Shown here: piece after piece, positions 1 through 64,000 of the stretch
Numbering within the stretch: position 1 is the first letter of the stretch
Layout of the letters: each line of letters starts with the position of its first letter
Notes under the pieces: model-generated
Seen by the model: the letters and a program-made list of their open reading frames with translations, nothing else
Database searches by the model: none
Told to the model about the DNA's origin: nothing
Translations under genes and position numbers: made by a program
Virus record (IMG/VR): IMGVR_UViG_3300042559_000515
Span: 1-64,000 of that record
Strand: one strand, 5' to 3'
DNA: 64,000 nucleotides
From: a virus

Positions 1-2075
1 ATAGGGGCATTAAGGGACCTTCGTGACCGAAGTGATGCATTGCTTACTGTCTTATACGAGCGACCTACACTAGAACCAGTGACTTTTCCACTAACTTTTC
101 CAGATGGTGTTTTAGATGTACTTCCTGCTCCACCTTTACCCTTACCTTTTGTATTAAGAGCACCACCCGTCATTCGGCTAGTAGATTGCGGCTCCACATG
201 GTGGGCTTCATCTCCTGGTCCACCTCTGCCTGTATAGCCTGTTACCAGTCCAAATCTAGCCGCATTGTCTTTTATCCATGTCTTGTCACCTTCAAGGTCA
301 GCCGCTAGACCTACCTCATGTTCAGATTCTCCAGGAGCCGCCAACGCATATGCACCTCTTTTGCGAGCCTCTGGTTTCAATTCCCAAACAACATCGTTCC
401 ATATTCGGTCTGTTTCATCACCTTTTTCTGTTTTATCAGTAGGTTGGTATCGCTCCCTAAATGATGCTTCCTGTTGAGCGTTTGTACGGCGACCATTATT
501 AATGCTAATGTTTGGGTTTTCTTCTAGCATTGGTCGCAACAACGATGCAAGTCGTGGGTCAAGAGACGCTAGGTGTTTTTCATCACTGGCCTTAAGTTTT
601 TTCTTAGGAGCACTTGGACTTTCGTCATCAGTCTTTGTTGGGGTCGGTGCACTACTTTTTACTGATGCAAAACCGTCACCACTTAACCGAGAGTCAATAG
701 GGTCTCCACCATCAGGTCCTATTAATCCTAGAACATCGTCACCCAAACTAATGGCTGAGTTAGTGACATTAGATGCGTAGTTACCAAGGTAACTCACAGC
801 GTTTGTAAGAGGATGACCTTTTGTAGAAATCTTCATACCAATGATGGTAGATAACTTGTCTTCAAAAGCGGCAAGCATTTGTGTAGACAACCTGAGGTTT
901 TTTTCAAATCGTGCAAAGTTGTCCCCTTGACGACCGTAAAAACGCTCTTCACGCTTAATTCTTTCACCAGTTGTTTTTTCGTGTTGTGTTGCATAGTTGT
1001 CTTCAATACCCGTAACCTTGCGGTCCTCTTCCTTAGAGGGGTCGTACATCTCACTGCCACCAGTTTTTTTCTGGAATTCAGAGTTCTGCATGGCGTATTG
1101 GATATACATATCCTGCATCTCTGGTGACGAAACACCCATGGATGCTAAACGCTGTCGTGTATTAGAACCTTGTTGTTGTGCTCCTTTAAGCATGTCTGGG
1201 TTATTAAGACCAGCACGCTTCACAACATCTTGCATGACTTGCATACCAGAGCGCTGTTTACCACCTATGCCGTACATACCTGTACCAGCCATCATGAACA
1301 TCTGGTTAGCAGTATCGGGGGAGGCCATTGATGTAAGCATGTTTGTAACATCAGCAGTGCCAAGAGAGAATCCAGAAACGGCACGCATTGCTTCTACAGA
1401 AGAGGCTTGGTTAGAGGCTACAAGACCAGTGTTTGCCTGCATCTTAAGCATTTGGTTAATTGCATCACCACCACCAAGAAGGTAGTGCTTAGTAAGTGGC
1501 ATACGGAGGTCATTTCGGACCTGCTTGTTAGACATTCCGTACATCTGCTGTAGTTGTACAGACATACGGTCTGCCTGAAGTGAGTAGTCAGCACCTTGAC
1601 CAATACGGCTATCTGCATAAGCGTTGAGGTCTGACGCTGGTTGCAACAGTGCTCTTGTGAAGTCAGCACTTGACTGTAGGGGTCCGCCTCCACCGCCTCC
1701 ACCAGCCCCCCCACCAGCACTCATTAAGGAACTTGTTCCACCAGTAGAACCACCAGTAGAGGCTGCGATTAAGGAACTTCTTCCAGCGGCAGGAGAACTA
1801 GCACTTCCTGCCATGGGCATGTTGATGCGAGAAGAGCCACCAGCACCACCAGCACCACCTGCTCCACTTGGACCCCTAATACTGCCCATGGTTGATACAA
1901 GGTCTCTAGCAGACCTAGCCGCACTCTTCAAGGCAGTATCTAGACCACGAACACCTTCAATAAGTGAACTCATTGCGGCACGGTCTATGTTAAGACCACC
2001 ACGACCACGGGTACGGCTAGAGGAACCTAAACTATCAACTGGTGTTTCACCACCTTGGTTTTCTGGAGTAACCAT
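1..2075 (-). CDS. Tape measure protein (runs off window start) with VanY/M15-type Zn peptidase domain
   Basis: Not in ORF track (truncated). ATG at 2075 (MVTPENQGGE). Frame translated by hand at the start, at ~190-350 and at 3-60, with no stops in those stretches. ~190-350 reads AAPGESEHEVGLAADL...WIKDNAARFGL...DEAHHVE (SxHxxGxAxD and ExxH). Lies downstream of the tail chaperone. Confidence 0.8.
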   Translation of the reverse strand, partial: MVTPENQGGETPVDSLGSSSRTRGRGGLNIDRAAMSSLIEGVRGLDTALKSAARSARDLVSTMGSIRGPSGAGGAGGAGGSSRINMPMAGSASSPAAGRSSLIAASTGGSTGGTSSLMSAGGGAGGGGGGGPLQSSADFTRALLQPASDLNAYADSRIGQGADYSLQADRMSVQLQQMYGMSNKQVRNDLRMPLTKHYLLGGGDAINQMLKMQANTGLVASNQASSVEAMRAVSGFSLGTADVTNMLTSMASPDTANQMFMMAGTGMYGIGGKQRSGMQVMQDVVKRAGLNNPDMLKGAQQQGSNTRQRLASMGVSSPEMQDMYIQYAMQNSEFQKKTGGSEMYDPSKEEDRKVTGIEDNYATQHEKTTGERIKREERFYGRQGDNFARFEKNLRLSTQMLAAFEDKLSTIIGMKISTKGHPLTNAVSYLGNYASNVTNSAISLGDDVLGLIGPDGGDPIDSRLSGDGFASVKSSAPTPTKTDDESPSAPKKKLKASDEKHLASLDPRLASLLRPMLEENPNISINNGRRTNAQQEASFRERYQPTDKTEKGDETDRIWNDVVWELKPEARKRGAYALAAPGESEHEVGLAADLEGDKTWIKDNAARFGLVTGYTGRGGPGDEAHHVEPQSTSRMTGGALNTKGKGKGGAGSTSKTPSGKVSGKVTGSSVGRSYKTVSNASLRSRRSLNAP

Positions 2076-2083
2076 TAGATTCT

Positions 2084-2233
2084 CTACCTGCCTTCACGCC
2101 ATTTTGACATACTAAACCAGTATGCACGCTGACGAACTGTCATTGATTTGAGGTCACTAAGACCAAAACCACTGTACGAAGTGGCAATCTTTTCGTATTC
2201 CCAATATATAAGTGTTAAATCAACCGAATAAAA
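2084..2233 (-). CDS. Frameshift extension of tail assembly chaperone (GT-like part)
   Basis: +1 frame reads YSVDLTLIYWEYEKIATSYSGFGLSDLKSMTVRQRAYWFSMSKWREGR*. No usable start near its 5' end; overlaps the chaperone end at CTT-TTA. Confidence 0.7.
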   Translation of the reverse strand, partial: FYSVDLTLIYWEYEKIATSYSGFGLSDLKSMTVRQRAYWFSMSKWREGR

Positions 2234-3020
2234 GTGAGACCCAATCCAACATCACTGTTAATTCTTCATCACAATGAGCGCACTGAGTTTTCACCTCCTC
2301 CATACGAGGACCAGGTTGTGCCTGGTTAAGTTCTTTTACAATCTTTTTACGGTCAACAAGTGATAACTTCTTTGACCAGTTTTCACGAGTCTCTCGGTCC
2401 ATCTCGGTAATGATGCAACGAGAGATAATATATGTGTTTTGTTCAGCAGTTGTCTTTCCCTTTTTAAGGGCATAACGACTATCACCAGTTGTGGGGTAAT
2501 TGAGGTGAATGCTTTGCCCATTTTTTAGTTGGACAACAACTGGGCTGACAACATCTACATCACCATTTTCAATATTGAAATCGTTATCTAGGTCAATAGT
2601 GACATCATTGCTTCCGTTACAACTTCCGCACCTCAACTGCATTTCACGACCACGACCATATGTGGCACGGATTACACCGAGAAACAATAAGTCTCTATCA
2701 CCAATAATGAGTTCGTCAATAATGTTTTTATTGTTGTTGTCTAAATTGATTGAACCAATAGAAACCACAGAACGCTGAAGAAGGTAATTAAGATAATCAC
2801 CGTATGACAAATCTTCCTTAGCGTCAATTGCCGCCAAGTATTCTTCGTCTTCCCCAGTAAGTTCCCGTACTACGGCTACTTTTTCCCAATCGTTAGCGGT
2901 GGTGTTAAATACACCACGAAGCAACTTCACCTCAGTTGGAGGTGAGTCATCAATTTTTGGAATTGAACCTGCAATTGCAGCGTTGGCTGCTTCAGCCAAG
3001 TTAGATAATGATTCTGACAT
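2220..3020 (-). CDS. Tail assembly chaperone / baseplate hub assembly protein
   Basis: Between tube and tape measure; VRELTGEDEE, GDRDLL and two CxxC pairs. Confidence 0.7.
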   Translation of the reverse strand: MSESLSNLAEAANAAIAGSIPKIDDSPPTEVKLLRGVFNTTANDWEKVAVVRELTGEDEEYLAAIDAKEDLSYGDYLNYLLQRSVVSIGSINLDNNNKNIIDELIIGDRDLLFLGVIRATYGRGREMQLRCGSCNGSNDVTIDLDNDFNIENGDVDVVSPVVVQLKNGQSIHLNYPTTGDSRYALKKGKTTAEQNTYIISRCIITEMDRETRENWSKKLSLVDRKKIVKELNQAQPGPRMEEVKTQCAHCDEELTVMLDWVSLLFG

Positions 3021-3043
3021 TTTGTTTTCCTTTGTATATTAAG

Positions 3044-3661
3044 TTAAAAGACTTCACCCATTTTGTAGCGAGTAGCATCTGCCTGATTCCACGCCGCAAC
3101 AAATCCCTCATGATGCACAGTGAGTTCCTGAACCAAAAGACCGCTGTCTCCTGCGCTCAATCCACCAAGTGCAAATACGCCAGGCCAGCAGTTAAACAAC
3201 TTCATAGCCAACTTCACATTACCAGGATTACTGTTGTTGGTACGCAAGGTGTCTCCACCTGAGTAGGTGTAGTTATTGCTGGTGGTTGGGTGGTCATAGA
3301 CCTTTACCAAAATGTCACAGCGATAGTCACCGTTTTTATTGATTCCTGTGCTTCCCCCAGGAACTCCACCTTCCCACGAGTGGATGAACTGTTGCCATTT
3401 CCAAAGTTGGTCACCTTCTGCAAAAACGCCACGGACAAATGAGACGGCACTGAAGTCTGACATACCAACCATTTTATGGGTGTGGGTATTCATGCCACCT
3501 TCACGGTATGCCAAAACATCGTTGGTGACACTAAGACCACTCATTGACGAGAATCCCAGAACACCAAGGTCTTTGCTATAGTCCTTGAGTGCTCCGTATG
3601 GTACAAGTTGCACTTGAAACTTAAAGTTACGAAGTGGGTCGGTGCGTGTGGAAGTTGTCAT
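3044..3661 (-). CDS. Tail tube protein (T4 gp19-like)
   Basis: DPLRNFKF, GFSSMSGL, YREGG, NCWP, ELTVHHEG motifs; follows sheath. Confidence 0.9.
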   Translation of the reverse strand: MTTSTRTDPLRNFKFQVQLVPYGALKDYSKDLGVLGFSSMSGLSVTNDVLAYREGGMNTHTHKMVGMSDFSAVSFVRGVFAEGDQLWKWQQFIHSWEGGVPGGSTGINKNGDYRCDILVKVYDHPTTSNNYTYSGGDTLRTNNSNPGNVKLAMKLFNCWPGVFALGGLSAGDSGLLVQELTVHHEGFVAAWNQADATRYKMGEVF

Positions 3662-3672
3662 TGTCTTTCTCC

Positions 3673-5298
3673 TTAGAGTGTCTCTGTTGCTGTGTTTTCA
3701 CTTCCAGCAAATTGAGTGATGTTGATGATAATAAATTCAGTAGGTGATTGCAGTGCAACACCAACTTCAATATGGAGTTCTCCATTTTCTACTGCAAATG
3801 GTGGGTTGTTTGATGCGTCACAAGTGATGTAGAAAGCCTCGGTTGCATTCCGTCCCTTGAGACCACCCGAACCCCAGAAATCTGAAAGAAAACGAGAGAT
3901 GCGGGTATGGATATCTGTCCATACACGCTCACCATTTGGTTCAAAGATTGAGAAGTTTGCAATGGATTCAACATTTTCTTTGATGTAGTTAAGAGAACGG
4001 CGTACTGGAACATACTTCGTAATGTCGGTGCGCTTAAGTGTGCGAGCACCATTTGAGATAACTCCACCACCAGGAATGCTCTTCAAGGTGTTGACATGCG
4101 CATCGTAGAGAAGGCCGATTTCGGTCTCAGTAAATGTTGTAGTAAGTCCGTACACATTACGAATGTCATAACCATACCCAGCAGGTGCTTTAGCAACTGT
4201 CCGTTCTTGCTCAACACGGCTGAACAATCCAGCAATTGCACCACCAGGGAATGTGTCACGCAATGATGCGGCTCCGCTACGGGCGGGGTCTGGCATCTTC
4301 AACATTGGGTAGTACACAGCACCATAAGATGACTTGTTGTAGGTGTCGGTCAACCCAGTGATACCAACGGTCAAAGTCTGTGCTGGTGATGGGTCAATGA
4401 TGACAAAACCATTTCCACGGGCTTCAGCGTAAGTGGTAGCCATGTTTACCAGTGTGGCTGAGGTTTGTCCAACCAAGTTGATAAGCAAGGAACCTGGAAC
4501 TAAGTCCAACCTATTCAATGCAGCCAACCAGTCAGCATCGGCAATACTGCCGTCTGTACCATCAGTGTCAGAACCACTTGTTGCATCACCAATCTTGTAG
4601 AGAACAGCAGTTGAGATTGATACGGCTGTATCAAGTCCAGTGATGACATAGGTGGTTCCTGCGGTCAAAGCAGGGTTGACACCAAGAGATGAACCAAACA
4701 CCAAATCAACATAGTTGGAGTAGTTGTTGACAATTGTTGGTGCGTACTGAGGTGAGTCAGGGTCAAGAGAAATTTCTGACCAACGCTCTACCTCTGCACC
4801 ATTGAAATAGATAGCGATAGTGAAGGTAAGTGGCTGACCACCTGCAAGTGTTCCATCACGAGAGCCTTTAAGGAGGTAAACCTTTAATCCTTTTTCTGCG
4901 CTGGATGTTCCTGCGGCTACCCAGTTTGCCCAAGTTCCCTTGCTCTTTGCACGGATTTCAAACAAACCACCAGCGGCAGTGTTTACTGCGCTTCCGTTGA
5001 TAGACCCTGCAACACCAGCACTCTTTGCCCTAGCGGCGGCTGATGCAGTCACACGGTTGATGTATGCGGTGCGACCACCATTTGCAAAGAAATGGTAGAT
5101 GGCATAACCAAGATGTGATGAGTTGGTCAAATCACCATACAATGTCTTGTACTGGTTCCAAGAATCAATACGAGTAGGTACTTCAGGTCCACGAGCAACG
5201 GTGCCGAGGAATGATGTTGGGGTAACGGTAGGTCCAACTGGGGTGGTCGTTGAGAACGGACCTTCGGTGATGTATACACCTGGATAAGAGTTTGCCAT
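3673..5298 (-). CDS. Tail sheath protein
   Basis: YPGVYITE, FFANGG, YYP, KAPAG, GARTL, YVPVRR, FEPN and P.EFI motifs of contractile sheaths. Confidence 0.95.
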   Translation of the reverse strand: MANSYPGVYITEGPFSTTTPVGPTVTPTSFLGTVARGPEVPTRIDSWNQYKTLYGDLTNSSHLGYAIYHFFANGGRTAYINRVTASAAARAKSAGVAGSINGSAVNTAAGGLFEIRAKSKGTWANWVAAGTSSAEKGLKVYLLKGSRDGTLAGGQPLTFTIAIYFNGAEVERWSEISLDPDSPQYAPTIVNNYSNYVDLVFGSSLGVNPALTAGTTYVITGLDTAVSISTAVLYKIGDATSGSDTDGTDGSIADADWLAALNRLDLVPGSLLINLVGQTSATLVNMATTYAEARGNGFVIIDPSPAQTLTVGITGLTDTYNKSSYGAVYYPMLKMPDPARSGAASLRDTFPGGAIAGLFSRVEQERTVAKAPAGYGYDIRNVYGLTTTFTETEIGLLYDAHVNTLKSIPGGGVISNGARTLKRTDITKYVPVRRSLNYIKENVESIANFSIFEPNGERVWTDIHTRISRFLSDFWGSGGLKGRNATEAFYITCDASNNPPFAVENGELHIEVGVALQSPTEFIIINITQFAGSENTATETL

Positions 5299-5325
5299 TT
5301 TTGCTCCTTAGCAATAAACTGTGGG

Positions 5326-6003
5326 TTACGGGGTACTTGTGATTGGGACGACTGATGTGACAACAGTATCAACTTGTTTGAGACCATACATGTCAGCAGA
5401 AGGAATCTCTGCCGTCATTTGAAGTGTGTAAATCTTTCGGAAAATACGCTTGCGGTATCCTGCCTCTGAGTCAAGGAGGTCCGCAGTTGTCCAATCCAAA
5501 AGGTCTAAACGCCTAATTGTGTCATCCTCTGGGACTTCAATGAAACCCTTTCGGAATGGAACTATTGTACTCAACATTTGACTGCTGAGTTGGCGGTCAT
5601 GGAGAGCACTACGAGTGAAAGTAGAAACCTGATATAGAAGGTCTACTGGAACAAATTCCTGGCTGACAATAAAATCTTTGCCTGTAGAACTAATGCTTTC
5701 CATATTGGCAACACGACTGGGCCAATAGGTCATAAGGTTGGGGTCTTTAAGCATGTCAGTACGACCACTAACACCTACTTTAGGGTAATAAATTGTAGTT
5801 TCTGAGTGCTGACGATTGCGGGCATGGACAATGTCAATCATTTCAATTGTCACAAATGGGTACGAGCGCTCTGTTTCGGCTTCTGGGTAGCGAAAGAAAA
5901 CCTGTACAGGCCGTTGACCATTTCGGTCGTCACTTACTTTGAGAGTAGCAAAGCGAGCCTTAAGAGCCGCATCTTCAGCAAGAAGAAATCCAGGATTAGG
6001 CAT
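5326..6003 (-). CDS. Tail terminator / sheath-capping protein (putative)
   Basis: Immediately upstream of sheath; YPFVTI and PVDLLYQV motifs. Confidence 0.55.
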   Translation of the reverse strand: MPNPGFLLAEDAALKARFATLKVSDDRNGQRPVQVFFRYPEAETERSYPFVTIEMIDIVHARNRQHSETTIYYPKVGVSGRTDMLKDPNLMTYWPSRVANMESISSTGKDFIVSQEFVPVDLLYQVSTFTRSALHDRQLSSQMLSTIVPFRKGFIEVPEDDTIRRLDLLDWTTADLLDSEAGYRKRIFRKIYTLQMTAEIPSADMYGLKQVDTVVTSVVPITSTP

Positions 6004-6403
6004 CTGGCAACCTACTTGAAAGATGGCGCATCAGGGATTCGTTAACAGTAAACTCACGGCTCTTTGCAATAGAGCGAAGCGCACCAGTAGCAACAACCTT
6101 TTTCATTGGGTTGCCATACTCAAGGTCTTGGGCGTCAGGATGGTCAACGGTGTATTCCATAAAACCATCTTTAACAGACACATTTGCAGAATCAACTTTG
6201 TCAGCCCAGTCAGGGTGGCGAGAAAGTTGTTCTTTTAATGCGGAAGATTCTTCACTTAACACACTTGACAGTGATTGTGACATGGCACTTTCATAGGTAT
6301 CCACGGTCTCTTCCAGAATGGAAAGGATGGAGAAGTCTCCAGATACGATTGGTTTAGAGCCTGTGCTTGTATGCAGTTGTGCAGAAGTCATTACTTCTCC
6401 CAC
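5996..6403 (-). CDS. Neck/tail completion protein (putative)
   Basis: Position in head-tail module; LEYG motif. Confidence 0.45.
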   Translation of the reverse strand: MGEVMTSAQLHTSTGSKPIVSGDFSILSILEETVDTYESAMSQSLSSVLSEESSALKEQLSRHPDWADKVDSANVSVKDGFMEYTVDHPDAQDLEYGNPMKKVVATGALRSIAKSREFTVNESLMRHLSSRLPDA

Positions 6404-6455
6404 GAGACTCTAGGCGTTGTACCTCTTGGCGCTCACCAAGATTAAATCTAGTTTA

Positions 6456-6992
6456 TCAGAGTTGTGGGAGTGTTGAAGGCCAAGGGAGGTTGGTTACACC
6501 TAAAGATGCTGGACCTGGGTCAAAGGGCATTTCCTGGTTGATGTAAACCTCAATACCTTCAACGACAAGAATGACATCGTCACGAGCACGACCACGGACA
6601 CGGTAGGAAACCACCGAGAAATAGCGACCGTCATAAAGGAACATGTCATTAAGGTGGTTCTTGTACTCGTAGGGGTTGGTCACCCCAGCATTACGGAAGT
6701 CCTCAATGGATGCCACAAAGTTGGTCAACTGGACTGGTTGGCGTCCTTCAGGGATAGAGCGCTTTTGGTCTTCTGCCTCAGTAATCATAAGCACAGGTAC
6801 AACTATTCCTGTCCCGTACTTACGGCCCCCAGACCCTGGAACGCCTTCGTCATAGACATCGTCATAGACAGACTGGGTAGATGTGTTTGTACCTAATGGG
6901 GTAAATTCAAACCACACCACCGATTCACCAGCATCGTCATGATACTTTCGGTAATGCTTACGAATGTGTGAAAGTTCTCGTCTTAAATCCAT
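6456..6992 (-). CDS. Head closure / neck protein (putative)
   Basis: Synteny; beta-rich with D.FLYDGRYFSV. Confidence 0.5.
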   Translation of the reverse strand: MDLRRELSHIRKHYRKYHDDAGESVVWFEFTPLGTNTSTQSVYDDVYDEGVPGSGGRKYGTGIVVPVLMITEAEDQKRSIPEGRQPVQLTNFVASIEDFRNAGVTNPYEYKNHLNDMFLYDGRYFSVVSYRVRGRARDDVILVVEGIEVYINQEMPFDPGPASLGVTNLPWPSTLPQL

Positions 6993-7792
6993 TAGTAAAA
7001 CGCATTAGAGGTATAGCCAGTAGGAGGGTCTGTGTCAATAAAGACATCTGAACGCATCGGCTCGGAAGGCTCCTCAATAAGGATTTTTCCTTCACTGTCT
7101 TCCGCCCAGATGCGCTCCATTGGACCGTAGTCACCGAGTTCCTTAGCCTTGTACAGAGGTACATAACGATTGGTTGTACGAGACACACGGCGGAGGCTAA
7201 ATTGGGCGATGCGCTCAGGACCAATGTTGAGGTTGTTGGCGTGCTTACGGTACTCAACCTCCCATTGCTGGATAAGGTTTTGAAGCATACGAAAACGCTG
7301 TGAGCCAGGTATGTGGATGGACTCAGAGGTCATAACATCAATGTCACGGGCAAACTCTGTCATAAGAGCCTGTAGAGCCTCTACAAGGGCACCCAGACCC
7401 ACTACATCCAATACCGCAACATTAGCCTGTTCCAAAGGAACATCAATTGTGGGGGTATGGTAATTAATTGATTTCTTTGCGTAAAACTCAAGGTCAGTAG
7501 GAAGCAACCACTCATAGTAGTAACCTTCCACCATAATCTTGGTATTAGCGGCTGGGGTAGAGGCAAGACGCAAGATTCCGTTACGGGCATCAAGGGAGTA
7601 TTGAGAGGTCGTCAATTCAGTGACGGTAGAGCCAACAACTGTGGCAATCCACAAAGTATCGGTGTCCACATTTAGATTACCTAATTCAAAAGTACGACCA
7701 ATACCATCAAAGGTAACCTGAAAGAACTTGGGGAAATCACGCAGATAGTTGCGTGCTACTTCTACAATGTATTGAAGTGGTGTAAGGGCCAT
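6992..7792 (-). CDS. Head-tail adaptor protein (putative)
   Basis: Synteny downstream of capsid; coupled to next gene; TACAAT 5 nt upstream of ATG. Confidence 0.55.
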   Translation of the reverse strand: MALTPLQYIVEVARNYLRDFPKFFQVTFDGIGRTFELGNLNVDTDTLWIATVVGSTVTELTTSQYSLDARNGILRLASTPAANTKIMVEGYYYEWLLPTDLEFYAKKSINYHTPTIDVPLEQANVAVLDVVGLGALVEALQALMTEFARDIDVMTSESIHIPGSQRFRMLQNLIQQWEVEYRKHANNLNIGPERIAQFSLRRVSRTTNRYVPLYKAKELGDYGPMERIWAEDSEGKILIEEPSEPMRSDVFIDTDPPTGYTSNAFY

Positions 7793-7803
7793 ACCCTATT
7801 GTA

Positions 7804-7959
7804 CTACTGGTCGCCCGACCCAGTTCCAGGTATGGTGTCAAGGAGGTCCTGGTTTAACTGGGGCTGTTGTTCACGGTGCCTATGGCTGGTCACCCTACGG
7901 ATTCGGGTGATGTCAGCCTCTGTTCCTGTGGGTTTTGGAATAGGGCGTTCTTCCGTCAT
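7804..7959 (-). CDS. Small hypothetical protein (51 aa)
   Basis: Hand translation MTEERPIPKPTG...GSGDQ*; ATGA overlap with upstream gene. Confidence 0.6.
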   Translation of the reverse strand: MTEERPIPKPTGTEADITRIRRVTSHRHREQQPQLNQDLLDTIPGTGSGDQ

Positions 7960-9320
7960 TGTGCTTCTAGGGCTTCAACTTTGGCGGAAAGTTCCTGTAC
8001 TGCTTTAACAAGGATAGAAATGACATCGTTTGTTTTCCACATCTGTGGAACAATTTCGCCATCTTCAATACCAAATTCAATAAGATTTGGTTGTACTTCT
8101 ATAATTTCATCAACAATAAAGCCATGATGAATACTGTTGTTGTATTCATATTCTTCAATTACACCGTCAGTTTCTTGAGGGATTGCTTTAAAGGTCCGTG
8201 GTGTCAGTGACTGAATGATTTCTAGTGCGTTTTCAACTGAGTTAATTTGTTCTTTGTACTTACGCAAGGATGTGTTATAAGCAACACGACCATCAGCAAG
8301 GACACGCATGTTTGCTGATGATGTTGTGGTACCAATACCAGTTAGGTAGAAGTTGCTGGAAGTTACTCGGAAAGCACCTTGAACAGTCCATGTTCCTCCA
8401 CTATTACTCCAACCAATATAATTACCACCAAATGGGTCAACATTGACAATTGCACTAAGATACCCAGCAGTAGAGGCAGAGCCAGTAATGTTGATGCCAT
8501 AGGTACCACCATCATTATAAGAAATAGAGGGTTTTCCACTGACATTGTCCCAAGCGACAGCACCTGCGGTACCCGTAATGTTGATACTGTATGTTCCACT
8601 GTTGTTGTAGACCAATGCTGGTAGACCAGTAATACCAGACCAAGCGACACTTCCTGCGGTACCAGTGACATTTCCCGTGACATTTCCCGTGACATTGCCT
8701 GCAAGGTTGGCGGTAATGGTTCCCGCACTAAAGTTTTCGCTGTAGCGAGCCAGTCTGTACCATTGACCATTTACATTGACAGACAACGGTCCTGCAAGGT
8801 TAGTACTTGGTGTCCATGATGTTGGTTGAACCCATGTATCAGCGTGATTACCACCTGTGGGTGTTGCTCCTACACGACTGAAATTAGAGCGAACAAATAC
8901 TCTTTTATCAGTAATAGCATTAGACGCAGGGGCAGAAGAGTTAATTCGCCATACAGAGGCGAGAACCACATCAGTGTCAAGGTTTACTGTGGTAGGGAAT
9001 CGGGGGTTTGTTCCTGTGTTTCCTGCAATTGCATAACAGGTGATTGTTGAGCCGCTTAGACGGGCAACGATGATGTCAAAAAAAGTAGATAACCCATATG
9101 GGGTTAAATTAACTGGTGCACCAGTGTAGGAGTAGTACGAGCCGTTAATGAGCACCTCACCAGATGCCACATTAACGGTCTCTGCACTACCTGGGGTGAT
9201 TGCCATTCCACTGACAACACCATTAACTTGCGTTCCAAGAACTTGGAAATCAAGTGAGTCTGGCTCTGCCTGATTCTGATTAAGAGCATCAGGCGTATTT
9301 GGAATTGTAAAGCCAGACAT
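7956..9320 (-). CDS. Fibre protein with C-terminal intramolecular chaperone (peptidase S74-like)
   Basis: GNVT repeats, repeated W..(I/V).G.P, then SLRKYKEQI...GFIVDE...LVKAVQEL coiled-coil tail. Confidence 0.8.
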   Translation of the reverse strand: MSGFTIPNTPDALNQNQAEPDSLDFQVLGTQVNGVVSGMAITPGSAETVNVASGEVLINGSYYSYTGAPVNLTPYGLSTFFDIIVARLSGSTITCYAIAGNTGTNPRFPTTVNLDTDVVLASVWRINSSAPASNAITDKRVFVRSNFSRVGATPTGGNHADTWVQPTSWTPSTNLAGPLSVNVNGQWYRLARYSENFSAGTITANLAGNVTGNVTGNVTGTAGSVAWSGITGLPALVYNNSGTYSINITGTAGAVAWDNVSGKPSISYNDGGTYGINITGSASTAGYLSAIVNVDPFGGNYIGWSNSGGTWTVQGAFRVTSSNFYLTGIGTTTSSANMRVLADGRVAYNTSLRKYKEQINSVENALEIIQSLTPRTFKAIPQETDGVIEEYEYNNSIHHGFIVDEIIEVQPNLIEFGIEDGEIVPQMWKTNDVISILVKAVQELSAKVEALEAQ

Positions 9321-9327
9321 TTATACC

Positions 9328-9588
9328 TCAGACTGTGTCGTAGATGTTTCCGTGATTTGCAAGGTGGTTGTAAAGGTCGGCAGGAATTGTGTAGGTCTTG
9401 CCTTCCTCAAAATCAAATACCTCCGTGCCCCAGTGCATGCGCCAAGTTCCCTTGACACGGGCCTTCTTTGTTGCTGGTGCGCCTGGTGCGACAACTTCCT
9501 TTGCAGGTGTTGCGTCAACAACGACTTCCTCAGCGACCTCAGGGGCCTCTACAAACTCTGGGTTGGTGGTGGTCTTCTTCGTAGCCAT
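9328..9588 (-). CDS. Small capsid-associated protein (putative)
   Basis: AGGAG SD; directly after major capsid gene. Confidence 0.55.
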   Translation of the reverse strand: MATKKTTTNPEFVEAPEVAEEVVVDATPAKEVVAPGAPATKKARVKGTWRMHWGTEVFDFEEGKTYTIPADLYNHLANHGNIYDTV

Positions 9589-9619
9589 GGCTACTCCTTT
9601 ACTGATTGATGGACTAAAA

Positions 9620-9660
9620 TTGTGAAAGGTGGGATACTAGGCTTTCGCCGTTCTCCCACC
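9620..9660 (-). terminator. Intrinsic terminator after major capsid gene
   Basis: Minus strand GGTGGGA...GGC-GAAA-GCC...TCCCACC followed by TTTCACAATTTT. Confidence 0.6.
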
Positions 9661-9675
9661 CTACACTAACACTGG

Positions 9676-10752
9676 TTAGGCAGTAGGAACTGCGCCACCA
9701 AGGGTGTTGATGAGTACACGAGACTCGTGTGTAATTACACCGAAGCCCCAGATTGCGTACCAGGACAAGCCGTGCTCACGACCGAAGTCAATGACACCAC
9801 CGTCACGGAGTTCCACTGGCAATGCAATGGCCTGACCGAAGGCGTTGTCACCAATCATGATGCCTGTGTATGAGTTGCTAAGAACTGCGTCACGGATGCT
9901 CGTTGCTGGGTTGGAGTCAACGGTGCCGAGACCTGACTTGACCTGTGTGGTTTCAATGAAGACCACATCGTAGATGCGTCCGATTTCACCGAGCATGAAG
10001 TTGCCAGGTGCGGCGTACTTCGTGACTTCAATGAACTCAGGCCAGTCACGCAATGAGCGAGCCTGTGCAGGGTTTACGAAACAAACATAGGTGTCGCCAA
10101 GGCGAGGAATGTTCTGTCCAGCCAAGATTTCAACTGCGTCCTTGATGGTTGCAGGTGAGAGGTAGCCAGGAGCGCCTGAGTTACCAGCGGCTGCATACTC
10201 GTAAGGAGCACGAGGACCACGGGTAGAAGGTGCGGTGCGACCGAACACAACGCTTGGTGCTACAGCCGAGCCACCACCGAATGGTACGCCTGGCTGGTAG
10301 AGGGTGTTGCGTGCCTGGATGTCCATGGACTGTGCCATGTGACGACCAAGAAGTCGTGAAGCCGATGCCATAACATCGTCAAACGAAGCGTTGAGGAGGA
10401 GTTCGGTAACCGAAACTGCCTGACCCTGTTCCTTGACGGTGATTTGAATCTGGCTTGCAGAGAGGGCGACTGGGTTCATACGAACGCCTTCCGTCAATTC
10501 TGCACCACTTGTCTCGTTAATAGCGAGGTTGTTGTAGCGCATGAAGTTGATGGTAAGACCAGGCATGACGCCGAGTTCCGTCTTCTTAACTGCGAACTGC
10601 TCAAAGCGAAGCACGGGCATCGCCTGGAACAGGATTTCCTTTGACCAAATGGTCTGAATGGCGGGGGAGAGATACGAACCGCTGTCGTATCCAGCCGCCG
10701 AAGTTGCGCCAGCGGTAGTTACTGCACCGCCAGCAGGTGTTGGGTATGCCAT
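9676..10752 (-). CDS. Major capsid protein (N4-gp56-like)
   Basis: 358 aa after scaffold; LTEG, GEIG, ELRDGG..DFGREHG..WYAIWG motifs. Confidence 0.9.
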   Translation of the reverse strand: MAYPTPAGGAVTTAGATSAAGYDSGSYLSPAIQTIWSKEILFQAMPVLRFEQFAVKKTELGVMPGLTINFMRYNNLAINETSGAELTEGVRMNPVALSASQIQITVKEQGQAVSVTELLLNASFDDVMASASRLLGRHMAQSMDIQARNTLYQPGVPFGGGSAVAPSVVFGRTAPSTRGPRAPYEYAAAGNSGAPGYLSPATIKDAVEILAGQNIPRLGDTYVCFVNPAQARSLRDWPEFIEVTKYAAPGNFMLGEIGRIYDVVFIETTQVKSGLGTVDSNPATSIRDAVLSNSYTGIMIGDNAFGQAIALPVELRDGGVIDFGREHGLSWYAIWGFGVITHESRVLINTLGGAVPTA

Positions 10753-10789
10753 GGGGCTTTATTCCTTCGGGTTTGTGGTTGTTGTGGGG

Positions 10790-11593
10790 TTAGAAACGGC
10801 CTCGTGGAGACCGTGCATTTAGGAGCCTGTCCCGCATCTGTGCATACTTTTCCATTGACATATTGCGGATGTCATCCGCACTTAACTGCTGGTATTCCGT
10901 CTGAGTTTCCATTGGCCCAACAGGAGGCGCCGTTACTGGTGCCCCCCGCAAACGACTCTGCGATTGCTGAGTTGCTTGCTGGATTGACTCAATAATAGCA
11001 GATGAACGCTCACGAAGTATTGAAATAGAGTTTTCAATTTCTTCAGGACTGTTTCCTGCTACCAAGTCAATAAGTTCAGGAATAATTGATTCCTGTTCCT
11101 GTTGCAGTCGTTGTGCACGATAGTGCTGAATTTCCTGCATCTGGCGTTCTTTTTCAAGCAGTGCCTCTTGTGCTTGGCGCTGTGCCTCAATCTCTGCGAG
11201 ACGACCCTGCCATTCCTGCTCTACGCTATTAATGCGCTGATTGAACTCATCTTCTTTTTTAAGAAGGAGTTCTTTTGCGCTCAATTCATCAATTTCACGC
11301 TGGCGAAGGATTTCTGCTTCCTTAGCGGCACGCTCTTCTGCTTCCTTGCGTGCGGCTTCACGCTCTTGAGAGATGATTGCCATCTGCTCTTCCATGCTCT
11401 TCACACGGGTATCAGCCTCTTCAAGACGCTTGTACATCTTGTCCTTTTCCTGCTTACGGATGTTTTCTACTTCATCCTCAGAAAAGAGTTTGCTGTTGCC
11501 CTTCTTTACTGCATCCTCTACAAATTGCTCCACCATTGGAGCATCCATAGGAACGCTGATGATGTCCCCTTCGGGACCATTGTTCTTAGCCAT
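10790..11593 (-). CDS. Capsid scaffolding protein
   Basis: Glu/Gln-rich coiled coil between portal and capsid; C-terminal MSMEKYAQMRDRLL. Confidence 0.85.
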   Translation of the reverse strand: MAKNNGPEGDIISVPMDAPMVEQFVEDAVKKGNSKLFSEDEVENIRKQEKDKMYKRLEEADTRVKSMEEQMAIISQEREAARKEAEERAAKEAEILRQREIDELSAKELLLKKEDEFNQRINSVEQEWQGRLAEIEAQRQAQEALLEKERQMQEIQHYRAQRLQQEQESIIPELIDLVAGNSPEEIENSISILRERSSAIIESIQQATQQSQSRLRGAPVTAPPVGPMETQTEYQQLSADDIRNMSMEKYAQMRDRLLNARSPRGRF

Positions 11594-11647
11594 AGTATTT
11601 ACCTACCTTGTTTGTTTGGCGTATATGAACTTAATTAATAAGACTAT

Positions 11648-13336
11648 TTATTCTTCGTTAGGTACACGGCGCTGGGCGAACCTTGCTCCGTATGCCTTTG
11701 ATACAAGTTGATTAACCATCTGCTCTTCCATGGGGCCAACGACAGGACCTGGCATTGGACCGCCATCAGAAGAACCGTTTGCTGAAGACACATTAGCACC
11801 TCCAGCAGACACCGTTTCAGGACCAGTAGGTCCAGGAACCATTCCAGTTGCAAGCATTACTGCCATCTGGATTTGTGCGTTCAACATGTCAAGAGCGCCT
11901 TGGTCCATGGCGTCATCTTGCAATTCCTCAAAGATTTCATCCATCTTCTCGTTCGGGAATTCCTCACCGAGGAGACGAAGTGCACCACGCTTGGACTCAA
12001 GACCAAGGGCCATCTTGGCTTGGACCTCATTAAGTTTAATAAGTTGGTCAACAGGCAGAGGCTCAGGCCAATGCACCATTGTCTTATAAGTGTTGGGGTC
12101 AGCAGGGTCCAACTGTGTGAGTTGGTCACGCTCTGGCATTGCAGATTGTGATGGGTCATACATAAGCATTTGAGGCTCAAATACAGCCGCTGTACGAATA
12201 ATGATTTCGTTAATGCGTTCAAGACCCTTAGTGAAGTGAACTTTCTTCATGTTGAAGCGGTTCATCATCGGCTGATACTGAATAGCCAAGGCGGTACCAG
12301 AGGTGTTAGATACAGGCTGGAATTGACCAAGTGCAGTTTCAGGTACACCAGTAATTTCATGCATGGTGCGCTTGAGGAAACCAATAAACTCTAAGGCACC
12401 TGACATCTCACCACGAGATTCAAGGTTAAAGACGCTGGCGTCCTTGGGGAGACCCGCCCAAACCTTTTTAGGTCCACGCTCCAACTGCGAAGCCTTAGCA
12501 CCAGTGATGATAGTGACAGGTGCGGCGTGGTAGTTGATGATGTCAGAAACTTCAACCATCTTCTCGTTGAGTTCACGGTTCAGGGGGATGATATCCCAGA
12601 TGTCTGATTGACCCCATGGAGAAGAAGAAATTGAAGTGTTTGGAATGTGGACAATAGGAATGGTGCCCAAAGCGTTGGGATATTCGTCAACCAATTCATC
12701 ATTAATAAACTGTTGGATAGTTTCTTCAGTGAGGATTTCGGTAAAGGTATAAACCTGGCGGGTTCCTTCAGGAGAGGTACCCCAGAAGCGATACTTCAAT
12801 TTAAAACGAAGCAAGCGGTCACGGTCATGTGGGTGATACTCAGGGAAACAATGAGCAGGGTTCAAAGGAATAATACGGATGCGTCCCTCAATGGGTACAC
12901 CGATGGAGTCAACATAAGGTTCCTCGTAAGCAACCTTCACAAAACAGTCACCAGTGACCGAAGCCAACTGACCCATTTCCCACATTACATAGTGTTTGTG
13001 GTTGTGGTTTTCCCAAACCTGATGAAGGAGTCGGGGAATAATTGCGCTGTTTGCTTCTGGTGTACGGAACTGGATTCCCTTACCAAAGCAGAAGTTGGTG
13101 ATGTAGTCCGAGAATGTACGGACATAGTTCATGTAGAACTGAGACTCACCCATCTCACGGCGGTACGACCAATGATGTCCAAGATACCAAGCCCACGCAG
13201 CAGCGTAACGGTTTAGACGGGGTCCATGTACCTCAAACTCTTCGTCTGCAAGTTCAACTAAACCAAGTGGGGAAATGGCGACTGTTAAGTCGCTTGATGA
13301 TGCACGATAAGACGGTGACCAGAAGTCCATTGCCAT
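11648..13336 (-). CDS. Portal protein (SPP1 gp6-like)
   Basis: 562 aa; G.IPIVHIPN, WGQSDI, SGTAL motifs; synteny. Confidence 0.9.
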   Translation of the reverse strand: MAMDFWSPSYRASSSDLTVAISPLGLVELADEEFEVHGPRLNRYAAAWAWYLGHHWSYRREMGESQFYMNYVRTFSDYITNFCFGKGIQFRTPEANSAIIPRLLHQVWENHNHKHYVMWEMGQLASVTGDCFVKVAYEEPYVDSIGVPIEGRIRIIPLNPAHCFPEYHPHDRDRLLRFKLKYRFWGTSPEGTRQVYTFTEILTEETIQQFINDELVDEYPNALGTIPIVHIPNTSISSSPWGQSDIWDIIPLNRELNEKMVEVSDIINYHAAPVTIITGAKASQLERGPKKVWAGLPKDASVFNLESRGEMSGALEFIGFLKRTMHEITGVPETALGQFQPVSNTSGTALAIQYQPMMNRFNMKKVHFTKGLERINEIIIRTAAVFEPQMLMYDPSQSAMPERDQLTQLDPADPNTYKTMVHWPEPLPVDQLIKLNEVQAKMALGLESKRGALRLLGEEFPNEKMDEIFEELQDDAMDQGALDMLNAQIQMAVMLATGMVPGPTGPETVSAGGANVSSANGSSDGGPMPGPVVGPMEEQMVNQLVSKAYGARFAQRRVPNEE

Positions 13337-13385
13337 AGTTCTACCCCTCCTTCCTTGTGGTGGTATGTAGTTTACACAAAATTAT

Positions 13386-14036
13386 TTAGTTTGCTTTTTC
13401 GCCAAGTTCAAGGAATGTCATTTGACCAGTGCCAGCAACTGTCTTTTTACGACCGCCTCGTGTGCGGATAACATCAGGCTCTGTAAGGTAGCCAAGAGCC
13501 ATACCCTCACCAACAGGTGTACCACTATCGGGGTACTCATCAATTGATTCTTGTGTTAGTTCTAACTTGTTGTTTTCTTTAATACCTTCAACAACTTCAG
13601 GCTTAGTGATGTTCTTTTCAAACATGTTTCGGTCAATGTTGTACAAAGCCCACTGGTCACCTTCCATTGCGGCTTTACGAGCCGCTTGTGCACCAGCAGG
13701 TGAGTCGGAGTAATTCTTTGAAACATCTAAGAAAGCCGCATCACCAATTTCTGGGTCATCAGAACTACGCCATGTTCCAAGAAACATGTCTGGAGATGAC
13801 AAAAGTTCTTTTGTTGCAGGCTGTTCACCGTATGAAATTACAGACTCTGGAGTTAACTCCGCTGTTGGTACAGGCTTCTCATAACCAGGAATTGAAACCA
13901 TTGTTCCCGTTGTAGGTTCTGCACCAGTTTTTAAGTCAACTGTGAATCCGCCACCCATGGTGCGGTCAACAACCTTCTGTGGGTCTACAGGAAAAGACCA
14001 GCCCTGCCCAACATTAAAATGTTCTCTGCGGCCCAT
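13386..14036 (-). CDS. Hypothetical protein (weak resemblance to phage SAM-lyase fold)
   Basis: GGFTV..G..P..G.MVS and LGTW...FLDVS...A...DQWALY pattern. Confidence 0.6.
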   Translation of the reverse strand: MGRREHFNVGQGWSFPVDPQKVVDRTMGGGFTVDLKTGAEPTTGTMVSIPGYEKPVPTAELTPESVISYGEQPATKELLSSPDMFLGTWRSSDDPEIGDAAFLDVSKNYSDSPAGAQAARKAAMEGDQWALYNIDRNMFEKNITKPEVVEGIKENNKLELTQESIDEYPDSGTPVGEGMALGYLTEPDVIRTRGGRKKTVAGTGQMTFLELGEKAN

Positions 14037-14353
14037 TACTTGGCGCTCTTTGCAGGAGCCTTCTTCTTTGCTGGTGCCTTCTTAGCAGGAGCCTTCTTGA
14101 CTTCCTGCTTTGCAACTTCTTCTTGCACTTCGCTAATGATTGCAGGTGCTTCCTTTACAACCTTTGCAAGGAAAGAAGCAACTTTCTTGTCACCAACCTT
14201 GGTGCTGGCATATGCCAGTACAGCGGTGGAAGCAGTGATGATGCCAGCCTGAGCCTCAGCGTCAACATTCCACTTAACCAGTGCCCAAGCAACTGCTCCG
14301 AGAACTACACCCTTAATGGATTGGTCTGCAATTTGAGAATTCTTAATAGCCAT
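14036..14353 (-). CDS. Two-TM membrane protein (holin-like) with PAKK tail
   Basis: Two hydrophobic helices; KKAPAKKAPAKKKAPAK C-terminus; leaderless TATAAT. Confidence 0.6.
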   Translation of the reverse strand: MAIKNSQIADQSIKGVVLGAVAWALVKWNVDAEAQAGIITASTAVLAYASTKVGDKKVASFLAKVVKEAPAIISEVQEEVAKQEVKKAPAKKAPAKKKAPAKSAK

Positions 14354-14372
14354 TTGCCAATTATACGCTAAA

Positions 14373-14669
14373 TTATCGGTGCAGGTAGTTGATTTTCTTG
14401 ACCATGCCCATGGGAATCATAATTCCGTTTCCAGCATGGGTGTCATTAATCAGAGATACCAACTTGATGCACTCTTTGTCTTTGTGCATCAAATAACCAA
14501 CAGAGAGTGATTGGGCAGGCTTGGACTTCTGAATTTCTTCATGACCAAACCACCCAGACTCAATGTCCGATGCATCTAACCAAAGGACTTCTACCAGAGG
14601 GGGCTTGGTAGGGTTCTTCTTGGTAAATACTAAATCTACGAACTTTTTGAAATCTGGGAGGTCTGGCAT
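14373..14669 (-). CDS. Hypothetical phage protein
   Basis: VEVLWLDA..GW, SVGYL, IPMGMV; leaderless TAAAAT. Confidence 0.75.
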   Translation of the reverse strand: MPDLPDFKKFVDLVFTKKNPTKPPLVEVLWLDASDIESGWFGHEEIQKSKPAQSLSVGYLMHKDKECIKLVSLINDTHAGNGIMIPMGMVKKINYLHR

Positions 14670-14678
14670 GACCTCATT

Positions 14679-15818
14679 TTACCCTAGTATTTTACCCTTG
14701 TAGAACATGGTCCCATCATGGATGGGGAGCATTTCGGGGTGGAACGGTCCGTCACCCTCTTGGTAGTGGATAATTCCAAGACCCTGTTGCCAGTCCTCCA
14801 CACAGGTAATGGGGCGACCATCAAGGTCCATCCCACCCTTGGTTGAGGGTACTGCACCATCTACACGGGCTAGACAGCCAAAGGAGATAGCCGCAATCGT
14901 CTTAGGACCATCCCAGTCACTACGGGTGCGCTCTGCCCACTCACGGCGGTGGATGTGTCCATAGACCACAGATGACTTCTCAGTAGCCAAATACTTGTGG
15001 GCAGTAGAGCCTCCAGAGGCAACCTTGGTTCCATGGATAATCTTGATGCGATTATTCAACCAGAACTGGCTGGCTGGATATCCAGCAAAATACTCCACTC
15101 CAAAGTCCTCAAAACGGCACAAGAATGGAATTGACAGCACTGGGAAAGAGTCAGGGGTATTCCCCCGCTTTAATCCAAATGCGGCTTTGGCATTATCAAT
15201 GATGTAGTTGGTAAGACGAATCTCGTGGTTACCCTCCATCCAGATGATACGAGCATAAGGAGCCGCATCCCTCAGTTGTGCACACAGTAGTGTCAGGTAA
15301 TCAATGGTTGCCTGAGTGGTAAGCGAGAACGCAGGACTCAGTCGGTACTTTGACATTTCAGGAAGGTCAGCATTGTCACCATTCAAAGCGATGATGTCAG
15401 GCTTCTCTGCCTTGATTACTGCAAGTGCGTAATCCATAGCGACAGGGTCATGGGTACTAACTAACTCACCACTGGCGTTTCGGAAAAACCCAGCCTGAAT
15501 GTCAGGGAGTACCACACACTTCTTCCAATCAGAAGTTGACTGCTTAACAGTCGTCTTTGGCATCTTGATTGCAGGACCCTGATTAACAGGATTCCATTCA
15601 GGACCATCTGCCCACTTAGGTGAAAATTGGATTGCAGAGAGGTCATGAATCTGTGCTTCTCCATCTTGGTCTTTTGTTAAAGACTGATAGAGAGAGACCC
15701 TCTTTACTGAACCAATTTCATTAATGTCAATGTTTTGGCGCTCAAGAACTTCAAGAAGTTTTCCTAGCGCTTTTGCATTATGTGATGGCGTGTTAAGGTC
15801 ATTCGCCAAATCGCTCAC
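14679..15818 (-). CDS. Calcineurin-like metallophosphoesterase
   Basis: PDIQ, GDNAD, GNHE, IHG, GHIHR, WQQG motifs. Confidence 0.85.
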   Translation of the reverse strand: MSDLANDLNTPSHNAKALGKLLEVLERQNIDINEIGSVKRVSLYQSLTKDQDGEAQIHDLSAIQFSPKWADGPEWNPVNQGPAIKMPKTTVKQSTSDWKKCVVLPDIQAGFFRNASGELVSTHDPVAMDYALAVIKAEKPDIIALNGDNADLPEMSKYRLSPAFSLTTQATIDYLTLLCAQLRDAAPYARIIWMEGNHEIRLTNYIIDNAKAAFGLKRGNTPDSFPVLSIPFLCRFEDFGVEYFAGYPASQFWLNNRIKIIHGTKVASGGSTAHKYLATEKSSVVYGHIHRREWAERTRSDWDGPKTIAAISFGCLARVDGAVPSTKGGMDLDGRPITCVEDWQQGLGIIHYQEGDGPFHPEMLPIHDGTMFYKGKILG

Positions 15819-16095
15819 AGGGGCACTCCTTATTTACATGTCGTTGTACTGTTGAAACACTGATGTCATGCCCGTTTCTACGAAGCATTTTTGTCAGCCA
15901 TGTTGCACTATACGCTTTTGAACGACCTTGTCCACGGTCAGCACGAATGCGCTCAATTGCGTTATCTAGGCTTGCTTGGTCTTCAGTGTCAAGACCGTCA
16001 CTAATAATTTTTATCTTACATGCACCAGTAATAAAACTAGGTGGTGGTGCTTCAAGGTCCGCACTAAGCGAACTCTTCTTGGCTTTTTCTGTCAT
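15799..16095 (-). CDS. Small HTH-like protein
   Basis: SATWLTKMLRRNGHDISVSTVQRH...CPC. Confidence 0.6.
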   Translation of the reverse strand: MTEKAKKSSLSADLEAPPPSFITGACKIKIISDGLDTEDQASLDNAIERIRADRGQGRSKAYSATWLTKMLRRNGHDISVSTVQRHVNKECPCERFGE

Positions 16096-16168
16096 TCAGA
16101 AATCTCCTCACGATGAAGTTACAAACCTCGTCATGAAGGTTATCACGAACTAATGCGTGATGAAAGGG

Positions 16169-16378
16169 TTATTTTTTAAGATGCCAATCAATGTGGTCAT
16201 CTAGTCGTACAGAGACATGGTCTACAGAAGTTTGCACCTTGTCTAGACGAGTCATTACTTGACCGTGGTCCTCAGTGTTGGACTTCTTTAGTGATTTAAA
16301 TTCTTTAATTGCCACACCAAACAGTCCGCCCACTGTGGTGATACTGGCAACAATAATTGTGGCGAGTGCTGGGTCCAT
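16169..16378 (-). CDS. Single-TM coiled-coil protein (holin/lysis-associated candidate)
   Basis: N-terminal TM then N..DHG.V..RLD...RLDDHIDWH. Confidence 0.65.
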   Translation of the reverse strand: MDPALATIIVASITTVGGLFGVAIKEFKSLKKSNTEDHGQVMTRLDKVQTSVDHVSVRLDDHIDWHLKK

Positions 16379-17286
16379 TAGATATAGGGCTGTCCTCTAC
16401 GAGGGGGTCCTTGTTTCATGACCCTTCCATCTGGCCTGGTTCTCTCAATCTGCTTTCCTACAAGCCATTTAACTGCTTGCGCCCCTGGAAGTGTGATTCC
16501 ATGACCTTCAGTGAAACTTCTGATGCGTGATGATTTATTGAGGTCAGGAAGAATAGAACGCATCACTTCTTCATGGTCTTCATAGCGTGTTGTACCACCA
16601 CGCTTTAAAGATGCAGTACCGATACCTCGTGGGTCTTGCCATGGGCGCATCATATTGGCAGTCATATCAGACTCACGACCATCTACTGTCATTACTGAAG
16701 TGTCACCAGCAATGTTCCTATAGAAAGAGTTTACTTTTGGTGAACTACTGCGGGGTAGAATTTCTTCGGGGTCTGCACCTTCTAGAATATTGAGTGCTTT
16801 TACAACATTTGTATCAGATGATACAGATATAGATGGTGCCCGTTCCTTCATCATTGCCTGAACTTCAGGAATACGGCCTGTAGGCTTCAATAAATTTTCA
16901 GGCACTTCTTCACCACGAGTACGAAAATCAGTGGAAAGTGCTCTATTGATGACTCTATTTGACTCTGACTGACGGTGGCTTTCACGAACCATTGCCCGTT
17001 CTGCTGGTGTCATAGATGCAATTTCTGCAAAAGCATTAATGTTGTTGCTATCAAAGTCCATGTTTGGTGATACAGCGGCGACAATTCCAGAACCATGTGC
17101 TGGACTAATGCCAATGTCTAATGAACCTTTTCGTGTGGCTTCTTGTACACCTGGGTACCAAAGAAGTCCTTCTTGTAAAGTTTCATCTGAAGCACCAAGA
17201 ATCAAGTCTTTGGAACGCTTGCGAGCATCAGCAAATTGTTCCGCATTGATTTTAGGGTTTACATCAAAAAAAGGAAATTTTGCCAT
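16378..17286 (-). CDS. Hypothetical protein, possible HhH-GPD glycosylase-like fold
   Basis: WY...GIVAAVSP, PKVNSFYRNIAG, MTVD, QAVKW pattern. Confidence 0.55.
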   Translation of the reverse strand: MAKFPFFDVNPKINAEQFADARKRSKDLILGASDETLQEGLLWYPGVQEATRKGSLDIGISPAHGSGIVAAVSPNMDFDSNNINAFAEIASMTPAERAMVRESHRQSESNRVINRALSTDFRTRGEEVPENLLKPTGRIPEVQAMMKERAPSISVSSDTNVVKALNILEGADPEEILPRSSSPKVNSFYRNIAGDTSVMTVDGRESDMTANMMRPWQDPRGIGTASLKRGGTTRYEDHEEVMRSILPDLNKSSRIRSFTEGHGITLPGAQAVKWLVGKQIERTRPDGRVMKQGPPRRGQPYI

Positions 17287-17726
17287 CAGTAATCTCCTCC
17301 AGCGTCCACATTCTCTTTGTTTACCTTGCGGTAAGCCGCTGTACCACGCTGACGCTGGCGACCAGTGTCAATAGGGCGAGATGGACGGCGAACAGGTTCT
17401 GGCTTCTTGTCAATGTCAAGGTGACCTGGCTTAAAGTTGTCTAGAGGGTCGGTGTAGGGGATACCTACACCAGACATGTGGCGCTGCACATCAATACCAC
17501 CACGAGGTCCCATTGGGCTGGGAACATATGGGCTTCGGAACTCGGTACCAAAATCAGGTCGCTTATAGAACTGCTCACTAAACAATGAGCGCTTAAGGCC
17601 CCGCATTAACGGTCTGAAGTTATATGGAACACCCGCCCCTGCAAAAACAGGAGCAATAGGCATGTCTGCCGTAGAGGTAGGTCCGCTACTGTCCTGTGCG
17701 GGGGCGCCTGCGTCTGCGCCCTCCAT
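17286..17726 (-). CDS. Hypothetical protein
   Basis: Coupled ORF in operon; Pro/Arg-rich. Confidence 0.65.
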   Translation of the reverse strand: MEGADAGAPAQDSSGPTSTADMPIAPVFAGAGVPYNFRPLMRGLKRSLFSEQFYKRPDFGTEFRSPYVPSPMGPRGGIDVQRHMSGVGIPYTDPLDNFKPGHLDIDKKPEPVRRPSRPIDTGRQRQRGTAAYRKVNKENVDAGGDY

Positions 17727-17731
17727 GATTA

Positions 17732-18133
17732 TCAGTCGTAGACGACAGTTGGGTTCGGACGGTTCATGTGACCACCCGTGTTGTACTCATACTCAAAGTA
17801 TGGCATCGCATCGCCAGCAATTGAACCCTGTACGAATTCGCTGAGAACCGTAGGAGCCTCAATCCAGGTAGCGGCGCCAACATGTGCACGCTCTGCCATG
17901 GTCTGTTCTGCATGCTTGTAGAACATCTCTGGGTTGTTGTGGTTCATACGCATTGGGGATGGTGCGGTGTCCATATATGCACCCTGAGCGAAGTCCATAG
18001 GAACATCGGTGTCGGTGGCGACTCCCTCTTCAAAACGAAGAGGACCCTTGTTCATTGGGATGCTTGGCGCAAAAGAGCGTTCAAACACTGGGCTGTGCTT
18101 CTCAGGAAACATTGGTGCTGGTGAAACATTCAC
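17732..18133 (-). CDS. Hypothetical phage protein
   Basis: GGAGGA SD; GPLRFEEGVATDTDVP motif. Confidence 0.75.
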   Translation of the reverse strand: MNVSPAPMFPEKHSPVFERSFAPSIPMNKGPLRFEEGVATDTDVPMDFAQGAYMDTAPSPMRMNHNNPEMFYKHAEQTMAERAHVGAATWIEAPTVLSEFVQGSIAGDAMPYFEYEYNTGGHMNRPNPTVVYD

Positions 18134-18196
18134 TGTAAATAGTCCTCCAAATAGGGGGTTGTGACTTTCTACAAGAATAGCATTTTTATGAACGCC

Positions 18197-19762
18197 CTAC
18201 CTGAAGAATGGGCTATTTGACTCTTGAATCTGTGGCATCGTGTCCATAACGGTCATTGCACAGGCAATTGCAAGGCTATCAGGGTAGTCGTCAAAGGCTC
18301 CCTTTTCATTTGGAGCCGCCGCTAACAGGTAAGGACCTTTATATACTTTTTCTAGGTCAGACATCTGTTGATTGAATCTTTTCCATGTACGAGTACGGCG
18401 AGCCTTACTATGACCAGGAAGGATGAGTTGGTCACGCTGAATAATCTCTGTGAGATGCACCCAGCGCTCGTTCTGAGCCTTTGAATCAGATGAGATGGCT
18501 AATACCTCAATATTAGGTAAAAGAATCTGTAGACGCTCTGCTACAGCGCCACCAACGCCCTGTGCGTCCACTCCTACACGGAGCAGGTCATAATGTCGCA
18601 AGAAGTCCACAATGTGGAAATATTGGGATTCCCATTCTTCATTGTTAATCTCAAGCCAGTTCAGGACACGATGCTCATAGAAACCGAATGGGTCTGGGTG
18701 GTCCCAGTCAACCCAGCACACAGTCACTACCGTTGAGTCGTTGGCTCTCGCCACATCTATCCCAGCGACACAAGGTGTGCGCCACCATTCTTTAACCAAT
18801 GGCATAGACGGGTCGTACAGTCGTTCCATACGCTCTTCAGTAACGAACATACCTTTTTCAAGGATGAACTTGTTCATGTAAGACATTTGGAATTCGTCAG
18901 AGTCTTCGCCAATACGCAATTTCTCTTTAGCGATGAATTTGGAGTAGTTGGGGTTGTATTTAGACGCAACCCTGTAGTCATACTCAAAGTGTGCGTTTCG
19001 GTGACCACGACCACCATTGGCGGAACGGCGCTTGTTATATTGAATCATCTTATAGAAATAAGATTTATGACGGTTAGCCGTACCAGTAAGGACCATAGAA
19101 CCGTTGTTGAACGCCAACATGGGGGCAATTGACTTGGTAATCATGACTTCATCGGCTTCCTGAGCCTCGTCCACTAGGACCATGTGGTAGGTCTTGGACT
19201 CAATCTTTGCCTTAGGGTTACATGTCTGCATACGACAGAGTGAACCAGAGTTCTTAAGGGTAATAAGGCGACCACGACCACGGGTACCACCACCTGTTGC
19301 CTTGTCATCAATCTCTGGGTCAAGGAGGAACTCAAGAGCATGGTCGCTGGTCAACTTGGACACGATACGACCAAACACAGTGTCGGCCTGCTCCTCGGTA
19401 GGAGCAAAAGTTCCAACCCAGAATCCCTTCTCAAACTTACCTAGCCACAGAGGGTAGACAGGAGCCAACTTGGGAAGGATGACCATCATGCCCGCAATAA
19501 CGGCAGACAAAACTTCAGACTTACCTGACTGGCGGGTTGCCACCACTGTCATTAGGTCACCGTCACCAAGGACGGCGGACTCTACGATTCGGTAAGCAAT
19601 TGGAATCTGGTAGGGGAAGAACTCAACATCACAGAACTCTTCGGTGAAGATAATGATGCGCTTAACTAGTTGGTCAATGAACTCGGCAGAGGTTTCATCA
19701 AGTTCCTCGCCCTCACCGAAATCTTCAGTAGGTTCAATTAGTTCATTTTCGTCTAAGGACAT
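18197..19762 (-). CDS. terL: Terminase large subunit
   Basis: Walker A ATRQSGKS, Walker B VLVDEAQ, nuclease GIDVA and DDYPDS. Confidence 0.95.
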   Translation of the reverse strand: MSLDENELIEPTEDFGEGEELDETSAEFIDQLVKRIIIFTEEFCDVEFFPYQIPIAYRIVESAVLGDGDLMTVVATRQSGKSEVLSAVIAGMMVILPKLAPVYPLWLGKFEKGFWVGTFAPTEEQADTVFGRIVSKLTSDHALEFLLDPEIDDKATGGGTRGRGRLITLKNSGSLCRMQTCNPKAKIESKTYHMVLVDEAQEADEVMITKSIAPMLAFNNGSMVLTGTANRHKSYFYKMIQYNKRRSANGGRGHRNAHFEYDYRVASKYNPNYSKFIAKEKLRIGEDSDEFQMSYMNKFILEKGMFVTEERMERLYDPSMPLVKEWWRTPCVAGIDVARANDSTVVTVCWVDWDHPDPFGFYEHRVLNWLEINNEEWESQYFHIVDFLRHYDLLRVGVDAQGVGGAVAERLQILLPNIEVLAISSDSKAQNERWVHLTEIIQRDQLILPGHSKARRTRTWKRFNQQMSDLEKVYKGPYLLAAAPNEKGAFDDYPDSLAIACAMTVMDTMPQIQESNSPFFR

Positions 19763-19768
19763 ATTTCC

Positions 19769-20005
19769 CTATGGTTGTGTGGAACGAGATTGCAACTCAT
19801 CCCAAAGGTCTTTTACAAGATTTAACACCCTAGAGAATTCATCGGGTGATGCTTTATGGAATGCCCATTGGTCATAGGTGGCTCCAAGTTCCATAAGGCA
19901 AGCATTAAGCCACCCACGGAGTTGGATGTCATCCATATTTTTAATGCGGTCAGCCCGTGGGCGCTCCTGTTTTGTTTCCTTTCGGAACAGCATTCCAGTT
20001 TCCAA
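19769..20005 (-). CDS. Hypothetical protein
   Basis: Helical ORF directly upstream of terL. Confidence 0.6.
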   Translation of the reverse strand: METGMLFRKETKQERPRADRIKNMDDIQLRGWLNACLMELGATYDQWAFHKASPDEFSRVLNLVKDLWDELQSRSTQP

Positions 20006-20408
20006 TCTCGTGTGGTGTCAGGTCTAGGTAACGACCCTGCATTGCAGACAAGATACCCGATTCTTCACTGAGATGTTGTGGTTTACAGAGACCAACTTGT
20101 AGACAACGCTTAAAGGCAACAATGTAGATACCTGTCCCCTTGTTCCATGGAGAAGATGTTTGGTGCATGGTCCCAACACCCACATGAATTAAGCGTGTGT
20201 CTTTTTTCAAGATTGCGTACACACGACCATAAACATACAACTGGTCATGTTGAAATTTAAATACAAACTTAAAGTAGAAGAACGCAGGAATAATAAATGC
20301 AGGGTGTAGAACTATTGCAGATGTGGCATAACCAAGAAATACCAGCAATGGCCCAAATGTAAGGGCTTTAGCAATACTCTTAGAAATCTTGCGTGTGGTA
20401 GTTGTCAT
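19950..20408 (-). CDS. Hypothetical membrane protein
   Basis: Hydrophobic N-terminal segment; overlaps neighbours. Confidence 0.55.
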   Translation of the reverse strand: MTTTTRKISKSIAKALTFGPLLVFLGYATSAIVLHPAFIIPAFFYFKFVFKFQHDQLYVYGRVYAILKKDTRLIHVGVGTMHQTSSPWNKGTGIYIVAFKRCLQVGLCKPQHLSEESGILSAMQGRYLDLTPHEIGNWNAVPKGNKTGAPTG

Positions 20409-20952
20409 CTCGTGAACCTATTCTGCTATATCTGTATGAGTTTAAAAAGTCATTAATAAAACGACCCTTTGAGTTACTGTTTGCAAAGTTATTATAGATA
20501 CTTTCAGGAACATTGTTGTACTTGTAGGTATCTCCACGCTTGTGGAACTTGACATAAACGGTGCCTAGAACATTTGTACCATATTGCGGGTCAACACCAG
20601 ATTTAGCAAGAAGATATTGTTTTTCTGCTGGCTTAGGAACAAACTTATGTGAGGCTACACGGGTACTTCGGTCAGGACCCTGACCATAGTTATCTTCTGG
20701 TGGACGAGCGTCAGCAACATAGTAGGTGTCATAGTTGATGGATACTCCACCCTCTTCACCTTCGGTTGGTAAGTTTTCTGACTTAACACGGGAAGAACCA
20801 AACATCTCAAAAGGAGGGAGGTGGTCTTCCTCTTCTCGTTCAGGTGTTCCGCTAGGGATTAACTGACGAAGGTCTCGGTTTGCACCAATCCGACCTTCTT
20901 CAGCAAGGATGTCTGTAAGACTTCTACCCAGCCGTTTTTTCGGTTTCGCCAT
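20380..20952 (-). CDS. KTSC-domain protein
   Basis: C-terminal VYVKF...YKYNNVP..IY..F..SNSKGRFIN matches the KTSC pattern. Confidence 0.75.
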   Translation of the reverse strand: MAKPKKRLGRSLTDILAEEGRIGANRDLRQLIPSGTPEREEEDHLPPFEMFGSSRVKSENLPTEGEEGGVSINYDTYYVADARPPEDNYGQGPDRSTRVASHKFVPKPAEKQYLLAKSGVDPQYGTNVLGTVYVKFHKRGDTYKYNNVPESIYNNFANSNSKGRFINDFLNSYRYSRIGSRDDNYHTQDF

Positions 20953-21072
20953 TTGATTCCTTTTGAATTAAAGCCGATTTTAGAATGGCTAATTCAACAT
21001 TAAGACGAGAAATCTCAGAAGAGAGATGCTTGATTACTTCTTGTGGGTCAATTTCCATGCGGAGATACTACC

Positions 21073-21600
21073 TTATTCAGGCTTAGGAAGTGCACGCCAT
21101 GCGGCTTCAAACTTAGCCGCATCCTTTGCCATTTCTGGAGAAAGTTCTAAATGCAACCACTTCCCGCCAAAACTTCCAGCGTTATCGGACTCACTAAAAA
21201 TCTTTACCCCAGCCTCATTTTCGCCTCTTGAGCACCTGAAACCTCTTCCATACCCCTGGTTTTTGTCCTTGGGGTTTGCGTCAAATGCGTAGTCGTGAAT
21301 CTCTTCAATTCCTAATTCTTTTGTGTACTTGATGAACCAGTTCCACATGGCAACGCCGACCTTGCGGTCGTCATACCCAATATCTACAGCGGCTCCAGTG
21401 GCGTGGACACTGAGGAATTTCTCCATGCCAGGGTCGCCAATCTTCTTACCAGCGGTCTTAGAGTTTCGCATCAATCGGGCGGAATAAATTCCCAGATTCT
21501 TTGTTTTCCATCTCTTGGCACAAAGTTCTGCCAGTTTCTCGGTTCCAGGCTGTGCACCTTTTCCATCAAATGCGGGATAATAACTGTATTTTCTTGGCAT
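21073..21600 (-). CDS. Endolysin, Zn DD-peptidase (M15-like) fold
   Basis: SVHATGAAVD and WLHLE metal motifs; leaderless TAAAAT. Confidence 0.75.
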   Translation of the reverse strand: MPRKYSYYPAFDGKGAQPGTEKLAELCAKRWKTKNLGIYSARLMRNSKTAGKKIGDPGMEKFLSVHATGAAVDIGYDDRKVGVAMWNWFIKYTKELGIEEIHDYAFDANPKDKNQGYGRGFRCSRGENEAGVKIFSESDNAGSFGGKWLHLELSPEMAKDAAKFEAAWRALPKPE

Positions 21601-21643
21601 GCACCTATTTTAGCCTATCTAGTCAAGGCTCGTTGATGTAGAA

Positions 21644-21886
21644 TCACCACTTATTTACAGGACAAAAAGCGTGTAGCAACTCTGTTTTTGTAGGCATATG
21701 ACAACCACACTTACTACATTGATGGGTAATCAAGTAGTGTGGGCAGGCTTCACAAATTGCCAATCGCTCTGCTTTCACAGTGTCAGATACTTTTGGAGTA
21801 TCAGGATTAAAAAGGGCTGTAGGGGTAACGATTCCTGCTTGTTGTTTGGCTAGGTTCTTAGCCTTCCAGTCTTGCCAAGGACTCAT
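21644..21886 (-). CDS. Small Cys-rich protein (DUF6171-like)
   Basis: RLAICEACP...CSKCGC...KT.L....CP..KW. Confidence 0.75.
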   Translation of the reverse strand: MSPWQDWKAKNLAKQQAGIVTPTALFNPDTPKVSDTVKAERLAICEACPHYLITHQCSKCGCHMPTKTELLHAFCPVNKW

Positions 21887-22065
21887 GGCCTAACAAACCC
21901 TTCACCGTTCCAAAGCAACCCTTCTTCAACAGGGACATCGGAGACAATAATCTTTGGGTCGCTGCTGAGAATGGCTATCAACTTATCAACAGCATCCGAC
22001 TGGATATTTGGGACAGGCATTTCGCCTGCTACTTCTCCATCTACTACAAAAATAAAATGTGACAT
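21883..22065 (-). CDS. Small fibre-associated protein
   Basis: AGGAG SD before MSHFIF; F.FVVDGEV...LSSDP...W.GE.F. Confidence 0.65.
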   Translation of the reverse strand: MSHFIFVVDGEVAGEMPVPNIQSDAVDKLIAILSSDPKIIVSDVPVEEGLLWNGEGFVRP

Positions 22066-22073
22066 ATCGCTCC

Positions 22074-22727
22074 TTAACAGCAACTAATGATTACGCACTG
22101 GTCTGTACCTGTCTTACGATAGCCGCCAACAGAGCAACTATCTACATTCTCAGGGCCAACTAGCCCTGAACCGCCTGAACAGGATGCATTAGCAGTTCCT
22201 GCACTATCGGAGTATAGCCATCCCCAAATAGTTCCAGTTACATACTGACCATTGTTAAGTTGGATGGTAACAAAATCAAAGTATGAAGTCCATGAACCAC
22301 AGGAACCAGTTGTGTAAGTAGTGCAACCAGAACCACTATTAGCGGTATACAAAGTGGCAGAACCGCAGCCAGCGCAATCCACCGATGATGCAGTAAAGCA
22401 ACCACTATTACAATCAGGAGCAGCAACAGTAGCGCCAGCGACATCATAAGATGGACAACCATCCTTTGTATAACGAGTGGGAATCTGGTAGGTGCGGTTG
22501 CCACATGACCCTGAGTACACAGCACTTAAAGTAGTTGTTCCCCAATCACGACCACCAGCGTCATGCCTACGGCAATCAGTCCATGCCCGTGCCCATACGC
22601 CGTCTTTCTTAGCCCATACACTTTTAGCGTAAAGCCAGTTTCCCCCTGATTTACCATACATAACGGTTCCTTGGGATTGGTCATCACCACCAACCCATGT
22701 TCCATTTTTGTTGGCTTTGAGAGTCAT
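22074..22727 (-). CDS. Cys/Gly-rich fibre or receptor-binding protein
   Basis: N-terminal K..G.W repeats, many Cys, ends in CC. Confidence 0.65.
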   Translation of the reverse strand: MTLKANKNGTWVGGDDQSQGTVMYGKSGGNWLYAKSVWAKKDGVWARAWTDCRRHDAGGRDWGTTTLSAVYSGSCGNRTYQIPTRYTKDGCPSYDVAGATVAAPDCNSGCFTASSVDCAGCGSATLYTANSGSGCTTYTTGSCGSWTSYFDFVTIQLNNGQYVTGTIWGWLYSDSAGTANASCSGGSGLVGPENVDSCSVGGYRKTGTDQCVIISCC

Positions 22728-22730
22728 GTC

Positions 22731-23258
22731 TTAAACCACAATCCAAACATCACCGTTACTTCCACCTGTGGGACCACTAGCAGATACGGTAATTGCAGTA
22801 GAAGCAGGACCTGTTGCACCTGTAGGACCAGTAGCACCTGTGGGACCAGTTGGTCCACCTGCGGGGCCAGTAGCACCAACGGGGCCAGTAGCACCTGTTG
22901 CACCCGTTAGACCAGTGGGACCAGTAGCACCTGTCGCACCAACTCCAGTTGGACCAGTTGGTCCTGTTAAGCCTGTGGGTCCTGTCGCTCCAACAGGTCC
23001 AGTAGCGCCTGTTAATCCTGTGGGTCCCGTGGCTCCTGTTACACCAGTTGGTCCAGTTGGACCTGCAACTGATGATGCGGCTCCAGTAGGCCCAGCAGGT
23101 CCTGAGGAATAGGCAAGAGACGACCACGCCGTGGTCCCATTACCAACTTTAAACTTACCCGTGTCTTTTTCAAGACCCATCTCACCTTCAGCAAGGATGG
23201 GGTTAGCGGTAGTCCACTCAGCCGCTGTACCTCTACGAAGTTGAATTTTAATAGGCAT
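22731..23258 (-). CDS. Mtd N-terminal-like domain plus collagen-like repeat protein
   Basis: [11 protein letters not shown]...[19 protein letters not shown], then G-X-T repeats. Confidence 0.85.
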
Positions 23259-23584
23259 TACACACCACCTGCATTAATTGAGTCAATTCCACCGTATGAG
23301 GAATTGGGAAAACCACCATCTAGATTAGTTGAACCTGATGAAGCGGTTATATCAGTTTGTAACCAAAAAACATTAGTCATGTTTTCATCATCTGCGGACA
23401 CCACAATCTGCGTCCCAATAGTAGGTACAGCCCAAACACCATTAGAAGACTGCCTACCAATACGAGAAATTGAAATTTCTGTATTCACACCTGTTACCGA
23501 AGGAATTTTTACCCGAATCTCACCTGTAGTTGGGTTGGTATAGGTGACAAGGGCACGATGAACAATAGATGAGCAACTATGCAT
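23258..23584 (-). CDS. Spike-like OB-fold protein (gp5/gpV N-terminal-like)
   Basis: RALV...[10 protein letters not shown]...W.VP.IG..I.V pattern. Confidence 0.55.
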
Positions 23585-23586
23585 AA

Positions 23587-24651
23587 TTAATCCTTTAACT
23601 GGTACCAACCATCTTCCCACAAAGTGAGGAGACGGTTGAAGTACTTCTCATACATTAAACCAACGGGAGTAAGACCATATCGGTCTTTAGCGTAGGTGCT
23701 GATTAACTGGCGGTCTAGTTCTGGCGCCTTTTTAGCCGCATCTACAAACTCTTGAAGAGTGTGGCAACGGAACCCCGTCACTCCGTCTTGGACAGTTTCA
23801 GTAAAGGCGCCCCAGTCGGTAGAGATAACAGGGGTACCACAAGCCATCGCTTCAATAGCCACTGTTCCAAAAGGCTCCACATAGATTGTTGGTGCAAATA
23901 GGGCTATTGCGCCTCCCATGAGTTCGGCTCTTTTTTCTGTTCCTACAACACCTACATACTCACCGTACTCTGGTGGTACACCCTGCCCAGCAATCACCAG
24001 ACGCTTCCCTAGAGCCTTACAGACATCTACGGCTATCTGGTAGCCCTTGCGCTCAATAAGGCGTCCCATATAGAGATAGTAATCCCCAGGTGTTTCTTGT
24101 AATGGAAAATCATCAACATCAATGTAACTAGGGATGACGGTGTCATAGAACTTACCGTCAAGGGCGTGGGGGTCGGTTACCTTGGAGCCGTAACAGGAGT
24201 GCATCCATGCGTAGGACTCAAATACCTTGTAGGGGGCAAATGAGCCACCATAACCAATACCGAACTCCACACTCAATTCATTTGGGAAAGCGTCAGCAAT
24301 AGGTTTGGAGGCATAGCCAGCGATAAGACAAATAAAGTCTTTGTGCTCTAAGCGCTCTTTAATTCCCTTGATGACATTGTTGTTGAAACTAACCCAGTGG
24401 GGAAGTGTCCAATCAAAAGAAGCCGCTGAGTAATGGTTGTCTCCAACTGCAACAAGCCGTTCTTCTTCTGTAATACAAACAATGTGCTCGTCACAAGGGG
24501 CTTCATTGAATTCCCCACCATACAGATAGACCGTATGACCAAGGTCTTTCATCATGATGCAGAACTTGCGAATCTTTTCTGTATAGGCGCAAGCCGTAAA
24601 GTCTTCAGTGGTGTTTGTGTGAGGAAGACTAACTATGTGGAATCTCATCAA
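23587..24651 (-). CDS. Glycosyltransferase family 4 (GT-B)
   Basis: YMGRL..RKG and EPFG..AIEAMACGTPVI..DWGAF.E.V..G.TG. Confidence 0.92.
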   Translation of the reverse strand: MMRFHIVSLPHTNTTEDFTACAYTEKIRKFCIMMKDLGHTVYLYGGEFNEAPCDEHIVCITEEERLVAVGDNHYSAASFDWTLPHWVSFNNNVIKGIKERLEHKDFICLIAGYASKPIADAFPNELSVEFGIGYGGSFAPYKVFESYAWMHSCYGSKVTDPHALDGKFYDTVIPSYIDVDDFPLQETPGDYYLYMGRLIERKGYQIAVDVCKALGKRLVIAGQGVPPEYGEYVGVVGTEKRAELMGGAIALFAPTIYVEPFGTVAIEAMACGTPVISTDWGAFTETVQDGVTGFRCHTLQEFVDAAKKAPELDRQLISTYAKDRYGLTPVGLMYEKYFNRLLTLWEDGWYQLKD

Positions 24652-25714
24652 GGACCTGCTTCTTGTTTTTAAATAATCTTAACTGGTTATGTACATATGG
24701 GCTAAGCGATTCATGAATGTGTAATTGACAATGCTCAACGATTCTGTGAGTGTCGGACATTTCCCAATCTTCTGGAATTTGATAGTAGTCCCTAAATCGT
24801 TGAATACCAGCGTTTAGTTCATCTTGCTCCGCATTTAAAAGTTCTTGTGTATCCCAAATTCCTGGGTAAAGCACTGACAAGGATGATAGTGAACTACTTG
24901 CCATGTTCTTTTTAATAAATTCAATTAGTTCTGGTTTGTTAGGTTGCACATCCGTAGGACGCATTCGTGCGTTCTCGTTACCCTTAAGGTAGTTAGCAAC
25001 TTGCATGTCAACTTGTGTATCAATAAAGTCAAGTGTAAAACCAAAAGTATTTAAAAACTCAGATGCTTTAAGAGCAATTTCTTCGGTGTTGTTAAACGGT
25101 TCTTTAGTTACTTCTGACCATTCATACAAAACTTTAAACATTTCTGAAAGAGTAAGTCCAGCACAAGGGCTTTCTGCATTATTTTTATATTTTTCACGAA
25201 CTTCTTCGTCAAGATGTAAATGTAAGTAAATAAGATAACCAACACCATGCACTGATAATATTGATTCATATGCAATTATTTTATTAATTGTAGGAACAAG
25301 TCGTTCATCTTCTTGTACAAAAAGGTGTGGACCATACAGTGTGTTGTCACAACGCCATTCTGCTTCTGGGTCAAAAAGTGCTCTTGAAGAACAAAATCCA
25401 AAATACCCTTGTGTTGTGTTGTCAATATCTGTGTCATAGATGTCAACAACTCGTTCCCAGTAATTTAAGTTTACAATTTCTTCAATATCCCCTTGTTTAG
25501 CAATTAAACAATTATTAAAAGCGTGTCTAAAAGGATGTGGGATAGCAACCACAAGGTGACCATCTTGCATAGAAAACACTTCGGCATCTATAAATGGGTC
25601 ATCACCAGCAGGGGTACGGCGGTATAAATCTACGGTAGTTCCTGTAATGTGGTCTAGTACATAAAACAACTTGTGTGTTTTAATGGCATCAATGGTAAAT
25701 GGTTTAACAAGCAT
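24629..25714 (-). CDS. Hypothetical protein
   Basis: 361-aa ORF, AT-rich, no recognised motif. Confidence 0.7.
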   Translation of the reverse strand: MLVKPFTIDAIKTHKLFYVLDHITGTTVDLYRRTPAGDDPFIDAEVFSMQDGHLVVAIPHPFRHAFNNCLIAKQGDIEEIVNLNYWERVVDIYDTDIDNTTQGYFGFCSSRALFDPEAEWRCDNTLYGPHLFVQEDERLVPTINKIIAYESILSVHGVGYLIYLHLHLDEEVREKYKNNAESPCAGLTLSEMFKVLYEWSEVTKEPFNNTEEIALKASEFLNTFGFTLDFIDTQVDMQVANYLKGNENARMRPTDVQPNKPELIEFIKKNMASSSLSSLSVLYPGIWDTQELLNAEQDELNAGIQRFRDYYQIPEDWEMSDTHRIVEHCQLHIHESLSPYVHNQLRLFKNKKQVLDEIPHS

Positions 25715-25722
25715 AAGCCCTC

Positions 25723-26936
25723 TTATGGTCCAAAGTATTTAAATGTTACACCACCAGCAACACCAGCATTAAACCAACCTTGTCCACCAGTTCCTACGAT
25801 TGGTCCGCTACCTGCTGGAACTGAACCATTTGCGCCAACACCTTGCGTGCCTCGTCCTCCACCGCCGTTACCGCCACGAAGACCGTAGGCTCCACCACCT
25901 GCGCCTCCTGCACCACCGTTGTGTGAAGCACTGTTTTGAGTGGCTGCGCTGGCACCAGCAGCATCAGTTCCACCGCCGCCACCGCCAGCGTAATAACCGC
26001 AATCGTAGGCGTAGCAAGTTTGGTAGCAAGTTTGGTAGCAGGTTTCGTAACAAGTGTCGCAGCAAACCGACCCATTAATACAGTTGCCATTCTTGTCAAC
26101 ACCTTCACAGCAGCGACAGTTACAAGCGTAAGGGTTACAAGAAAATGGGTTACAGTTAAACGGGTTGCAGTTAAATGAGTAGTAATAACCATAAGTATTG
26201 TTTCCACCACCTCGTGCTGAGTTGTCTCCTGAACCAACAGCACCGCCAGTTCCGTTTGGTGCGCCACAAGAACCTGGGTGTGCGCCAGTGCCACCACCGC
26301 CACCAGTCCATGTTGTTGAGCCAATAGTTAAGGTTGTATTTCCGCCTGCTGTTGCTCCACCAGCACCATTCCCACCGTTACCTCCTGTACCACCAGCACC
26401 TACGGTTCCACTAATTGTTTGAGTTCCTGTAGTAGAAGATGTGTGAGATGCAGAAAGACGATAACCGCCTCCGCCACCTCCTGCGTAGTTGGCTCCACCG
26501 CCACCACCATACAAAAGAATTTCGGTAATGGTAGGGGCAACACCAGGAATTGAGGGTAAAGACAACGAATAAGCACCAGCAGTGGTGTTTAAATAAGTTT
26601 TCAGACTCCAAGTAGTAAACGAAACAGTATTACCTGTTGTTGTCCCAACGCCATTAACTGCACGGCAACGGACATAATAAAGTGTTCCATTTGACAACCC
26701 AGTAACAGTTGAAGAAATTGTTTGATTTTGTCCAGTAGTTGTGGTTGCTGTTACTGTTGTAAAACTAGAAAAAACAGAACTTGTTGAATAATCAAAATAA
26801 ACAACAGTTGATAAGTTGTTTGCACTTACAGTGGCGTTAAAAGTTGCTTGATTTTGATTAAAGTTTGTTACAGCATCAGTTGTTACTGTTGGTAACTCGC
26901 CAATGCTAGAAGCAAATGTGCCTTTTTTGATAGGCA

Positions 26937-26937
<1 letters not shown>
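25723..26937 (-). CDS. Fn3 + glycine-rich fibre protein with Cys-repeat insertion
   Basis: GL..GT.YYVR..A.N Fn3 signature, GGGG repeats, (CNPF)n/(TCYQ)n insert. Confidence 0.8.
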
Positions 26938-30220
<3,283 letters not shown>

Positions 30221-30224
<4 letters not shown>

Positions 30225-30940
30225 ACTGGGGGCACAGAGGTTGAAGGCTCTACAACAACCTGCCCCTGCGAAATGCTTGACCAATCACCAGCACTATCTT
30301 TTACGAATAGGTCAAATGAATAGGAGCCAGCAGGGATACCATTGGTGTCAGAGATATGGATTTCTAGCGTGTAACCTGCCTTAGGCGCAATGTACCCACG
30401 CTTGTTAGAAGGGCTTAGGGCGATAATAGTTGACTCACTTGGAGCAGTTGAGAACCAGCGGAGGTCAAGGACGGTGGTTCCAGAAGTGTTCTTTGCCTGC
30501 ATGAAAGCATCAGTGACAGTCAAGATGTTGCCATCAGAATCTTTCCATGTGTAGGACTGGCGGAAGTCTGTATATTTCTTGAAACGGATTTCCATAGCGA
30601 GAGCGTCCTCCAGAGGCGTAATGTTGTCTAGGGCAGATACTGTAATTGTACCTTTTGAAATCATTGTTTGGATACCCTTAACAGTTGCAAGGACATCATA
30701 AGAAAGTTCACCGAGTGGTAAATCTTGTGTTTCTTCTGCTGTTAGGCTTAACTCCACCCCACGCTCAGTAGTAATAGTGGTGGTAATCTCGGCTACAGTC
30801 AAATCACCTGTCTTGATGTAAGCACGGGCATCAGTAGGGGCATACAAACGGCGTGTTCGTCTATCCTTAATGATAAGCAACCGTTCCCACGGTAATCCCC
30901 GTGTGAGACTGTATTTAATTGTCTGAGCCTGATAAGACAT
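30221..30940 (-). CDS. Fibre-attachment protein with two tandem Ig-like repeats (putative)
   Basis: Two repeats ending (Y/F)D(V/L)...G...V; leaderless TAGAAT. Confidence 0.6.
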
Positions 30941-30964
30941 GTATCTATTCTACTTCAGAACAGG

Positions 30965-31132
30965 CTACTCGTCCCCGCCCTTTGCGATACCTGAAACAAC
31001 ATGTACAACTAGGGCTATGCCACTAATCCACAGACCATAGGTACGAACCTGTCCAGACAAAGTAATTAGAACTAATGCGGTTCCAGCAAGCGTCCACGCT
31101 AAACCTTGCAATTCTTCAAAAAATCTTTTCAC
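30965..31132 (-). CDS. Small two-TM membrane protein (55 aa)
   Basis: Hand translation from GTG: MKRFFEELQGLAWTLAGTALVLITLSGQVRTYGLWISGIALVVHVVSG...; coupled to upstream gene. Confidence 0.7.
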   Translation of the reverse strand: MKRFFEELQGLAWTLAGTALVLITLSGQVRTYGLWISGIALVVHVVSGIAKGGDE

Positions 31133-32583
31133 TATGGCCTCCTACGGGAATCTGACTGGGGACCGCTGGAAGACGAAGAAGATACAGAAACTACTGGTGC
31201 CATAAATAATACACCAGTTGCGGCTACTAGGACCTTGCGCTGTCCGACATTGATGTTTGAACCAATCGGTACATAACTATTAAACTTATTGTCAAACACA
31301 TTGATGCTTTCTTCAAATTCGGCTCTGACTTCCTCTGAAGCGCCCTGAACGGCTTCCACCAGTTGTTCTGCTTCTGCGTCAGACAAATCTGACACTTCCA
31401 CAGCATCAAAGATTTCTGCGGCTTGCTCTGCGGTCACCGATTGGATGACATCAGGGTTTGTAGCCAGTTCTTCAGCCTCAGCCGCACTAACGCCTTCTTC
31501 AATGATGTTGTCCACAGCGGCTTGAATCTCTTCTTGTGGAAGGTCAGCAATAGCACCCAAAAGAGCCAAAACTTCTGTGTCAACTACTTGCTCAGGGTCT
31601 GGTTCAGGGGCTATAGTTGTGGTTGATGGAATTTCTAATGTGGTTGTTGTTTCTGGCACTGTTGTCGTTGTGGTTGTGGTTGGAGCCATCGTCACAACTG
31701 GTGGCACCGTTGTTGAAGAAGAAGTTGTGGTCGTTGAAGAAGTGGTGGTGGTCAACTCGGTTGTCGTGGTGGTTGGCGGCACAGTGGTTGAAGGTGCAAC
31801 TGTGGTTGTACTCGTTGAAGTCGTGGTTGTACTCGTTGAAGTCGTAGTTGTTGGTACTGGTAAAGTTAAACCTGACACCTCATTACTCCACCCCGAATAA
31901 ACGGTAATAGAATCGTTATCAGCACGAACTTTAAACTGGTATTCGGTATTCGGTGTTAGGTCTTCAACAACTGCGGATGTCTGTATTGACGAAATTGCCC
32001 ATCCAGTACGCCAGTTGTCATTTGAGAAAAAAACAGCGTATCTCTCTACCTGAGCATTAGATTGTTCTGGGGCATCCCATGATAAGTAAACCTTATTTTG
32101 GTTTGTAGATGTGACAATTAAATTCTGTGGGGCGTTTAAATACGGGGCAATTGTCGTTGTGGTGGTGCTAGTCGTTGTCGTAGTTGGCTGTTCTGGCACT
32201 TCACTAGGTACAGAGTTAGTTTCTAGTGTGTAAGAAGTGCCATACCACCTATTGGGGTCACCGCAACAAACTCCTGTGCGGAGACGGTATGTACCACTTG
32301 TTTGCACATCATAAGAAATAAATGAATCTAACCCGTAGTAGTCATCATTTGAAGACAAAACAGTGTTATTACTGTCATACAGCCAAAACATACTGTCAAT
32401 ACCGTATTGCTGGGCATTTGCCCGCACAGTAAAGGTAGTACCAGACTCCAACTCAAAGTAGAAGTCGTTGGCACCAGAGGTGGTTAAAGTTTCGGCTTTA
32501 GCGGGAGAAGACGGATAGAACCCCAGCATTGTGAGCGTAAGCCACAAAAAACAACTTGTAATCCGCAAACGGGATTTAAGCAT
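31132..32583 (-). CDS. Secreted, membrane-anchored surface protein (PPC-like + Fn3 + Thr-rich linker)
   Basis: Signal peptide (AKA site), DS.FWLYD...NDD, Fn3 L.PNTEY.F.V.A, poly-Thr stalk, C-terminal hydrophobic segment. Confidence 0.8.
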   Translation of the reverse strand: MLKSRLRITSCFLWLTLTMLGFYPSSPAKAETLTTSGANDFYFELESGTTFTVRANAQQYGIDSMFWLYDSNNTVLSSNDDYYGLDSFISYDVQTSGTYRLRTGVCCGDPNRWYGTSYTLETNSVPSEVPEQPTTTTTSTTTTTIAPYLNAPQNLIVTSTNQNKVYLSWDAPEQSNAQVERYAVFFSNDNWRTGWAISSIQTSAVVEDLTPNTEYQFKVRADNDSITVYSGWSNEVSGLTLPVPTTTTSTSTTTTSTSTTTVAPSTTVPPTTTTTELTTTTSSTTTTSSSTTVPPVVTMAPTTTTTTTVPETTTTLEIPSTTTIAPEPDPEQVVDTEVLALLGAIADLPQEEIQAAVDNIIEEGVSAAEAEELATNPDVIQSVTAEQAAEIFDAVEVSDLSDAEAEQLVEAVQGASEEVRAEFEESINVFDNKFNSYVPIGSNINVGQRKVLVAATGVLFMAPVVSVSSSSSSGPQSDSRRRP

Positions 32584-32604
32584 TAAGATAGTTTACCAGA
32601 GACA

Positions 32605-32636
32605 CGAAGAGGGACCGCCCTCAAGCAGTCCCCCTC
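32605..32636 (-). terminator. Terminator-like hairpin ending the accessory island
   Basis: Minus strand GGGACTGC-TTGAGG-GCGGTCCC followed by TCTTCGTGT. Confidence 0.45.
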
Positions 32637-32660
32637 GGTGGGTAAAGACCTCATGAATAA

Positions 32661-32692
32661 TTATACACAACTGTGCATAATTATGTGGATAA
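32661..32692. promoter_or_regulatory. Cluster of three DnaA boxes
   Basis: TTATACACA (32661-69, +), TGTGCATAA (32672-80) and TGTGGATAA (32684-92; perfect TTATCCACA on minus), all matching TTATNCACA. Confidence 0.65.
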
Positions 32693-32693
32693 C

Positions 32694-32924
32694 CTAGAGA
32701 ACTAGGCTAGGTGAACCACCACCATACATTCCATAATGCATAGCGAATGCAATTCTGTCTTCTTTCCAACCCAGCAAAAGAAGTGTCTTAATAGCGTCTG
32801 CTCTAGATGAAACAGTTGCAACGATGTGCTTTTTCATAAGAGACGCCGCTTCTTCGGGGGTAACAGCGTCATCTGCTCCAGGTGAGTAATAAAGATGTGG
32901 TCTAATCACATGTACCGTTGACAT
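32694..32924 (-). CDS. Hypothetical protein
   Basis: AGGAG SD; coupled to upstream gene. Confidence 0.6.
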   Translation of the reverse strand: MSTVHVIRPHLYYSPGADDAVTPEEAASLMKKHIVATVSSRADAIKTLLLLGWKEDRIAFAMHYGMYGGGSPSLVL

Positions 32925-33526
32925 TAATAATCTCCTACTACGAATTTTGCTCTAAGTGGTTCGCCTTTTATGAGGGCGGCAGTTGCTCGGTGATGTCCAC
33001 CAAGCAGTCGCAGTTCCCCTGTGTGTGGATGAATATACACGAAGGGTGTTTGATTCCCAACATCCTCATGGTCAGCATGGAGGTCTCCATGTTGTCCGTG
33101 CTCTAAATAGTGTAGAACTCCACTAGAAGTAACGGAAGGCTGACTCCCGCTGAGAAATCGTGGGTCAAATTCACGAAGGTTATCTACTGATGGCTTGTCA
33201 TGAATTACCCTACTTACCAACGAAGGGTCATAACTAAATCCGCCCTTATTTTTGGTTGATTGACTCCAGGGGATACCAGTTTTAAGACTGGCGGGTTGAC
33301 CTTCTCGTACCCATGGGCTTTCTTCATAGTCAGGATTACGCCTACGAGAGTAATCAAGTTCTGCTGGTGAAGTAGGTTTACCTTGACCAAACAAAGGGTA
33401 AATGCTTTTTGACCCAAATAAGTTTTCTAGGCGCTTTGCGTAGTTTGCCTGATGATATGGGTGGCTCAGGTAAGCCATGTCAATGTATTCACCAAGTTGT
33501 GTTTCACTAAGCCTGTTGGTTGACAT
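32924..33526 (-). CDS. ParB/Sulfiredoxin-like protein
   Basis: SQP.V...TPFVY...LLGGHHRATAA; start MSTNRLSETQL preceded by TAAGGT. Confidence 0.7.
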   Translation of the reverse strand: MSTNRLSETQLGEYIDMAYLSHPYHQANYAKRLENLFGSKSIYPLFGQGKPTSPAELDYSRRRNPDYEESPWVREGQPASLKTGIPWSQSTKNKGGFSYDPSLVSRVIHDKPSVDNLREFDPRFLSGSQPSVTSSGVLHYLEHGQHGDLHADHEDVGNQTPFVYIHPHTGELRLLGGHHRATAALIKGEPLRAKFVVGDY

Positions 33527-33577
33527 GGGCGTAACCTTATCCCTTAGTAAATACTTTCGCAACATTAGAGGTGTTCA

Positions 33578-33703
33578 TCAATAAACTCCCTCGCAACAAG
33601 CATCCCTAGCGCCGCAAGATTCGCACTTATAATGAGCGTGTTCAGGACGCATTTTGCCCCCACACCAAACACATTGAGTAGAGCAGTCTTTGGCATCACT
33701 CAT
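33578..33703 (-). CDS. Small Cys-rich zinc-finger peptide (41 aa)
   Basis: Hand translation MSDAKDCSTQCVWCGGKMRPEHAHYKCESCGARDACCEGVY*. Confidence 0.7.
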   Translation of the reverse strand: MSDAKDCSTQCVWCGGKMRPEHAHYKCESCGARDACCEGVY

Positions 33704-33855
33704 GACACCACGAGGATGATGTCCCAGGAACTAGCCTCAATCTGGATAGCCTTTGACAATACTATGTTCTTATAACCACTAGCCTTGGCAAGGTTTGTTG
33801 CAATCTTGATGGCGTCACTGATTAAAACCGTGTGCACAGGATAGGTTACAAACAT
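33700..33855 (-). CDS. Small hypothetical protein (51 aa)
   Basis: MFVTYPVHTV...IILVVS*; ATGA overlap with next gene. Confidence 0.55.
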   Translation of the reverse strand: MFVTYPVHTVLISDAIKIATNLAKASGYKNIVLSKAIQIEASSWDIILVVS

Positions 33856-33869
33856 AATTTAAAAAAAAA

Positions 33870-34133
33870 TTATTGCTCTGTGCGTGAGATGCCAGAGTCA
33901 GACGCAAGCAACTGTCCTGACCACTCGTTGGCGTTACAGTCTTGACAATTGTCTAAATCTTTACAATTACAGCGTGATGTAATTGCATTGATAAATGCCG
34001 CCTGATTGCGCTGTCCTCGTGAAAGGAAGCCACCGCCACCTCCGAGGTTAATACCCTCAATTGCAGGTCGTTCCATTTCGCTACGGCTTGGTGTATCTGG
34101 ACCGCTACCCATGCCTGATTTTTTCTTTGCCAT
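33870..34133 (-). CDS. Hypothetical protein with CxC..CxxC
   Basis: Leaderless TATAAT 6 nt before ATG. Confidence 0.65.
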   Translation of the reverse strand: MAKKKSGMGSGPDTPSRSEMERPAIEGINLGGGGGFLSRGQRNQAAFINAITSRCNCKDLDNCQDCNANEWSGQLLASDSGISRTEQ

Positions 34134-34166
34134 ACAGAAATTATACCTTAATAGCCAATGGGGGGT

Positions 34167-34568
34167 TTATGACCCTTTTCTAGGGTCAATACCTAAGTTG
34201 AATAAGTGCTTACTGTCATCCCCATACTCAATAGGGATAAACATGTCAGGGTTGATGCTAAATGCCGAAGCGACTCGGTGGTGACCATCAGAGATAACTG
34301 TTTCATCATTCTCTCGGCTGAAGAACTCAATATTGACAGGGTTTTGGACACCCTTTTCTTTGATTGAATCATGGAGGTTAAGGTTGTCATACATTTTTGC
34401 GTAAGAAATAGGGTCCATAGACTCTTCAAGTTTTTCATTTAACAATTCTGGATTTTGTGACATAGGACGCCACTCTTCCAAATCATCACCTGCTGGCATG
34501 TCCATTAACTCACGGGCAGTCATAAATAACTTGAGTTGTTTTGGATTGAGGTGATTTTTAGCCGCCAT
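34167..34568 (-). CDS. ParB/Sulfiredoxin-like protein
   Basis: L.DSIKEKGVQNPV...ISDGHHRVASA. Confidence 0.8.
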   Translation of the reverse strand: MAAKNHLNPKQLKLFMTARELMDMPAGDDLEEWRPMSQNPELLNEKLEESMDPISYAKMYDNLNLHDSIKEKGVQNPVNIEFFSRENDETVISDGHHRVASAFSINPDMFIPIEYGDDSKHLFNLGIDPRKGS

Positions 34569-35419
34569 TAGTAATCCTCTAAACCAGGAAGTTTGGGTTG
34601 TGAATTATTATTTGGCAAATCTTCTTGAGAAAATTGAGTAGACATCTTAGAACGGCGATTTCTTCTAAGTTCGTCCCTTAGTGCGCTTCTTGCCACACGC
34701 ACATCTTCATGTGATACCTCACCACGAAGGTAAATGCCCATGTGCTTTTCTTCAAAAGGTGTGACAATCTTTGGCTCAAACATAGTTGTGTTTACTTGTT
34801 CACTTCCAGGATTGTCTTCATTAGGTTGAATTAATCCACGCTCTACAGCGTGCTTAGCAATACGACTGCTATGAGGGGACAAGTTTGCTGAGGGGATAAT
34901 GTCAGAGTTTAAGTGGTCTTGCTTAATGATTGACATCAATGTTGGAAAAGTGTGTGTTGCATGCTTATCAAAGTACGCATTAGAAATTTCTAGAGTACCC
35001 CTCTGTTCCCCAAACAGTTTCCCAGTATTAACCATAGGGTGATTTTTAATAACCTCTACTGCCCTACTAAAACCCTCTGGGTCTGTCCTATGTGTAGCCT
35101 CGTCATTGATGACGCTACTGATGGAAGAAACATCTTCTTCAGACATGTTGGGGTCATTGAAGTCACTGAGGTGTTTGATTAGTTCATGAGAGACACCAGT
35201 GGCTCTACTTAGGTGACGGGTAGGTGCGTACTTACCCCGTTCGTTTCCATTGTCCCAGATAGGTCCGTTAAAACCTGGGTTATGGATTACGCCTACTTCA
35301 CCCCAAGCGTGGCCTGCAAGAGCACCGCTTCCAACTAAAGCGTCACTGTCAGTTGCAACAGCACGGTAACTCTTCCAACCTGCACCAAAGTTACCGTCTC
35401 CCCTAAAGTACCTACCCAT
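34568..35419 (-). CDS. Island paralogue 1 (divergent), unknown function
   Basis: Shares TG.S, LF, SANLSPHSSRI, RGL...DNP..E..NT and V..AR with 36440-38957. Confidence 0.75.
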   Translation of the reverse strand: MGRYFRGDGNFGAGWKSYRAVATDSDALVGSGALAGHAWGEVGVIHNPGFNGPIWDNGNERGKYAPTRHLSRATGVSHELIKHLSDFNDPNMSEEDVSSISSVINDEATHRTDPEGFSRAVEVIKNHPMVNTGKLFGEQRGTLEISNAYFDKHATHTFPTLMSIIKQDHLNSDIIPSANLSPHSSRIAKHAVERGLIQPNEDNPGSEQVNTTMFEPKIVTPFEEKHMGIYLRGEVSHEDVRVARSALRDELRRNRRSKMSTQFSQEDLPNNNSQPKLPGLEDY

Positions 35420-35649
35420 TACTTAGACTTCTTATCTACTTTATTAAAGACATCGTTGATTTCGTCAACGGTAAGTTTTCCATCATCCATGAAGGCACGA
35501 GCAAGACCTTCAACTACAAATGAGACACCGCCAATACCTGCCATCAGTACGGCTTTCCATAGTGGAATACCAGCAATAGCGCCTGCGCCAACAACGGAAA
35601 GACCAGTGGCTGCAAAAGTGGCAAGAATACGGAGAAGAATCTGTTTCAC
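35419..35649 (-). CDS. Two-TM holin-like protein
   Basis: Hydrophobic helices then DDGKLTVDEIN; leaderless TAAAAT. Confidence 0.7.
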   Translation of the reverse strand: MKQILLRILATFAATGLSVVGAGAIAGIPLWKAVLMAGIGGVSFVVEGLARAFMDDGKLTVDEINDVFNKVDKKSK

Positions 35650-35664
35650 AGACTCTATTTTACA

Positions 35665-35838
35665 CTAACCGCCGTTGCGGTAAAAGCCACGACCAACAAG
35701 GTTGACCGATGGGGTGCCGAAGACCTTTTTCATCTGTTCTTGGCACTCTGGGCAGATAACTACTGGCTCTTCGGCATGAATTGACCGACTCTCCTCGTGG
35801 GAGTGGTCATTTGAGCATTTGTACTGATATGTAGCCAT
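35665..35838 (-). CDS. FmdB-family zinc ribbon protein (57 aa)
   Basis: Hand translation MATYQYKCSNDH...CPECQEQMKKVFG.P.V...GRGFY. Confidence 0.85.
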   Translation of the reverse strand: MATYQYKCSNDHSHEESRSIHAEEPVVICPECQEQMKKVFGTPSVNLVGRGFYRNGG

Positions 35839-36021
35839 TTAGTCGTCTTCAAATTTATTTTTCTGGAACAGGTACGCAGGGTAGGAATCCATAAAGTCAT
35901 CCGTCTCGTTTTCACGGCGCTCACGAAGAATCTGTTTCTGCTTGCGCTTTTTGTGCTCATTGTCAAACTGTGGACTTAATTTCTTTTGACGAAATTCGTT
36001 GAGGTCTACTACATCACCCAT
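35839..36021 (-). CDS. Small hypothetical protein
   Basis: MGDVVDLNEFRQKKLSPQF; TAGAAT upstream. Confidence 0.6.
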   Translation of the reverse strand: MGDVVDLNEFRQKKLSPQFDNEHKKRKQKQILRERRENETDDFMDSYPAYLFQKNKFEDD

Positions 36022-36035
36022 ATGTTCTTATTCTA

Positions 36036-36440
36036 TCAATAAGTGTCGTAGTGGTAGTCTGAGTCGTCAAAGTGTGGCAAATCCACTTTATGGTCTGCCT
36101 GTGTTTGGTAGTCATAGTAATTAGCATAACCAGGACCGACTTCATAATTTACAGGAATGAACTGGTCTGGGTTCAAACGATGTTGTGCGGCAATACGGTG
36201 GTGCCCGCCAACAATATACTGGTCCTTAGGGTGTAGAGAAACAGGAATCTGTACACCTGTCTCCTTGATGCTGTCCATCAAACCATTTTGTTCCGCTTCA
36301 TCAGCCTTGCGTTCCCACAGTTCATCTGTGGATTCACCAGGAAGGTAGTCACCGTCAATTGGTTCAAAATCTTTGACGATTTCTCGTGCAGTCATAAACA
36401 GTTTTAACTGATTTGGATTTTCTTGTTTTTTCCGAGCCAT
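36036..36440 (-). CDS. ParB/Sulfiredoxin-like protein
   Basis: LMDSIKETGVQIPV...IVGGHHRIAA; paralogue of 34167-34568. Confidence 0.8.
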   Translation of the reverse strand: MARKKQENPNQLKLFMTAREIVKDFEPIDGDYLPGESTDELWERKADEAEQNGLMDSIKETGVQIPVSLHPKDQYIVGGHHRIAAQHRLNPDQFIPVNYEVGPGYANYYDYQTQADHKVDLPHFDDSDYHYDTY

Positions 36441-37267
36441 TACACGAATCCTTCCATTCCAGGCAAAAACTGGTCACTCAACCCTTTTCTAGTGACAGGA
36501 GTAGTGTTTCTAATCTTAGGCTTGCGGAGCATCTCACGAACATCCTGTCGTGCGGCACGCACCATATCAGGGTGAATGGCTTCATCGGGTTGGTCATTAC
36601 CCCACACATTGTTAGCAAACTCACTACCTACAGAACGATTATGTTGTCTGATGGTGTTTGTTACTTCTGCGTTAGGGTTTGCGGGGTCTGTTTCAACTAA
36701 ACCCTTATCTAGTGCTGTTTTAGTCAATTTACTACTATAAGGAGATAACGAACCAGACGCAATTATTTTTTCTGCACCTAAATCACGCTTGGCAAGGGCG
36801 GCAAGGGTAATAGCAGTGTGGGGCATACTTGGGTCCGCAACCATGTTGTCAATTTGTATAGACGATGGTATTCGTTCAAATAGAGTTTCTGGTTGAAAGT
36901 ATTTGTTACCCTCTATGTGTGGCTTCATTGCCTCTTTATCAAAACCCCCACTACGAAGAGCATGTAGTATCTGGTTTGCGGAATCTTCGTGACCAGTCCA
37001 GTCATCTTCTGGAATACTTTCAATTTTGTCCGAAATGTGTCTTAGATAATTATTACTTAAACCTGTCACATTGTATGGGTCACGGTAATTAGTTTTTGCA
37101 CTATTATCAAAAGGGACAACATACTTTGATGGCGAGTGTGACACACTGATACTTGCGTATGGTCGGCGCTTTTCTACACCACTAAGTGTTTCTACCTCAA
37201 ATTCATTACCTACAGCGTTATATGTAGACATGTCTTCTTCATGGTTTTTAAAGTATTCAATTGCCAT
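36440..37267 (-). CDS. Island paralogue 2, unknown function
   Basis: Ends GLSDQFLPGMEGFV. Confidence 0.8.
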   Translation of the reverse strand: MAIEYFKNHEEDMSTYNAVGNEFEVETLSGVEKRRPYASISVSHSPSKYVVPFDNSAKTNYRDPYNVTGLSNNYLRHISDKIESIPEDDWTGHEDSANQILHALRSGGFDKEAMKPHIEGNKYFQPETLFERIPSSIQIDNMVADPSMPHTAITLAALAKRDLGAEKIIASGSLSPYSSKLTKTALDKGLVETDPANPNAEVTNTIRQHNRSVGSEFANNVWGNDQPDEAIHPDMVRAARQDVREMLRKPKIRNTTPVTRKGLSDQFLPGMEGFV

Positions 37268-38100
37268 TAGACAAAACCTTCCATGCCTGGGAGGAACTGG
37301 TCGCTAAGTCCTTTGGCTGTCACTGGCTTGGGATTGCGCTTGCGACCAAGAATCTCACGCACAGCCTCTTTACCTCGGATAACACTTGTATCAGGGATAG
37401 GTGCTCCTTTTTCACGGATAACATCTGCGTATTCACTTGACATGGTGTGACGAAGTTGTCTTTGCTCCTCATAGTCACCAGCGGTGCTTTCTGCGCTTGG
37501 GTTACCTGAATGGGCACTAACGGGTAGCCCACGCTTAATGGCGTTTTGTGTCAGTTTGCTACTGAACTTTGTCAGTGAACTATCTGCCACAAATGGCGCA
37601 CGGTTCCCCTCATCGTAGGCAATACCAAGAAGGTTGATACCTGCGGCATTCATGGAGGGGTCAGAGTACATTCCGTTAATGTATGTCTTTGCAGGTTTTG
37701 ATTCATAAAACAAATGTTCTGGTGTAATGTGGGGGTTGGTGCGTGCCTGCTCCACCGCCCAATCCATTGTCTTACCGTGGCTTGGATATCCTCTAAGAAC
37801 ACCAAGCGCACGCATAGCATCCATTTTTTCAGGGTTATCGGCTATATCTGGTTCGTCAAGTAATGAACGATACCTTTTGGTCAGGTATTCGGGGTGGAGA
37901 CCAGTCTGACCACTGTCATCAGCGTAATTAGGACCTTGTTCATCATCAAAAGTAGGGGTGTACTCTGCAAACTGGTGATATGTACCTACATTTGCATTCG
38001 GCACCGCACCAGTCTCAGGTTTTGGTGTACCTAATGCTCTGTAAAACGACTGAAACCCACCAGGGTAGTGTTGGCGAGATTCAAGAATATATTCAGGCAT
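37267..38100 (-). CDS. Island paralogue 3, unknown function
   Basis: Ends GLSDQFLPGMEGFV. Confidence 0.8.
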   Translation of the reverse strand: MPEYILESRQHYPGGFQSFYRALGTPKPETGAVPNANVGTYHQFAEYTPTFDDEQGPNYADDSGQTGLHPEYLTKRYRSLLDEPDIADNPEKMDAMRALGVLRGYPSHGKTMDWAVEQARTNPHITPEHLFYESKPAKTYINGMYSDPSMNAAGINLLGIAYDEGNRAPFVADSSLTKFSSKLTQNAIKRGLPVSAHSGNPSAESTAGDYEEQRQLRHTMSSEYADVIREKGAPIPDTSVIRGKEAVREILGRKRNPKPVTAKGLSDQFLPGMEGFV

Positions 38101-38957
38101 CAGACAAAGCCTTCCATACCAGGTAGAAACTGAGCGCTGAGACCCTTCTTTGTGACAGGCGTGTTATTTCGGGCTGGTGTGCCACGCTGACCACGAAGCC
38201 ATCCACGGATGTCATCCCTAGCACCCTTTACTTCTTCTGGAGAAATTGGTGTCTCTGGCTGGTCCATACCCCAAGGGTTATCTTGTCTTTTTACCCTGAT
38301 AGTCCGCTTGCTCTTGTCAATGTCATTTGTAATCTCTGCTTCGGGGTTATCCCGATGTGTTTCAACTGGCAGACCTCTGGTTACAGCATTCCTAACCAAT
38401 TGGCTACTAAATGGAGATAGGTCATCAGATGCAATTATCTTTTCTGCCTTTTGGTCACGCTTTGCAATAGCGGACAAAGTCATGGCTGTGTGAGCCATAC
38501 TTGGGTCAGACACCATATTTGTAATCTCTATAGACGATGGAACCTCTTCAAACAAAGTTTCTGGTTGAAAATGGGGGTTACTCCGCATCTGACCCCGTAC
38601 ATATGCCTTACTGACAGGGTCTGACATGTGCATGATGCCGATGGTGTGCATGGCATCGTCATCATAGCCAGTCCAGTTATCTTCACCTTTTTTTGTAAGT
38701 TTGTCTGCCAGATGACTTACATAATCATCGCTGAGACCAGTGTCTGTGTAGGAGTCACCACCAATATTTGTGTAGGGTACGACAAACCTTCCTGGCCTGT
38801 GCTTTACATTAATTGTTGCAAAAGGTCGCTCTTGTAAGTCACCTGGGTCATCAGGAAGTCCAAAGAATGGGTCAGGCTCTACATCAACAGGCTTTCCTAA
38901 TGCGGTGTAGGAAAAATTACCTTCGTAATCTGTGTTCTTAGAGTAATCAATTGCCAT
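38100..38957 (-). CDS. Island paralogue 4, unknown function
   Basis: Ends GLSAQFLPGMEGFV. Confidence 0.8.
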   Translation of the reverse strand: MAIDYSKNTDYEGNFSYTALGKPVDVEPDPFFGLPDDPGDLQERPFATINVKHRPGRFVVPYTNIGGDSYTDTGLSDDYVSHLADKLTKKGEDNWTGYDDDAMHTIGIMHMSDPVSKAYVRGQMRSNPHFQPETLFEEVPSSIEITNMVSDPSMAHTAMTLSAIAKRDQKAEKIIASDDLSPFSSQLVRNAVTRGLPVETHRDNPEAEITNDIDKSKRTIRVKRQDNPWGMDQPETPISPEEVKGARDDIRGWLRGQRGTPARNNTPVTKKGLSAQFLPGMEGFV

Positions 38958-39358
38958 TACGAGTTCTTTAGACGGCGGTTGACGAAATCTGCCTGCTCTT
39001 GAGGTAAATCAGGTCCAGCGGTTGGTCTACGAGTTGTGACAAGGTTTCCTGACTCATATGCCTTCATAGCAGCGCCCATCAGTGCAGAACCAACGCCTTT
39101 TCCACGGTGCTCTGGCTCAACTTCAAGACTTTCAACTGAGTTTGGTGCAAGAGTGGGGTTCATGGAGTAATAAGCATCACCCGTTCCATGCAGTACCAGA
39201 CGACCCATCACATCTTCGCTTGTGTAACTCCCACCATCATTAGGAAGTGCAGTCAATGTGGTGTACATAGGGTAGCGACCGTCCTCAAAAGGTAGTCGTT
39301 CATCAGAATGCTCTAATGAAATTTGAAACTGATTGAGGTTGAGATGCTTCTTAGCCAT
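38957..39358 (-). CDS. GNAT-family acetyltransferase
   Basis: VESLEVEPEHRGKGVGSALM (motif A, RxxGxG). Confidence 0.85.
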   Translation of the reverse strand: MAKKHLNLNQFQISLEHSDERLPFEDGRYPMYTTLTALPNDGGSYTSEDVMGRLVLHGTGDAYYSMNPTLAPNSVESLEVEPEHRGKGVGSALMGAAMKAYESGNLVTTRRPTAGPDLPQEQADFVNRRLKNS

Positions 39359-39417
39359 ACACTTAGTTTACTATGGTCAAACGGCGAATTTTTTTACTCC
39401 GTTCAGCGCCCTAGTTG

Positions 39418-39687
39418 TCAGCGCCGCCTGTTTCGCTGTTCTGCATTTGCTTGACGAGTCTGGATACCCAACTTACGGGCGACCGCTACCTCACGATGGA
39501 ACTGCTCTGGGTTGTGTTGTGCCATCCGTGACATGTGTTGCCAGTGTGTACGGTCCATGTTCCAGCCCGTAGCCGCCTCTACACCTTCTTTTAGGAGTCC
39601 AAAGCCAATCCTCTTGGGGTGTTTTTGCAACTCATTGGAAATAATGTTCTTATTTTCCTGGTGTTCTTCGTCAGAAATCTTTGCCAT
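39418..39687 (-). CDS. Hypothetical protein
   Basis: GAGGAG SD before MAKISDEE. Confidence 0.65.
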   Translation of the reverse strand: MAKISDEEHQENKNIISNELQKHPKRIGFGLLKEGVEAATGWNMDRTHWQHMSRMAQHNPEQFHREVAVARKLGIQTRQANAEQRNRRR

Positions 39688-39691
39688 AGCC

Positions 39692-40018
39692 TTAACTCCT
39701 CTTTTGAGTCCAGTGTTCACCTGCACGGTGCTGATTAATGACTCCTACACCGTCCTTGTGGGTGGCAACATCTTCCAAAATGTCTCCAGAGGGGCTGAAA
39801 ACGCTACGAAGACCACCAACTGGGGTGTGTTCTAGTCCATAACCGTCTACTGCAACGAATCCAACACCCCATTTAGCGTCAGAATCGGCTTCATAAGGGG
39901 AAAGACCTGCATCATGGAGCACATCATGACCAATAAAGCGTTCTCCAGCGACCGTCATCTTCTCACGGCGGTGTGCAGACTTCAGTAATGCGTTGAATTG
40001 GTCGGGGTTAAGTGCCAT
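39692..40018 (-). CDS. Hypothetical protein
   Basis: Starts MALNPDQF; leaderless TAAACT. Confidence 0.7.
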   Translation of the reverse strand: MALNPDQFNALLKSAHRREKMTVAGERFIGHDVLHDAGLSPYEADSDAKWGVGFVAVDGYGLEHTPVGGLRSVFSPSGDILEDVATHKDGVGVINQHRAGEHWTQKRS

Positions 40019-40027
40019 TTACCTAGT

Positions 40028-40219
40028 TTACTTCAAGATTCCCCATGTGGGATTAGGTTGGAACCTGATGTCATTGGACTCAAAATGCTTGACAATACCC
40101 GACTCAAGCACGACAACCCAGCAGGTGTTAGCGCCCCAGCCATAATCAATGAGTAAAAGTGCTACCCCATCACCGAGAGGGGTAGAAACCTCTAGTGGCT
40201 GTTGGAATTCGTGAATCAA
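40028..40219 (-). CDS. Small beta-rich phage protein
   Basis: P..V.TPLG.G.A.LLIDYG...N..WVV pattern. Confidence 0.7.
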   Translation of the reverse strand: MIHEFQQPLEVSTPLGDGVALLLIDYGWGANTCWVVVLESGIVKHFESNDIRFQPNPTWGILK

Positions 40220-40627
40220 TTAGTCTCGTTCGTGGAGATAGGTCTCATCTTCACGATGCACATGTGCGGGAAGGCGTTCCGACTGCGCCTCTGGGTCGTT
40301 CACAGCCTCTTTGTAGGTCACAGGGACCATCCATGAGGGGTCAATGTCATGTGCGGCGGCAATACGGTGTGCACCATTGACAATACTGGTCTGACCACGG
40401 CTCCTGCCAAGACGAATGGGGTTGACCATCCCCTCTTTACGCAGGCTCGTATGCAGTCCTGACTTATATGCTTCATCGCTTTTGCGATTCCAGAATAATT
40501 CTTCAGAAGGATGACCAGACCTAGTGACATCTTTTGTGGTCATTTCAAGGTCTGAGCCTTCAAGTTCTTCACGGAGCATGCTGGCTGGCATAAAGAGTTG
40601 TTCGTTGAGGTGATGCCAAGTAGCCAT
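40220..40627 (-). CDS. ParB/Sulfiredoxin-like protein
   Basis: GLHTSLRKEGMVNPI...IVNGAHRIAAA; leaderless TATACT. Confidence 0.8.
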   Translation of the reverse strand: MATWHHLNEQLFMPASMLREELEGSDLEMTTKDVTRSGHPSEELFWNRKSDEAYKSGLHTSLRKEGMVNPIRLGRSRGQTSIVNGAHRIAAAHDIDPSWMVPVTYKEAVNDPEAQSERLPAHVHREDETYLHERD

Positions 40628-40740
40628 CTATCCAGTATAGGGCTATCTAGGTGTGCAGGTGATTGTCCCGATTCCTGGTTAGGGCTATGTGGTGCGTGGG
40701 TGGTTTAGGGCTTAGTCGGTCCTACCCCCCACCCTGTCCG

Positions 40741-40770
40741 AGGGTACCACTTAACCATGGGGGGTGTCAA
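40741..40770 (-). promoter_or_regulatory. Sigma70/SigA-type promoter facing the accessory island
   Basis: TTGACA-18 nt-TACCCT with extended -10 TG. Confidence 0.5.
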
Positions 40771-40780
40771 GCCCTGAGCA

Positions 40781-40853
40781 TATGACATTCGTCACATGTG
40801 CCCATCGTCACACCCCCGACCATGTGACCTTCGTCACAGTGACCTTTGTCACA
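40781..40853. promoter_or_regulatory. Four tandem CRP/FNR-type boxes (TGTGA-N6-TCACA)
   Basis: 40781-96, 40797-812, 40823-38 (perfect) and 40838-53. Confidence 0.7.
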
Positions 40854-40875
40854 CCCCGTTTACTTGACATCCAGG

Positions 40876-41218
40876 AAACCCTTACACCGCAAGGGTTTGC
40901 GGGGTACTCATCATAGTTCCCCCCCAATGTCAACCCCCCCTACTCCCCAGTAAACCCTTATGGCATAAGGGAATCCTCTCAGACGCTCTCTAAGCCCCTC
41001 TACCCATGAGTAACCCCCTCTAGGCACCTAGCACCCATTTTGCGCATTTAAACGGCTCTACGGCGATTCTGCATGTTTATGCAGGGCTTCAAATACCCCT
41101 GATTTCATTGACTATTTGAAGATTGAGCCTGTCAAAAACACCAATGAAAACGGGCTTTTTGGTTTTGACATCGCAGATATTCCATACATCCCATGAAACC
41201 CTTGAGCCATAAGGATTT
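40876..41218. repeat. Three copies of palindrome AAACCCTT-N7-AAGGRWWT
   Basis: 40876-98 (perfect), 40952-74 and 41196-218. Confidence 0.75.
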
Positions 41219-41904
41219 GCGCCCATTTGGCACATATTTCATACAGAAAATGATGCATGAACATGCACTACAACTGGGGCTATGGAATCAGGGGCACACA
41301 CAAGGGGGCGAGGGGGGCAGGTATTCCCCACACCTCCGATGCCCAAGGCACAATCCCGATGCCCCAGCACACCCCTGAGCCTCCAGCACCTACTCCCCCC
41401 TCAGACCACACAGAAGAGCCTTCAGAGCGTTCAAATACCCTCTCTGCCACCTGCATACCCTCCCCCTGTCTTCCCCCTATCAGAGGCTCTCCCAGCACGG
41501 TTTGGGCGCCCTTTTCCTCACCCCCCTATCCCTCGGAGCCTTGCCATATATGGGCAAAAAAAGAATCAGAAAAAACATTTGAAAACTATTGACATTCCGA
41601 AATGCCCTCTGCGAGACTGGGGGTGAGGGGCGCTTCGGCGCCTCGCTCTTTGAAAACTGAAGATTCCGCCGTGTTCTTGATGGCTGGGCTTTGCCCATTC
41701 CATAGCGCCCTGTTCCTGTCCTGCCCTAAGTCCTTGGGCATTGCAGTTCAGATTCAGTTGCCTCCACGGTTCATGGAATCCAGTCAGTCCCTTGAAAATT
41801 GAAGATTCTCCGCCAGCAGAGCAAACGCTCGCCACGCTGGTTTACGGTCAGAGCACTTGACCCAGTTCATACGAAGCCCTTGGCAGGGTGAGAATCAATC
41901 AGAT

Positions 41905-42345
41905 ATGCGCCACGGTCGGCAAGGGGTGGCAACCCCTCCCCAGTCAGACCGTGGTTATTGCGAACTAGCAGGTTCTGTGAACCTCCTCGGCTCCGCTAAG
42001 TCCACTCGGTGGATACTGGCGGATGACCCACTGACGCTAAGTCCAACGCTGACACTGCATTGTGTTGACCCCATAGTGGGTCACTTGCTCCAAGGAGCCT
42101 TTGCAGGACAGGCAATGGTAATGCGAATCGGATGGAGGGTTCCGTTCATCAAGGTCACCACTTCGGTGTGTGCGCCAATTACGAACGAGGGCAGGTGTCA
42201 AGGGATTGGCACGACACACAGAACAGAGGCTCTGCGGAGAAGGACTCAACTAGCACCGACTACACGGCACACGGTTCGCAACCCACACCAGTTGACGCTC
42301 AAGGTCAGTTGGAAAGCATCAGCACATGGTGTGGGGTCGCAACGG
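41905..42345 (+). ncRNA. Candidate large structured RNA / leader
   Basis: Dense nested helices, several of 9 bp, with a UUCG loop; lies upstream of the first SD-led gene. Confidence 0.5.
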
Positions 42346-42422
42346 TGTCGGGGGGTTCGCCCCTCGGCTCCGTGCCACTGGCACATCGCAAGGTGTGCTG
42401 GTGGGACGGATAATCCGTTCCC
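42343..42422 (+). ncRNA. Three-hairpin element, copy A
   Basis: 13-bp UUCG hairpin, 13-bp GCAA hairpin and short hairpin, just before SD. Confidence 0.7.
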
Positions 42423-42444
42423 TCTACCAAAGGAGCACCACACA

Positions 42445-42906
42445 ATGGCACTTAATGTTGATTGGGGAAACACCCCCGTTTATAAAGAGTTCCTCGCCAC
42501 CACCCCTGATGGCGACTTCACTGACTCCAACGGCTACCCACGCTTCCCTATCGGTGACCTCATGTTCAGCATGATGATTGTCCAGCAGGGTCGCATCTCT
42601 GAGAAGAACGCCCACAAGGTGTTCGCTCGCCTGTCGCTTTACCTTGAAGCGATGGTCGGTGGTTCATTCTCACGAGTGTGGGATGGCGAGAAGGTCATTG
42701 AAGAACGACTCAGCCCTGAGCACATCAAGCGTGCGATGGGCTTGCGAGTCAATGTGTCCGATGAGTCCGATACCAGTTGGGTGCAGTACTTCTTGCGTCT
42801 TGTAAAGCGTGAGAATGCTGAGCCTGTTGCTGGCATGACCGAATGGACAACGGCGAATATCAAGCGCCACCTTGCGAAGTACGAGGTTGACTACCTCGCC
42901 TCGTAA
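42445..42906 (+). CDS. Hypothetical early protein
   Basis: AAGGAGCACCACACA-ATG; start placed at MALNVD rather than 41857. Confidence 0.8.
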   Translation: MALNVDWGNTPVYKEFLATTPDGDFTDSNGYPRFPIGDLMFSMMIVQQGRISEKNAHKVFARLSLYLEAMVGGSFSRVWDGEKVIEERLSPEHIKRAMGLRVNVSDESDTSWVQYFLRLVKRENAEPVAGMTEWTTANIKRHLAKYEVDYLAS

Positions 42907-42924
42907 GTCACACCCACTACCAAA

Positions 42925-42996
42925 GGCATCAGCGCTTCGGCGCTGGTGTCCTCACTGTGCATCGGCTTCGGTCGGTGCATGGTGAGGACATTGTCC
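42925..42996 (+). ncRNA. Three-hairpin element, copy B
   Basis: 11-bp cUUCGg, 20-bp cUUCGg (GTCCTCAC/GTGAGGAC) and GGAC-ATT-GTCC. Confidence 0.75.
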
Positions 42997-43018
42997 ACAA
43001 CACAAGGAGCACCACACA

Positions 43019-43384
43019 ATGAAAGCAACCGACCCTGAGTTTGCAGGAATGCACCACGATGAAATCTTGAAGCACTTTGCAGGCATCAAGGCAAGCATCA
43101 AGAAAATGGGGGGCGTGACAGTCCCTCCAACACGCCAGCAGGTTGAGTGGGACAGCGTCCCTCTCATTCACGAAGACGCAACAATCGGTCATGTTGTCAA
43201 AGACATCCGAATTGACAGCGTTGGTCATGTCGGCATCGTTGATGATGTGAGCGTCATCACGAAGCGTGACGGACGCACAGCAGTTGTTGTGTCGTTCCGA
43301 TTCGTCAACCACACAACGCTCAACCAATCCCGTACCGACATCAGAACTCGCAAGGTTGAGTTCATCCTCAACAACAACCAATAG
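43019..43384 (+). CDS. Hypothetical early protein
   Basis: Same AAGGAGCACCACACA-ATG leader as 42445. Confidence 0.8.
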   Translation: MKATDPEFAGMHHDEILKHFAGIKASIKKMGGVTVPPTRQQVEWDSVPLIHEDATIGHVVKDIRIDSVGHVGIVDDVSVITKRDGRTAVVVSFRFVNHTTLNQSRTDIRTRKVEFILNNNQ

Positions 43385-43392
43385 GAGCACCA

Positions 43393-43677
43393 ATGACAAC
43401 ACCTAAGACATACCCAACCTTCACTGACCCTGACGGCGTCCTACAGCCGTTCAAGGGTATGACCACGGGGCGCCATGCGAAGCGTGTCGTCTCGTACTGG
43501 CGCAAGGATGCGAGTGAGCCGTGGAAACGCTTCGGTAACTCCGTGAGCGTTGACGCCATGGACAAGCGCATGCGTCACATTGAAAAGCAAGGATGGAAGA
43601 TTCGTTACTCCATCATTGACATGGACAACCAACTCACCATCAAACAAATTGAAACCATCAACAAGGAGAACAAATAA
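43393..43677 (+). CDS. Hypothetical early protein
   Basis: AGGAG SD. Confidence 0.75.
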   Translation: MTTPKTYPTFTDPDGVLQPFKGMTTGRHAKRVVSYWRKDASEPWKRFGNSVSVDAMDKRMRHIEKQGWKIRYSIIDMDNQLTIKQIETINKENK

Positions 43678-44006
43678 TGAGCACATCAACCAACACACGC
43701 CACCCACTGACCATCTCGTACACCCTCATGGTGAGCGAGGAATTGCTGGACAACCTCAAGTCGCATGACGGCACCCGTTACTGGGTGCTGGGCGAATACG
43801 AAGTCCACACTGACTTTGAGGGTGAGACCTACATCACCGACAACGGTCACCGCTTCAACTACGACACTGAGACCGCACTGCGTGGCATCGCACTGTGGAT
43901 TCAGAACGGTGGTGACTGGGACGAACTCAAAGACTTGTCCACCGACCACTACGACCACGATGCCATTTGGCAGTACGGGTTCTTCGGTGAACTTGTCTAC
44001 GGCTAA
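43677..44006 (+). CDS. Hypothetical early protein
   Basis: AAGGAG SD; C-terminal D.DAIWQYGFFGELVYG. Confidence 0.8.
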   Translation: MSTSTNTRHPLTISYTLMVSEELLDNLKSHDGTRYWVLGEYEVHTDFEGETYITDNGHRFNYDTETALRGIALWIQNGGDWDELKDLSTDHYDHDAIWQYGFFGELVYG

Positions 44007-44052
44007 CCCATTGACCACCTACAACAACAACACCAACCAACAAGGAGCAATC

Positions 44053-44997
44053 ATGACCACATCAGTAACCGAGGTGCAGAGCACCCTTTCAACCTTCCAG
44101 CCTCGTGACCGCAAGTACGACTTGCGCACCGCCGAGGGCAAGTACTTCAAGCGCCTCAACTCGTACAACAGTGAGTACACAGTGACCACTGGCGTTGTCA
44201 TCGTCCCTGAGGAGCGTGGCTACGGCGACACTGCCACCGTCATTGATGTGACCTACGATGCCATCCATCTTGTGCGCACCGTTGATGTTGACAGCGACCT
44301 CGTTGAGACCTACCTCAAGGGCAAGTTGCAGTACGACTGGCAGTCTCGTGACCGCAAGAAGGCATCGTTCATTGTCGTCAACGAGGCGCTCTTCCAAGAG
44401 AGTTGGTCGGGCGGTCGCTGGGTGCATGTTGACTACTCCGTGTGGTCGCTTGAAGAGGGTGGCGAGGTAGTTGCCACCACTGGCACCAGCGACACTGACC
44501 ATTACGAGACCTCACGCATTGTTGCTAAGGCGCTCGGTAATCGTGTGTTTGAGATGAACTCGGACATCCAAGCCAATGAAGCACGCAAGGCACAGGCTGA
44601 CGAGCATGCACGCAAGGTTGCCGATGTCTTGTCAGCGTTCGTGCCGTCCTACTCCTACGAGCGTTCGCTTGCCGAAGCCACCAAGTTCATTGAGCGTGGT
44701 GTGAAGGAGTCAGAGGGTGAGAACAGTCACTGGCACAATCATGTGCATGTCGCCATTGACATTGAGGTGATGAAACTCTGTAAGCGATATGTACAGATTC
44801 TCGGTGCGACCACCGACACTGTCCGCATTGCGTTCAACTCGTACAGCGGTGACATCAAGGTCGTTGATGAGCACATGGCATACGCCACGGTCATCGCAGA
44901 GCGCACTGGTGGTGGCTGGTCAAGCAACGACTTCTCAGGAGCGTTGCTGGGTCAGGTACTTCACCGCTTCACCAAGATTGTCTGCCAGCACATCTAG
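44053..44997 (+). CDS. Hypothetical early protein
   Basis: AAGGAG SD before MTTSVTE. Confidence 0.8.
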   Translation: MTTSVTEVQSTLSTFQPRDRKYDLRTAEGKYFKRLNSYNSEYTVTTGVVIVPEERGYGDTATVIDVTYDAIHLVRTVDVDSDLVETYLKGKLQYDWQSRDRKKASFIVVNEALFQESWSGGRWVHVDYSVWSLEEGGEVVATTGTSDTDHYETSRIVAKALGNRVFEMNSDIQANEARKAQADEHARKVADVLSAFVPSYSYERSLAEATKFIERGVKESEGENSHWHNHVHVAIDIEVMKLCKRYVQILGATTDTVRIAFNSYSGDIKVVDEHMAYATVIAERTGGGWSSNDFSGALLGQVLHRFTKIVCQHI

Positions 44998-45016
44998 TCA
45001 CGACAACATCCCCCAA

Positions 45017-45103
45017 GGCATCACAGGCTCCCCCAGCCTGTGGTGTCCTCACAGGACATCGGCACTCCCCCAAGTGTCGGTGTCTTGTGAGGGCATACAG
45101 CCC
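45017..45103 (+). ncRNA. Three-hairpin element, copy C
   Basis: 13-bp, 23-bp (GTCCTCAC/GTGAGGGC) and GGGC-ATACA-GCCC hairpins. Confidence 0.75.
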
Positions 45104-45129
45104 AGCACCACTATCAACAGGAGAATCCA

Positions 45130-45675
45130 ATGGGCGTTTATCAATACGCAATTACAAAGACCAAGCGAATCAAGGGACTGTCCGATGTCTTCGGTGACAT
45201 CGGTGTGGTTGAGTTCCGCTACAGGTACTCGTGGTCACCGAACGAGAAGTTTGAGAAGTACTGCGCTCGCCTTGACGCCAATATTGAGCGCAAGTGGGCA
45301 GGCACTGAGTTGCCGATTCTTGTGACCGACAAGAAGGGCAGGGGCTTGTCAGTGTGGGTCGGTGACAGTGCGAACTGGTGTGACGGTGACAGCAAGGGTG
45401 GCGAGATGCCAATCGGCTCATCGCAGGGCTGGGATGCCTTGTGGCACTGGGCAGAACGCAATGGTCGTTTGGAGATTCCACTGTGGTTGATGACCGCTGG
45501 CGACTTTGAGCACAGCCAAGAGATTCCATTCGTCCCGACTACTGAGAAGGCATACCGAGAACTGGTGGACGCCTGCTCCACTCTCCGCCTCCGTCAGCGT
45601 GGCGACAGCAACGCTCAGCCACAGATTCCGAACAACCGCTACTGGGTCAACAATGACCTCTACACATACCTTTAA
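45130..45675 (+). CDS. Hypothetical early protein
   Basis: AGGAG SD. Confidence 0.75.
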   Translation: MGVYQYAITKTKRIKGLSDVFGDIGVVEFRYRYSWSPNEKFEKYCARLDANIERKWAGTELPILVTDKKGRGLSVWVGDSANWCDGDSKGGEMPIGSSQGWDALWHWAERNGRLEIPLWLMTAGDFEHSQEIPFVPTTEKAYRELVDACSTLRLRQRGDSNAQPQIPNNRYWVNNDLYTYL

Positions 45676-45685
45676 GGAGAACCCA

Positions 45686-45982
45686 ATGACCATCAAGCAA
45701 TACACAGTCACAATGTCCAGCACGCACTTCGTGCTTGCCGAATCCATATCGCAAGCGGAGAGCATCGTGTACGAGGCACTGCTTCGTCTCTCCAAGGTGG
45801 ACGAGCGTGTCCCCGACAGTGAGGTGGACTGGTTCCACGCAGTCACCCTTGAGGACGGGCACTACTCAACCATCGTGCGAGACGGTGACGAGATGAGTGA
45901 CTACGACAGGAAAGTCCAACGATTGAAGCGAGTGCGAGAACTCGTTGAGAAGGTCTGCAACGAAGAGATGGAGAAGAACTAA
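45686..45982 (+). CDS. Hypothetical early protein
   Basis: AAGGAG SD before MTIKQY. Confidence 0.7.
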   Translation: MTIKQYTVTMSSTHFVLAESISQAESIVYEALLRLSKVDERVPDSEVDWFHAVTLEDGHYSTIVRDGDEMSDYDRKVQRLKRVRELVEKVCNEEMEKN

Positions 45983-46284
45983 TGACCACAATCACAGTTA
46001 CATGGAAGGCGTTTGCGGACTCACTGACCTTTAAGGAGAAGGTCACATCGGCAACCATTAAGACCAACCGCATTCAAGGTGATGGCATCGCCATCGCTGA
46101 GGTGGTGTTCCGTGACACCAACCTCTACCAAGGCGTGCTGTGGGACTTGCTGGAGCCTGTCCTGCCTGAGAACCGAACACACACAGCACTGAGTGTTGGT
46201 GACGAGGTGACCGTTGACGGTCGCACTTACCAATGCGCCAGTATCGGCTGGGTGGAACTCACCTTTGACGCAGTCAACCAATAA
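45982..46284 (+). CDS. YodL-like protein
   Basis: HTALSVGDEV.VDG..Y.C.SIGW. Confidence 0.55.
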   Translation: MTTITVTWKAFADSLTFKEKVTSATIKTNRIQGDGIAIAEVVFRDTNLYQGVLWDLLEPVLPENRTHTALSVGDEVTVDGRTYQCASIGWVELTFDAVNQ

Positions 46285-46314
46285 ACAACCAGTTCTAGTA
46301 AAGGAGAACAAAAA

Positions 46315-47034
46315 ATGTCAGCCACCACCATCACCCCCCGTCAGCAGTCATTTATTCGCTCACTCTTAGAGGAGCGTCTTGATGTACTGGAAATCACCAA
46401 CCTTGACGAGTACATCGTCTCGGTCGGTCTCAACGCACTCACAGCGAACTCTGCGAGCAAACTCATTGAGCATCTCAAGTCGGTGCCTGTGGGCAAGAAG
46501 TCAGAGCATGCGCACTTGCCCGAAGGTCGGGTCATCGTCAACAAGTTCGCCAAGGAGTGCACGCTCTGTGGTGGCTTGGTGGACAGCGGTGCTGGTCATG
46601 CAGTGCAGACTGCTAATGGCTGGCGGACATTCCATGCGATGGACAAGTGCAGTGCACCAGCCGATGCTCCACGCATCACGGTTGAGTCCAAGCGTGCGTA
46701 TCGCTGTGACGATGGCACTGTCGCTATCGCCTACACCACACAGAACGGTCGCATTGCGATGCGCCGTCTTGTGATTCACGAGGACAACAAGGGTTCTCTT
46801 GAGTACTGGAAGGGCGGTGTCGCCATCGTGAGCGCCACTGGCTCGCTCCTTACGCAGGAGCAGGCATCCGAACTCGGCAAGGTGTACGGGTTCTGCATCT
46901 GCTGTGGCAAGGACTTGAGTGAAGACCAGTCGCTTGCTGTCGGGTATGGCAGGACTTGTGCTGGCAACAATGAGTGGTGGTACCCATCACCCAGTGAAGC
47001 ACGAGAGATTCTCAACCGACCAGTCAGTATCTAG
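46315..47034 (+). CDS. DUF6011-like zinc-binding protein
   Basis: G..YGFCICCGKDL....SLAVGYG..CA; additional CxxC...H..C. Confidence 0.7.
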   Translation: MSATTITPRQQSFIRSLLEERLDVLEITNLDEYIVSVGLNALTANSASKLIEHLKSVPVGKKSEHAHLPEGRVIVNKFAKECTLCGGLVDSGAGHAVQTANGWRTFHAMDKCSAPADAPRITVESKRAYRCDDGTVAIAYTTQNGRIAMRRLVIHEDNKGSLEYWKGGVAIVSATGSLLTQEQASELGKVYGFCICCGKDLSEDQSLAVGYGRTCAGNNEWWYPSPSEAREILNRPVSI

Positions 47035-47051
47035 TTCAACCCATTAGTTGA

Positions 47052-47135
47052 GGGGACAGCACGAGCAACTGTTCGTGCCGTCCTCACTATCTATTCGCAA
47101 TGTGTGAGTAGGTAGTGAGGGCGATATCATCGCCC
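47052..47135 (+). ncRNA. Three-hairpin element, copy D
   Basis: ~14-bp, 21-bp (GTCCTCAC/GTGAGGGC) and GGGCGAT-ATC-ATCGCCC hairpins. Confidence 0.75.
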
Positions 47136-47166
47136 CTGAGCACCCAACATAACCAAGGAGTATTCC

Positions 47167-48705
47167 ATGTCCCACCGTTCCGCACTTGATGCCCTGCTGT
47201 CCTCAGCAGTGCGTGTCCCCAAACCCATTGATGTCTGCCCCGAACTCACAGCGCTGTCGGGTGCACATGACTATGACCTCGGCTTTGACCTGTCACTGCC
47301 ATTACTCCCGTACCAGCGTGCTGGTGTGGCGTATGCGCTCAAGCAACGCCGTGTCATCCTCGGTGACGAGATGGGCTTGGGCAAGACCCCACAACTCATT
47401 GCCGTGGCTCTCAAGGCTGTTGAGGACGGTCACCGTGCACTCATCGTGGTGCCACCGTCACTGCGCCTCAACTGGGACAGAGAGATTGCCAAGTTCACCT
47501 CTCGCCGTCTCACCGTGGAGATTGCTGAGGGCACCACGCCCTACGCACTGCGCAAGTCTGATGTCGTCATCATCGGTGACGCCAGTGTGGTCGGCTGGGC
47601 GCCTGCGCTCAACCGTCTCAACTTCGGTGCACTGTTAGTTGACGAGGCACACCGCTTCAAGAACCCCAAGGCAAAGCGCACCATCGCATTGCAGGGCATC
47701 GCTCGTGGCATTGATGCTGACGGGTATGTCGTGCTCGCTTCGGGTACGCCAGCAACCAACCGCCCCGTTGAGTTGGTCGCACTGCTTGACACCATCGGTC
47801 GCCTTGACCCTGTGTTCGGTTCTGCTGGTTCATTCAAGTGGCGCTACTGCGACCCGATTCGCAATGCGTTCGGCTGGACATTCAACGGTTCAACCAACAG
47901 TGCCGAGTTGCACGACAAGTTGCGTGGCACTTGCTACATCCGCCGTAAGAAGGCTGATGTGCTCACCGAGTTGCCAGCCAAGCGCCGTGCTCAGGTTGCT
48001 ATCGCTCTGACCGATGTGGAGTTGCGTGAGTACCTCCGCATTGAGTCTGACTTCCTCATGTGGGTGTACGGCAAGGGTGGTCGTGAGGCTGTCATGCGTG
48101 TGTCTCGTGCCGAGGCAATCACGCAGTTGACCGCACTGCGACAGGAGATGGCAAAGGTCAAGGTCAAGCACGCCATTGAGCACATTGAGTCCATCGTTGA
48201 GGGTGACCAGCCAGTGGTCATCTTCGGACATCACCGTGCGGTGCTTGAGTCCATCATCGCTGAGTGTGAGACACGCTCTGCTGAAGACCCACGATGGAAT
48301 GTCGTGAGTGTTCTCGGTGGCAAGTCCGATGCACAAAAGCAACAAGCAGTGGACGACTTCCAGTCGGGTCGTGCGAGCGTGTTCGTGGGCAACTACACCT
48401 CCGCTGGTGTCGGTCTCACACTCACTCGTGCCAACCAGTGGGTGAGCGTGGAGTTACCGTGGACACCTGCTGAACTACAGCAAGCCGAAGACCGATGCCA
48501 CAGATTCACGCAAACAGAATCTGTGACTTGCTGGCACCTGACTGGTGCTCGTGCCAATGGTCAGTTGACCATTGACGACCGACTCTTCGGTCTGCTCAAC
48601 AGCAAGGCGGAGGTTCTCTCCGCAGTGCTTGACGGCAACGCCGAAGACCTCGGTGCTGAGGCTGGCTCACTGCTCGCCTCGCTCCTTGGTGACTGGGTCG
48701 GCTAA
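47167..48705 (+). CDS. SNF2/HARP-like helicase
   Basis: DEMGLGKT, DEAH, SGTP, GVGLTL, QAEDRCHR. Confidence 0.92.
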   Translation: MSHRSALDALLSSAVRVPKPIDVCPELTALSGAHDYDLGFDLSLPLLPYQRAGVAYALKQRRVILGDEMGLGKTPQLIAVALKAVEDGHRALIVVPPSLRLNWDREIAKFTSRRLTVEIAEGTTPYALRKSDVVIIGDASVVGWAPALNRLNFGALLVDEAHRFKNPKAKRTIALQGIARGIDADGYVVLASGTPATNRPVELVALLDTIGRLDPVFGSAGSFKWRYCDPIRNAFGWTFNGSTNSAELHDKLRGTCYIRRKKADVLTELPAKRRAQVAIALTDVELREYLRIESDFLMWVYGKGGREAVMRVSRAEAITQLTALRQEMAKVKVKHAIEHIESIVEGDQPVVIFGHHRAVLESIIAECETRSAEDPRWNVVSVLGGKSDAQKQQAVDDFQSGRASVFVGNYTSAGVGLTLTRANQWVSVELPWTPAELQQAEDRCHRFTQTESVTCWHLTGARANGQLTIDDRLFGLLNSKAEVLSAVLDGNAEDLGAEAGSLLASLLGDWVG

Positions 48706-48724
48706 CACAATCTGAGGTGGTGCT

Positions 48725-48811
48725 CACGGGCGTCACGAGGTGCGAGCCTCGTGGCGTGCCGTGGTCATTGTGGGGTCGGGACACTCCGCAGTGACCACGG
48801 GACGCAAGTCC
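48725..48811 (+). ncRNA. Three-hairpin element, copy E
   Basis: GCGA-capped hairpin, 18-bp hairpin and GGAC-GCAA-GTCC. Confidence 0.7.
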
Positions 48812-48842
48812 AAACAGCACCAACACAACAAGGAATTAAACA

Positions 48843-49211
48843 ATGAAGACACAAGCAATCATCACTATCAACCATCCCGACAACCTGTCAGCGAACTGGG
48901 TTATCGCTGATGTCATTGACCCATTCATCGCTGATGTCAACACTGGTGGCAACGATGAATGGAATCTCGCCTTGGCGTTGTCACTGACCGAGACGCAACT
49001 GCGTGACAAGGCATTGCGCAGTGCGCTGTTGCTGGTTCTCAGTGACTTCCCTGCGGACATGAGCAACGAGTGGATTCTTGACGGCGTCCTCAATGATGAC
49101 GAGCGCATCATTGTGTGGGAGCCGTTCTCCATCGTCAACTGGGACAAAGAAGAACTGGTCGCTCACATTGAGCAGACAGCGGACACCATCTACAACACAT
49201 ACTTTCAATAA
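48843..49211 (+). CDS. Hypothetical early protein
   Basis: AAGGA SD. Confidence 0.75.
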   Translation: MKTQAIITINHPDNLSANWVIADVIDPFIADVNTGGNDEWNLALALSLTETQLRDKALRSALLLVLSDFPADMSNEWILDGVLNDDERIIVWEPFSIVNWDKEELVAHIEQTADTIYNTYFQ

Positions 49212-49222
49212 GGAGACAAACA

Positions 49223-49420
49223 ATGAAGACAGAGACCATCAACAACATCCTGCTCGTACTACTGGGAATGGCACTTGCTCTTGGGAGTGTCATCTTGTGG
49301 GACACCGTGGACTACTACGCCAAGTGTGATGCGGTCGTGGTGCAGGACATCAATGGCAATCGCTACTGCGTGGACAAGGCAACGCTCGTTGAGAGCACAA
49401 CAACTAATTACAACAAGTAA
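49223..49420 (+). CDS. Small membrane protein
   Basis: AAGGAG SD; N-terminal TM, two Cys. Confidence 0.7.
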   Translation: MKTETINNILLVLLGMALALGSVILWDTVDYYAKCDAVVVQDINGNRYCVDKATLVESTTTNYNK

Positions 49421-49430
49421 AGGACACATC

Positions 49431-49712
49431 ATGAACCCATACGAACAACCCGAACAACCAATCGGTTGCCAATGCAATGTCACCTTCGGTGGTCAAGAGA
49501 TGGCAGTCATCATCGCATTCGGTGATGACCCAGTTATCACTGACGACATCGGCAACCCTTGGTATGACCTTGACATCAATGTCTTCTACTACCTCAACGA
49601 TGCAGAGACAGACCAACTACACGATGCAGTCAACAAAGGCTTAGAGGGCTTTGCTGTTGACGGCGAAATTGAAATAGTCATTGACAGTGACTTTGAATAC
49701 CTTTTTCTTTAA
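49431..49712 (+). CDS. Acidic hypothetical protein
   Basis: AAGGA SD before MNPYEQ. Confidence 0.7.
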   Translation: MNPYEQPEQPIGCQCNVTFGGQEMAVIIAFGDDPVITDDIGNPWYDLDINVFYYLNDAETDQLHDAVNKGLEGFAVDGEIEIVIDSDFEYLFL

Positions 49713-49724
49713 GGAGCAACCAAC

Positions 49725-50045
49725 ATGAACATCACATCAGAACAAGAGCAGGCAGTAGACAACTGGGAGTACCAGTACCGACCCATCAAGAACCACATCA
49801 GTGGTGACCTTGGATGGAACGGCACCGTCTTTGAGACCTACGGAGACGACATTGCGTTCGTGGTTTCACAGCCACAAAACCTCATATGGACATGGGTAGA
49901 CACCGACAATGGCACAACCATCCTCAGTGGTTACCACCTTGTCAATCGCATCGGTTACTTCGTGACCGAGTACCCATGGGTGAGACCAACCGAGGTGCAG
50001 GTAGAGACCTACACAGAAGAAGAAACAGAAGAGGAGCCGTTCTAA
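49725..50045 (+). CDS. Hypothetical phage protein
   Basis: FETYG.D..FV...IWT.VD...GYHLVNRIGYFVT..PW. Confidence 0.8.
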   Translation: MNITSEQEQAVDNWEYQYRPIKNHISGDLGWNGTVFETYGDDIAFVVSQPQNLIWTWVDTDNGTTILSGYHLVNRIGYFVTEYPWVRPTEVQVETYTEEETEEEPF

Positions 50046-50269
50046 TGCAGAACATCAAGTTCGTTCAGAGTGTGACCATCTCGGTCACCTTTGACATGTC
50101 CTTTCCCAGCGACTGGACACTCCAGCAGATTCTGGAGAGCATCAAGGACACCACCACTGATATCAGTGCACATGTCCTGCCCGAAACACTTCCACAAGGT
50201 GCAGTAAGTAACAGCACCATTGTGGATGACATCATTATCAACCACACCGCCATACAGGAGAACAACTAA
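50045..50269 (+). CDS. Hypothetical early protein
   Basis: GAGGAG SD; TAATG coupling. Confidence 0.65.
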   Translation: MQNIKFVQSVTISVTFDMSFPSDWTLQQILESIKDTTTDISAHVLPETLPQGAVSNSTIVDDIIINHTAIQENN

Positions 50270-50682
50270 TGACCGCAACAACCGCCAGTGACTTCCAAGT
50301 CACGCTCGCATACATCCAACAGAACATTGATGCCATCGCTGAGTTTGCTCAGCAGTTCCTCAATGAGAACTACTTTGAAGACGATGATGTCTTCCACTCA
50401 TACGGAGACCGTGTTGACCTCAACTTCATCCGAGATGAAGATGACAACAAGTGGAGGTGCTTTGCATACCCAGTGGTCAACGGTGACCCCTCCTATGACT
50501 ACGAGGTAGCCATCCCAGTGGACACCGATACCTACAAGGTTGTGCGGTTCTACAAAGACATCAGCCGTGCCAACAAGGTCATCCTGACTGGACTTACCTT
50601 GCAGGACGCAAAGGAACACTGCAAGCGTGATGACACGCACAGTGACGACTGGTTTGACGGATACGAAAAGGAAAGCAAGTAA
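50269..50682 (+). CDS. Hypothetical early protein
   Basis: AGGAG SD; C-terminal YKVVRFY...GLTL..A..HC...WFDGY. Confidence 0.75.
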   Translation: MTATTASDFQVTLAYIQQNIDAIAEFAQQFLNENYFEDDDVFHSYGDRVDLNFIRDEDDNKWRCFAYPVVNGDPSYDYEVAIPVDTDTYKVVRFYKDISRANKVILTGLTLQDAKEHCKRDDTHSDDWFDGYEKESK

Positions 50683-50873
50683 TGGAAACACAAGTCAGCA
50701 AGCAATCACTGGACACCATCGTTGATGCTCTGTTCCTCTACATGAAGTGGAACGAGGGATTCTCAAAGGTGGCTATCACACAGAACGACTACGAAGCATC
50801 AGCACGACACATCATCAACGCAAACAACGCAGAGCGAGCAATCGCAGAACTCAAACAACAAGGAGACAAATAA
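50682..50873 (+). CDS. Hypothetical early protein
   Basis: TAATG coupling. Confidence 0.7.
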   Translation: METQVSKQSLDTIVDALFLYMKWNEGFSKVAITQNDYEASARHIINANNAERAIAELKQQGDK

Positions 50874-51046
50874 TGAACCCTGAGAAATACCATTGGTTCG
50901 CAGAAGACGGTTCCTATGGCAGTGGTGTCACCCTCGTGGTGGACACCAGCAACTGGACGGATGAAGACTGGCGAGACATTGAAGACACATCAGACAGCGA
51001 GCGCTCCACAGTGGCGCTTGAGATAACCAAGAAGAGAAAGGGGTAG
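50873..51046 (+). CDS. Hypothetical early protein
   Basis: AAGGAG SD before MNPEKY. Confidence 0.7.
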   Translation: MNPEKYHWFAEDGSYGSGVTLVVDTSNWTDEDWRDIEDTSDSERSTVALEITKKRKG

Positions 51047-51049
51047 GTC

Positions 51050-51283
51050 ATGCCCACCACATCACCAGCGACTTACTACAAGGAATCCATCAGCAATGCG
51101 TTTGGCTCCCTCGTAGGCAAAACAGTATTGCGAGTGCGTCCGTTCGTACCGAGCGAGTATGAGATGTTTGGGTGGTCAGAAGGTCACGCATTCCTCATTG
51201 AGTTTGACGACAACACCTTGCTCATTCCCGTATCAGATGAAGAGTGCAACAGCGCAGGCTGGCTGTACATTGACGAACTCTAA
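51050..51283 (+). CDS. Hypothetical early protein
   Basis: LVGKT...VR...E...GW...I.FDD...DEE.N..G pattern. Confidence 0.7.
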   Translation: MPTTSPATYYKESISNAFGSLVGKTVLRVRPFVPSEYEMFGWSEGHAFLIEFDDNTLLIPVSDEECNSAGWLYIDEL

Positions 51284-51300
51284 AAGAAAGAACAACAAAT

Positions 51301-51849
51301 ATGAACACCAATCTTTGCAGTAACTGCAAGACCGAACTCAACGAAGATTCCATGCGCTGGTCAAGCGTCCTCAGCGGAGAAATCTGTGAGGGTTGCTTTG
51401 ACGAAGACATGACTTACCCAGCGACCATCCGTATCGTTAACCCGAACGGTGATGTGGAGACCTACCTTGTCGGTGACCTCAACATCATTACCGAGTACGG
51501 AGACGATACAGACCTCCCTGCCAAGCGTCAGTGGGTCAGCACCGATGGCTGGCGTGGCTATAACAAGACAGAGATTGATGGCTGGGTAGCAGTACTCACT
51601 GGATGGACAACGGGTGGCTATGACGACCCCATCGCTCGTAGGAAGCGCCTGTTCAACAACTTTGCTGAGTACCTGCTAACCAATGACATCTACCCACCAT
51701 GTCAGGTTGCCTTGATTACCGACACCACATCCAACCTGTTTTCAACCGCAGTGACCGTTCAGGTTCTTGCAAAGGATGAGGACACATTCAACAACTGGCT
51801 GAACTCAACCGAGTACCCAGCCGAAGAACTATCACACTCATTGTCTTAG
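51301..51849 (+). CDS. Hypothetical protein with N-terminal CxxC..CxxC
   Basis: CSNC...CEGC; W.STDGWRGY. Confidence 0.75.
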   Translation: MNTNLCSNCKTELNEDSMRWSSVLSGEICEGCFDEDMTYPATIRIVNPNGDVETYLVGDLNIITEYGDDTDLPAKRQWVSTDGWRGYNKTEIDGWVAVLTGWTTGGYDDPIARRKRLFNNFAEYLLTNDIYPPCQVALITDTTSNLFSTAVTVQVLAKDEDTFNNWLNSTEYPAEELSHSLS

Positions 51850-51861
51850 AAAGGAGACACC

Positions 51862-52113
51862 ATGACCACCATTATCCGTAACTATCAGAAAGATGAACTC
51901 ATCTCTGATGCACAGGACATCTACACCAACTACACCTTTGAGGAACTTGATGGTGCGGTGTTCTTGACCAGTTGTGACATCACAGGCGCTGAGATTTACC
52001 ACCTGACCAACGACAAGGTTGCTTGGATTCAATCCATTGACCTTGACTGGGTCGCTCCGTATGACGAGCGTGTCCTTCGCACGACATCATTAGACACTGT
52101 GGAGGTCAAGTAG
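51862..52113 (+). CDS. Hypothetical early protein
   Basis: AAGGAG SD. Confidence 0.7.
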   Translation: MTTIIRNYQKDELISDAQDIYTNYTFEELDGAVFLTSCDITGAEIYHLTNDKVAWIQSIDLDWVAPYDERVLRTTSLDTVEVK

Positions 52114-52115
52114 CC

Positions 52116-52358
52116 ATGGCAACATTCAAGTTCAAAGTTCAGTGGGACATAGAGGTAGACATAGACGCCATTGATGAAGACGAGGCATACGAAATCATCT
52201 ATGGCGATGTCCTCCTTGATGCCTACGGCAGGGGCAAAGGCTCCCTCAGTGTTGACCTCGTAGAAGACATTGAAAAAAGTGAATGGGGTTTGTTTGATAC
52301 CGACCCCGAAGAAGAACCAATTACCTACCTCGCTCTTAATGACGAGGATTACCTCTAA
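52116..52358 (+). CDS. Acidic hypothetical protein
   Basis: GGAGG SD; very acidic. Confidence 0.7.
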   Translation: MATFKFKVQWDIEVDIDAIDEDEAYEIIYGDVLLDAYGRGKGSLSVDLVEDIEKSEWGLFDTDPEEEPITYLALNDEDYL

Positions 52359-52368
52359 GGAGAACCCA

Positions 52369-52602
52369 ATGATTAACCAACTACCGTTCTGGTGCCGTTC
52401 ATGCGAAGCGGACTTCAACAACTTTGATGAGCAGGGAGTGTGTGGCAAGTGTGACACACCAAATGTTCTTGAGCGCCACAACATCACAGTGACCATTCCA
52501 GTAGACGCCTTCTCACTGCTTGACGCTCAAGCAAATGTAGAGGCTCTCATCAAGCAATTAATCAAACAGCAAATCGTCTCTCCAGAGACAACAGTGTTCT
52601 AA
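52369..52602 (+). CDS. Small zinc-ribbon protein
   Basis: AAGGAG SD; CRSC...CGKC. Confidence 0.7.
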   Translation: MINQLPFWCRSCEADFNNFDEQGVCGKCDTPNVLERHNITVTIPVDAFSLLDAQANVEALIKQLIKQQIVSPETTVF

Positions 52603-52615
52603 GGAGGACATCAAC

Positions 52616-52900
52616 ATGGGATACCAAACAGCACTCGGCATTGCCGAGACCGACATCAGCCTCAGCCAGCAAGTGTCATGGCACTTCAGTAGCAACTGCT
52701 ACCCACCAGTGCCACAGTTGATGGTGCCAGTGGCAGTAGAAGCCATTGAGAAAGTTCTCTACGAAGACGGCGGTGAATTACTTCAACTGCCCGAAGGTGT
52801 GTCCTTCCGTGGTGACACTGAGGTCAATGCATACACCATCGTGGAGAACCTCCACCTGTGGGCATTCGTACACGACAACCTTGAAGGAGAGGACGAGTAA
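52616..52900 (+). CDS. Hypothetical early protein
   Basis: AAGGAGG SD; H...N.YPPVP..M...LPEGV...H.W. Confidence 0.75.
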   Translation: MGYQTALGIAETDISLSQQVSWHFSSNCYPPVPQLMVPVAVEAIEKVLYEDGGELLQLPEGVSFRGDTEVNAYTIVENLHLWAFVHDNLEGEDE

Positions 52901-53121
52901 TGGCTGAACAAATAAATACATCCATTGTCATTCATCACCGAGGATTCCTCCTCGGCTACAGCGTGTCCGTGACGCTTTGGGTAGAAGGTGAGTTTGAGCC
53001 ACTGGTGGACAACCGACAGTGGACATTCACCAAGCGCAAGGCTCGCAGTATCGCACAAAAGAATGTCATGGCGATAGAAGCCATCAAAAAACTACAGGAG
53101 GCAATGCGTGCAGGTATCTAA
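52900..53121 (+). CDS. Hypothetical early protein
   Basis: TAATG coupling. Confidence 0.65.
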   Translation: MAEQINTSIVIHHRGFLLGYSVSVTLWVEGEFEPLVDNRQWTFTKRKARSIAQKNVMAIEAIKKLQEAMRAGI

Positions 53122-53299
53122 CTACCAACGATTCCGAAACCGTGTGCTGTACCCCATCGCAAGCATCTTTTTTGTGGTGGCTCTGTACATCTCATGGTTC
53201 AAGTCCATCTACCTTTACGGACAGCCCATCACGCTGTTAGTAGTCATGACTCTCGTTGGGTTCGGGTTTGCAATCGCAAACTTTAAACCCAAACGCTAA
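53108..53299 (+). CDS. Small two-TM protein
   Basis: AGGAGG upstream; two hydrophobic helices. Confidence 0.6.
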   Translation: MQVSNYQRFRNRVLYPIASIFFVVALYISWFKSIYLYGQPITLLVVMTLVGFGFAIANFKPKR

Positions 53300-53300
53300 G

Positions 53301-53329
53301 TTGTCATCAACCAATCACGCCGATAAATT
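53301..53329 (+). promoter_or_regulatory. Sigma70-type promoter
   Basis: TTGTCA-17 nt-TAAATT upstream of the DUF932 gene. Confidence 0.6.
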
Positions 53330-53381
53330 AGTCGGTGTGGTACCACCCACAACAAAAACCAAACACAGAAAGTAACTAACC

Positions 53382-54407
53382 ATGTCACGAGAAACTTACG
53401 AATGGCTCAACACCAACATCCTTGTCGGATTCAGCGAACAGCGAGGTAATGCATGGCATTACAAGGAGTCAGCACAAGGCACCGAACCCAACCACTACAC
53501 GGGAGCAGTTCCTGTGGATGATGTCCTCCGCCGTCTCTTCAACTGGACAGCAGTTGAGGCTGAGTCCTGTGTCCGTGTCCCAAATGGTGACGGAACATTC
53601 CGCCTCATCACTGACCCGACCCGAAAGGCAATCGTCCATTCCGATAACGACACCGTCTTTGCGGTGTTCAAGAACTCTTACCAAGTTCACCAGTACAAGA
53701 AGTGGCTCCTTGACACCGTTGCGAATCTTGTTGACGACAACGACCTCGCCATCGGCGGTGCTGGTCTCCTCCGTCAAGGTGCCAAGGCATATGTTCAGGT
53801 GGAATTGCCTGAGACGATTAAGACGCCATCAGGCTTTGACATTCGTCCTCACCTCCTCGCCTGCACATCACATGACGGCACCCTGTCATCAACCTTCCAG
53901 TTGGTATCCACTGTGGTCGTGTGTGACAACACGCTCGCTGGTGCCTTGAGTGAGAAGACAGCCAAGCACAAGGTGCGCCACAGCAAGCACTCCATCGGCA
54001 AGTTGCAGACAGTCCGTGACGCTCTCGGAATCATCCATGAGTACACAGATGACCTCATGCTTGAACTGGAGCGCCTGTCCACTCAGAAGGTCTCTGACCG
54101 TGAGTTCAATGCAATCATTGAGCACCTCGTGCCACTATCAACAGACTTGGACATCCGTCCTCAGGTCAAGGCTCGTGTGGAGAACAAGCAGGAACTCCTG
54201 CGCCACATGTACACCAATGACCCGATGGTCTCTCCATGGAAGGGCACTGCGCTCGGAGTACTTCAGATGTGGAACACCTACCAGCACCACTTCGCTGGTG
54301 CAGACGGTTCCCGTATTGAGCGCAACATGCTCAACGGCATCACTGGTAAGACCAGCGACCAAGACAAGTTCGTCTTGAACGCCATTGACAACTTGGTGCT
54401 CGCCTAA
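53382..54407 (+). CDS. DUF932 / TIGR03299 phage-plasmid protein
   Basis: AWH, Y.VHQ, G.L..G, TSHDG, VVCDNTL, RH, W.GTA.G motifs. Confidence 0.88.
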   Translation: MSRETYEWLNTNILVGFSEQRGNAWHYKESAQGTEPNHYTGAVPVDDVLRRLFNWTAVEAESCVRVPNGDGTFRLITDPTRKAIVHSDNDTVFAVFKNSYQVHQYKKWLLDTVANLVDDNDLAIGGAGLLRQGAKAYVQVELPETIKTPSGFDIRPHLLACTSHDGTLSSTFQLVSTVVVCDNTLAGALSEKTAKHKVRHSKHSIGKLQTVRDALGIIHEYTDDLMLELERLSTQKVSDREFNAIIEHLVPLSTDLDIRPQVKARVENKQELLRHMYTNDPMVSPWKGTALGVLQMWNTYQHHFAGADGSRIERNMLNGITGKTSDQDKFVLNAIDNLVLA

Positions 54408-54784
54408 TGGCAACGGAGGTAGAAGTGGGGGGCGTCAAGCCCCCCTCTTCTCGTTACATCCGCTTGACGGACTACGACACAGGTAACTTCGTTGACCTAC
54501 CTAGCCTCAAGTTTGAGGACGATGGTCTGTGGAGGGACAAGGCATACTGCAAGGGTCAGACATACATGACCCCTGTGTTCTTCACCGAGAATGCACAGCG
54601 CAACAACACACGGGCAATGATGATTGAGAAAGCACAATCATTCTGTAATAAGTGTGAGGTGCGCAAGGAGTGTTACAACTTCGCACGGAAAAATGACTTC
54701 AGGCATGGTGTGTGGGGTGGTGTGGACTTCTTCGTATCCAGCGAATCACCACGCCGTATCCCTCTTCCCGACAGCATTGATTAA
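54407..54784 (+). CDS. whiB: WhiB-family transcription factor
   Basis: W...A.C, FF, C..C.V..EC, GVWGG. Confidence 0.88.
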   Translation: MATEVEVGGVKPPSSRYIRLTDYDTGNFVDLPSLKFEDDGLWRDKAYCKGQTYMTPVFFTENAQRNNTRAMMIEKAQSFCNKCEVRKECYNFARKNDFRHGVWGGVDFFVSSESPRRIPLPDSID

Positions 54785-54796
54785 AGAAAGACATTT

Positions 54797-55138
54797 ATGA
54801 AATTGAATATCAGCGAATTATTGGAGTCAACCTACTCAACAGAGCATCCTGAACTACTGGCGATGTATCACATTGACATTGAAGAAGAGGGGGAGGACGG
54901 CTCATGGCATGGGAAACTATGGTGGGACATGGAAGGTCAAGAGCGTACAATTCCATTCCTTGCAGTTAGTAACGCAAATGATGGTGGCAAGAACAAGTAC
55001 ACACCAATCACGGGTGTTGCAGATAAGAAAGCATTCTTTGAAGCATCACAAAAAGCATTCCCACAGTCTGCGGAGCCAGCAGACACGGCATGTGTTTATC
55101 TAGAACTGCGTCAGGCAGTACTGGACGAAATGGAATAA
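54797..55138 (+). CDS. Hypothetical protein
   Basis: Last ORF of the plus-strand block. Confidence 0.7.
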   Translation: MKLNISELLESTYSTEHPELLAMYHIDIEEEGEDGSWHGKLWWDMEGQERTIPFLAVSNANDGGKNKYTPITGVADKKAFFEASQKAFPQSAEPADTACVYLELRQAVLDEME

Positions 55139-55143
55139 CAGCA

Positions 55144-55227
55144 GTGGTGGTCACGCCAGCAGAAGGTGACCGTAAATAAGGGGAATCGTAATCCCCGTGC
55201 GCAGTGATTAACGGGTGCGCTTACCAC
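55144..55227 (+). ncRNA. Candidate four-way-junction small RNA
   Basis: GTGGT/ACCAC closing GGTCAC/GTGACC, GGGGA/TCCCC and GCGCA/TGCGC. Confidence 0.45.
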
Positions 55228-55229
55228 AA

Positions 55230-55278
55230 GGAAAGACCCTCACCTTAATCGGTGGGGGTCTTTTCCTTTTCCTTTTCC
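55230..55278 (+). terminator. Strong intrinsic (likely bidirectional) terminator
   Basis: GGAAAGACCCTCACC-TTAATC-GGTGGGGGTCTTTTCC plus T-runs at the convergence of the plus and minus blocks. Confidence 0.8.
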
Positions 55279-55403
55279 TCAACCAACGGAAGAGAAACCA
55301 CTCTGTTGGCTTTCTTTGGACACTTGTGTGTCGGTGGGATTGCCAACTTGATACTGGTACTCATTGAGACATTGCACGATGGGCACTGATACTTCTCAGT
55401 CAT
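55245..55403 (-). CDS. Small zinc-finger protein (52 aa)
   Basis: Hand translation MTEKYQCPSCNV...PPTHKCPKK. Confidence 0.65.
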   Translation of the reverse strand: MTEKYQCPSCNVSMSTSIKLAIPPTHKCPKKANRVVSLPLVEEKEKEKTPTD

Positions 55404-55608
55404 TATTGATTACCTTCCATGGACGCCACTTAGCAAGAAACTCCATGACCTCTGTCCTGTCCCACAGTGGTGTTGATGCCAACTGCACGAATGGTTCAGG
55501 GAACTCAGCCATCTGACGGAGTGAGTGAATCCGTTGCTTGGACACGCCAAGAACCTCAGCGACCTCAGAGGTGCCGAGAATATCTTCAACGGGTAGACAC
55601 TTACTCAT
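55396..55608 (-). CDS. AlpA/excisionase-like HTH protein
   Basis: LGTSEVAEVLGVSKQRI...FPEP..L..TPLW; TACTAT 6 nt before ATG. Confidence 0.8.
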   Translation of the reverse strand: MSKCLPVEDILGTSEVAEVLGVSKQRIHSLRQMAEFPEPFVQLASTPLWDRTEVMEFLAKWRPWKVINND

Positions 55609-55648
55609 GACTCCATAGTACCTTTCTTGTAGACCGCTTTGTCTAGGA

Positions 55649-56212
55649 CTAAGGGCGAGTCTTCTTCCACTCCGCCATACCAGCCTCGGTGTAGCGGTCA
55701 CGGAGTGGTTTGCGTGTCTTCCAGTTAATGCAGTTCTTGCCCCAGTTCTTTGAACTGCGCCAGCCGATTGCTGGTCGGAAGAAAGGCTTGTTGTTCAACT
55801 TGTCATCAAGTGTTCTGAACACATTCTTGGTCTGAAATCCGAAGAACGAGATTCTGTTGGCAACGATAATTTGCTCTTCTTTGGTTGCGTTCTTTGGTGA
55901 TGTTGCGAACTGCCATCCACCGAATCCACGCCATGCGCTTTGAGCGATACCGAGACCACCTGCGTAGTAGCCACCGTCATTCCACTTGTGGTTGGTCTCA
56001 CACCATGAGACTGCTTCCCAGAAGCGGACTGAGCCTGCCTTTTTAGTTTTGAGTTGTGCCTGTAGTTCAGGATGCATCATGTTGATGCTTTGCGCTTGGA
56101 CTGTTGTAGCCACAGTGGTTGTAGTCGTCACCTCCACTTCTTGTGCCGATGCTCCATGCATCCCTAATGGAAATGAAAGTGTGGCGACTAAGCCAATGCG
56201 TGCTAACAGCAA
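55649..56212 (-). CDS. rpf: Secreted Rpf-like transglycosylase
   Basis: Signal peptide, Thr linker, WEAVSWCET...W...YYAGGLGI.QS.W..FGG...AT.EEQI.VA.RI; AAGGAG SD before TTG at 56212. Confidence 0.8.
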   Translation of the reverse strand: MLLARIGLVATLSFPLGMHGASAQEVEVTTTTTVATTVQAQSINMMHPELQAQLKTKKAGSVRFWEAVSWCETNHKWNDGGYYAGGLGIAQSAWRGFGGWQFATSPKNATKEEQIIVANRISFFGFQTKNVFRTLDDKLNNKPFFRPAIGWRSSKNWGKNCINWKTRKPLRDRYTEAGMAEWKKTRP

Positions 56213-56320
56213 GGTGTACTCCTTTGTAGGCGGATAAAGCACGAAACCCATACCAAGAGAGACACGAGTGTCTCAGGGGGTGACCTTGGTATGGGCTTCT
56301 GTATCTACTATACAGGGTAG

Positions 56321-56728
56321 TTACTCCAACAACCCATACCTAACTGTTGATATGTCAATCACTGTTTCATTCATGTACGGAATAACACTCATGTTCACAT
56401 TCACATTCTCCGTACTATCTTTGTGAGCGCTAGAACAAAGTTCGCAGTCACAGCCCTGTCGGTAACGGAGCCATGACCCGTGTGGCTTCAGAAGGGACTG
56501 CTTGCCATCCTTCATGGGCTGTCGCTCCTTAGGTGTGAGACCGCCCCACATGCCCCACTTCTCGTTTATGCCATCGTTGAGGCACTCTTTCCACAGAGGG
56601 CAACAACGGCACACTTCTCTCGCAATGGAGTAGTACTGCTCTGGTGCGTCCGCCTCCATGGGTGGATACCAAAACACATTGTTCCTCTTATGGCAGAGGG
56701 CTTCTAATCGCCAGTCTTCATCAATCAT
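56321..56728 (-). CDS. whiB: WhiB-family protein with extra C-terminal HG..Y..GCxC..C module
   Basis: W..EALC, C..CP...EC, GMWGG.TP.ER, then HGSW.RY.QGCDC.LC. Confidence 0.88.
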   Translation of the reverse strand: MIDEDWRLEALCHKRNNVFWYPPMEADAPEQYYSIAREVCRCCPLWKECLNDGINEKWGMWGGLTPKERQPMKDGKQSLLKPHGSWLRYRQGCDCELCSSAHKDSTENVNVNMSVIPYMNETVIDISTVRYGLLE

Positions 56729-56777
56729 TAATTAATCCATGTTGTGTTTCGTACACTAGAAAGGTAGGTTTATTCCT

Positions 56778-57146
56778 ATGACAACCAATACAAATACCCA
56801 GTCCCTGTCCACCCTCGTTGAAGAGCGAATCCGACTCAAGGCTGAGTTGGACAATCTCACTCAGCGTCTCAAAGACTTTGACGAACTCGTCATCGCTGAA
56901 CTCCAAAGCCAAAATCTCACGAAGTTTGAGACCGCCGTTGGCAAGGTCAATCTCGTCCAGAGCAACACTGTTGTTTGGAATGACGAGGTTCTCAAGGAAC
57001 TTCTCAAGCCAGTTCAGTGGAAGCGAATCGTCATTGAGAAGGTTGACAAGTCCCGTCTTGACGCCGAACTCGTGGTCGGTCGTATTGACGAGAGCCTCGT
57101 TGAAGTGGCTCGCTCCATCAAGCAGTCCAAGCCGTTCTTGCGCTAA
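56778..57146 (+). CDS. Hypothetical coiled-coil protein
   Basis: Isolated plus-strand gene; AAGGTAGG SD; codon style of the early block. Confidence 0.75.
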   Translation: MTTNTNTQSLSTLVEERIRLKAELDNLTQRLKDFDELVIAELQSQNLTKFETAVGKVNLVQSNTVVWNDEVLKELLKPVQWKRIVIEKVDKSRLDAELVVGRIDESLVEVARSIKQSKPFLR

Positions 57147-57148
57147 CA

Positions 57149-57493
57149 CTAAATCCACTGCTCGTCAGGACGCTGGCTCTCTAGGGGGTCGGCGTCCTGC
57201 CTTTGGACACAGTCCCATCCACAACTGTCGTAGCCTGCGATGTCTGCCCAGTGGTCTTTCTTGTCAGGTGTCCATGCAATGCGTGCAATCTTGACGAGCA
57301 TCATCATGACGGCAACATCGTGGGGACGAATACTTAATTCACCTCGTGATTGCATTGTGCGTTCAAGATATGCCTGCCACAAAGAACCACACGCAGAAAA
57401 GTTATCTAGTGGGTCTCCGTAGTCGGTATTCCTACCACCATTGATGTAAGCAAGTGACTCTTCTAGAATCTCGGAACGAAAGTTCTGTTCCAT
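57149..57493 (-). CDS. DUF6378-like protein
   Basis: R..DYGDP..NF...W...V..MM..VK.AR...D...D.AGY. Confidence 0.8.
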   Translation of the reverse strand: MEQNFRSEILEESLAYINGGRNTDYGDPLDNFSACGSLWQAYLERTMQSRGELSIRPHDVAVMMMLVKIARIAWTPDKKDHWADIAGYDSCGWDCVQRQDADPLESQRPDEQWI

Positions 57494-57496
57494 GGA

Positions 57497-57808
57497 TTAC
57501 TTGCTAAGAGCCTTTACAATCTCACGAGCCTCGTAATGGCTGACGCATTCACAGACAAAGTCGTAATCCATGGAGCCAATGCGCTTGGAGCGTGCCACCA
57601 CATAGTTACCGTTAGGCATCTTAACGATGGAGTAGTCAACCTCTACGGGTGCTGGTGGTGTGTAGGAACCAATGTTCTCACCCTTGTTCTCCCAGCCATT
57701 GGGATACTTGTCAACTGCTTTTTGGTATTGCTCTTTAAAACTAGGCAACTTCTGTTGGTTCTTACTCATTTGGGTGTAGTAACCCTCAGATAGTTTTTCG
57801 TAATCCAT
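57497..57808 (-). CDS. Hypothetical protein
   Basis: AAGGA SD before MDYEK. Confidence 0.65.
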   Translation of the reverse strand: MDYEKLSEGYYTQMSKNQQKLPSFKEQYQKAVDKYPNGWENKGENIGSYTPPAPVEVDYSIVKMPNGNYVVARSKRIGSMDYDFVCECVSHYEAREIVKALSK

Positions 57809-57859
57809 TTGATGTCCTTTCAAATTGTGGCGAATTGTAGTTTTGTGTTATGCGCCTTG

Positions 57860-59296
57860 TCAAGACTCTTCTGACAGGTCAATGATTTCTGCGTACATGG
57901 CATCGGTTGCCTCTGGACTCATCCCACCATTGGGCAGTTGGCGAGCCTGCTCCCCTGCCTTGGCTCCGAACAAACGAGACAGGACACCGCTGGTGCCACG
58001 AGCCTCAACCTCAAACCGTAGGGTGTCTCGGCTGTCAGAGATGTTCTTCATGCGCTCCACCATGTTGAAGACTCTGTCCATTTCTGTTGACAGCGTGGTG
58101 TCAATTCCTTGACCTTCTAGTTCTTCAGCGAACCTAGCGAACATCACACGACCCACCTGCATCTCTACGAGAGCACGCATAGCGGCGTTTAATTGGTCTT
58201 TGGTACGAATCTCAATGGGCAAAGAAAACGCACACTCACTATTCTCTTGAAATTGAGGACAACGACTTGCCAAGTAACAATGATTACATTGCCTCAAAGG
58301 GTTGGCGTTGTAACGAAGAACATTGACCTGTTCTGGGTCAATTTCTATTGATTCTCCTTGGTTATCTGTGTGTTGAGTACCTATAGAAGTAACCGTCTCA
58401 ACACCCATAACTGGGAGTAATCTTTTTTCGCTTTCGTGCCTCTTTTCAGGTACCTGTGGAACAATGTTTGTACCCCTCGGTGCCACAGATACCGTATTAT
58501 CGGTATCCCCTGAAATCATTATGATTTGGTTGTCATCAGTGAGTGTGAACTCTTCTTCGTCATCAACATTCATAAGGTCATAGCCCCCAAAGTTTTTAGT
58601 TTCCCATGCTCTCCACGATTGGATAGCGAGGTGTGCCACAGCGTTTACTTCATCTTCAAGGACTGCGTTGTAATCCACACCAAGACGCTGAATGTCGTTG
58701 CGGTGTCTCTTGCGTGCGCTCTCTTTTTGTTGTGCTGGGTAACGGTGTAGTGCGTGTCCATCCCACACCTGAGTCTCTCCGTAACGCAGTGCGCTAGACC
58801 ATGAGACGACTACAACGGACTCCCAGTTGATGCGACCAATTACATCAGGCTTAGAGGTCATACCGATTAATTGCGTTGACCAGCGTGTAGCAATCTGCCC
58901 GATGCGTGAGATTGTCTTACCTGTGATGGCTTTGTCTGAGATAGCCACACGACCATACTTCTGACACAGCCACTGGAGACGCTCTAGGTCATCGGGGTCA
59001 TTCCAAATGGGCACATACTTCTCACCCATCCATGACCCATCATAATCTGGTCGTCCAATTACATAAGTCAAATTATCTATGTGCTCACGAATAAATGAGT
59101 CATAACGAGCCAAGTCTTCATCATTCTCTGAGACATAGAGGATGATGTCATGCCCCTGATACACCGTTGCGAGGTCTAACTCTTTGCGCTTAGGAACGGC
59201 GTAATGGGTCAGGTTGATACCGAATCGGGTAACACCTGCGCTCAACAACATAGACCTGTATGAGCCTTTCTCGGCTCCTCCAAAGAATACTTTCAC
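57860..59296 (-). CDS. Large protein: possible TGT-like barrel plus Cys4 cluster and helical C-terminus
   Basis: SW.S..RYGETQVWDG; CNHC....RCP.F.....C; function uncertain. Confidence 0.5.
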   Translation of the reverse strand: MKVFFGGAEKGSYRSMLLSAGVTRFGINLTHYAVPKRKELDLATVYQGHDIILYVSENDEDLARYDSFIREHIDNLTYVIGRPDYDGSWMGEKYVPIWNDPDDLERLQWLCQKYGRVAISDKAITGKTISRIGQIATRWSTQLIGMTSKPDVIGRINWESVVVVSWSSALRYGETQVWDGHALHRYPAQQKESARKRHRNDIQRLGVDYNAVLEDEVNAVAHLAIQSWRAWETKNFGGYDLMNVDDEEEFTLTDDNQIIMISGDTDNTVSVAPRGTNIVPQVPEKRHESEKRLLPVMGVETVTSIGTQHTDNQGESIEIDPEQVNVLRYNANPLRQCNHCYLASRCPQFQENSECAFSLPIEIRTKDQLNAAMRALVEMQVGRVMFARFAEELEGQGIDTTLSTEMDRVFNMVERMKNISDSRDTLRFEVEARGTSGVLSRLFGAKAGEQARQLPNGGMSPEATDAMYAEIIDLSEES

Positions 59297-59475
59297 TTCT
59301 TAGGTTCCATAAACTGTCGCATACGCACCCTCATCTCAACCAACTGGTCAGACAGTTCAGATACAACTTTTACAGGTACTTCTTTGTCTTGAGCCGCTTT
59401 TCGTAAAAGGGCGTCAGCAACTAACAGAGCAGTTCGTGCTTGACTGAAATAAGACTTGGGAAGACGCTCTGCCAT
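59293..59475 (-). CDS. Small hypothetical protein
   Basis: GAGG SD; coupled to next gene. Confidence 0.6.
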   Translation of the reverse strand: MAERLPKSYFSQARTALLVADALLRKAAQDKEVPVKVVSELSDQLVEMRVRMRQFMEPKK

Positions 59476-59481
59476 AGCACC

Positions 59482-59727
59482 TCAGTTGGGGGGCTTACGC
59501 CAGACAGATGGGCTGTGTGCCTCTTCAATCTCTTGGCGATGTTCATCGTCCTCATAGAGGCGAACAATGTGCATACATGGTGGTTCACCAGACACTTCTT
59601 CTTCCATCCACTCATCATCGGACATCGGAAGTCCATCATGGGTGTAGCACACGGCTGGACCGCACCAGCCATTTTCCATTCCAATTTCCAACCATGTATC
59701 AAAATCAATATCCATGTCGTCAATCAT
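59482..59727 (-). CDS. Small hypothetical protein
   Basis: FD.W..IG...GWCGP.VC.THDG.P pattern; start at MIDDMD. Confidence 0.7.
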   Translation of the reverse strand: MIDDMDIDFDTWLEIGMENGWCGPAVCYTHDGLPMSDDEWMEEEVSGEPPCMHIVRLYEDDEHRQEIEEAHSPSVWRKPPN

Positions 59728-60196
59728 TCCAGTGTCGTTCGGCTTTGGCAAGGGCTTGTGCGTCAAGTTCTTTAGAGAGTTCATCCCATCCTCTGATAGT
59801 TCGTCCGTCAACCCATTCTGGTCTTGGGATGCTTGGGATAGAGACAAGAAGGGATGTAATCCCTTCATGAACGGACTTAGCGACAGTGGAGGGGTCTGTG
59901 TCAACGAACCAGTCAATTCTTCCGTATCCTGCTTGGATACCACGAATACGCTCCAGTTTGGCATCGGGAGATGTTTCATAAGTTAAATCAATCGCTCCTG
60001 CTTTATAGCCTTCACGCTTAAGCCACTCCATGAGTATAGGTGTTTTTTTATCGTCAAGTCCGTGAGCAAGTACACAGATACGCCCTTCGTACATTGGAAA
60101 CATCATGTTCCATAATTTTCGTCCTTCTTTTGTTGGTTGTCTAGCACCAAGTTCATCCCCAGGATGAGCAAGGACATCAAAACCAAAGACAATCAC
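59720..60196 (-). CDS. HAD-superfamily-like protein (degenerate motif I)
   Basis: MIVFGFDVL, WL..EG, K, FVD.DP. Confidence 0.55.
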   Translation of the reverse strand: MIVFGFDVLAHPGDELGARQPTKEGRKLWNMMFPMYEGRICVLAHGLDDKKTPILMEWLKREGYKAGAIDLTYETSPDAKLERIRGIQAGYGRIDWFVDTDPSTVAKSVHEGITSLLVSIPSIPRPEWVDGRTIRGWDELSKELDAQALAKAERHWND

Positions 60197-60660
60197 TTGT
60201 CGTACAAGCCCATTGCCTTGCGCTCAACATGAGCGACATGAGCGCCTACTGGACAGTACATACAGATGTACTGACGGTGTTCGGGTGGTACACCAGTCTT
60301 GCGTCCGATGGTCTTGGATTCATCACACCAGTCGGGGCAACCACCTTCTGGACGATTGTGTTGGTTAAAGCACTTGAGAGCCTGAACCTTGAGGTCGTCT
60401 CGTGTCTCACGGATGTAGACATCTTGTTCTGCCAACTCACCCTTGAGCGCCGTTTCAACATCCAGTTTGCTGGCTGTCTCTGGGTCTACACGGTAGATGA
60501 GTGCACGGCAGTTGTCGGGGTCTTGTACCTGACCATTGTGTCTATCACACAATTCAATTAACTCTTGGTCGTACTCAACAGGTCCGTCATATGGACGCAT
60601 CTTGTACATAACTCCGTGTGTCTTACAAATAAGAATACGGTCAAAACCTGTCTCAGCCAT
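60193..60660 (-). CDS. Cys/His-rich hypothetical protein
   Basis: AAGGAG SD; CF..HNRP..GCPDW...YIC.YCP. Confidence 0.75.
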   Translation of the reverse strand: MAETGFDRILICKTHGVMYKMRPYDGPVEYDQELIELCDRHNGQVQDPDNCRALIYRVDPETASKLDVETALKGELAEQDVYIRETRDDLKVQALKCFNQHNRPEGGCPDWCDESKTIGRKTGVPPEHRQYICMYCPVGAHVAHVERKAMGLYDK

Positions 60661-60710
60661 TTGATACTCCTTAGATAGTTACTAAGGAGACTATCACATG
60701 TTTTTGGTGG

Positions 60711-60926
60711 TTAGACGATGGGGGAATTATCTGCACGGACAGATTCATCGTTGTGGATGATGTGTGCAAGGTTGCGTGCGTTGACAGGCGCATCGGGTCC
60801 ATGGAATGTCCCGTAGTGGAGGTTGCGCTTGTAGACAGATGACTTCTGACCACTTGCATGGTGGTCAATCTTGATGTCCTTGCTTGAGTGTCCATAGGAC
60901 TCAAGCCAAGGGTACATGCTTGCCAT
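60711..60926 (-). CDS. Hypothetical protein
   Basis: Coupled ORF; resembles 61132-61377 (I.I.HH..G..S.V...F.G..A...AR). Confidence 0.65.
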   Translation of the reverse strand: MASMYPWLESYGHSSKDIKIDHHASGQKSSVYKRNLHYGTFHGPDAPVNARNLAHIIHNDESVRADNSPIV

Positions 60927-61132
60927 TAGAGACCTGAATCAGCCAGTGGGTGGCGCTCAACGATGCTGTACAGTTCGCCCGTTGGGTACTGTGACTGCAA
61001 CACATTCATGCGTGCCGTTGCCGATGTTGGGTCAACCTCTCCACCACGGTCGGGTGTGAGTGACTTGTACTTGCCATCGGAAAGACCAAGACGAAGGTCT
61101 CGGTTCATTGAGCGTGAATCATTAACTGCCAT
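60926..61132 (-). CDS. Hypothetical protein
   Basis: MAVNDSRSMN...DGKYK; TAATG coupling. Confidence 0.7.
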   Translation of the reverse strand: MAVNDSRSMNRDLRLGLSDGKYKSLTPDRGGEVDPTSATARMNVLQSQYPTGELYSIVERHPLADSGL

Positions 61133-61377
61133 TACAACATTCCTTCATTTGGATTGGGACGAGAACTAATTAAAACCATTGCGTGCCGTCTTGCATCTCT
61201 TTCAGCATTTTGACCTGCAAAATGACCACTCATTTTTTCTCCGTCAAATACTTGAGAAACACCGCCGTTGTTATGATGGCGGATAGCAATGTTGAGATGT
61301 GGATGACCAACCCGTTCTAATGACCACGGGCTTCTTTCTGTTGTTTCCTCAACGGTTTTGTCTTTTTTGCGCAACAT
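61132..61377 (-). CDS. Hypothetical protein
   Basis: TAAAAT upstream; likely paralogue of 60711-60926. Confidence 0.65.
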   Translation of the reverse strand: MLRKKDKTVEETTERSPWSLERVGHPHLNIAIRHHNNGGVSQVFDGEKMSGHFAGQNAERDARRHAMVLISSRPNPNEGML

Positions 61378-61395
61378 AACAGAACTATTTTACCA

Positions 61396-61824
61396 CTAAG
61401 GAGTCCAGCCAGCGGCTGATGTGCGACTGAAAGCATCAGCGTCACTGTCAAATCCTGATTCCCTTGCTGAAGCCCTACGCCGTGCACGCAATTCTTCTGG
61501 AGAGATACCCAACCGTGATGCTGACTCCTCGTCAAATTCACGCCTCTTTCGGCGGTCAGACATACCTTGCTTTAGGCTTGCAACACCCTTAATAAGGTTG
61601 CCAGCGTTTGCAGGTACTTCCCAACGGGATTTCTTTGTATCTACATAATCGGGTGTTGAGCCATAATCACGATTAAGACTGACATTAGGAGAATCAAACT
61701 TTACTTGAGATACCGCAGGGGGCTTTGGCTCACTCCATGTAGTTGGTTGAACGCCAAGCGTTTCTGGGACACCAATACCTTGCTGGTACCGACCGTTGCG
61801 CATTCTTCCTTGTGTCATGACCAC
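61396..61824 (-). CDS. Hypothetical protein
   Basis: Overlapping operon ORF. Confidence 0.65.
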   Translation of the reverse strand: MVMTQGRMRNGRYQQGIGVPETLGVQPTTWSEPKPPAVSQVKFDSPNVSLNRDYGSTPDYVDTKKSRWEVPANAGNLIKGVASLKQGMSDRRKRREFDEESASRLGISPEELRARRRASARESGFDSDADAFSRTSAAGWTP

Positions 61825-62123
61825 AATCCTTGCATTGAGTATCGGCTAGAACCTGAGAAATTGTCTTCCATAAAACCATTACGGAACATCACGGGTGCAC
61901 CTGACACCCATGAACGGTATGTCGGGAATGCACGGTCAATTGTGAGGGCGTCTGCAACACCCATCTCCTGCTTAGACATCCCTCTAGACTCTGGAAACAA
62001 TTGTTGTGGCACCACAGGACGAATCGCCCGAATATCTTCGGGTGTAGAGATTGCACTCTGTAGAGCCATGTCTACGAGCATCTCTTGTCGTGACTGCCAC
62101 GGCTTAGAAGGGTACTGAGCCAT
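61815..62123 (-). CDS. Hypothetical protein
   Basis: KPWQSR.E.L.D.AL; TAATG coupling. Confidence 0.7.
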   Translation of the reverse strand: MAQYPSKPWQSRQEMLVDMALQSAISTPEDIRAIRPVVPQQLFPESRGMSKQEMGVADALTIDRAFPTYRSWVSGAPVMFRNGFMEDNFSGSSRYSMQGLWS

Positions 62124-62374
62124 TACTTACAGTCGGCGCAAGAACCAGAACCCTTGGGGGTGTTGGTACCACAGTTAGCGCATGATTCCATTTCAGGGCG
62201 CTGAATACCACCAGCAGGGGCGTTATCCATATTCATGCGTTCACCTGTCTTTGGGTGAATGTATGGACCATTCATGCTCTCAAGTTCTTTCATTGACATG
62301 GGTTTTGGTGCTTTAAAGAACCTAGCCCTATCAACACGACCATCTCCTGGTTTTCTACCTATTCCACGAGGCAT
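62123..62374 (-). CDS. Small protein with C-terminal CxxC..CxxC
   Basis: AAGGA SD; TAATG coupling. Confidence 0.7.
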   Translation of the reverse strand: MPRGIGRKPGDGRVDRARFFKAPKPMSMKELESMNGPYIHPKTGERMNMDNAPAGGIQRPEMESCANCGTNTPKGSGSCADCK

Positions 62375-62658
62375 TACTTATCTTCCTTGTCTAAGCCAAA
62401 CTCTTTTAATGTTTCAGGAGAGAAAGTAGCAACCTCTGTGTTGAGGTATGGAGCCTTAGAAGGGTCATCCATCCATTCTCGTGCACTGTCCTGTGCTGGG
62501 TACATGTCAAGGTTTGGTGGCTGTTCTGAACCATCTCCCTGTGTACGAATCATGTCGTTTGCTGAAGTAGCAAGTGAATGACCAAGTCGTGCAACATGTG
62601 CAAAGTTACCCAAACCAATCATGGATGGATACTTTGAGGGGTCTTGCTGACGAGGCAT
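62374..62658 (-). CDS. Hypothetical protein
   Basis: TAATG coupling. Confidence 0.65.
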   Translation of the reverse strand: MPRQQDPSKYPSMIGLGNFAHVARLGHSLATSANDMIRTQGDGSEQPPNLDMYPAQDSAREWMDDPSKAPYLNTEVATFSPETLKEFGLDKEDK

Positions 62659-62987
62659 TAACGGACACCACCACGGATGGCGTTACCAATTTCATCGGCG
62701 TATGGACCGACATCCATGCCACGGTCACGGTCTTTGCGGTACTGGTTGATGAGGTCTTGACCCTTGTACTCGTCAATCTCTTCTGGGTAATCTCCGCCCT
62801 CAAAGTGACGCTCGTATGCCTCATTGTCTGCATACAAAGGTGAGTTTGTGCTCACCTCGTCAAATGCATTCTGCAAAGGCTGGATGGCTGTCTCATTAAT
62901 CCAGTCAGCCAAACGAGCCGCAATTCGTGGGGTATCACGGTGCACAGAGCGACCTCCGTGATTGCGTGTATCCATTCCTTTAGGCAT
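62658..62987 (-). CDS. Hypothetical protein
   Basis: GAGGAG SD. Confidence 0.7.
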   Translation of the reverse strand: MPKGMDTRNHGGRSVHRDTPRIAARLADWINETAIQPLQNAFDEVSTNSPLYADNEAYERHFEGGDYPEEIDEYKGQDLINQYRKDRDRGMDVGPYADEIGNAIRGGVR

Positions 62988-62988
62988 T

Positions 62989-63252
62989 TTAGTTTTCTCC
63001 TCTTACTCGGCGGTCTTGTACATCTTCTTCGGTGCGCTCATAGTCGGACGGAAGTCCAACACGGCTCTGAAGAGGACGGCGTGTGCGGTCTGCTGGACCG
63101 ACTGCTTCATCGTAGTCTGATTGCTCTGGGTCATAGTTGATACCCATGAGACCAGCGTTACGCTGTGCGAGCATTTCCTGCTGTGCAATCATCTGATTGC
63201 GCATGTTGATATATGGGTCTGCGATAGGACGCATTCTTTCGTTATGTGCCAT
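62989..63252 (-). CDS. Hypothetical protein (IADPY leader)
   Basis: MAHNERMRPIADPY; TAATG coupling. Confidence 0.7.
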   Translation of the reverse strand: MAHNERMRPIADPYINMRNQMIAQQEMLAQRNAGLMGINYDPEQSDYDEAVGPADRTRRPLQSRVGLPSDYERTEEDVQDRRVRGEN

Positions 63253-63689
63253 TAGTCTTCCTCATCTTCCTTATAGACTTTGTAGTCACGGCGCATTGGC
63301 TTAAAGACTGTGACACCATGACCTGATTCTTGGAATGCCTGAATACCTGCGTCAACTGGAATAGACGAACCACCTTGTCCGTACAAGGTATCTTTACTAC
63401 CCTCTGGCATAAGGTCTGCATCGGTGAATGTATCGTAGGCATAGCCATCGTCATCTCGTTCAAAACCTTGTTGCATATTGCTACGACCTTCAAGATGTGG
63501 AGCATCCCCACTTGGCAGGTCCATATCTTCACGAATCTGCTGTGCTAAGTCACGAGGACCTCGTGCTTCATTTCGCACATCGGTTGCTTGACGATATACA
63601 GAAGTGAGACGCTCTGTAATGTCGTTACGGTATTTCCTAGTAGTTAAATAAGGGTCTGCAATAAAGCGACCTTTTTCGTTATATGCCAT
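63252..63689 (-). CDS. Hypothetical protein (IADPY leader)
   Basis: MAYNEKGRFIADPY. Confidence 0.7.
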   Translation of the reverse strand: MAYNEKGRFIADPYLTTRKYRNDITERLTSVYRQATDVRNEARGPRDLAQQIREDMDLPSGDAPHLEGRSNMQQGFERDDDGYAYDTFTDADLMPEGSKDTLYGQGGSSIPVDAGIQAFQESGHGVTVFKPMRRDYKVYKEDEED

Positions 63690-63696
63690 TAGAAAC

Positions 63697-64000
63697 TCAC
63701 TTTACTTTCTCAGGGATTGGGAGTGATAGTGCCATACCACCTGAAGGTGACTTTGGTGGCTTCTTACTGTTGCGAAGAATTGACGAACCGCCTTCATCCT
63801 TTGGAGGATTGTCCCGAAAGGAGTTGCTGTCAGCCCCTTTAGGCTCTCTTGCGTAGTAATCACCTTCAGGCTCAGAATTAGGCTTTTCAAGGGTGTACTT
63901 TTTATTTGCGCCTGTTTGAGTGAACTCGCCTTTTTCGTCTTCTCCACTCCATGACTGGAGGCGAAGTTCTGGAGTAAGTCGGGGGTGTTGTTGACCCGCA
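63697..64000 (-). CDS. 3' part of a gene entering from beyond the window
   Basis: Frame open from 63999 to TGA at 63697 (...GGMALSLPIPEKVK*). Confidence 0.5.
   Translation of the reverse strand, partial: AGQQHPRLTPELRLQSWSGEDEKGEFTQTGANKKYTLEKPNSEPEGDYYAREPKGADSNSFRDNPPKDEGGSSILRNSKKPPKSPSGGMALSLPIPEKVK

Follow-up and report, generated by a model that had tools for sequence, protein, structure and literature searches.

Encapsulins load unrelated cargo enzymes by way of a short terminal peptide that binds the inside of an HK97-fold shell; its consensus differs from that of the tag described here, and encapsulins are cellular compartments, not virions. The capsid targeting sequence (CTS) of phage T4, a terminal peptide of roughly 10 residues carried by IPI-III and Alt, is the one feature common to the diverse and fast-evolving internal proteins of T-even phages (PMC3012670). 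Polyvalent proteins such as P1 Dar/DdrB have been proposed or shown to be packaged in the head and co-injected with the DNA; in PMC5512222 they are giant fusions of 2-15 domains with a repertoire of ADP-ribosyltransferases (ART), RimI-like GNAT acetyltransferases and ParB/Srx DNases or NTPases, and P1 DdrB and T4 Alt are given as examples of packaged, injected proteins.

Here we describe a locus of a phage with an actinobacterial host, in contrast to T4, whose terminal tag appears to resemble the CTS and whose carriers seem to use the domain set of the injected polyvalent proteins. One terminal peptide recurs on unrelated proteins of a variable locus, as in T4, and the carriers hold conflict-repertoire domains (ART, GNAT and ParB/Srx). 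Unlike the giant polyvalent proteins, no tagged ORF of the window fuses unrelated domains in one polypeptide; the tags sit on separate proteins of 80-290 aa. The peptide also departs from that of T4, which reads MKTYQEFIAE against ...[DE][NH]L[SN]PxQF here, with only a Q near an F in common, and it is found at C-termini as well, together with a second motif.

The window, the whole 64,000-nucleotide stretch analysed, belongs to a phage genome of 83.6 kb. The original prediction had described eleven peptides of the form L[NS]x(1-2)Q[FL] on about 11 otherwise different proteins, and all eleven are present where it placed them, on separate minus-strand ORFs (60-285 aa) that start and stop independently:

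40220..40627, minus strand, ParB/Srx-like protein, 135 aa, no cysteine, N-terminal tag MATWHHLNEQLF
39692..40018, minus strand, 108-aa protein of no known family, no cysteine, N-terminal tag MALNPDQF
38957..39358, minus strand, GNAT acetyltransferase, 133 aa, no cysteine, N-terminal tag MAKKHLNLNQF
38100..38957, minus strand, GNAT-like paralogue, 285 aa, C-terminal tail ...PVTKKGLSAQFLPGMEGFV
37267..38100, minus strand, GNAT-like paralogue, 277 aa, C-terminal tail ...PVTAKGLSDQFLPGMEGFV
36440..37267, minus strand, GNAT-like paralogue, 275 aa, folded model, C-terminal tail ...PVTRKGLSDQFLPGMEGFV
36036..36440, minus strand, ParB/Srx-like protein, 134 aa, N-terminal variant MARKKQENPNQLKLF
35839..36021, minus strand, 60-aa protein, KLSPQF at residues 15-20
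34568..35419, minus strand, divergent GNAT-like paralogue, 283 aa, split tail of KMSTQF, a 13-residue spacer and KLPGLEDY
34167..34568, minus strand, ParB/Srx-like protein, 133 aa, folded model, N-terminal tag MAAKNHLNPKQLKLF
32924..33565, minus strand, longer ParB/Srx-like protein, 213-aa ORF, tag MSTNRLSETQL

The tag is N-terminal in seven of these ORFs and C-terminal in four (34568-35419, 36440-37267, 37267-38100 and 38100-38957). Eight of the eleven carry the strict pattern at a terminus in the gene set; KLSPQF fits it too, in an ORF outside the greedy gene set, and KMSTQF and ENPNQL are one-letter variants. By sequence the eleven proteins reduce to only five families: four ParB/Srx-like paralogues that are 25-45% identical, four paralogues of 275-285 aa (26-51%), a single GNAT, and the 108-aa and 60-aa proteins, each a family of its own. 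The 133-aa GNAT matches Acetyltransf_1 at 24.9 bits (cut-off 20.7). The true start of the longer ParB/Srx-like protein is probably M14 at 33526, giving 200 aa, because its homologue P0156 starts there. Homologues also keep the tag: the GNAT N-terminus KKHLNLNQFQ is invariant in 5 homologues whose bodies are 38-54% identical, those of the 108-aa protein in L003 and L025 retain it, and those of the 60-aa protein in L001, L022 and L030 carry RKLS[KS]QF.

The motif is well above chance, with shuffled counts far below those observed both in the whole genome and in related loci. The 152 heuristic ORFs (26,280 aa) of the 83.6-kb genome hold 11 strict sites, where 2000 shuffles average 1.76 +/- 1.34 (maximum 9); 9 of the 11 lie at most 25 residues from an end, against 0.50 +/- 0.69 (maximum 4). 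A wider set of 1311 distinct ORFs (201,388 aa) was drawn from this genome together with 62 related loci; because two tagged families, the 280-aa and the ParB-like, served to retrieve these loci, both are in the set by construction. In this set the motif lies in the first 26 aa of 147 ORFs (shuffles, n=300, 1.8 +/- 1.3; reversed sequences 1) and in the last 30 aa of 45 (2.4 +/- 1.5; 4), with 225 sites in all (12.9 +/- 3.6; 10). The carriers make up 49 N-terminal and 15 C-terminal unrelated groups, out of 701 core-BLAST groups. Four queries against 50,697 phage records gave no match and no cultured relative.

The N-terminal consensus is M-[SA]-A-x-[DE]-[NH]-L-[SN]-[PG]-x-Q-[FLW], whereas the C-terminal version has an L-[SN]-x-Q-F core near some C-termini, and a further motif, (Q)LPG[ML]E, comes after it. 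Apart from the F, L or W directly after Q, information lies only upstream of Q, with 0.7-1.9 bits at positions -9 to -3 and 0.14-0.33 at +2 to +8; internal Q[FLWM] sites show no comparable pattern. All six Leu codons and both Ser codon boxes are used within the tag, and CAA and CAG stand at 52/47; since every synonymous codon is in use, it is the peptide that is under selection. The 277-aa paralogue likewise shows synonymous differences from its paralogues. Overall, sequence comparison supports a portable, family-independent terminal signal under protein-level selection, so the original prediction is partly borne out, but two attributes that it gave the tag are not. Basic residues do not generally precede it, the logo having acidic and N/H residues before L, and co-orientation with the structural genes is not conserved, the island of relative G001 diverging from the structural operon.

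The C-terminal version is best seen in the 280-aa family, whose predicted fold is GNAT-like (Z 5.3-7.3 in model comparison) and in which the divergent 283-aa paralogue forms a subfamily with P0005, P0016, P0020 and P0028. The tail PVTxKGLSxQFLPGMEGFV, the most conserved part of the protein, is invariant in 16 homologues with bodies 34-88% identical to the window protein, and it remains conserved when the comparison is widened to 36 homologues (21-88% identity). Residues 250-275 of the 275-aa paralogue have a pLDDT of about 49, which predicts that the tag sits on a disordered tail, as would be the case if the motif bound in trans. This bears on the idea that the peptide has no address role and is a structural start motif, a helix N-cap with hydrophobic staple that aids stability or expression of small domains and has spread by recombination among cassettes. 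Its form h-[SN]-P-x-Q-h matches the rule for a capping box with staple, in which h-[STDN]-x-x-[EQD]-h opens a helix, the ParB/Srx-like model shows a single helical turn at residues 8-11, albeit at a pLDDT of only about 65, and tags abut the first strand of the ART, GNAT and ParB folds. Against this, the peptide is also found at the C-terminus of the 280-aa proteins, on a tail predicted to be disordered and yet better conserved than the rest of the protein; nor does a start motif account for the patternless internal Q[FLWM] sites or for the cysteine exclusion described below, and the codon diversity speaks of long purifying selection, not recent copying. We consider it very improbable, the least probable of the alternatives weighed here.

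The four small ParB/Srx-like proteins belong to the ParB/Srx superfamily by fold and motif: PHROG hits support the assignment, Pfam ParBc is below threshold, and the top Foldseek matches are KorB, ParB, sulfiredoxin (Srx), Noc and a serine kinase (E 0.007-0.6, probability up to 0.99). The GxxR-type motif reads [DG]GHHR here, with G94, H96 and R97 invariant in 79 sequences. In the model of the 133-aa protein (34167..34568), residues 11-120 are folded at a pLDDT of about 95 and the first 10 stand at 65, and the tag leads straight into the folded domain with no linker; this is unlike the cleaved T4 tag and counts against virion loading. These proteins might themselves be the receptor, the tagged proteins forming hetero-oligomers through the peptide with a ParB/Srx-like hub or another phage partner distinct from the capsid. 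Every tag-bearing locus encountered has ParB-like genes, although co-occurrence is partly by construction, the loci having been found via ParB-like or 280-aa genes. They are translationally coupled to 280-aa genes, with stop/start overlaps at 36440 (the start of the 134-aa gene overlapping the stop of the upstream 275-aa gene) and 34568, and the same adjacency recurs in L003 and L024. Their N-terminus is kept across 1198 representatives, also in the high-GC relative G003, where nothing else is tagged, a confinement that counts against loading as well. Yet P0180, a ParB-like protein with the second motif QLSLPGMEG at its own N-terminus, suits these proteins as cargo better than as receptor, and a phage partner leaves the cysteine exclusion unexplained; we give this reading a small chance.

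The carriers comprise small GNAT acetyltransferases, Arr-like ADP-ribosyltransferases, ParB/Srx-like proteins and the 280-aa GNAT-like family. In a profile search nine of 28 tagged proteins matched GNAT, five at the curated cut-off; for ART, Arr-ms reached 25.6 bits (cut-off 25) and the PARP match was weak. This domain repertoire lends indirect support to the injected-protein reading. The carriers are also nearly devoid of cysteine: of the 28,093 residues in tagged ORFs 35 are Cys (0.125%, against 1.42% in untagged ORFs), and 90.6% of the tagged ORFs have none. The tagged/untagged ratio is 0.10 for Cys and 0.74-1.64 for all other residues, and the difference holds at family level (24 tag-bearing against 58 others, Mann-Whitney p = 1e-4); Cys accounts for 3 of 20,967 residues in 150 ParB-like representatives and for none of 9,760 in the 280-aa family. 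Excluding cysteine has been described as an adaptation to oxidising surroundings (PMC2823432). Core virion proteins of the same genome are Cys-poor (MCP 1/358, scaffold 0/267, sheath 1/541), and its non-virion enzymes are not (terminase 6/521, glycosyltransferase 9/354). T4 IPI, IPII, IPIII, gp2 and gp29 have no Cys, and T4 cargo likewise includes an ADP-ribosyltransferase. By analogy with these proteins, the near-total exclusion would indirectly support head loading and injection. The imperfection of the measure counts the other way: T4 Alt has 3 Cys in 682 aa, and the non-virion e.6 and segB have none.

Upstream of the island lie two features:

40741..40770, minus strand, promoter-like TTGACA-N18-TACCCT, upstream of the start codon of the first island gene by about 110 nt
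40779..40857, no strand assigned, four operator-like copies of a 16-18 nt palindrome, TGTGAC-N4-GTCACA, just upstream of the promoter-like site

The former is a candidate sigma-A type promoter, and the island has a promoter-like site and operator-like repeats of its own. In G001 it is transcribed away from the structural operon, so late co-expression with the head genes is not implied; both observations count against loading. So does Streptomyces phage GiJojo, which has homologous head genes (MCP 60%, portal 53% and scaffold 34% against the window, whose MCP is N4-gp56-type by family name) and 0 N-terminal tags in 174 ORFs. Absence of tags despite homologous head genes fits dependence on the host, not the capsid. 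These data suit a model wherein the carriers are early host-takeover or counter-defence enzymes, which are made after infection and which the shared peptide would bring to a single conserved host assembly (RNA polymerase, the ribosome or the replisome, for example): the island adjoins an early regulatory region, is a separate and differently oriented unit in G001, and has tags abutting catalytic domains, so that an enzyme would sit directly on its target. This model gives no reason for the near-total cysteine exclusion, and a specific candidate hub, the beta-clamp, fails. Both the tag and the clamp motif place a hydrophobic residue directly after a Q at an extreme terminus, and two window proteins read QLKLF. 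We rejected QL[SD]LF / QLxLxL because conservation lies before Q, the +2 to +8 positions carrying only the low bits given above, and because QLKLFM, or QLxMF, of the ParB-like proteins lies inside the fold as a strand and helix with a pLDDT of about 95. Host docking is, in our view, unlikely.

A protease-site alternative had also been raised. No prohead protease family was recognised among the head-module proteins of the window or in the genome, nor was a cleavage site found, a difference from T4 that itself counts against loading. The peptide might instead be a processing or turnover signal, cut after F, L or W by an HslV/proteasome-like peptidase of relatives or by a host protease that times the activity or removal of the enzymes. 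A peptidase of the HslV family (phrog_1040, E 2e-26 to 3e-31; Pfam Proteasome) is encoded beside the portal gene in two relatives, G001 and G008, and within a few kb of tags in 15 loci, all in relatives, and the F, L or W after Q fits chymotrypsin-like specificity. Nonetheless, the window's genome has tags and no such peptidase (tblastn best E 2.3), a cut after Q-L in the ParB-like proteins would fall within the folded domain, and a C-terminal cut would take off just a nonapeptide. We regard processing as quite improbable.

Taken as a whole, the peptide is best read as a portable address tag, an uncleaved virion-loading tag for injected effectors, a reading whose chances we put slightly short of even. 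The tag would mark fast-changing small modifying enzymes (GNAT, Arr-like ADP-ribosyltransferases, ParB/Srx-like NTPase or nuclease domains), which would be loaded into the procapsid by docking onto a putative conserved head component, with no need for cleavage, and would be carried along with the DNA into the next host, where they could act at once as effectors. If L-[SN]-P-x-Q-F forms a capping box and staple, its Leu and aromatic residue may present one small hydrophobic knob to a receptor pocket; the receptor, the loading and the injection are what we infer. Somewhat more tentatively, a cleavage-independent two-motif code, LSxxQF at either end and QLPGME at the C-terminus, may make any small enzyme a virion-loaded injected effector in this lineage of abundant lake actinophages; it would serve actinophage capsids as a portable packaging tag, with a dozen cysteine-free modules, each tagged separately, in place of one fused chain.

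Should the peptide instead dock enzymes onto the host, a single hub would be attacked at once by acetyl-, ADP-ribosyl- and ParB-type enzymes. If it is a loading signal, it would be a short peptide with which the packaging of foreign proteins in actinophage heads could be tried, and strict cysteine exclusion would be a second, independent bioinformatic mark of such cargo that can be tried on other phages. It would also give a sequence-only listing of the injected effectors of a large uncultured lineage infecting dominant freshwater actinobacteria, in which many small tagged modules would do the job of the giant polyvalent proteins, the tag replacing covalent fusion.

The window takes up the first 64 kb of one virus record 83,630 bp long, and its virus is a contractile-tailed actinophage with sheath, tube, portal and terminase genes, two WhiB genes, and a major capsid protein (MCP) of the N4-gp56 type that is approximately 60% identical to the MCPs of the Streptomyces phages BRock and GiJojo. 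The genes proposed to carry a shared terminal peptide, L[NS]x(1-2)Q[FL], form an island flanked on one side by an early regulatory region and on the other by an FN3 protein, tail fibres, terminase and head genes. Upstream of the island, four palindromes look like an operator array governing the leftward unit; a scan for consensus promoters and terminators gave counts not above those of shuffled sequence. Within the island, it is the untagged genes whose products are rich in cysteine; they are kept across related islands, as is a gene for a holin-like membrane protein (35419-35649).

Features of the island and its upstream region
40627 down to 32694, all minus strand: flagged island genes
40741-40770: promoter-like TTGACA-N18-TACCCT, ~110 nt before the first island gene
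40779-40857: four operator-like palindrome copies, TGTGAC-N4-GTCACA, 16-18 nt, just upstream of the promoter-like site
33578-33703: untagged 41-aa Cys-rich protein
33870-34133: untagged 87-aa protein with 4 Cys
35665-35838: untagged FmdB-type zinc ribbon

All of the peptides listed in the original prediction were found in place. Across the whole genome, the strict pattern occurs at 11 sites in 152 heuristic ORFs (26,280 aa), where 2000 shuffles gave 1.76 +/- 1.34; nine sites are terminal, lying no more than 25 residues from an end (0.50 +/- 0.69 in shuffles), and the island accounts for nine of the 11 within 18 ORFs totalling 2,543 aa. The proposal that some 11 otherwise different proteins share the tag survives in part: the peptides are indeed present on eleven proteins, but these collapse to five families, comprising four ParB/Srx-like paralogues, four paralogues of 275-285 aa (the 280-aa family), a GNAT, a 108-aa protein and a 60-aa protein. 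Once collapsed in this way, what the window shows by itself is suggestive but not compelling, and the strict pattern was fitted after the fact to the window peptides; we therefore tested it on sequence that had played no part in the original prediction.

Related loci were gathered with the 280-aa family as bait (L001-L003 from IMG/VR, L022-L030 from metagenomes) and with the ParB-like family as bait (L032-L082). Loci L033-L082 (1133 ORFs, 168,261 aa) hold 209 strict sites, 147 of them in the first 20 residues, 18 in the last 25 and 44 elsewhere. The expected enrichment at protein ends was borne out when the related loci were pooled with this genome and duplicates removed (1311 ORFs, 201,388 aa): 147 ORFs carry the tag N-terminally (first 26 aa) and 45 C-terminally (last 30 aa), against 1.8 +/- 1.3 and 2.4 +/- 1.5 such carriers in shuffles, and 1 and 4 in reversed sequences. 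A chance origin is ruled out by the shuffles of the whole genome and of the pooled loci. Free of the pattern, Q[FLWM] begins at ORF positions 7-12 in 42, 43, 15, 64, 60 and 27 ORFs, respectively, with 7.07 expected per position. BLAST of the cores with both ends removed placed N-terminal carriers in 49 of 701 groups and C-terminal carriers in 15 of 701; the 280-aa and ParB-like families are present by construction, because they served as bait, and the other families are not. Close relatives add further carrier families, among them a GNAT-like protein of 153 aa (MTRRKPLSPDQF), ART-like proteins of 82-121 aa (…HLHGKQFWHGS, MSLNKHQFKTYYHGT), and two proteins of 85 aa (MALSPDQF) and 132 aa (MMNRNNLSSQF). 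Searched as a DNA pattern in IMG/VR, QFLPGME matched 18 stretches, of which the 14 loci on other contigs proved on translation to be chance matches; genome contigs scanned with the ParB-like pattern gave no relative, and none of the cultured phages searched carries either bait family.

What is conserved is the peptide. Aligned on the glutamine, the N-terminal logo reads M-[SA]-A-x-[DE]-[NH]-L-[SN]-[PG]-x-Q-[FLW], with 0.7-1.9 bits at positions -9 to -3, information also at the Q and +1, and 0.14-0.33 bits beyond; internal Q[FLWM] sites (n=556) lack the upstream pattern (<=0.06 bits). The motif positions use all six Leu codons, both Ser boxes, and CAA and CAG at 52/47, and three window paralogues differ synonymously throughout the tail. 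Selection therefore acts on the peptide and not on a DNA or RNA signal, and a recombination linker, ribosome binding site or downstream box is ruled out for the core, since all synonymous codons occur. The M-E-G codons of the C-terminal motif overlap the Shine-Dalgarno sequence of the next gene. At four N-termini [HD]-L-N is written with the same codons, CAY/GAC CTC AAY (40603-40614, 39337-39347, 34545-34553 and 36001-36009), maybe by chance; CACCTC is the 3' tail of 16S rRNA. A beta-clamp motif was rejected, as conservation lies before the Q with little after it, and the QLKLFMTAREL of the ParB-like model is part of its folded domain.

A ParB-like profile built from the four window copies recovered 1198 representatives at E <= 0.001 among 1.84 billion; the best 150 of these mostly start M[SA]AS[DN]HL.P.QL.MFMTA.EL, with the strict pattern in 44 and a slightly relaxed form in 67. 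The AlphaFold model (pLDDT 87.9) reaches about 95 over residues 11-120, its sole uncertain part being the first ten residues (65), and Foldseek places KorB, ParB, sulfiredoxin and Noc at the top, with weak E values (0.007-0.6) in a consistent list. The 280-aa family has 35 database homologues. In 16 of these, with bodies that share 34-88% identity with the window protein, the tail RN..PVT.KGLS.QFLPGMEGFV does not vary, and it is conserved over a wider set of 36 (21-88% identity). In a divergent branch the tail is broken up, with a spacer between KMS.QF and KLPGLEDY. The 280-aa model (pLDDT 84.2) shows a fold as far as residue 247, followed by a tail predicted to be disordered (~49); it has no Foldseek match at E <= 0.001, and the top 50 rows of an exhaustive aligner are mostly GNAT acetyltransferases at middling Z scores (5.3-7.3) over about 100 aligned residues. 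In the ParB-like model, QLKLFMTAREL is predicted to form a strand and helix within the domain; that the tag as a whole is a purely structural start motif we consider very improbable. The window GNAT has five homologues (38-54% identity) with the KKHLNLNQFQ start unchanged, and among 28 tagged proteins from related loci, GNAT families match nine (five at the curated cut-off) and ART families two (Arr-ms at 25.6 bits against a cut-off of 25, and a weak PARP), while 17 lack any family match.

A second motif, (Q)LPG[ML]E[GDN][FYK], lies exactly 7-8 residues from the C-terminus in 32 ORFs of related loci, some without LSxQF, and is also found N-terminally on one ParB-like representative, P0180. The tag might serve to dock proteins onto a phage partner such as the ParB-like proteins, a reading to which we give little weight. 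A Cys-free family of 520-580 aa joins an N-terminal LGxQF to a C-terminal QLPGME and heads the structural operon of the relative G001. It has no Pfam or PHROG family, and a 547-aa tagged family gave only leads below 0.9 in the ESM Atlas.

Second motif and the 520-580 aa family
34568-34590: second C-terminal motif, window
36440-36465: second C-terminal motif, window
37267-37292: second C-terminal motif, window
38100-38125: second C-terminal motif, window
G001 70538-73588: Cys-free family
L048:5661-7304: Cys-free family
L039:12247-15722: Cys-free family

Cysteine is nearly excluded from the tagged ORFs, making up 35 of 28,093 residues (0.125%, with 90.6% of the ORFs having none) versus 1.42% in untagged ORFs. 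Among families in at least three loci, a limit that removes most spurious ORFs, tagged proteins contain 0.088% Cys versus 1.53% in families without a tagged member. The tagged-to-untagged ratio is 0.10 for Cys and 0.74-1.64 for every other residue, and with one value per family (24 versus 58) the Mann-Whitney p is 1e-4. Only 3 of the 20,967 residues in the 150 ParB-like representatives, mutually <=50% identical, are Cys; the 280-aa family has none in 9,760, and every tagged window protein is Cys-free. Core virion proteins of this genome are similarly poor (MCP 1/358, scaffold 0/267, sheath 1/541, portal 3/562, four connector-region proteins 0), unlike the enzymes encoded in that block (terminase 6/521, phosphoesterase 5/379, glycosyltransferase 9/354). 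In T4, IPI, IPII, IPIII, gp2 and gp29 are Cys-free and Alt has 3/682; neighbouring non-virion enzymes mostly have 1-9, with e.6 and segB, which have none, as exceptions. PMC2823432 describes the avoidance of cysteine as an adaptation to an oxidising environment. On the best-fitting reading, the tagged proteins would be cargo that leaves the reducing cytoplasm with the virion and is delivered along with the phage DNA.

At the same time, there is substantial evidence against virion loading, and rival readings are therefore kept. GiJojo, whose MCP, portal and scaffold are 60%, 53% and 34% identical to those of the window, lacks N-terminal tags altogether (174 ORFs, 34,386 aa): the six strict sites it has are internal or fall in an ORF that runs antisense to the annotated genes. 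The high-GC relative G003 (MCP 64%) has the tag on its ParB-like protein only. This MCP lineage occurs in seven of the 14 relatives' records searched; the blank in the other seven says little, because most are 34-68% complete, and the only complete one, G013, has a locus without tags (L081). The tag is therefore the mark of a sub-lineage, a distribution from which a receptor on the capsid and one in the host cannot be told apart. Docking onto a host hub we regard as unlikely but the foremost of the rivals. The island's own promoter-like site and palindromes also count against loading, as does its transcription away from the structural operon in G001. No prohead protease was recognised in this genome. 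A tag acting as a processing or turnover signal would find a candidate enzyme in an HslV/proteasome-like Thr peptidase (MTTIVAVQ...; phrog_1040, Pfam Proteasome) that adjoins the portal gene in the relatives G001 and G008, but this peptidase is absent from the window's genome, and such a role appears as improbable as docking onto a phage partner.

HslV-like peptidase in relatives
G001 39015-39647 (L087:19015-19647)
G008 56501-57139
15 tag-rich loci, e.g. L059:9406-9954

In a comparison of gene content, 17 window genes shared with tag-bearing G001 and G008 are missing from GiJojo and G003, and none of them is an evident receptor. Scaffold mimicry was set aside, since the MVEQF of the window scaffold is not kept in G001 or G008. 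A Cys-free DUF7178 head-module protein (16378-17286, between the terminase and portal genes) starts ...NPKINAEQF, a relaxed tag, and was dropped as a lead because none of four compared genomes has a homologue. In two other relatives, G006 (71130-72224) and G012 (12056-13240), the MCP gene matches in two pieces with an insertion between them; in G012 a single open frame of 570 aa spans the whole. An inserted domain or an intein could account for this.

Overall, loading into the virion and injection remains, in our estimate at slightly less than an even chance, the best fit to a portable terminal signal, cysteine avoidance, polyvalent folds and the T-even precedent. Polyvalent proteins proposed or shown to be packaged in the head and injected include, according to PMC5512222, ARTs, RimI-like GNATs and DdrB-like ParB domains, the same fold list as that of the tagged carriers. 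T-even internal proteins are a precedent because, according to PMC3012670, they have only a capsid targeting sequence (CTS) in common. A literature search, not exhaustive and with subscription journals outside its coverage, found no description of the peptide. The tag would label cargo much as the CTS does, and what would be new is its sequence, its use at either end, the second C-terminal motif, the absence of signs of cleavage, a cargo of enzymes from the polyvalent-protein repertoire and the strict exclusion of cysteine. Such a phage would, in effect, have unbundled a polyvalent protein into a dozen modules, each bearing its own tag.

Follow-up and report, generated by a model that had tools for sequence, protein, structure and literature searches.

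A putative mosaic leader bearing rRNA-type boxA at the head of an early operon in an uncultured freshwater phage

Gene context and the start of the leader

The window analysed here is a stretch of 64,000 nucleotides with which an IMG/VR virus record of 83.6 kb begins, and the sequencing runs that contain the stretch of interest are lake and freshwater metagenomes, with no RNA run among those listed. Left of position 40627 the genes run leftward, with a ParB-like protein followed by structural genes that include a collagen-repeat fibre and a terminase (Pfam, PHROGs). Right of 42445 they run rightward and encode small uncharacterised proteins and an SNF2 helicase. Between the two gene sets lies a 1.8-kb gap without a credible gene. 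Its left half carries DNA sites in the form of TGTGAC-N4-GTCACA repeats. Its right half contains positions 41905-42345, which had been flagged from the sequence alone as a candidate highly structured RNA of about 450 nt heading the early operon (hereafter the original prediction). The placement holds: the stretch is non-coding and belongs to the untranslated part with which the rightward, early operon opens.

The first rightward gene (gene 1; Table 1) is preceded by the Shine–Dalgarno (SD) sequence that had been noted before 42445, AAAGGAG upstream of the ATG. Its product matched nothing in Pfam or PHROGs. In a search of 5.8 billion proteins, all 13 of its 13 homologues were 153-155 aa long and began at the same methionine; twelve of them are 57-97% identical to it. 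Relatives of the phage were collected from viral contigs, where gene 1 recovered one close relative (L002, an IMG/VR record 98% identical in gene 1 and the single close relative) and the ParB-like gene recovered two more (L128 and L129), of which L129 has a different layout and was left out of the analysis. Gene 2 as a query found no relatives, metagenome contigs gave only relatives at around 30% identity, and genome contigs gave none. At the DNA level, a blastn search in distant mode found no similarity between 40600-42900 and any of 50,697 phage records.

Comparison with Rfam, whose families include GOLLD, ROOL, tmRNA, RNase P, introns and riboswitches, gave no family match, either at gathering score or, in any meaningful way, at permissive E-values. 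Across the whole window the number of gathering-score matches was 0, and the best matches in a permissive scan of 40600-42600 had E ≥0.36, each of them to a model of an animal lncRNA or miRNA. Neither a tRNA nor a tmRNA was found by ARAGORN. In the original prediction the stretch was not recognised as tmRNA, RNase P or an intron, which agrees with these scans.

Table 1. Features of the candidate leader and of the adjoining early genes (positions in the window)
Feature	Position	Strand	Remarks
A-rich tract, UP-element-like (putative function, judged from sequence)	41560-41588	+	kept in L002, similar in L004
Predicted early promoter	41589-41618	+	TTGACA (41589-41594), 18-nt spacer ending TGc, GAGACT
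5'-proximal 7-bp UUCG-loop hairpin, boxB-like position	41627-41644	+	-13.8 kcal/mol; z -2.96
boxA 1, GCTCTTTGAAAACTGAAGATTC	41645-41666	+	directly after the 5' hairpin
Block M1, between the boxA copies	41667-41786	+	near-identical in all variants seen; z -0.88 (+), -0.65 (-)
boxA-like copy 2, GTCCCTTGAAAATTGAAGATTC	41787-41808	+	looser copy, 142 nt past boxA 1
Module M2	41809-41905	+	partly alignable with L002; z -1.13 (+), 0.00 (-)
Module M3, variable	41906-42010	+	replaced in L002; z -1.39 (+), -2.90 (-)
Block M4	42011-42119	+	common to L002 (94%) and X23 contigs; z -0.59
Module M5, variable	42120-42336	+	unalignable with L002; ends in hairpin 42282-42335
3' hairpin cluster	42342-42421	+	9-bp UUCG, 12-13-bp GCAA and 7-bp hairpins
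SD and first early gene (gene 1)	SD 42430-42436; ATG 42445; gene to 42906	+	153 aa, no family
Intergenic double hairpin, R1, best copy	42923-42995	+	85.3 bits; z -5.86 (+) vs -3.19 (-)
Intergenic double hairpin, R1	45015-45100	+	73.8 bits
Intergenic double hairpin, R1	47053-47128	+	71.2 bits
Diverged double hairpin, R1	48727-48809	+	26.5 bits, E 1.6e-5, filters off; not in seed

Upstream of the flagged stretch, the gap holds a predicted promoter. Its TTGACA is kept in the window, L002, L004, L005 and L006, its spacer with TGc and its GAGACT are kept in L002, and an A/T-rich tract upstream of TTGACA is also present in the distant relatives L004-L006. The promoter was absent from the list produced by a sigma70 scan because its -10 element is weak, matching at only three of six positions. 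The hairpin that follows covaries, with L002 having another stem (GCCC/GGGC) under the same UUCG loop. Two naturally occurring C>T substitutions, at 41639 and 41642, leave G.U pairs in place of G-C, which is neutral only for RNA of the plus strand. UUCG-capped hairpins with stems of 7-23 bp cluster on the plus strand of this region, at 41634, 42356, 42936 and 42967.

Directly after the hairpin stands boxA 1. Its positions 41645-41655 match GYTCTTTAANA at 10 of 11 positions, a search pattern used for gamma-proteobacterial boxA in PMC5725501. The element also unites the consensus strings that PMC13753749 gives for E. coli and for B. subtilis; according to that paper, B. subtilis rrn operons start with a small hairpin and then at once a boxA-like sequence bound by BsNusB. 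A small hairpin immediately 5' of boxA and near the predicted transcript start, which is an rrn-type feature, is present here. The 18-mer at 41646-41663 has at least 120 exact genome matches in 596 Gb, against about 17 expected by chance (our estimate). Among the matches listed is the rrn leader of Aurantimonas, 325 nt before the 16S gene by locus coordinates, and a second Aurantimonas locus on the same contig carries the 18-mer in a spacer-like context. Because the 18-mer occurs across many phyla, no host is drawn from boxA. In its 20-mer context, the element is similar to rrn copies of alpha-proteobacteria.

The window holds two boxA-like matches against 0.02 expected. Variants of the second copy are found in L002 and at the loose end of an X14 contig, and neither this copy nor those of L002 keep fully to the consensus. 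Three distant relatives, L004, L005 and L006, likewise have a promoter followed by a hairpin and a boxA-like sequence at the same place. No clear boxA was seen in the leader of L128 (about 370 nt), which counts against generality. The original prediction had proposed antitermination as one role for the flagged stretch. A link with antitermination is supported, but the predicted signal lies upstream of that stretch, at 41627-41666 and 41787-41808.

Folding and mosaicism of the flagged stretch

All of the helices named in the original prediction are present in the sequence, within one base of where they had been placed. The first pairs GCCACGGTC (41909-41917) with GACCGTGGT (41946-41954) and encloses AGGGG-TGGCAA-CCCCT. 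The pairing stands, but its second arm begins at 41946 and not at 41947. Module M3 consists of this hairpin (41909-41954, with a UGGCAA apical loop) and then two small hairpins. AGGTTC/GAACCT, TCCGC/GCGGA around TCCAC/GTGGA, and CAC-TTCG-GTG are also present, as are the helices formed by TGACCCACT (42024-42032) with AGTGGGTCA (42075-42083) and by CCCACACCA (42282-42290) with TGGTGTGGG (42327-42335). Block M4 holds the TGACCCACT/AGTGGGTCA helix together with a sigma70-like match. The 11-nt repeat CGCTAAGTCCA is real, at 41994 and 42035, and a looser third copy lies at 41726.

That the stretch is highly structured was only weakly borne out, since its folding excess falls within the range of coding controls. 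The 441 nt gave a folding z-score of -2.91 on the plus strand and -5.20 on the minus strand; for two coding stretches of equal length in this operon, taken as controls, the values were +0.56 and -2.67. The plus-strand value is not exceptional because the coding controls reach -2.67. By module, plus-strand z-scores were -1.39 for 41906-42011, -0.59 for 42011-42119, +0.44 for 42120-42269 and -1.66 for 42255-42340, with minus-strand values in the flagged stretch equal or lower. Within it, only the hairpin at 41906-41958 stands out, with z -3.59 on the plus and -3.65 on the minus strand. Clearly non-random, strand-specific structure is found just outside the flagged ends, in the 5' hairpin and in 42337-42422, where 86 nt with three hairpins reach z -6.24 (plus) versus -2.53 (minus). 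DNA palindromes or an antisense RNA would account for the folding of the minus strand no less well than a plus-strand leader does.

Comparison with the close relative gave no common fold. By blastn and MAFFT, the leader can be aligned with that of L002 only at 41497-41800, 42011-42129 (94% identity), 42339-42376 and from 42395 onward, and the sequence between these shared blocks is unrelated and of different lengths. About 28% of the flagged stretch has a counterpart in L002, because only 42011-42129 aligns there. No conserved fold with covariation was found in 41905-42345: the single alignable block, at 94% identity to L002, offers no material for covariation.

In Logan contigs of four lake runs, breaks or divergence occur at 41800/41813, 41906, 42011, 42337, 42376 and 42403. 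In one Logan contig, 42377-42402 is swapped for 110 other letters, and one X23 contig shares with L002 a 19-nt tandem duplication in block M4. An X15 variant is identical over 41643-41933, yet has 20 substitutions packed into 41569-41642. This pattern is recombinational mosaicism between close relatives, because of which the near-identity of shared blocks is not in itself evidence of function. The leader also differs in length, from about 820 nt in the window (about 41625-42444) to about 1060 nt in L002. The original prediction of a discrete, conserved and highly structured RNA does not agree with these observations, given that around 72% of the flagged stretch is replaced in L002 and that contigs break at the same junctions. 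The flagged stretch is probably not a self-standing conserved RNA.

Other searches for internal order in the leader gave null results. No k-mer enrichment in leaders survived correction for the number of k-mers tried; TAAGTC, TGCGAA, GGCAAC and GCAGGTTC had raw P values of 1e-4 to 5e-6 that were lost on correction. An origin of the leader from tandem units was also rejected, as local alignments among its thirds scored no better than shuffles and revealed no internal duplication. A long-range complement, 41715-41737 with 42090-42112, lies in two conserved blocks and belongs to a set of 21 inverted pairs that are about equally good.

A covarying double-hairpin family among the early genes

The hairpin cluster that ends the leader resembles pairs of hairpins found further along the operon. 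These pairs stand in the spacers before later early genes, also in relatives, and form a family, termed R1, with perfect stems of about 22 bp. A covariance model was built from eight copies, with the leader copy left out. With this model, copies outside the seed are recovered in L003-L007, scoring 37-67 bits on the transcribed strand, while antisense shadows reach at most 28 bits. The leader copy (42342-42414) matches this model weakly, at 14.6 bits and a rough E of 0.019 with filters off, and nothing in the rest of 41625-42340 reaches E≤10.

The family is supported by covariation. In an RNAalifold analysis of ten copies, 21 of 28 pairs show compensatory changes. In an alignment of 17 distinct matches fitted to the R1 model, 96.3% of the cells pair, and at 23 of 29 pairs both partners vary. 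Its covariation score is 0.690, compared with 0.244 in shuffles (0 of 500 reach the observed value) and at most 0.141 with slid partners. Conserved G.U pairs fix the strand.

None of these hairpins is followed by a T run, and a terminator scan found no terminators among them. By analogy, R1 elements are probably RNA processing or stability sites. An RNase III-like enzyme may cut in the long hairpin, which would leave the small first hairpin as a 3' cap. A hairpin of 12-13 bp, as in the leader, is short for RNase III.

Likeness to known leaders and alternative readings

Taken together, these observations make it reasonably likely that 41905-42345 is the variable middle of a boxA-protected, mosaic untranslated leader of about 820 nt, heading the rightward early operon. 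Host RNA polymerase would start near 41625, from the sigma70-like promoter at 41589-41618, and the nascent RNA would expose the small 5' hairpin, directly afterwards the rrn-type boxA and, further on, the second boxA-like copy. As at rrn operons and in T7, boxA may load NusB-S10 and other Nus factors. The polymerase modified in this way would be expected to resist Rho and pausing and to cross the hairpins between genes as well as the ribosome-free leader, a stretch that Rho would otherwise naturally target. The leader body would consist of a chain of local hairpins in modules swapped among related phages at fixed junctions. At its end, a double hairpin like those ahead of several early genes may serve as a processing or stability site, possibly through RNase III-like cleavage.

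If this reading is true, an uncultured freshwater phage with DNA unlike that of any catalogued phage borrows the antitermination signal of host ribosomal RNA, and so enables the host polymerase to cross an unusually long ribosome-free early leader. The use of boxA by lytic-type phages would then extend well beyond coliphages. The presence of boxA in phage early leaders is already in print for T7 and the lambdoids. The locus would also be a clean case in which to ask what makes some phages retain around 1 kb of untranslated RNA before their first gene. It is mostly this boxA mimicry and the double-hairpin family that give the locus its interest, and not the 441 nt that had been flagged. The double-hairpin family is more solid than the flagged stretch. 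It covaries, is strand-specific and recurs through the early operons of an entire group of phages; Rfam has no entry for it, and a signal for RNA processing or stability is a good candidate role.

On the best reading, the leader is closest in layout to the early leader of T7. As in that phage, strong hairpins stand ahead of the first early gene and in the spacers between early genes. T7 has RNase III sites in its early region, one of them before gene 0.3, and the strand-specifically folding cluster at 42342-42421, with its weak match to R1, may be a counterpart of such a processing hairpin. PMC3709561 describes, for T7, a boxA antitermination element downstream of the early host promoters; the present locus likewise combines an early operon predicted to be read by the host polymerase, boxA after the promoter and an untranslated leader. 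The two also differ: one promoter is predicted here versus three in T7, the leader is about twice as long and is mosaic between close relatives, and its hairpins belong to a distinct double-hairpin family. To judge from the sequence, what sets this case apart is its one predicted promoter, the lack of a conserved fold and a visibly mosaic leader.

The start of the leader also resembles that of rrn operons, in which a promoter with an A-rich upstream tract, a small 5' hairpin and then directly boxA are followed by a second boxA-like copy further on, as in the 16S-23S spacer, and a long untranslated structured RNA comes next. The likeness includes identity of the boxA 18-mer core with the copy in the Aurantimonas rrn leader. 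In contrast to rrn operons, the leader here is mosaic and is followed by protein genes instead of rRNA, and the MFE fold leaves out the 41715-41737/42090-42112 helix, the candidate for a leader-trailer-like pairing. With the nut sites of lambdoid phages, the locus shares a boxA-type sequence and a hairpin in an early leader, with processive antitermination presumed. However, the hairpin here comes before boxA, as it does in rrn operons, whereas nut sites have boxA then boxB; a lambdoid nut site was rejected on this ground. Pfam and PHROGs scans of neighbouring genes found no N-like protein, although proteins of the N type are easily missed in sequence searches.

Other explanations of the flagged stretch have to be weighed against this reading. 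One is that the leader, or its part at about 41810-42340 from the second boxA to the double hairpin, is a functional RNA released by processing, the modules of which could be swapped as decoys, sponges or regulators acting early in infection, for instance against host defence, with boxA enabling the synthesis of a long untranslated RNA. This would fit the length of the leader and its freedom from genes in two related phages, its place right at the front of the early operon, after a boxA, and the double-hairpin element between it and gene 1. The modules that replace it in L002 are hairpin-rich again (z -7.27 at 1340-1470, -3.07 at 1180-1307 and -2.33 at 1045-1190). At the end of M5, just before 42337, a helix is kept with different sequences in the window, L002 and one X23 contig, so that the position holds different hairpins. 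A hairpin with an apical GTGGCAAC loop on differing stems also occurs in three of the four leaders examined (window, L002 and L128, but not L004); however, GTGGCAAC occurs 9 times in the 83.6-kb genome, and the loop motif is therefore a post hoc find. The absence of a common fold, the replacement of most of the flagged stretch in L002, the unremarkable z-scores of the modules in the window, and the lack of an Rfam match or of significant motif enrichment speak against a released functional RNA, as does the presence of only about 210 nt before the first of three small genes in L004-type relatives. We consider it unlikely. A more specific proposal, to which a slightly lower probability is given, is that the phage uses a host rRNA-type boxA to make a free RNA of about 0.7 kb as the first product of infection, cut off at the double hairpin, with modules that would be RNA-level weapons or regulators (e.g. 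decoys for host RNA-binding or defence proteins) and would be swapped like anti-defence genes.

A further possibility is that the palindromes act as DNA, whether as operators or roadblocks for a regulator, as an internal promoter in M4, or as sequences that guide recombination at the junctions. Most of the listed helices are perfect Watson-Crick palindromes and, as described above, the minus strand folds as well or better. M4 contains the sigma70-like match CTGACA-17-CATAGT at 42049-42077 and three TGACCC half-sites, and the 19-nt unit that is tandemly duplicated in L002 and X23 is palindromic. Module junctions recur, and the left half of the same intergenic region already carries TGTGAC-N4-GTCACA sites. 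Nevertheless, promoter-like matches in the region are at chance level (2 versus 1.4 expected), no regulator was identified, the leader elements on either side are strand-specific RNA structures, and the TGACCC sites are not repeated in L004 or L128, which share only 9-mers. A role as DNA seems improbable on this evidence, and the untranslated mosaic leader is preferred.

The original prediction had cautioned that one frame is open throughout the stretch, and this frame is indeed open from 41803 into gene 1; given the base composition here, 196 stop-free codons would arise by chance with a probability of about 5e-4 (our estimate). It could belong to small proteins or to a decayed gene, either in this gene-1-frame ORF or in a 93-codon ORF at 42132-42413, and L004-type relatives do have three small genes at the equivalent place. 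Against this, the same frame is open for only 17 codons before the gene 1 ATG in L002, the gaps in the pairwise alignment of the two leaders, which include ones of 32, 19, 13, 22, 21 and 48 nt, are mostly not divisible by three, and no leader ATG is preceded by an SD on reading the sequence. Of seven leader ORFs searched against Pfam at E≤1, six matched nothing and one matched a zinc ribbon below threshold (15.7 bits versus a cut-off of 22), while none of six matched PHROGs. With the homologues of gene 1 all beginning at the annotated methionine, a protein-coding origin is highly improbable and the flagged stretch is non-coding.

An 18-nt ribosome-binding-site cassette stands at 42430-42447 and again, identically, at 43004-43021; when segments of the leader were sought elsewhere in the genome, this cassette was recovered together with matches at chance level.

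Repeated elements among the early genes

The spacers between early genes carry a double-hairpin RNA family, captured by covariance model R1, in which a 7-bp stem is followed by a stem of about 22 bp with fixed G.U pairs. The family is covarying and strand-specific, is repeated in early-operon spacers across the phage group (see table), and is absent from Rfam.

Repetition also extends to the translation signals of these genes. An 18-nt ribosome-binding cassette, ATG included, is identical ahead of genes 1 and 2 of the window. The relative L128, recognised by its ParB-like gene, likewise repeats a ribosome-binding cassette of its own ahead of two genes. The repeated cassette is likely to be a junction for cassette exchange.

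Visual comparison suggests that the window's gene 2 also resembles the first early gene of the distant relative L004, with the common stretch KRDGRTAV..F.NHT. If so, early-operon gene order would be shuffled between relatives.

Coordinates of repeated, paired and shared features in the window and in other loci
Feature	Window	Other loci
R1 double hairpin	42923-42995, 45015-45100, 47053-47128, 48727-48809	L003, L004, L005, L007, L128
Ribosome-binding cassette, 18 nt	42430-42447 (gene 1), 43004-43021 (gene 2)	
Gene 2 and its resembling gene	43019-43384	L004 2703-3143
Hairpin with apical GTGGCAAC	41922-41937	L002 about 1117-1132; L128 about 2803-2822 (minus strand)
Long-range complement	41715-41737, 42090-42112	
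TGTGAC-N4-GTCACA-type palindromes, repeated	40779-40857	L004 1925-1972; L128 minus strand near 3888, 3580, 3385, 3130
Unit of ~31 nt around AAACCCTT-N7-AAGGGTTT, three copies	40871-40901, 40947-40977, 41191-41221	
Bacillales 18-mer element		L014 2470-2860; also L009, L015, L020, L031, L035, L039, L064, L072 and many further 18-mer loci

Possible pairing in the leader and predicted operators

Within the untranslated leader that heads the early operon, two blocks kept by all variants are linked by a 23-nt complement (74%; helices of 10 bp and 6 bp on either side of an internal loop). Their pairing would enclose the variable modules; the MFE fold does not select it. Hairpins of three leaders (those of the window, L128 and L002, a close relative by gene 1) have apical GTGGCAAC in common, with different stems and a different position relative to M4, the leader block common to the window and L002. 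As this 8-mer occurs nine times in the genome, its sharing is suggestive only.

The left half of the divergent region carries TGTGAC-N4-GTCACA-type palindromes that are retained in distant relatives, as are the motifs AGTATAGGGCTAT and CTTAACCATGGGGGG, which adjoin the start of the leftward gene. These sites probably serve the divergent promoters as operators. A unit similar to the one around the AAACCCTT-N7-AAGGGTTT palindrome is found in both L004 and L128.

The boxA-like 18-mer outside the phage group

Among the matches listed, the leader's boxA-like 18-mer stands at the head of a multi-copy element in Bacillales, about 390 nt long, which is present in Paenibacillus, Sporosarcina and the B. 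cereus group. Here, a promoter is followed by a non-coding stretch of about 265 nt with the boxA-like sequence at its start. Copies are 90-99% alike inside one B. thuringiensis genome and 76-80% alike across genera. No rRNA or tRNA was found within 8 kb of the element, and an Rfam search gave no match to it. Seinonella peptonophila is the source of about 18 of the 18-mer loci among the matches listed.

The same 18-mer follows a hairpin in L013 and L047 (Planctomycetota), L041 (Tepidisphaerales), and L046 and L074 (Verrucomicrobia), with no rRNA inside the 8-kb locus around each. Non-rRNA targets under boxA-type control may be common outside Proteobacteria.

Follow-up and report, generated by a model that had tools for sequence, protein, structure and literature searches.

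The DNA analysed here is the first 64,000 nucleotides (the window) of an 83.6-kb virus contig, rated 89% complete, from an uncultured lake phage. Within a block of plus-strand genes that we take for a predicted early operon, a non-coding leader is followed by five hairpin elements, A to E, placed among the operon's first genes; their adjacent genes are ORFans or code for a DUF6011 protein and an SNF2 helicase, and a U-tailed terminator closes the block. Each element is made of three hairpins, hp1, hp2 and hp3; the scores listed are fold z-values and bit scores from a covariance model (CM):

41590..42338, + strand: non-coding leader, the 5' part of the plus-strand block, up to element A.
42339..42425, + strand: element A, a divergent first copy that closes the leader; hp1 42342-42373 (13 bp with bulges), hp2 42375-42404 (13 bp), hp3 42405-42419; next start codon 42445; fold z -4.15; CM 18 bits, E=0.0017 with filters off.
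42920..43007, + strand: element B; hp1 42930-42945 (6 bp, extendable to about 11), hp2 42946-42991 (21 bp, UUCG loop), hp3 42986-42996, overlapping the hp2 base; stop upstream 42906, next start 43019; fold z -5.0; CM 85.5 bits (training member).
45012..45112, + strand: element C; hp1 45017-45047 (13 bp), hp2 45049-45090 (18 bp; full form 45045-45094), hp3 45091-45103; stop upstream 44997, next start 45130; fold z -6.9; CM 78.4 bits (training member).
47050..47140, + strand: element D; hp1 47059-47078 (8 bp), hp2 47079-47123 (21 bp), hp3 47119-47135, overlapping the hp2 base; stop upstream 47034, next start 47167, that of the SNF2 helicase; fold z -7.5; CM 84.1 bits (training member).
48724..48821, + strand: element E; hp1 48734-48753 (8 bp), hp2 48754-48805 (22 bp, two bulges), hp3 48800-48811 (GCAA loop), overlapping the hp2 base; stop upstream 48705, next start 48843; fold z -7.1; CM 29.9 bits, E=5e-7, outside the training set.
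55230..55265, + strand: U-tailed intrinsic terminator, a 15-bp stem followed by CTTTTCCTTT, closing the plus-strand block.

A preliminary description had placed five interlocking three-hairpin elements at these positions, and all five are there, with the long hp2 (13 bp in A, 18-22 bp in B-E), the short hp3, the bases shared between stems, the UUCG and GNRA loops and the two subtypes of hp2 base (B, C and D versus A and E) that it reported. It needs correction in one respect: element A lies inside an open frame (41857-42906), which we judge to be non-coding because GC content is flat across its codon positions and a relative carries an in-frame stop 51 nt 5' of the orthologous ATG. For each of A-E, none of 200 shuffles folded as well as the native sequence, and folding of the whole contig (83,630 nt) in sliding 120-nt segments gave -58 to -67 kcal/mol at the five loci on the plus strand, against a genome mean of -29.2 kcal/mol (sd 7.4). 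These are the strongest plus-strand folds in the contig, and each is 8-20 kcal better than the minus-strand fold at the same locus. A CM trained on B, C, D and four copies from one relative, and run unfiltered, returned exactly five matches with E<0.01 in the window, all on the plus strand (B, D, C, E and A); the next match there had E=0.09, and none was found in the remaining 19.6 kb of the contig. The leader, which is context only and stands outside this repeat family, has an A-tract followed by a TTGACA hexamer, as well as a UUCG hairpin and two occurrences of a 19-nt word (41648 and 41790), and is only partly conserved in the relative L002.

As the preliminary description had gathered from the five copies, pairing in the elements is kept while sequences differ. 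Double changes occur in 18 of 30 pairs among 7 sequences and in 27 of 30 among 38 distinct rows; in the latter set 94.3% of cells are paired, as opposed to 31-47% when slid. An alignment made with MAFFT only, from 31 representatives, has compensatory changes in 23 of 26 pairs and 98.1% pairing (31-48% when slid), and none of 500 shuffles reached the observed values. G-U pairs outnumber A-C combinations by 360 to 30 (12:1) across 2342 stem cells, which identifies the sense RNA as the selected strand and bears out the earlier claim of function as plus-strand RNA; scored with the CM, minus-strand images reach 20-27 bits and the true strand 78-88 bits. In hp2, 17-21 of 21 positions are paired in all 80 distinct rows, around a loop of 3 to about 18 nt. 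The CM search that the preliminary description had suggested yielded at least 150 copies in at least 36 sources, uncultured phages. Rfam 15 at gathering thresholds has no match in the window, and at E up to 5 the sole match within 41500-49000 is mir-187 (24.6 bits against a threshold of 58), in keeping with the novelty earlier ascribed to the motif. A-E belong to an evolutionarily conserved RNA family that is selected as a plus-strand helix and is undescribed, though of a known kind.

In this family conservation is restricted to nucleotides inside helices, and no unpaired core is conserved. At the base of hp1 the pairs U-G, C-G and A-U (UCA/UGG) are near-invariant, being present in 36-38 of 38 rows, while hp2 has conserved pairs CUCA/UGAG and CA/UG together with semi-conserved wobble pairs at three fixed positions. 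Pairs of this kind could mark an operator for a sequence-specific RNA-binding protein, of phage or host, that would co-regulate translation or decay of a group of cassettes, and the restriction of the elements to one 4-6 kb gene group in complete genomes would agree with this. We nonetheless consider an operator quite improbable: elements A and E lack the conserved boxes yet have the same fold, loop sequences are not conserved, and the neighbouring ORFans, DUF6011 protein and helicase include no candidate RNA-binding protein. A self-cleaving ribozyme or other catalytic RNA is hardly credible. Ribozymes do occur at gene boundaries of phage operons, where this multi-helix fold is also found, but conservation here is confined to helices, and searches at E up to 5 gave no match to a ribozyme family of Rfam.

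Each of the five elements is sense-oriented and separates a stop codon from the following start, which is led by a Shine-Dalgarno (SD) sequence; this is the position before ribosome binding sites that had been reported for them. Across the family, 47 copies were examined, and all of them point the same way as the open reading frames on either side. A script placed an SD-led start 8-32 nt downstream of 46; for the 47th it chose an internal TTG, and the list of open reading frames puts the start about 22 nt downstream. The upstream frame ends 0-20 nt away, about 75 nt away (after the helicase) or inside hp1 in 44 of the 47. With promoters scanned by the sigma-70-type consensus only, no terminator-like or promoter-like site was found within A-E, and positions 2000-12600 of the clade-2 locus L136 gave 2 promoter-like sites where 7.6 were expected, none of them at elements. 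U-tails, whose absence had been remarked on, are missing from all five elements; throughout the family, no copy out of 90 has six or more U in any 8-nt span of the 40 nt after hp2, and just two have five. A-E thus lack the hairpin with an immediate U-tract that defines a canonical intrinsic terminator, and the terminator at 55230..55265 stands in contrast to them.

Hairpins without U-tails might still attenuate transcription, each cluster pausing or partly terminating polymerase after a cassette to give a gradient or timed read-through of the immediate-early region, possibly overcome by polymerase modified at the leader. In favour of this, the hairpins form stable, GC-rich clusters immediately behind stop codons, and the twice-repeated word of the leader, which follows a hairpin, is reminiscent of rrn boxA. 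Tail-less terminators in the phiC31 early region were reportedly described by Ingham et al. in 1995, and the nearest cultured relatives by terminase are Streptomyces phages (46% identity). On the strength of RNA-seq of 13 genomes, PMC8355165 proposes hairpin clusters without U/A trails as terminators. We regard attenuation as unlikely. The same operon closes with a canonical U-tailed terminator, and a U-tract is required by mycobacterial RNA polymerase at intrinsic terminators, at least as summarised in PMC3993855. The boxA-like word is only weakly kept in L002 and was not found in L136, and a terminator would account neither for the constant 21 bp nor for the conserved boxes, the placement of wobbles or the hp3 overlap.

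That overlap reflects competition between adjacent stems, as the preliminary description had proposed. hp3 shares bases with hp2, and covariation links its 3' arm to the 3' end of hp2: pairing between these two is worth -7.4 kcal within a copy and -4.75 kcal when the hp2 3' end is taken from other copies, and expected pairs between the two fall from 1.86 to 0.46 after shuffling. In the predicted ensemble only about half of the hp2 base is paired (2.6 of 5 pairs). Extension of hp1 showed no excess over chance, and a closing stem between the element flanks had 4.85 expected pairs compared with 4.63 and 5.07 for shuffled flanks.

Comparison with relatives extends the preliminary description in two ways, since the elements prove to be exchange points for gene cassettes and to be confined to one 4-6 kb stretch, not placed before early genes generally. 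Copies number 5-8 and are spread between genes; in four genomes with a completeness rating of 99-100%, every sense match falls in that one stretch, and elsewhere in these operons the intergenic gaps are free of elements. Copies flank the SNF2 helicase gene in phages whose helicases are only about 51% identical, including an upstream copy in clade-2 phages, and have been kept at the same sites over long divergence. B is 95% identical to its counterpart B' in L002, yet a different gene follows there; C is 79% identical to C', with both flanking genes unrelated; the L002 orthologue of E scores 46.9 bits and differs by compensatory changes; and collinearity with L002 ends at the 3' border of B, of C and of E. 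In one contig from a lake metagenome, 43002 is followed directly by 45128, so that B is fused to the gene that otherwise comes after C. The elements are points of gene-cassette exchange between relatives, and as the element is the only sequence common to the cassettes, relatives exchange genes by recombination at it.

Exchange of this kind raises the question of whether A-E act primarily as DNA, as selfish or recombination modules that move cassettes in the manner of a promoterless PeSL (promoter-early stem-loop) or an attC-like single-strand site. The synteny breaks, the persistence of C amid unrelated genes and the fused lake contig would all fit, and PeSLs are credited with such shuffling in T4-type phages in the relevant passages of PMC2839356 and PMC4122927. 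We give this only a very slight probability, because compensatory changes and the preponderance of G-U over A-C (12:1) indicate selection on the sense helix, not on a duplex DNA site, and any sequence that genomes have in common would be expected to recombine as a side effect. No sigma-70-like promoter was found in the elements. A phage integrase or tyrosine recombinase (PF00589) is absent from five of five genomes, four of them 99-100% complete, with a control positive in 14 of 14, and hp2 has no extrahelical bases; on these two counts an integron attC-like site was rejected.

The reading we favour, tentatively and with a probability of roughly 40%, is that A-E are mRNA punctuation sites, cut in hp2 by host RNase III, with hp1 and hp3 capping the products. 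It draws on the anatomy of the elements and on the analogy with T7. A-E, each set between one translation unit and the ribosome binding site of the next, would be transcribed within a polycistronic early mRNA and act in cis. Stacked on hp1, hp2 would present a uniform near-perfect helix of 17-22 bp to a double-strand-specific endonuclease; we assume this to be RNase III of the host, and the host enzyme is likely in that the phage encodes none (PF14622 and PF00035, for RNase III/dsRBD, are absent from the 83.6-kb contig, 89% complete; controls were positive in 8 and 9 of 14 genomes). Once cut, both halves of the hp2 lower stem would re-pair locally: the 5' half would remain beside hp1, leaving hp1 as the 3'-terminal hairpin of the upstream message, and the 3' half would join the downstream arm to form hp3 as the 5'-terminal hairpin of the downstream message. 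The operon would in this way be divided into cassettes that are separately stable and separately translated.

A helix of about two turns and an intergenic, sense-strand position in a predicted early operon both agree with RNase III. Its classical sites in T7 carry an internal loop, but no internal loop or bulge for a single-strand cut is seen in B, C and D, where hp2 is uninterrupted, and E has just two single-base bulges; so nearly perfect a helix would give double-strand cuts instead. The conserved pairs and fixed G-U positions also exceed the known needs of RNase III and would better fit a sequence-specific protein, and the gaps without elements in the same operons imply that processing is not a general need of early mRNA. 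On the other side, E. coli substrates are described in sections of PMC3867540 as idealised at 22 bp and, in the cell, about 20 bp or less, with products that keep terminal hairpins as determinants of stability. Of the overall interpretation in the preliminary description, then, the plus-strand RNA family, its position and its competing stems hold; a processing role is something we infer, and the stabilising or switch action and the release of small RNAs that it put forward are hypothetical.

The elements could also serve uncut, as a stabiliser and insulator resembling REP/BIME sequences that would block 3' exonucleases and shield the next ribosome binding site from the ribosomes or folding of the neighbouring cassette. 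Their position from stop codon to ribosome binding site speaks equally for this, as do helices of -50 to -71 kcal per 110-130 nt and the interchangeable UNCG and GNRA tetraloops of hp1, which suggest stability rather than recognition. We think this decidedly unlikely, since plain stability calls for neither an hp2 of constant length nor conserved pairs, and requires neither G-U pairs at set positions nor an hp3 arm repeating the base of hp2.

Several known systems share features with A-E. The put RNAs of HK022, which act in cis, consist of two adjacent stem-loops that covary and span about 70 nt of the nascent early transcript. Each early operon has a single put site, located just behind the promoter, whose target is RNA polymerase, unlike the 5-8 copies between genes seen here, which processive antitermination would not need. 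With tail-less or clustered terminators, namely those of the phiC31 early region (Ingham et al. 1995) and those proposed in PMC8355165, A-E have in common stable GC-rich hairpins, at times clustered, right after stop codons and no U-tail, in the early region of an actinophage, but they differ in their family-wide fixed geometry, their conserved pairs and their location inside an operon that ends in a U-tailed terminator. Extended start-associated sequences (ESAS) of Cluster K mycobacteriophages are described in PMC3203893 as 17-bp imperfect inverted repeats with a consensus, tied to a 13-bp SAS word; like A-E, they have a variable spacer and stand just before the start of some non-structural actinophage genes, conserved per gene family across relatives. 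A-E have two to three helices that vary with compensation, and no SAS-like word. PeSLs combine a strong sigma-70 promoter with one terminator stem-loop, as outlined in PMC2839356 and PMC4122927. Like them, A-E occur in many repeats between an ORFan stop and the next SD in a plastic early region and mark points of gene exchange, loss and gain between relatives, with a stem-loop at replacement junctions; unlike them, A-E have no promoter-like site and no U-tract, and consist of several covarying helices.

A-E also resemble the RNase III signals of T7 and T3 early mRNAs (R0.3-R1.3) and the SP82/SPO1 sites. In T7, hairpin signals are repeated between the genes of an early polycistronic mRNA. A-E have no sequence or Rfam relation to such sites, comprise three adjoining hairpins instead of one, and have an hp2 with conserved boxes and fixed wobbles in place of the typical internal loop; cleavage is here a prediction. 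What they share with the T7, T3 and SP82/SPO1 sites is the arrangement itself: repeated, mutually similar sense-strand hairpins between the genes of an early operon, just before the next ribosome binding site, built around a helix of about two turns.

The preliminary description placed five copies of a three-hairpin RNA element ahead of early genes, and folding combined with a covariance model (CM) search confirms all five. They fill the five large gaps in the first 6.5 kb of a rightward gene block, with one gene start following each.

Features of the rightward gene block
41590-42340, + strand: gene-free leader of ~750 nt, with a TTGACA hexamer after an A-tract, a UUCG hairpin and a repeated 19-nt word
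42339-42425, + strand: element A, downstream start at 42445
42920-43007, + strand: element B, downstream start at 43019
45012-45112, + strand: element C, downstream start at 45130
47050-47140, + strand: element D, downstream start at 47167 (SNF2 helicase)
48724-48821, + strand: element E, downstream start at 48843
55230-55265, + strand: canonical, U-tailed intrinsic terminator, a 15-bp stem followed by CTTTTCCTTT, which ends the block

Each element folds into three hairpins (hp1, hp2 and hp3), as had been claimed, with z scores of -4.2 to -7.5, and not one of 200 dinucleotide shuffles equalled any of them in stability. By sliding 120-nt folds along the whole contig, the five are its strongest plus-strand structures (-58 to -67 kcal/mol, on a background with mean -29.2 and sd 7.4 kcal/mol), and they fold 8-20 kcal better than their own reverse complements. 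A CM, R1, trained on B, C, D and four copies from the relative locus L002 and run without filters, recovers five plus-strand matches in the window at E<0.01 and no more, the next match having E=0.09. The two elements outside its training set are recovered at 29.9 bits (E) and 18 bits (A), and the other 19.6 kb of the contig contains no such match. The sole weak off-target match (12 bits) falls on nested long palindromes at 27292-27557, with arms of up to 28 nt and one perfect of 16 nt, inside the gene for a 1115-aa collagen-like tail fibre. Outside the window, a stretch of ~70% GC at contig positions 65881-66040 (1881-2040 of locus L057) forms the contig's strongest minus-strand fold, at about -62 kcal/120 nt.

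Pairing in these elements is kept while the sequence changes. Seven sequences carry compensatory double changes at 18 of 30 predicted pairs, and a CM-fitted alignment of 45 matches (38 distinct) carries compensatory changes at 27 of 30, with 94.3% of cells pairing versus 31-47% when the partner is slid. Since a CM-fitted alignment favours the model, the count was repeated on a MAFFT-only alignment of 31 representatives. Here compensatory changes occur at 23 of the 26 pairs that RNAalifold predicts, 98.1% of cells pair versus 31-48% when slid, and none of 500 shuffles reaches the observed value on any measure. Stem cells hold 360 G-U against 30 A-C combinations, an excess which indicates that selection acts on the sense strand and upholds the earlier reading of a plus-strand RNA with many G-U pairs. 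The loops of hp1 are UNCG or GNRA, interchangeably, and hp2 retains 17-21 of its 21 pairs in every distinct row, though its loop ranges from 3 to ~18 nt. Near-invariant pairs are U-G, C-G and A-U at the hp1 base and CUCA/UGAG plus CA/UG in hp2, and wobble pairs predominate at three hp2 positions. These conserved pairs and wobble positions suggest a partner more specific than RNase III, which counts against cutting by that enzyme; that the partner is a protein for which the elements serve as operators we consider quite unlikely.

The stems also interlock. There is no linker between hp1 and hp2, and the sequence at the 5' base of hp2 recurs in the 3' arm of hp3, so that hp3 can form only when the lowest four or five pairs of hp2 do not. 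The hp3 arm shows covariation within each copy (-7.4 kcal with its own, versus -4.75 with other copies), and 1.86 expected pairs versus 0.46 after shuffling. Across the ensembles predicted for 90 distinct copies, about half of the hp2 base is formed (2.6 of 5 pairs), and hp3 is preferred in 24 copies, full hp2 in 40 and a mixture in 25. That adjacent stems share bases and compete, as originally proposed, is thus borne out by both measures. An extension of hp1 is not established, as duplex energies show no difference between own and cross-copy pairings (-1.93 versus -2.13). A closing stem, which would join the 5' flank to sequence beyond hp3 in a three-way junction, appears in many minimum-energy folds and looks closed in 40 of 90 copies in the ensemble; it has 4.85 expected pairs versus 4.63 and 5.07 with shuffled flanks, and only half of the copies (45 of 90) do better than their own shuffles. 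Being no better than chance, this stem is left out of the element.

To collect the family, we scanned IMG/VR with two patterns and then searched the results with the CM. The first pattern, GTCCTCAC..GTGAGGRC, returned at least 117 stretches, mostly by chance, with CM matches in 8 of the 80 loci listed; scans and CM together gave 34 more loci with matches beyond L002 and the window. A joint CM search of these 36 IMG/VR sources yields at least 150 matches, 80 of them distinct among the matches listed. At L002, whose helicase is 84% identical to that of the window phage, there are five clear copies and one disrupted A-type copy; at 1270-1345 of that locus the A-type hp2 is swapped for a different, larger nested hairpin (13-bp outer stem), with hp1 and hp3 kept. 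The majority of the matches listed belong to a second, more distant clade with 95-97 kb genomes and a helicase ~51% identical to the window's, in which copies stand before and after the helicase gene, as in the window. All sense-strand matches in four clade-2 genomes rated 99-100% complete lie inside one 4-6 kb stretch, their counts being lower bounds, as one copy known from a separate CM search was missed.

Outside these relatives, loci L003-L056, with helicases 23-49% identical, gave no CM match (best E=0.62), and no comparable fold was seen upstream of their helicases. Among deposited phages, neither megablast of 42200-49000 nor blastn of B and of one clade-2 copy found a match, Streptomyces phage BRock (the nearest by terminase) has 0 CM matches, and the helicase is without a close cultured relative (best 34% identity). 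A pattern scan of bacterial genomes gave at least 120 single matches; the CM, run on the 80 loci listed, found one weak match (26 bits, 71% GC), not counted as a copy of the element, and gave no clue to the host. Rfam contains no family matching the element, and a literature search, with supplements outside its range, found no description of the family. We conclude that the elements form an RNA family which has not been described before but belongs to a known kind, whose structure is well supported and whose function we can only infer.

The contig is an IMG/VR sequence of 83,630 nt with a completeness rating of 89%. The window, its bases 1-64000, contains genes for a tail sheath, a portal, a large terminase, a collagen-like tail fibre and a queuine-tRNA-ribosyltransferase-like protein, a set that identifies the phage as a myovirus. 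Among 50,697 deposited phage genomes none is a near relative, and the closest terminases are those of Streptomyces phages such as BRock (46% identity). A look-up of sequencing runs containing its DNA gave lake-water metagenomes from many studies and no RNA run. The phage belongs to a lineage of abundant, uncultured lake viruses, probably actinophages. The queuine-related protein (478 aa, 57860-59296, minus strand) matches a PHROG annotated 'queuine tRNA-ribosyltransferase' (E=1e-35), which hints at 7-deazaguanine modification of the phage DNA. The T7-like RNA polymerase profile PF00940 gave no match, the control set likewise giving none.

Genes run leftward up to 40627 and rightward from ~41.6 kb to 55.1 kb, the rightward block opening with the gene-free leader. 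The 19-nt word CTTTGAAAACTGAAGATTC occurs in this leader at 41648 and again, with one mismatch, at 41790; two matches arise in 1 of 100 shuffles. The word, which has a putative resemblance to rrn boxA, is weakly kept in L002 and was not seen in the clade-2 locus L136, and a literature search found no paper linking it with 'boxA'. An open frame of 349 codons (41857-42906) extends from the leader through element A to the gene proper, which starts at 42445. We rejected its upstream part as coding: GC content stays flat from one codon position to the next, and in L002 a stop codon interrupts the frame 51 nt ahead of the orthologous ATG.

Each of the 47 copies examined points the same way as the genes around it and is followed, 8-32 nt on, by an SD-led start (for one, where the script chose an internal TTG, the true start comes from the ORF list). 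For 44 of the 47, an ORF upstream stops 0-20 nt short of the element, ~75 nt short of it where the helicase precedes, or within hp1. None of the elements is called promoter-like or terminator-like, and the absence of U-tails noted at the outset extends to the family, with 0 of 90 copies having six or more U in 8 nt. The terminator at 55230-55265 indicates that the window phage does use U-tailed terminators; attenuation by a tail-less structure is a minority possibility. At most clade-2 gene starts (L061, L109, L129, L136 and others) the SD sits in a small covarying hairpin of the ACCUGAGGAGGU type. It was rejected as part of the element: it is found at 56 of 60 starts after an element, yet 75 of 147 other candidate starts, from a crude list with false starts included, have it too.

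In the comparison with L002 (copies primed), B, C and E each mark a homology break at their 3' edge. B' matches B at 95% identity, but its next gene is the one found after C in the window; C and C' share 79% identity and the genes on either side are unrelated; after E', a homologue of 50256-50876 comes next. Among DNA contigs from four lake runs, one from run X13 joins 43002 to 45128, with 11 other letters in place of the 2125 nt it leaves out, and so puts element B directly at the gene after C in an L002-like arrangement. By the homology breaks and the X13 junction, the elements behave as recombination points, like the promoter-early stem-loop (PeSL) cassettes of T4-type phages (PMC2839356). 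A tyrosine recombinase is absent in 5 of 5 genomes, and we regard it as very improbable that the elements are mainly a DNA-level recombination module.

The preliminary description took the elements for a processing, stabilising or switch motif that segments the early transcript or releases small RNAs. That interpretation stands in part: the RNA fold, sense strand, competing stems and missing U-tail favour it, and the function itself stays a proposal. We propose, at a probability of roughly 40%, that they are punctuation signals in the early mRNA, the best fit to an anatomy of sense RNA, a fixed two-turn helix and a site between stop codon and ribosome binding site, with neither terminator tail nor promoter. 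Host RNase III would cut within hp2, the window phage having no RNase III or dsRBD domain of its own; hp1 would be left as a 3' cap, and the 3' half of hp2, once freed, would build hp3 as a 5' cap, a step that would give the hp2/hp3 overlap a purpose. T7 RNase III sites carry an internal loop whereas hp2 helices have none, and this, like the restriction of the elements to one short operon stretch, counts against cutting by RNase III. An insulator that stays uncleaved is unlikely, and a ribozyme is scarcely credible. RNase III substrates have an idealised length of 22 bp, and cellular ones ~20 bp or less, according to PMC3867540.

As a tentative and less probable variant of the punctuation signal, the element may be a self-capping processing site, a bistable RNA recognised by a dedicated factor and not by generic RNase III. 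The sequence of the lower hp2 stem would also match the hp3 arm and, less surely, the 5' flank, as an hp1 extension. One endonucleolytic cut in hp2, or unwinding by a terminating ribosome, would trigger a flip yielding two terminal hairpins that shield both new RNA ends, and the factor would recognise the element by its conserved boxes and by G-U pairs at fixed places. We know of no designed refolding step of this sort described for T7-type sites, and the hp3/hp2 overlap makes such a mechanism testable.

With at least 150 copies, 80 of them distinct among those listed, very strong covariation and a CM at hand, the new family is well defined, and could enter RNA family databases and serve annotation of phage early regions. 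As compact, portable gene separators on one mRNA, the elements may also serve as insulator parts. T7 uses RNase III sites to cut its long early message into separately stable units; if the punctuation reading is true, the lake phages have a second, independently evolved solution to that problem. PeSL cassettes are defined by a promoter that the lake-phage elements lack. The link between these elements and cassette exchange widens the PeSL idea, in which modular shuffling is driven by regulatory sequence in common, to phages outside the T4 type and to elements other than promoters.
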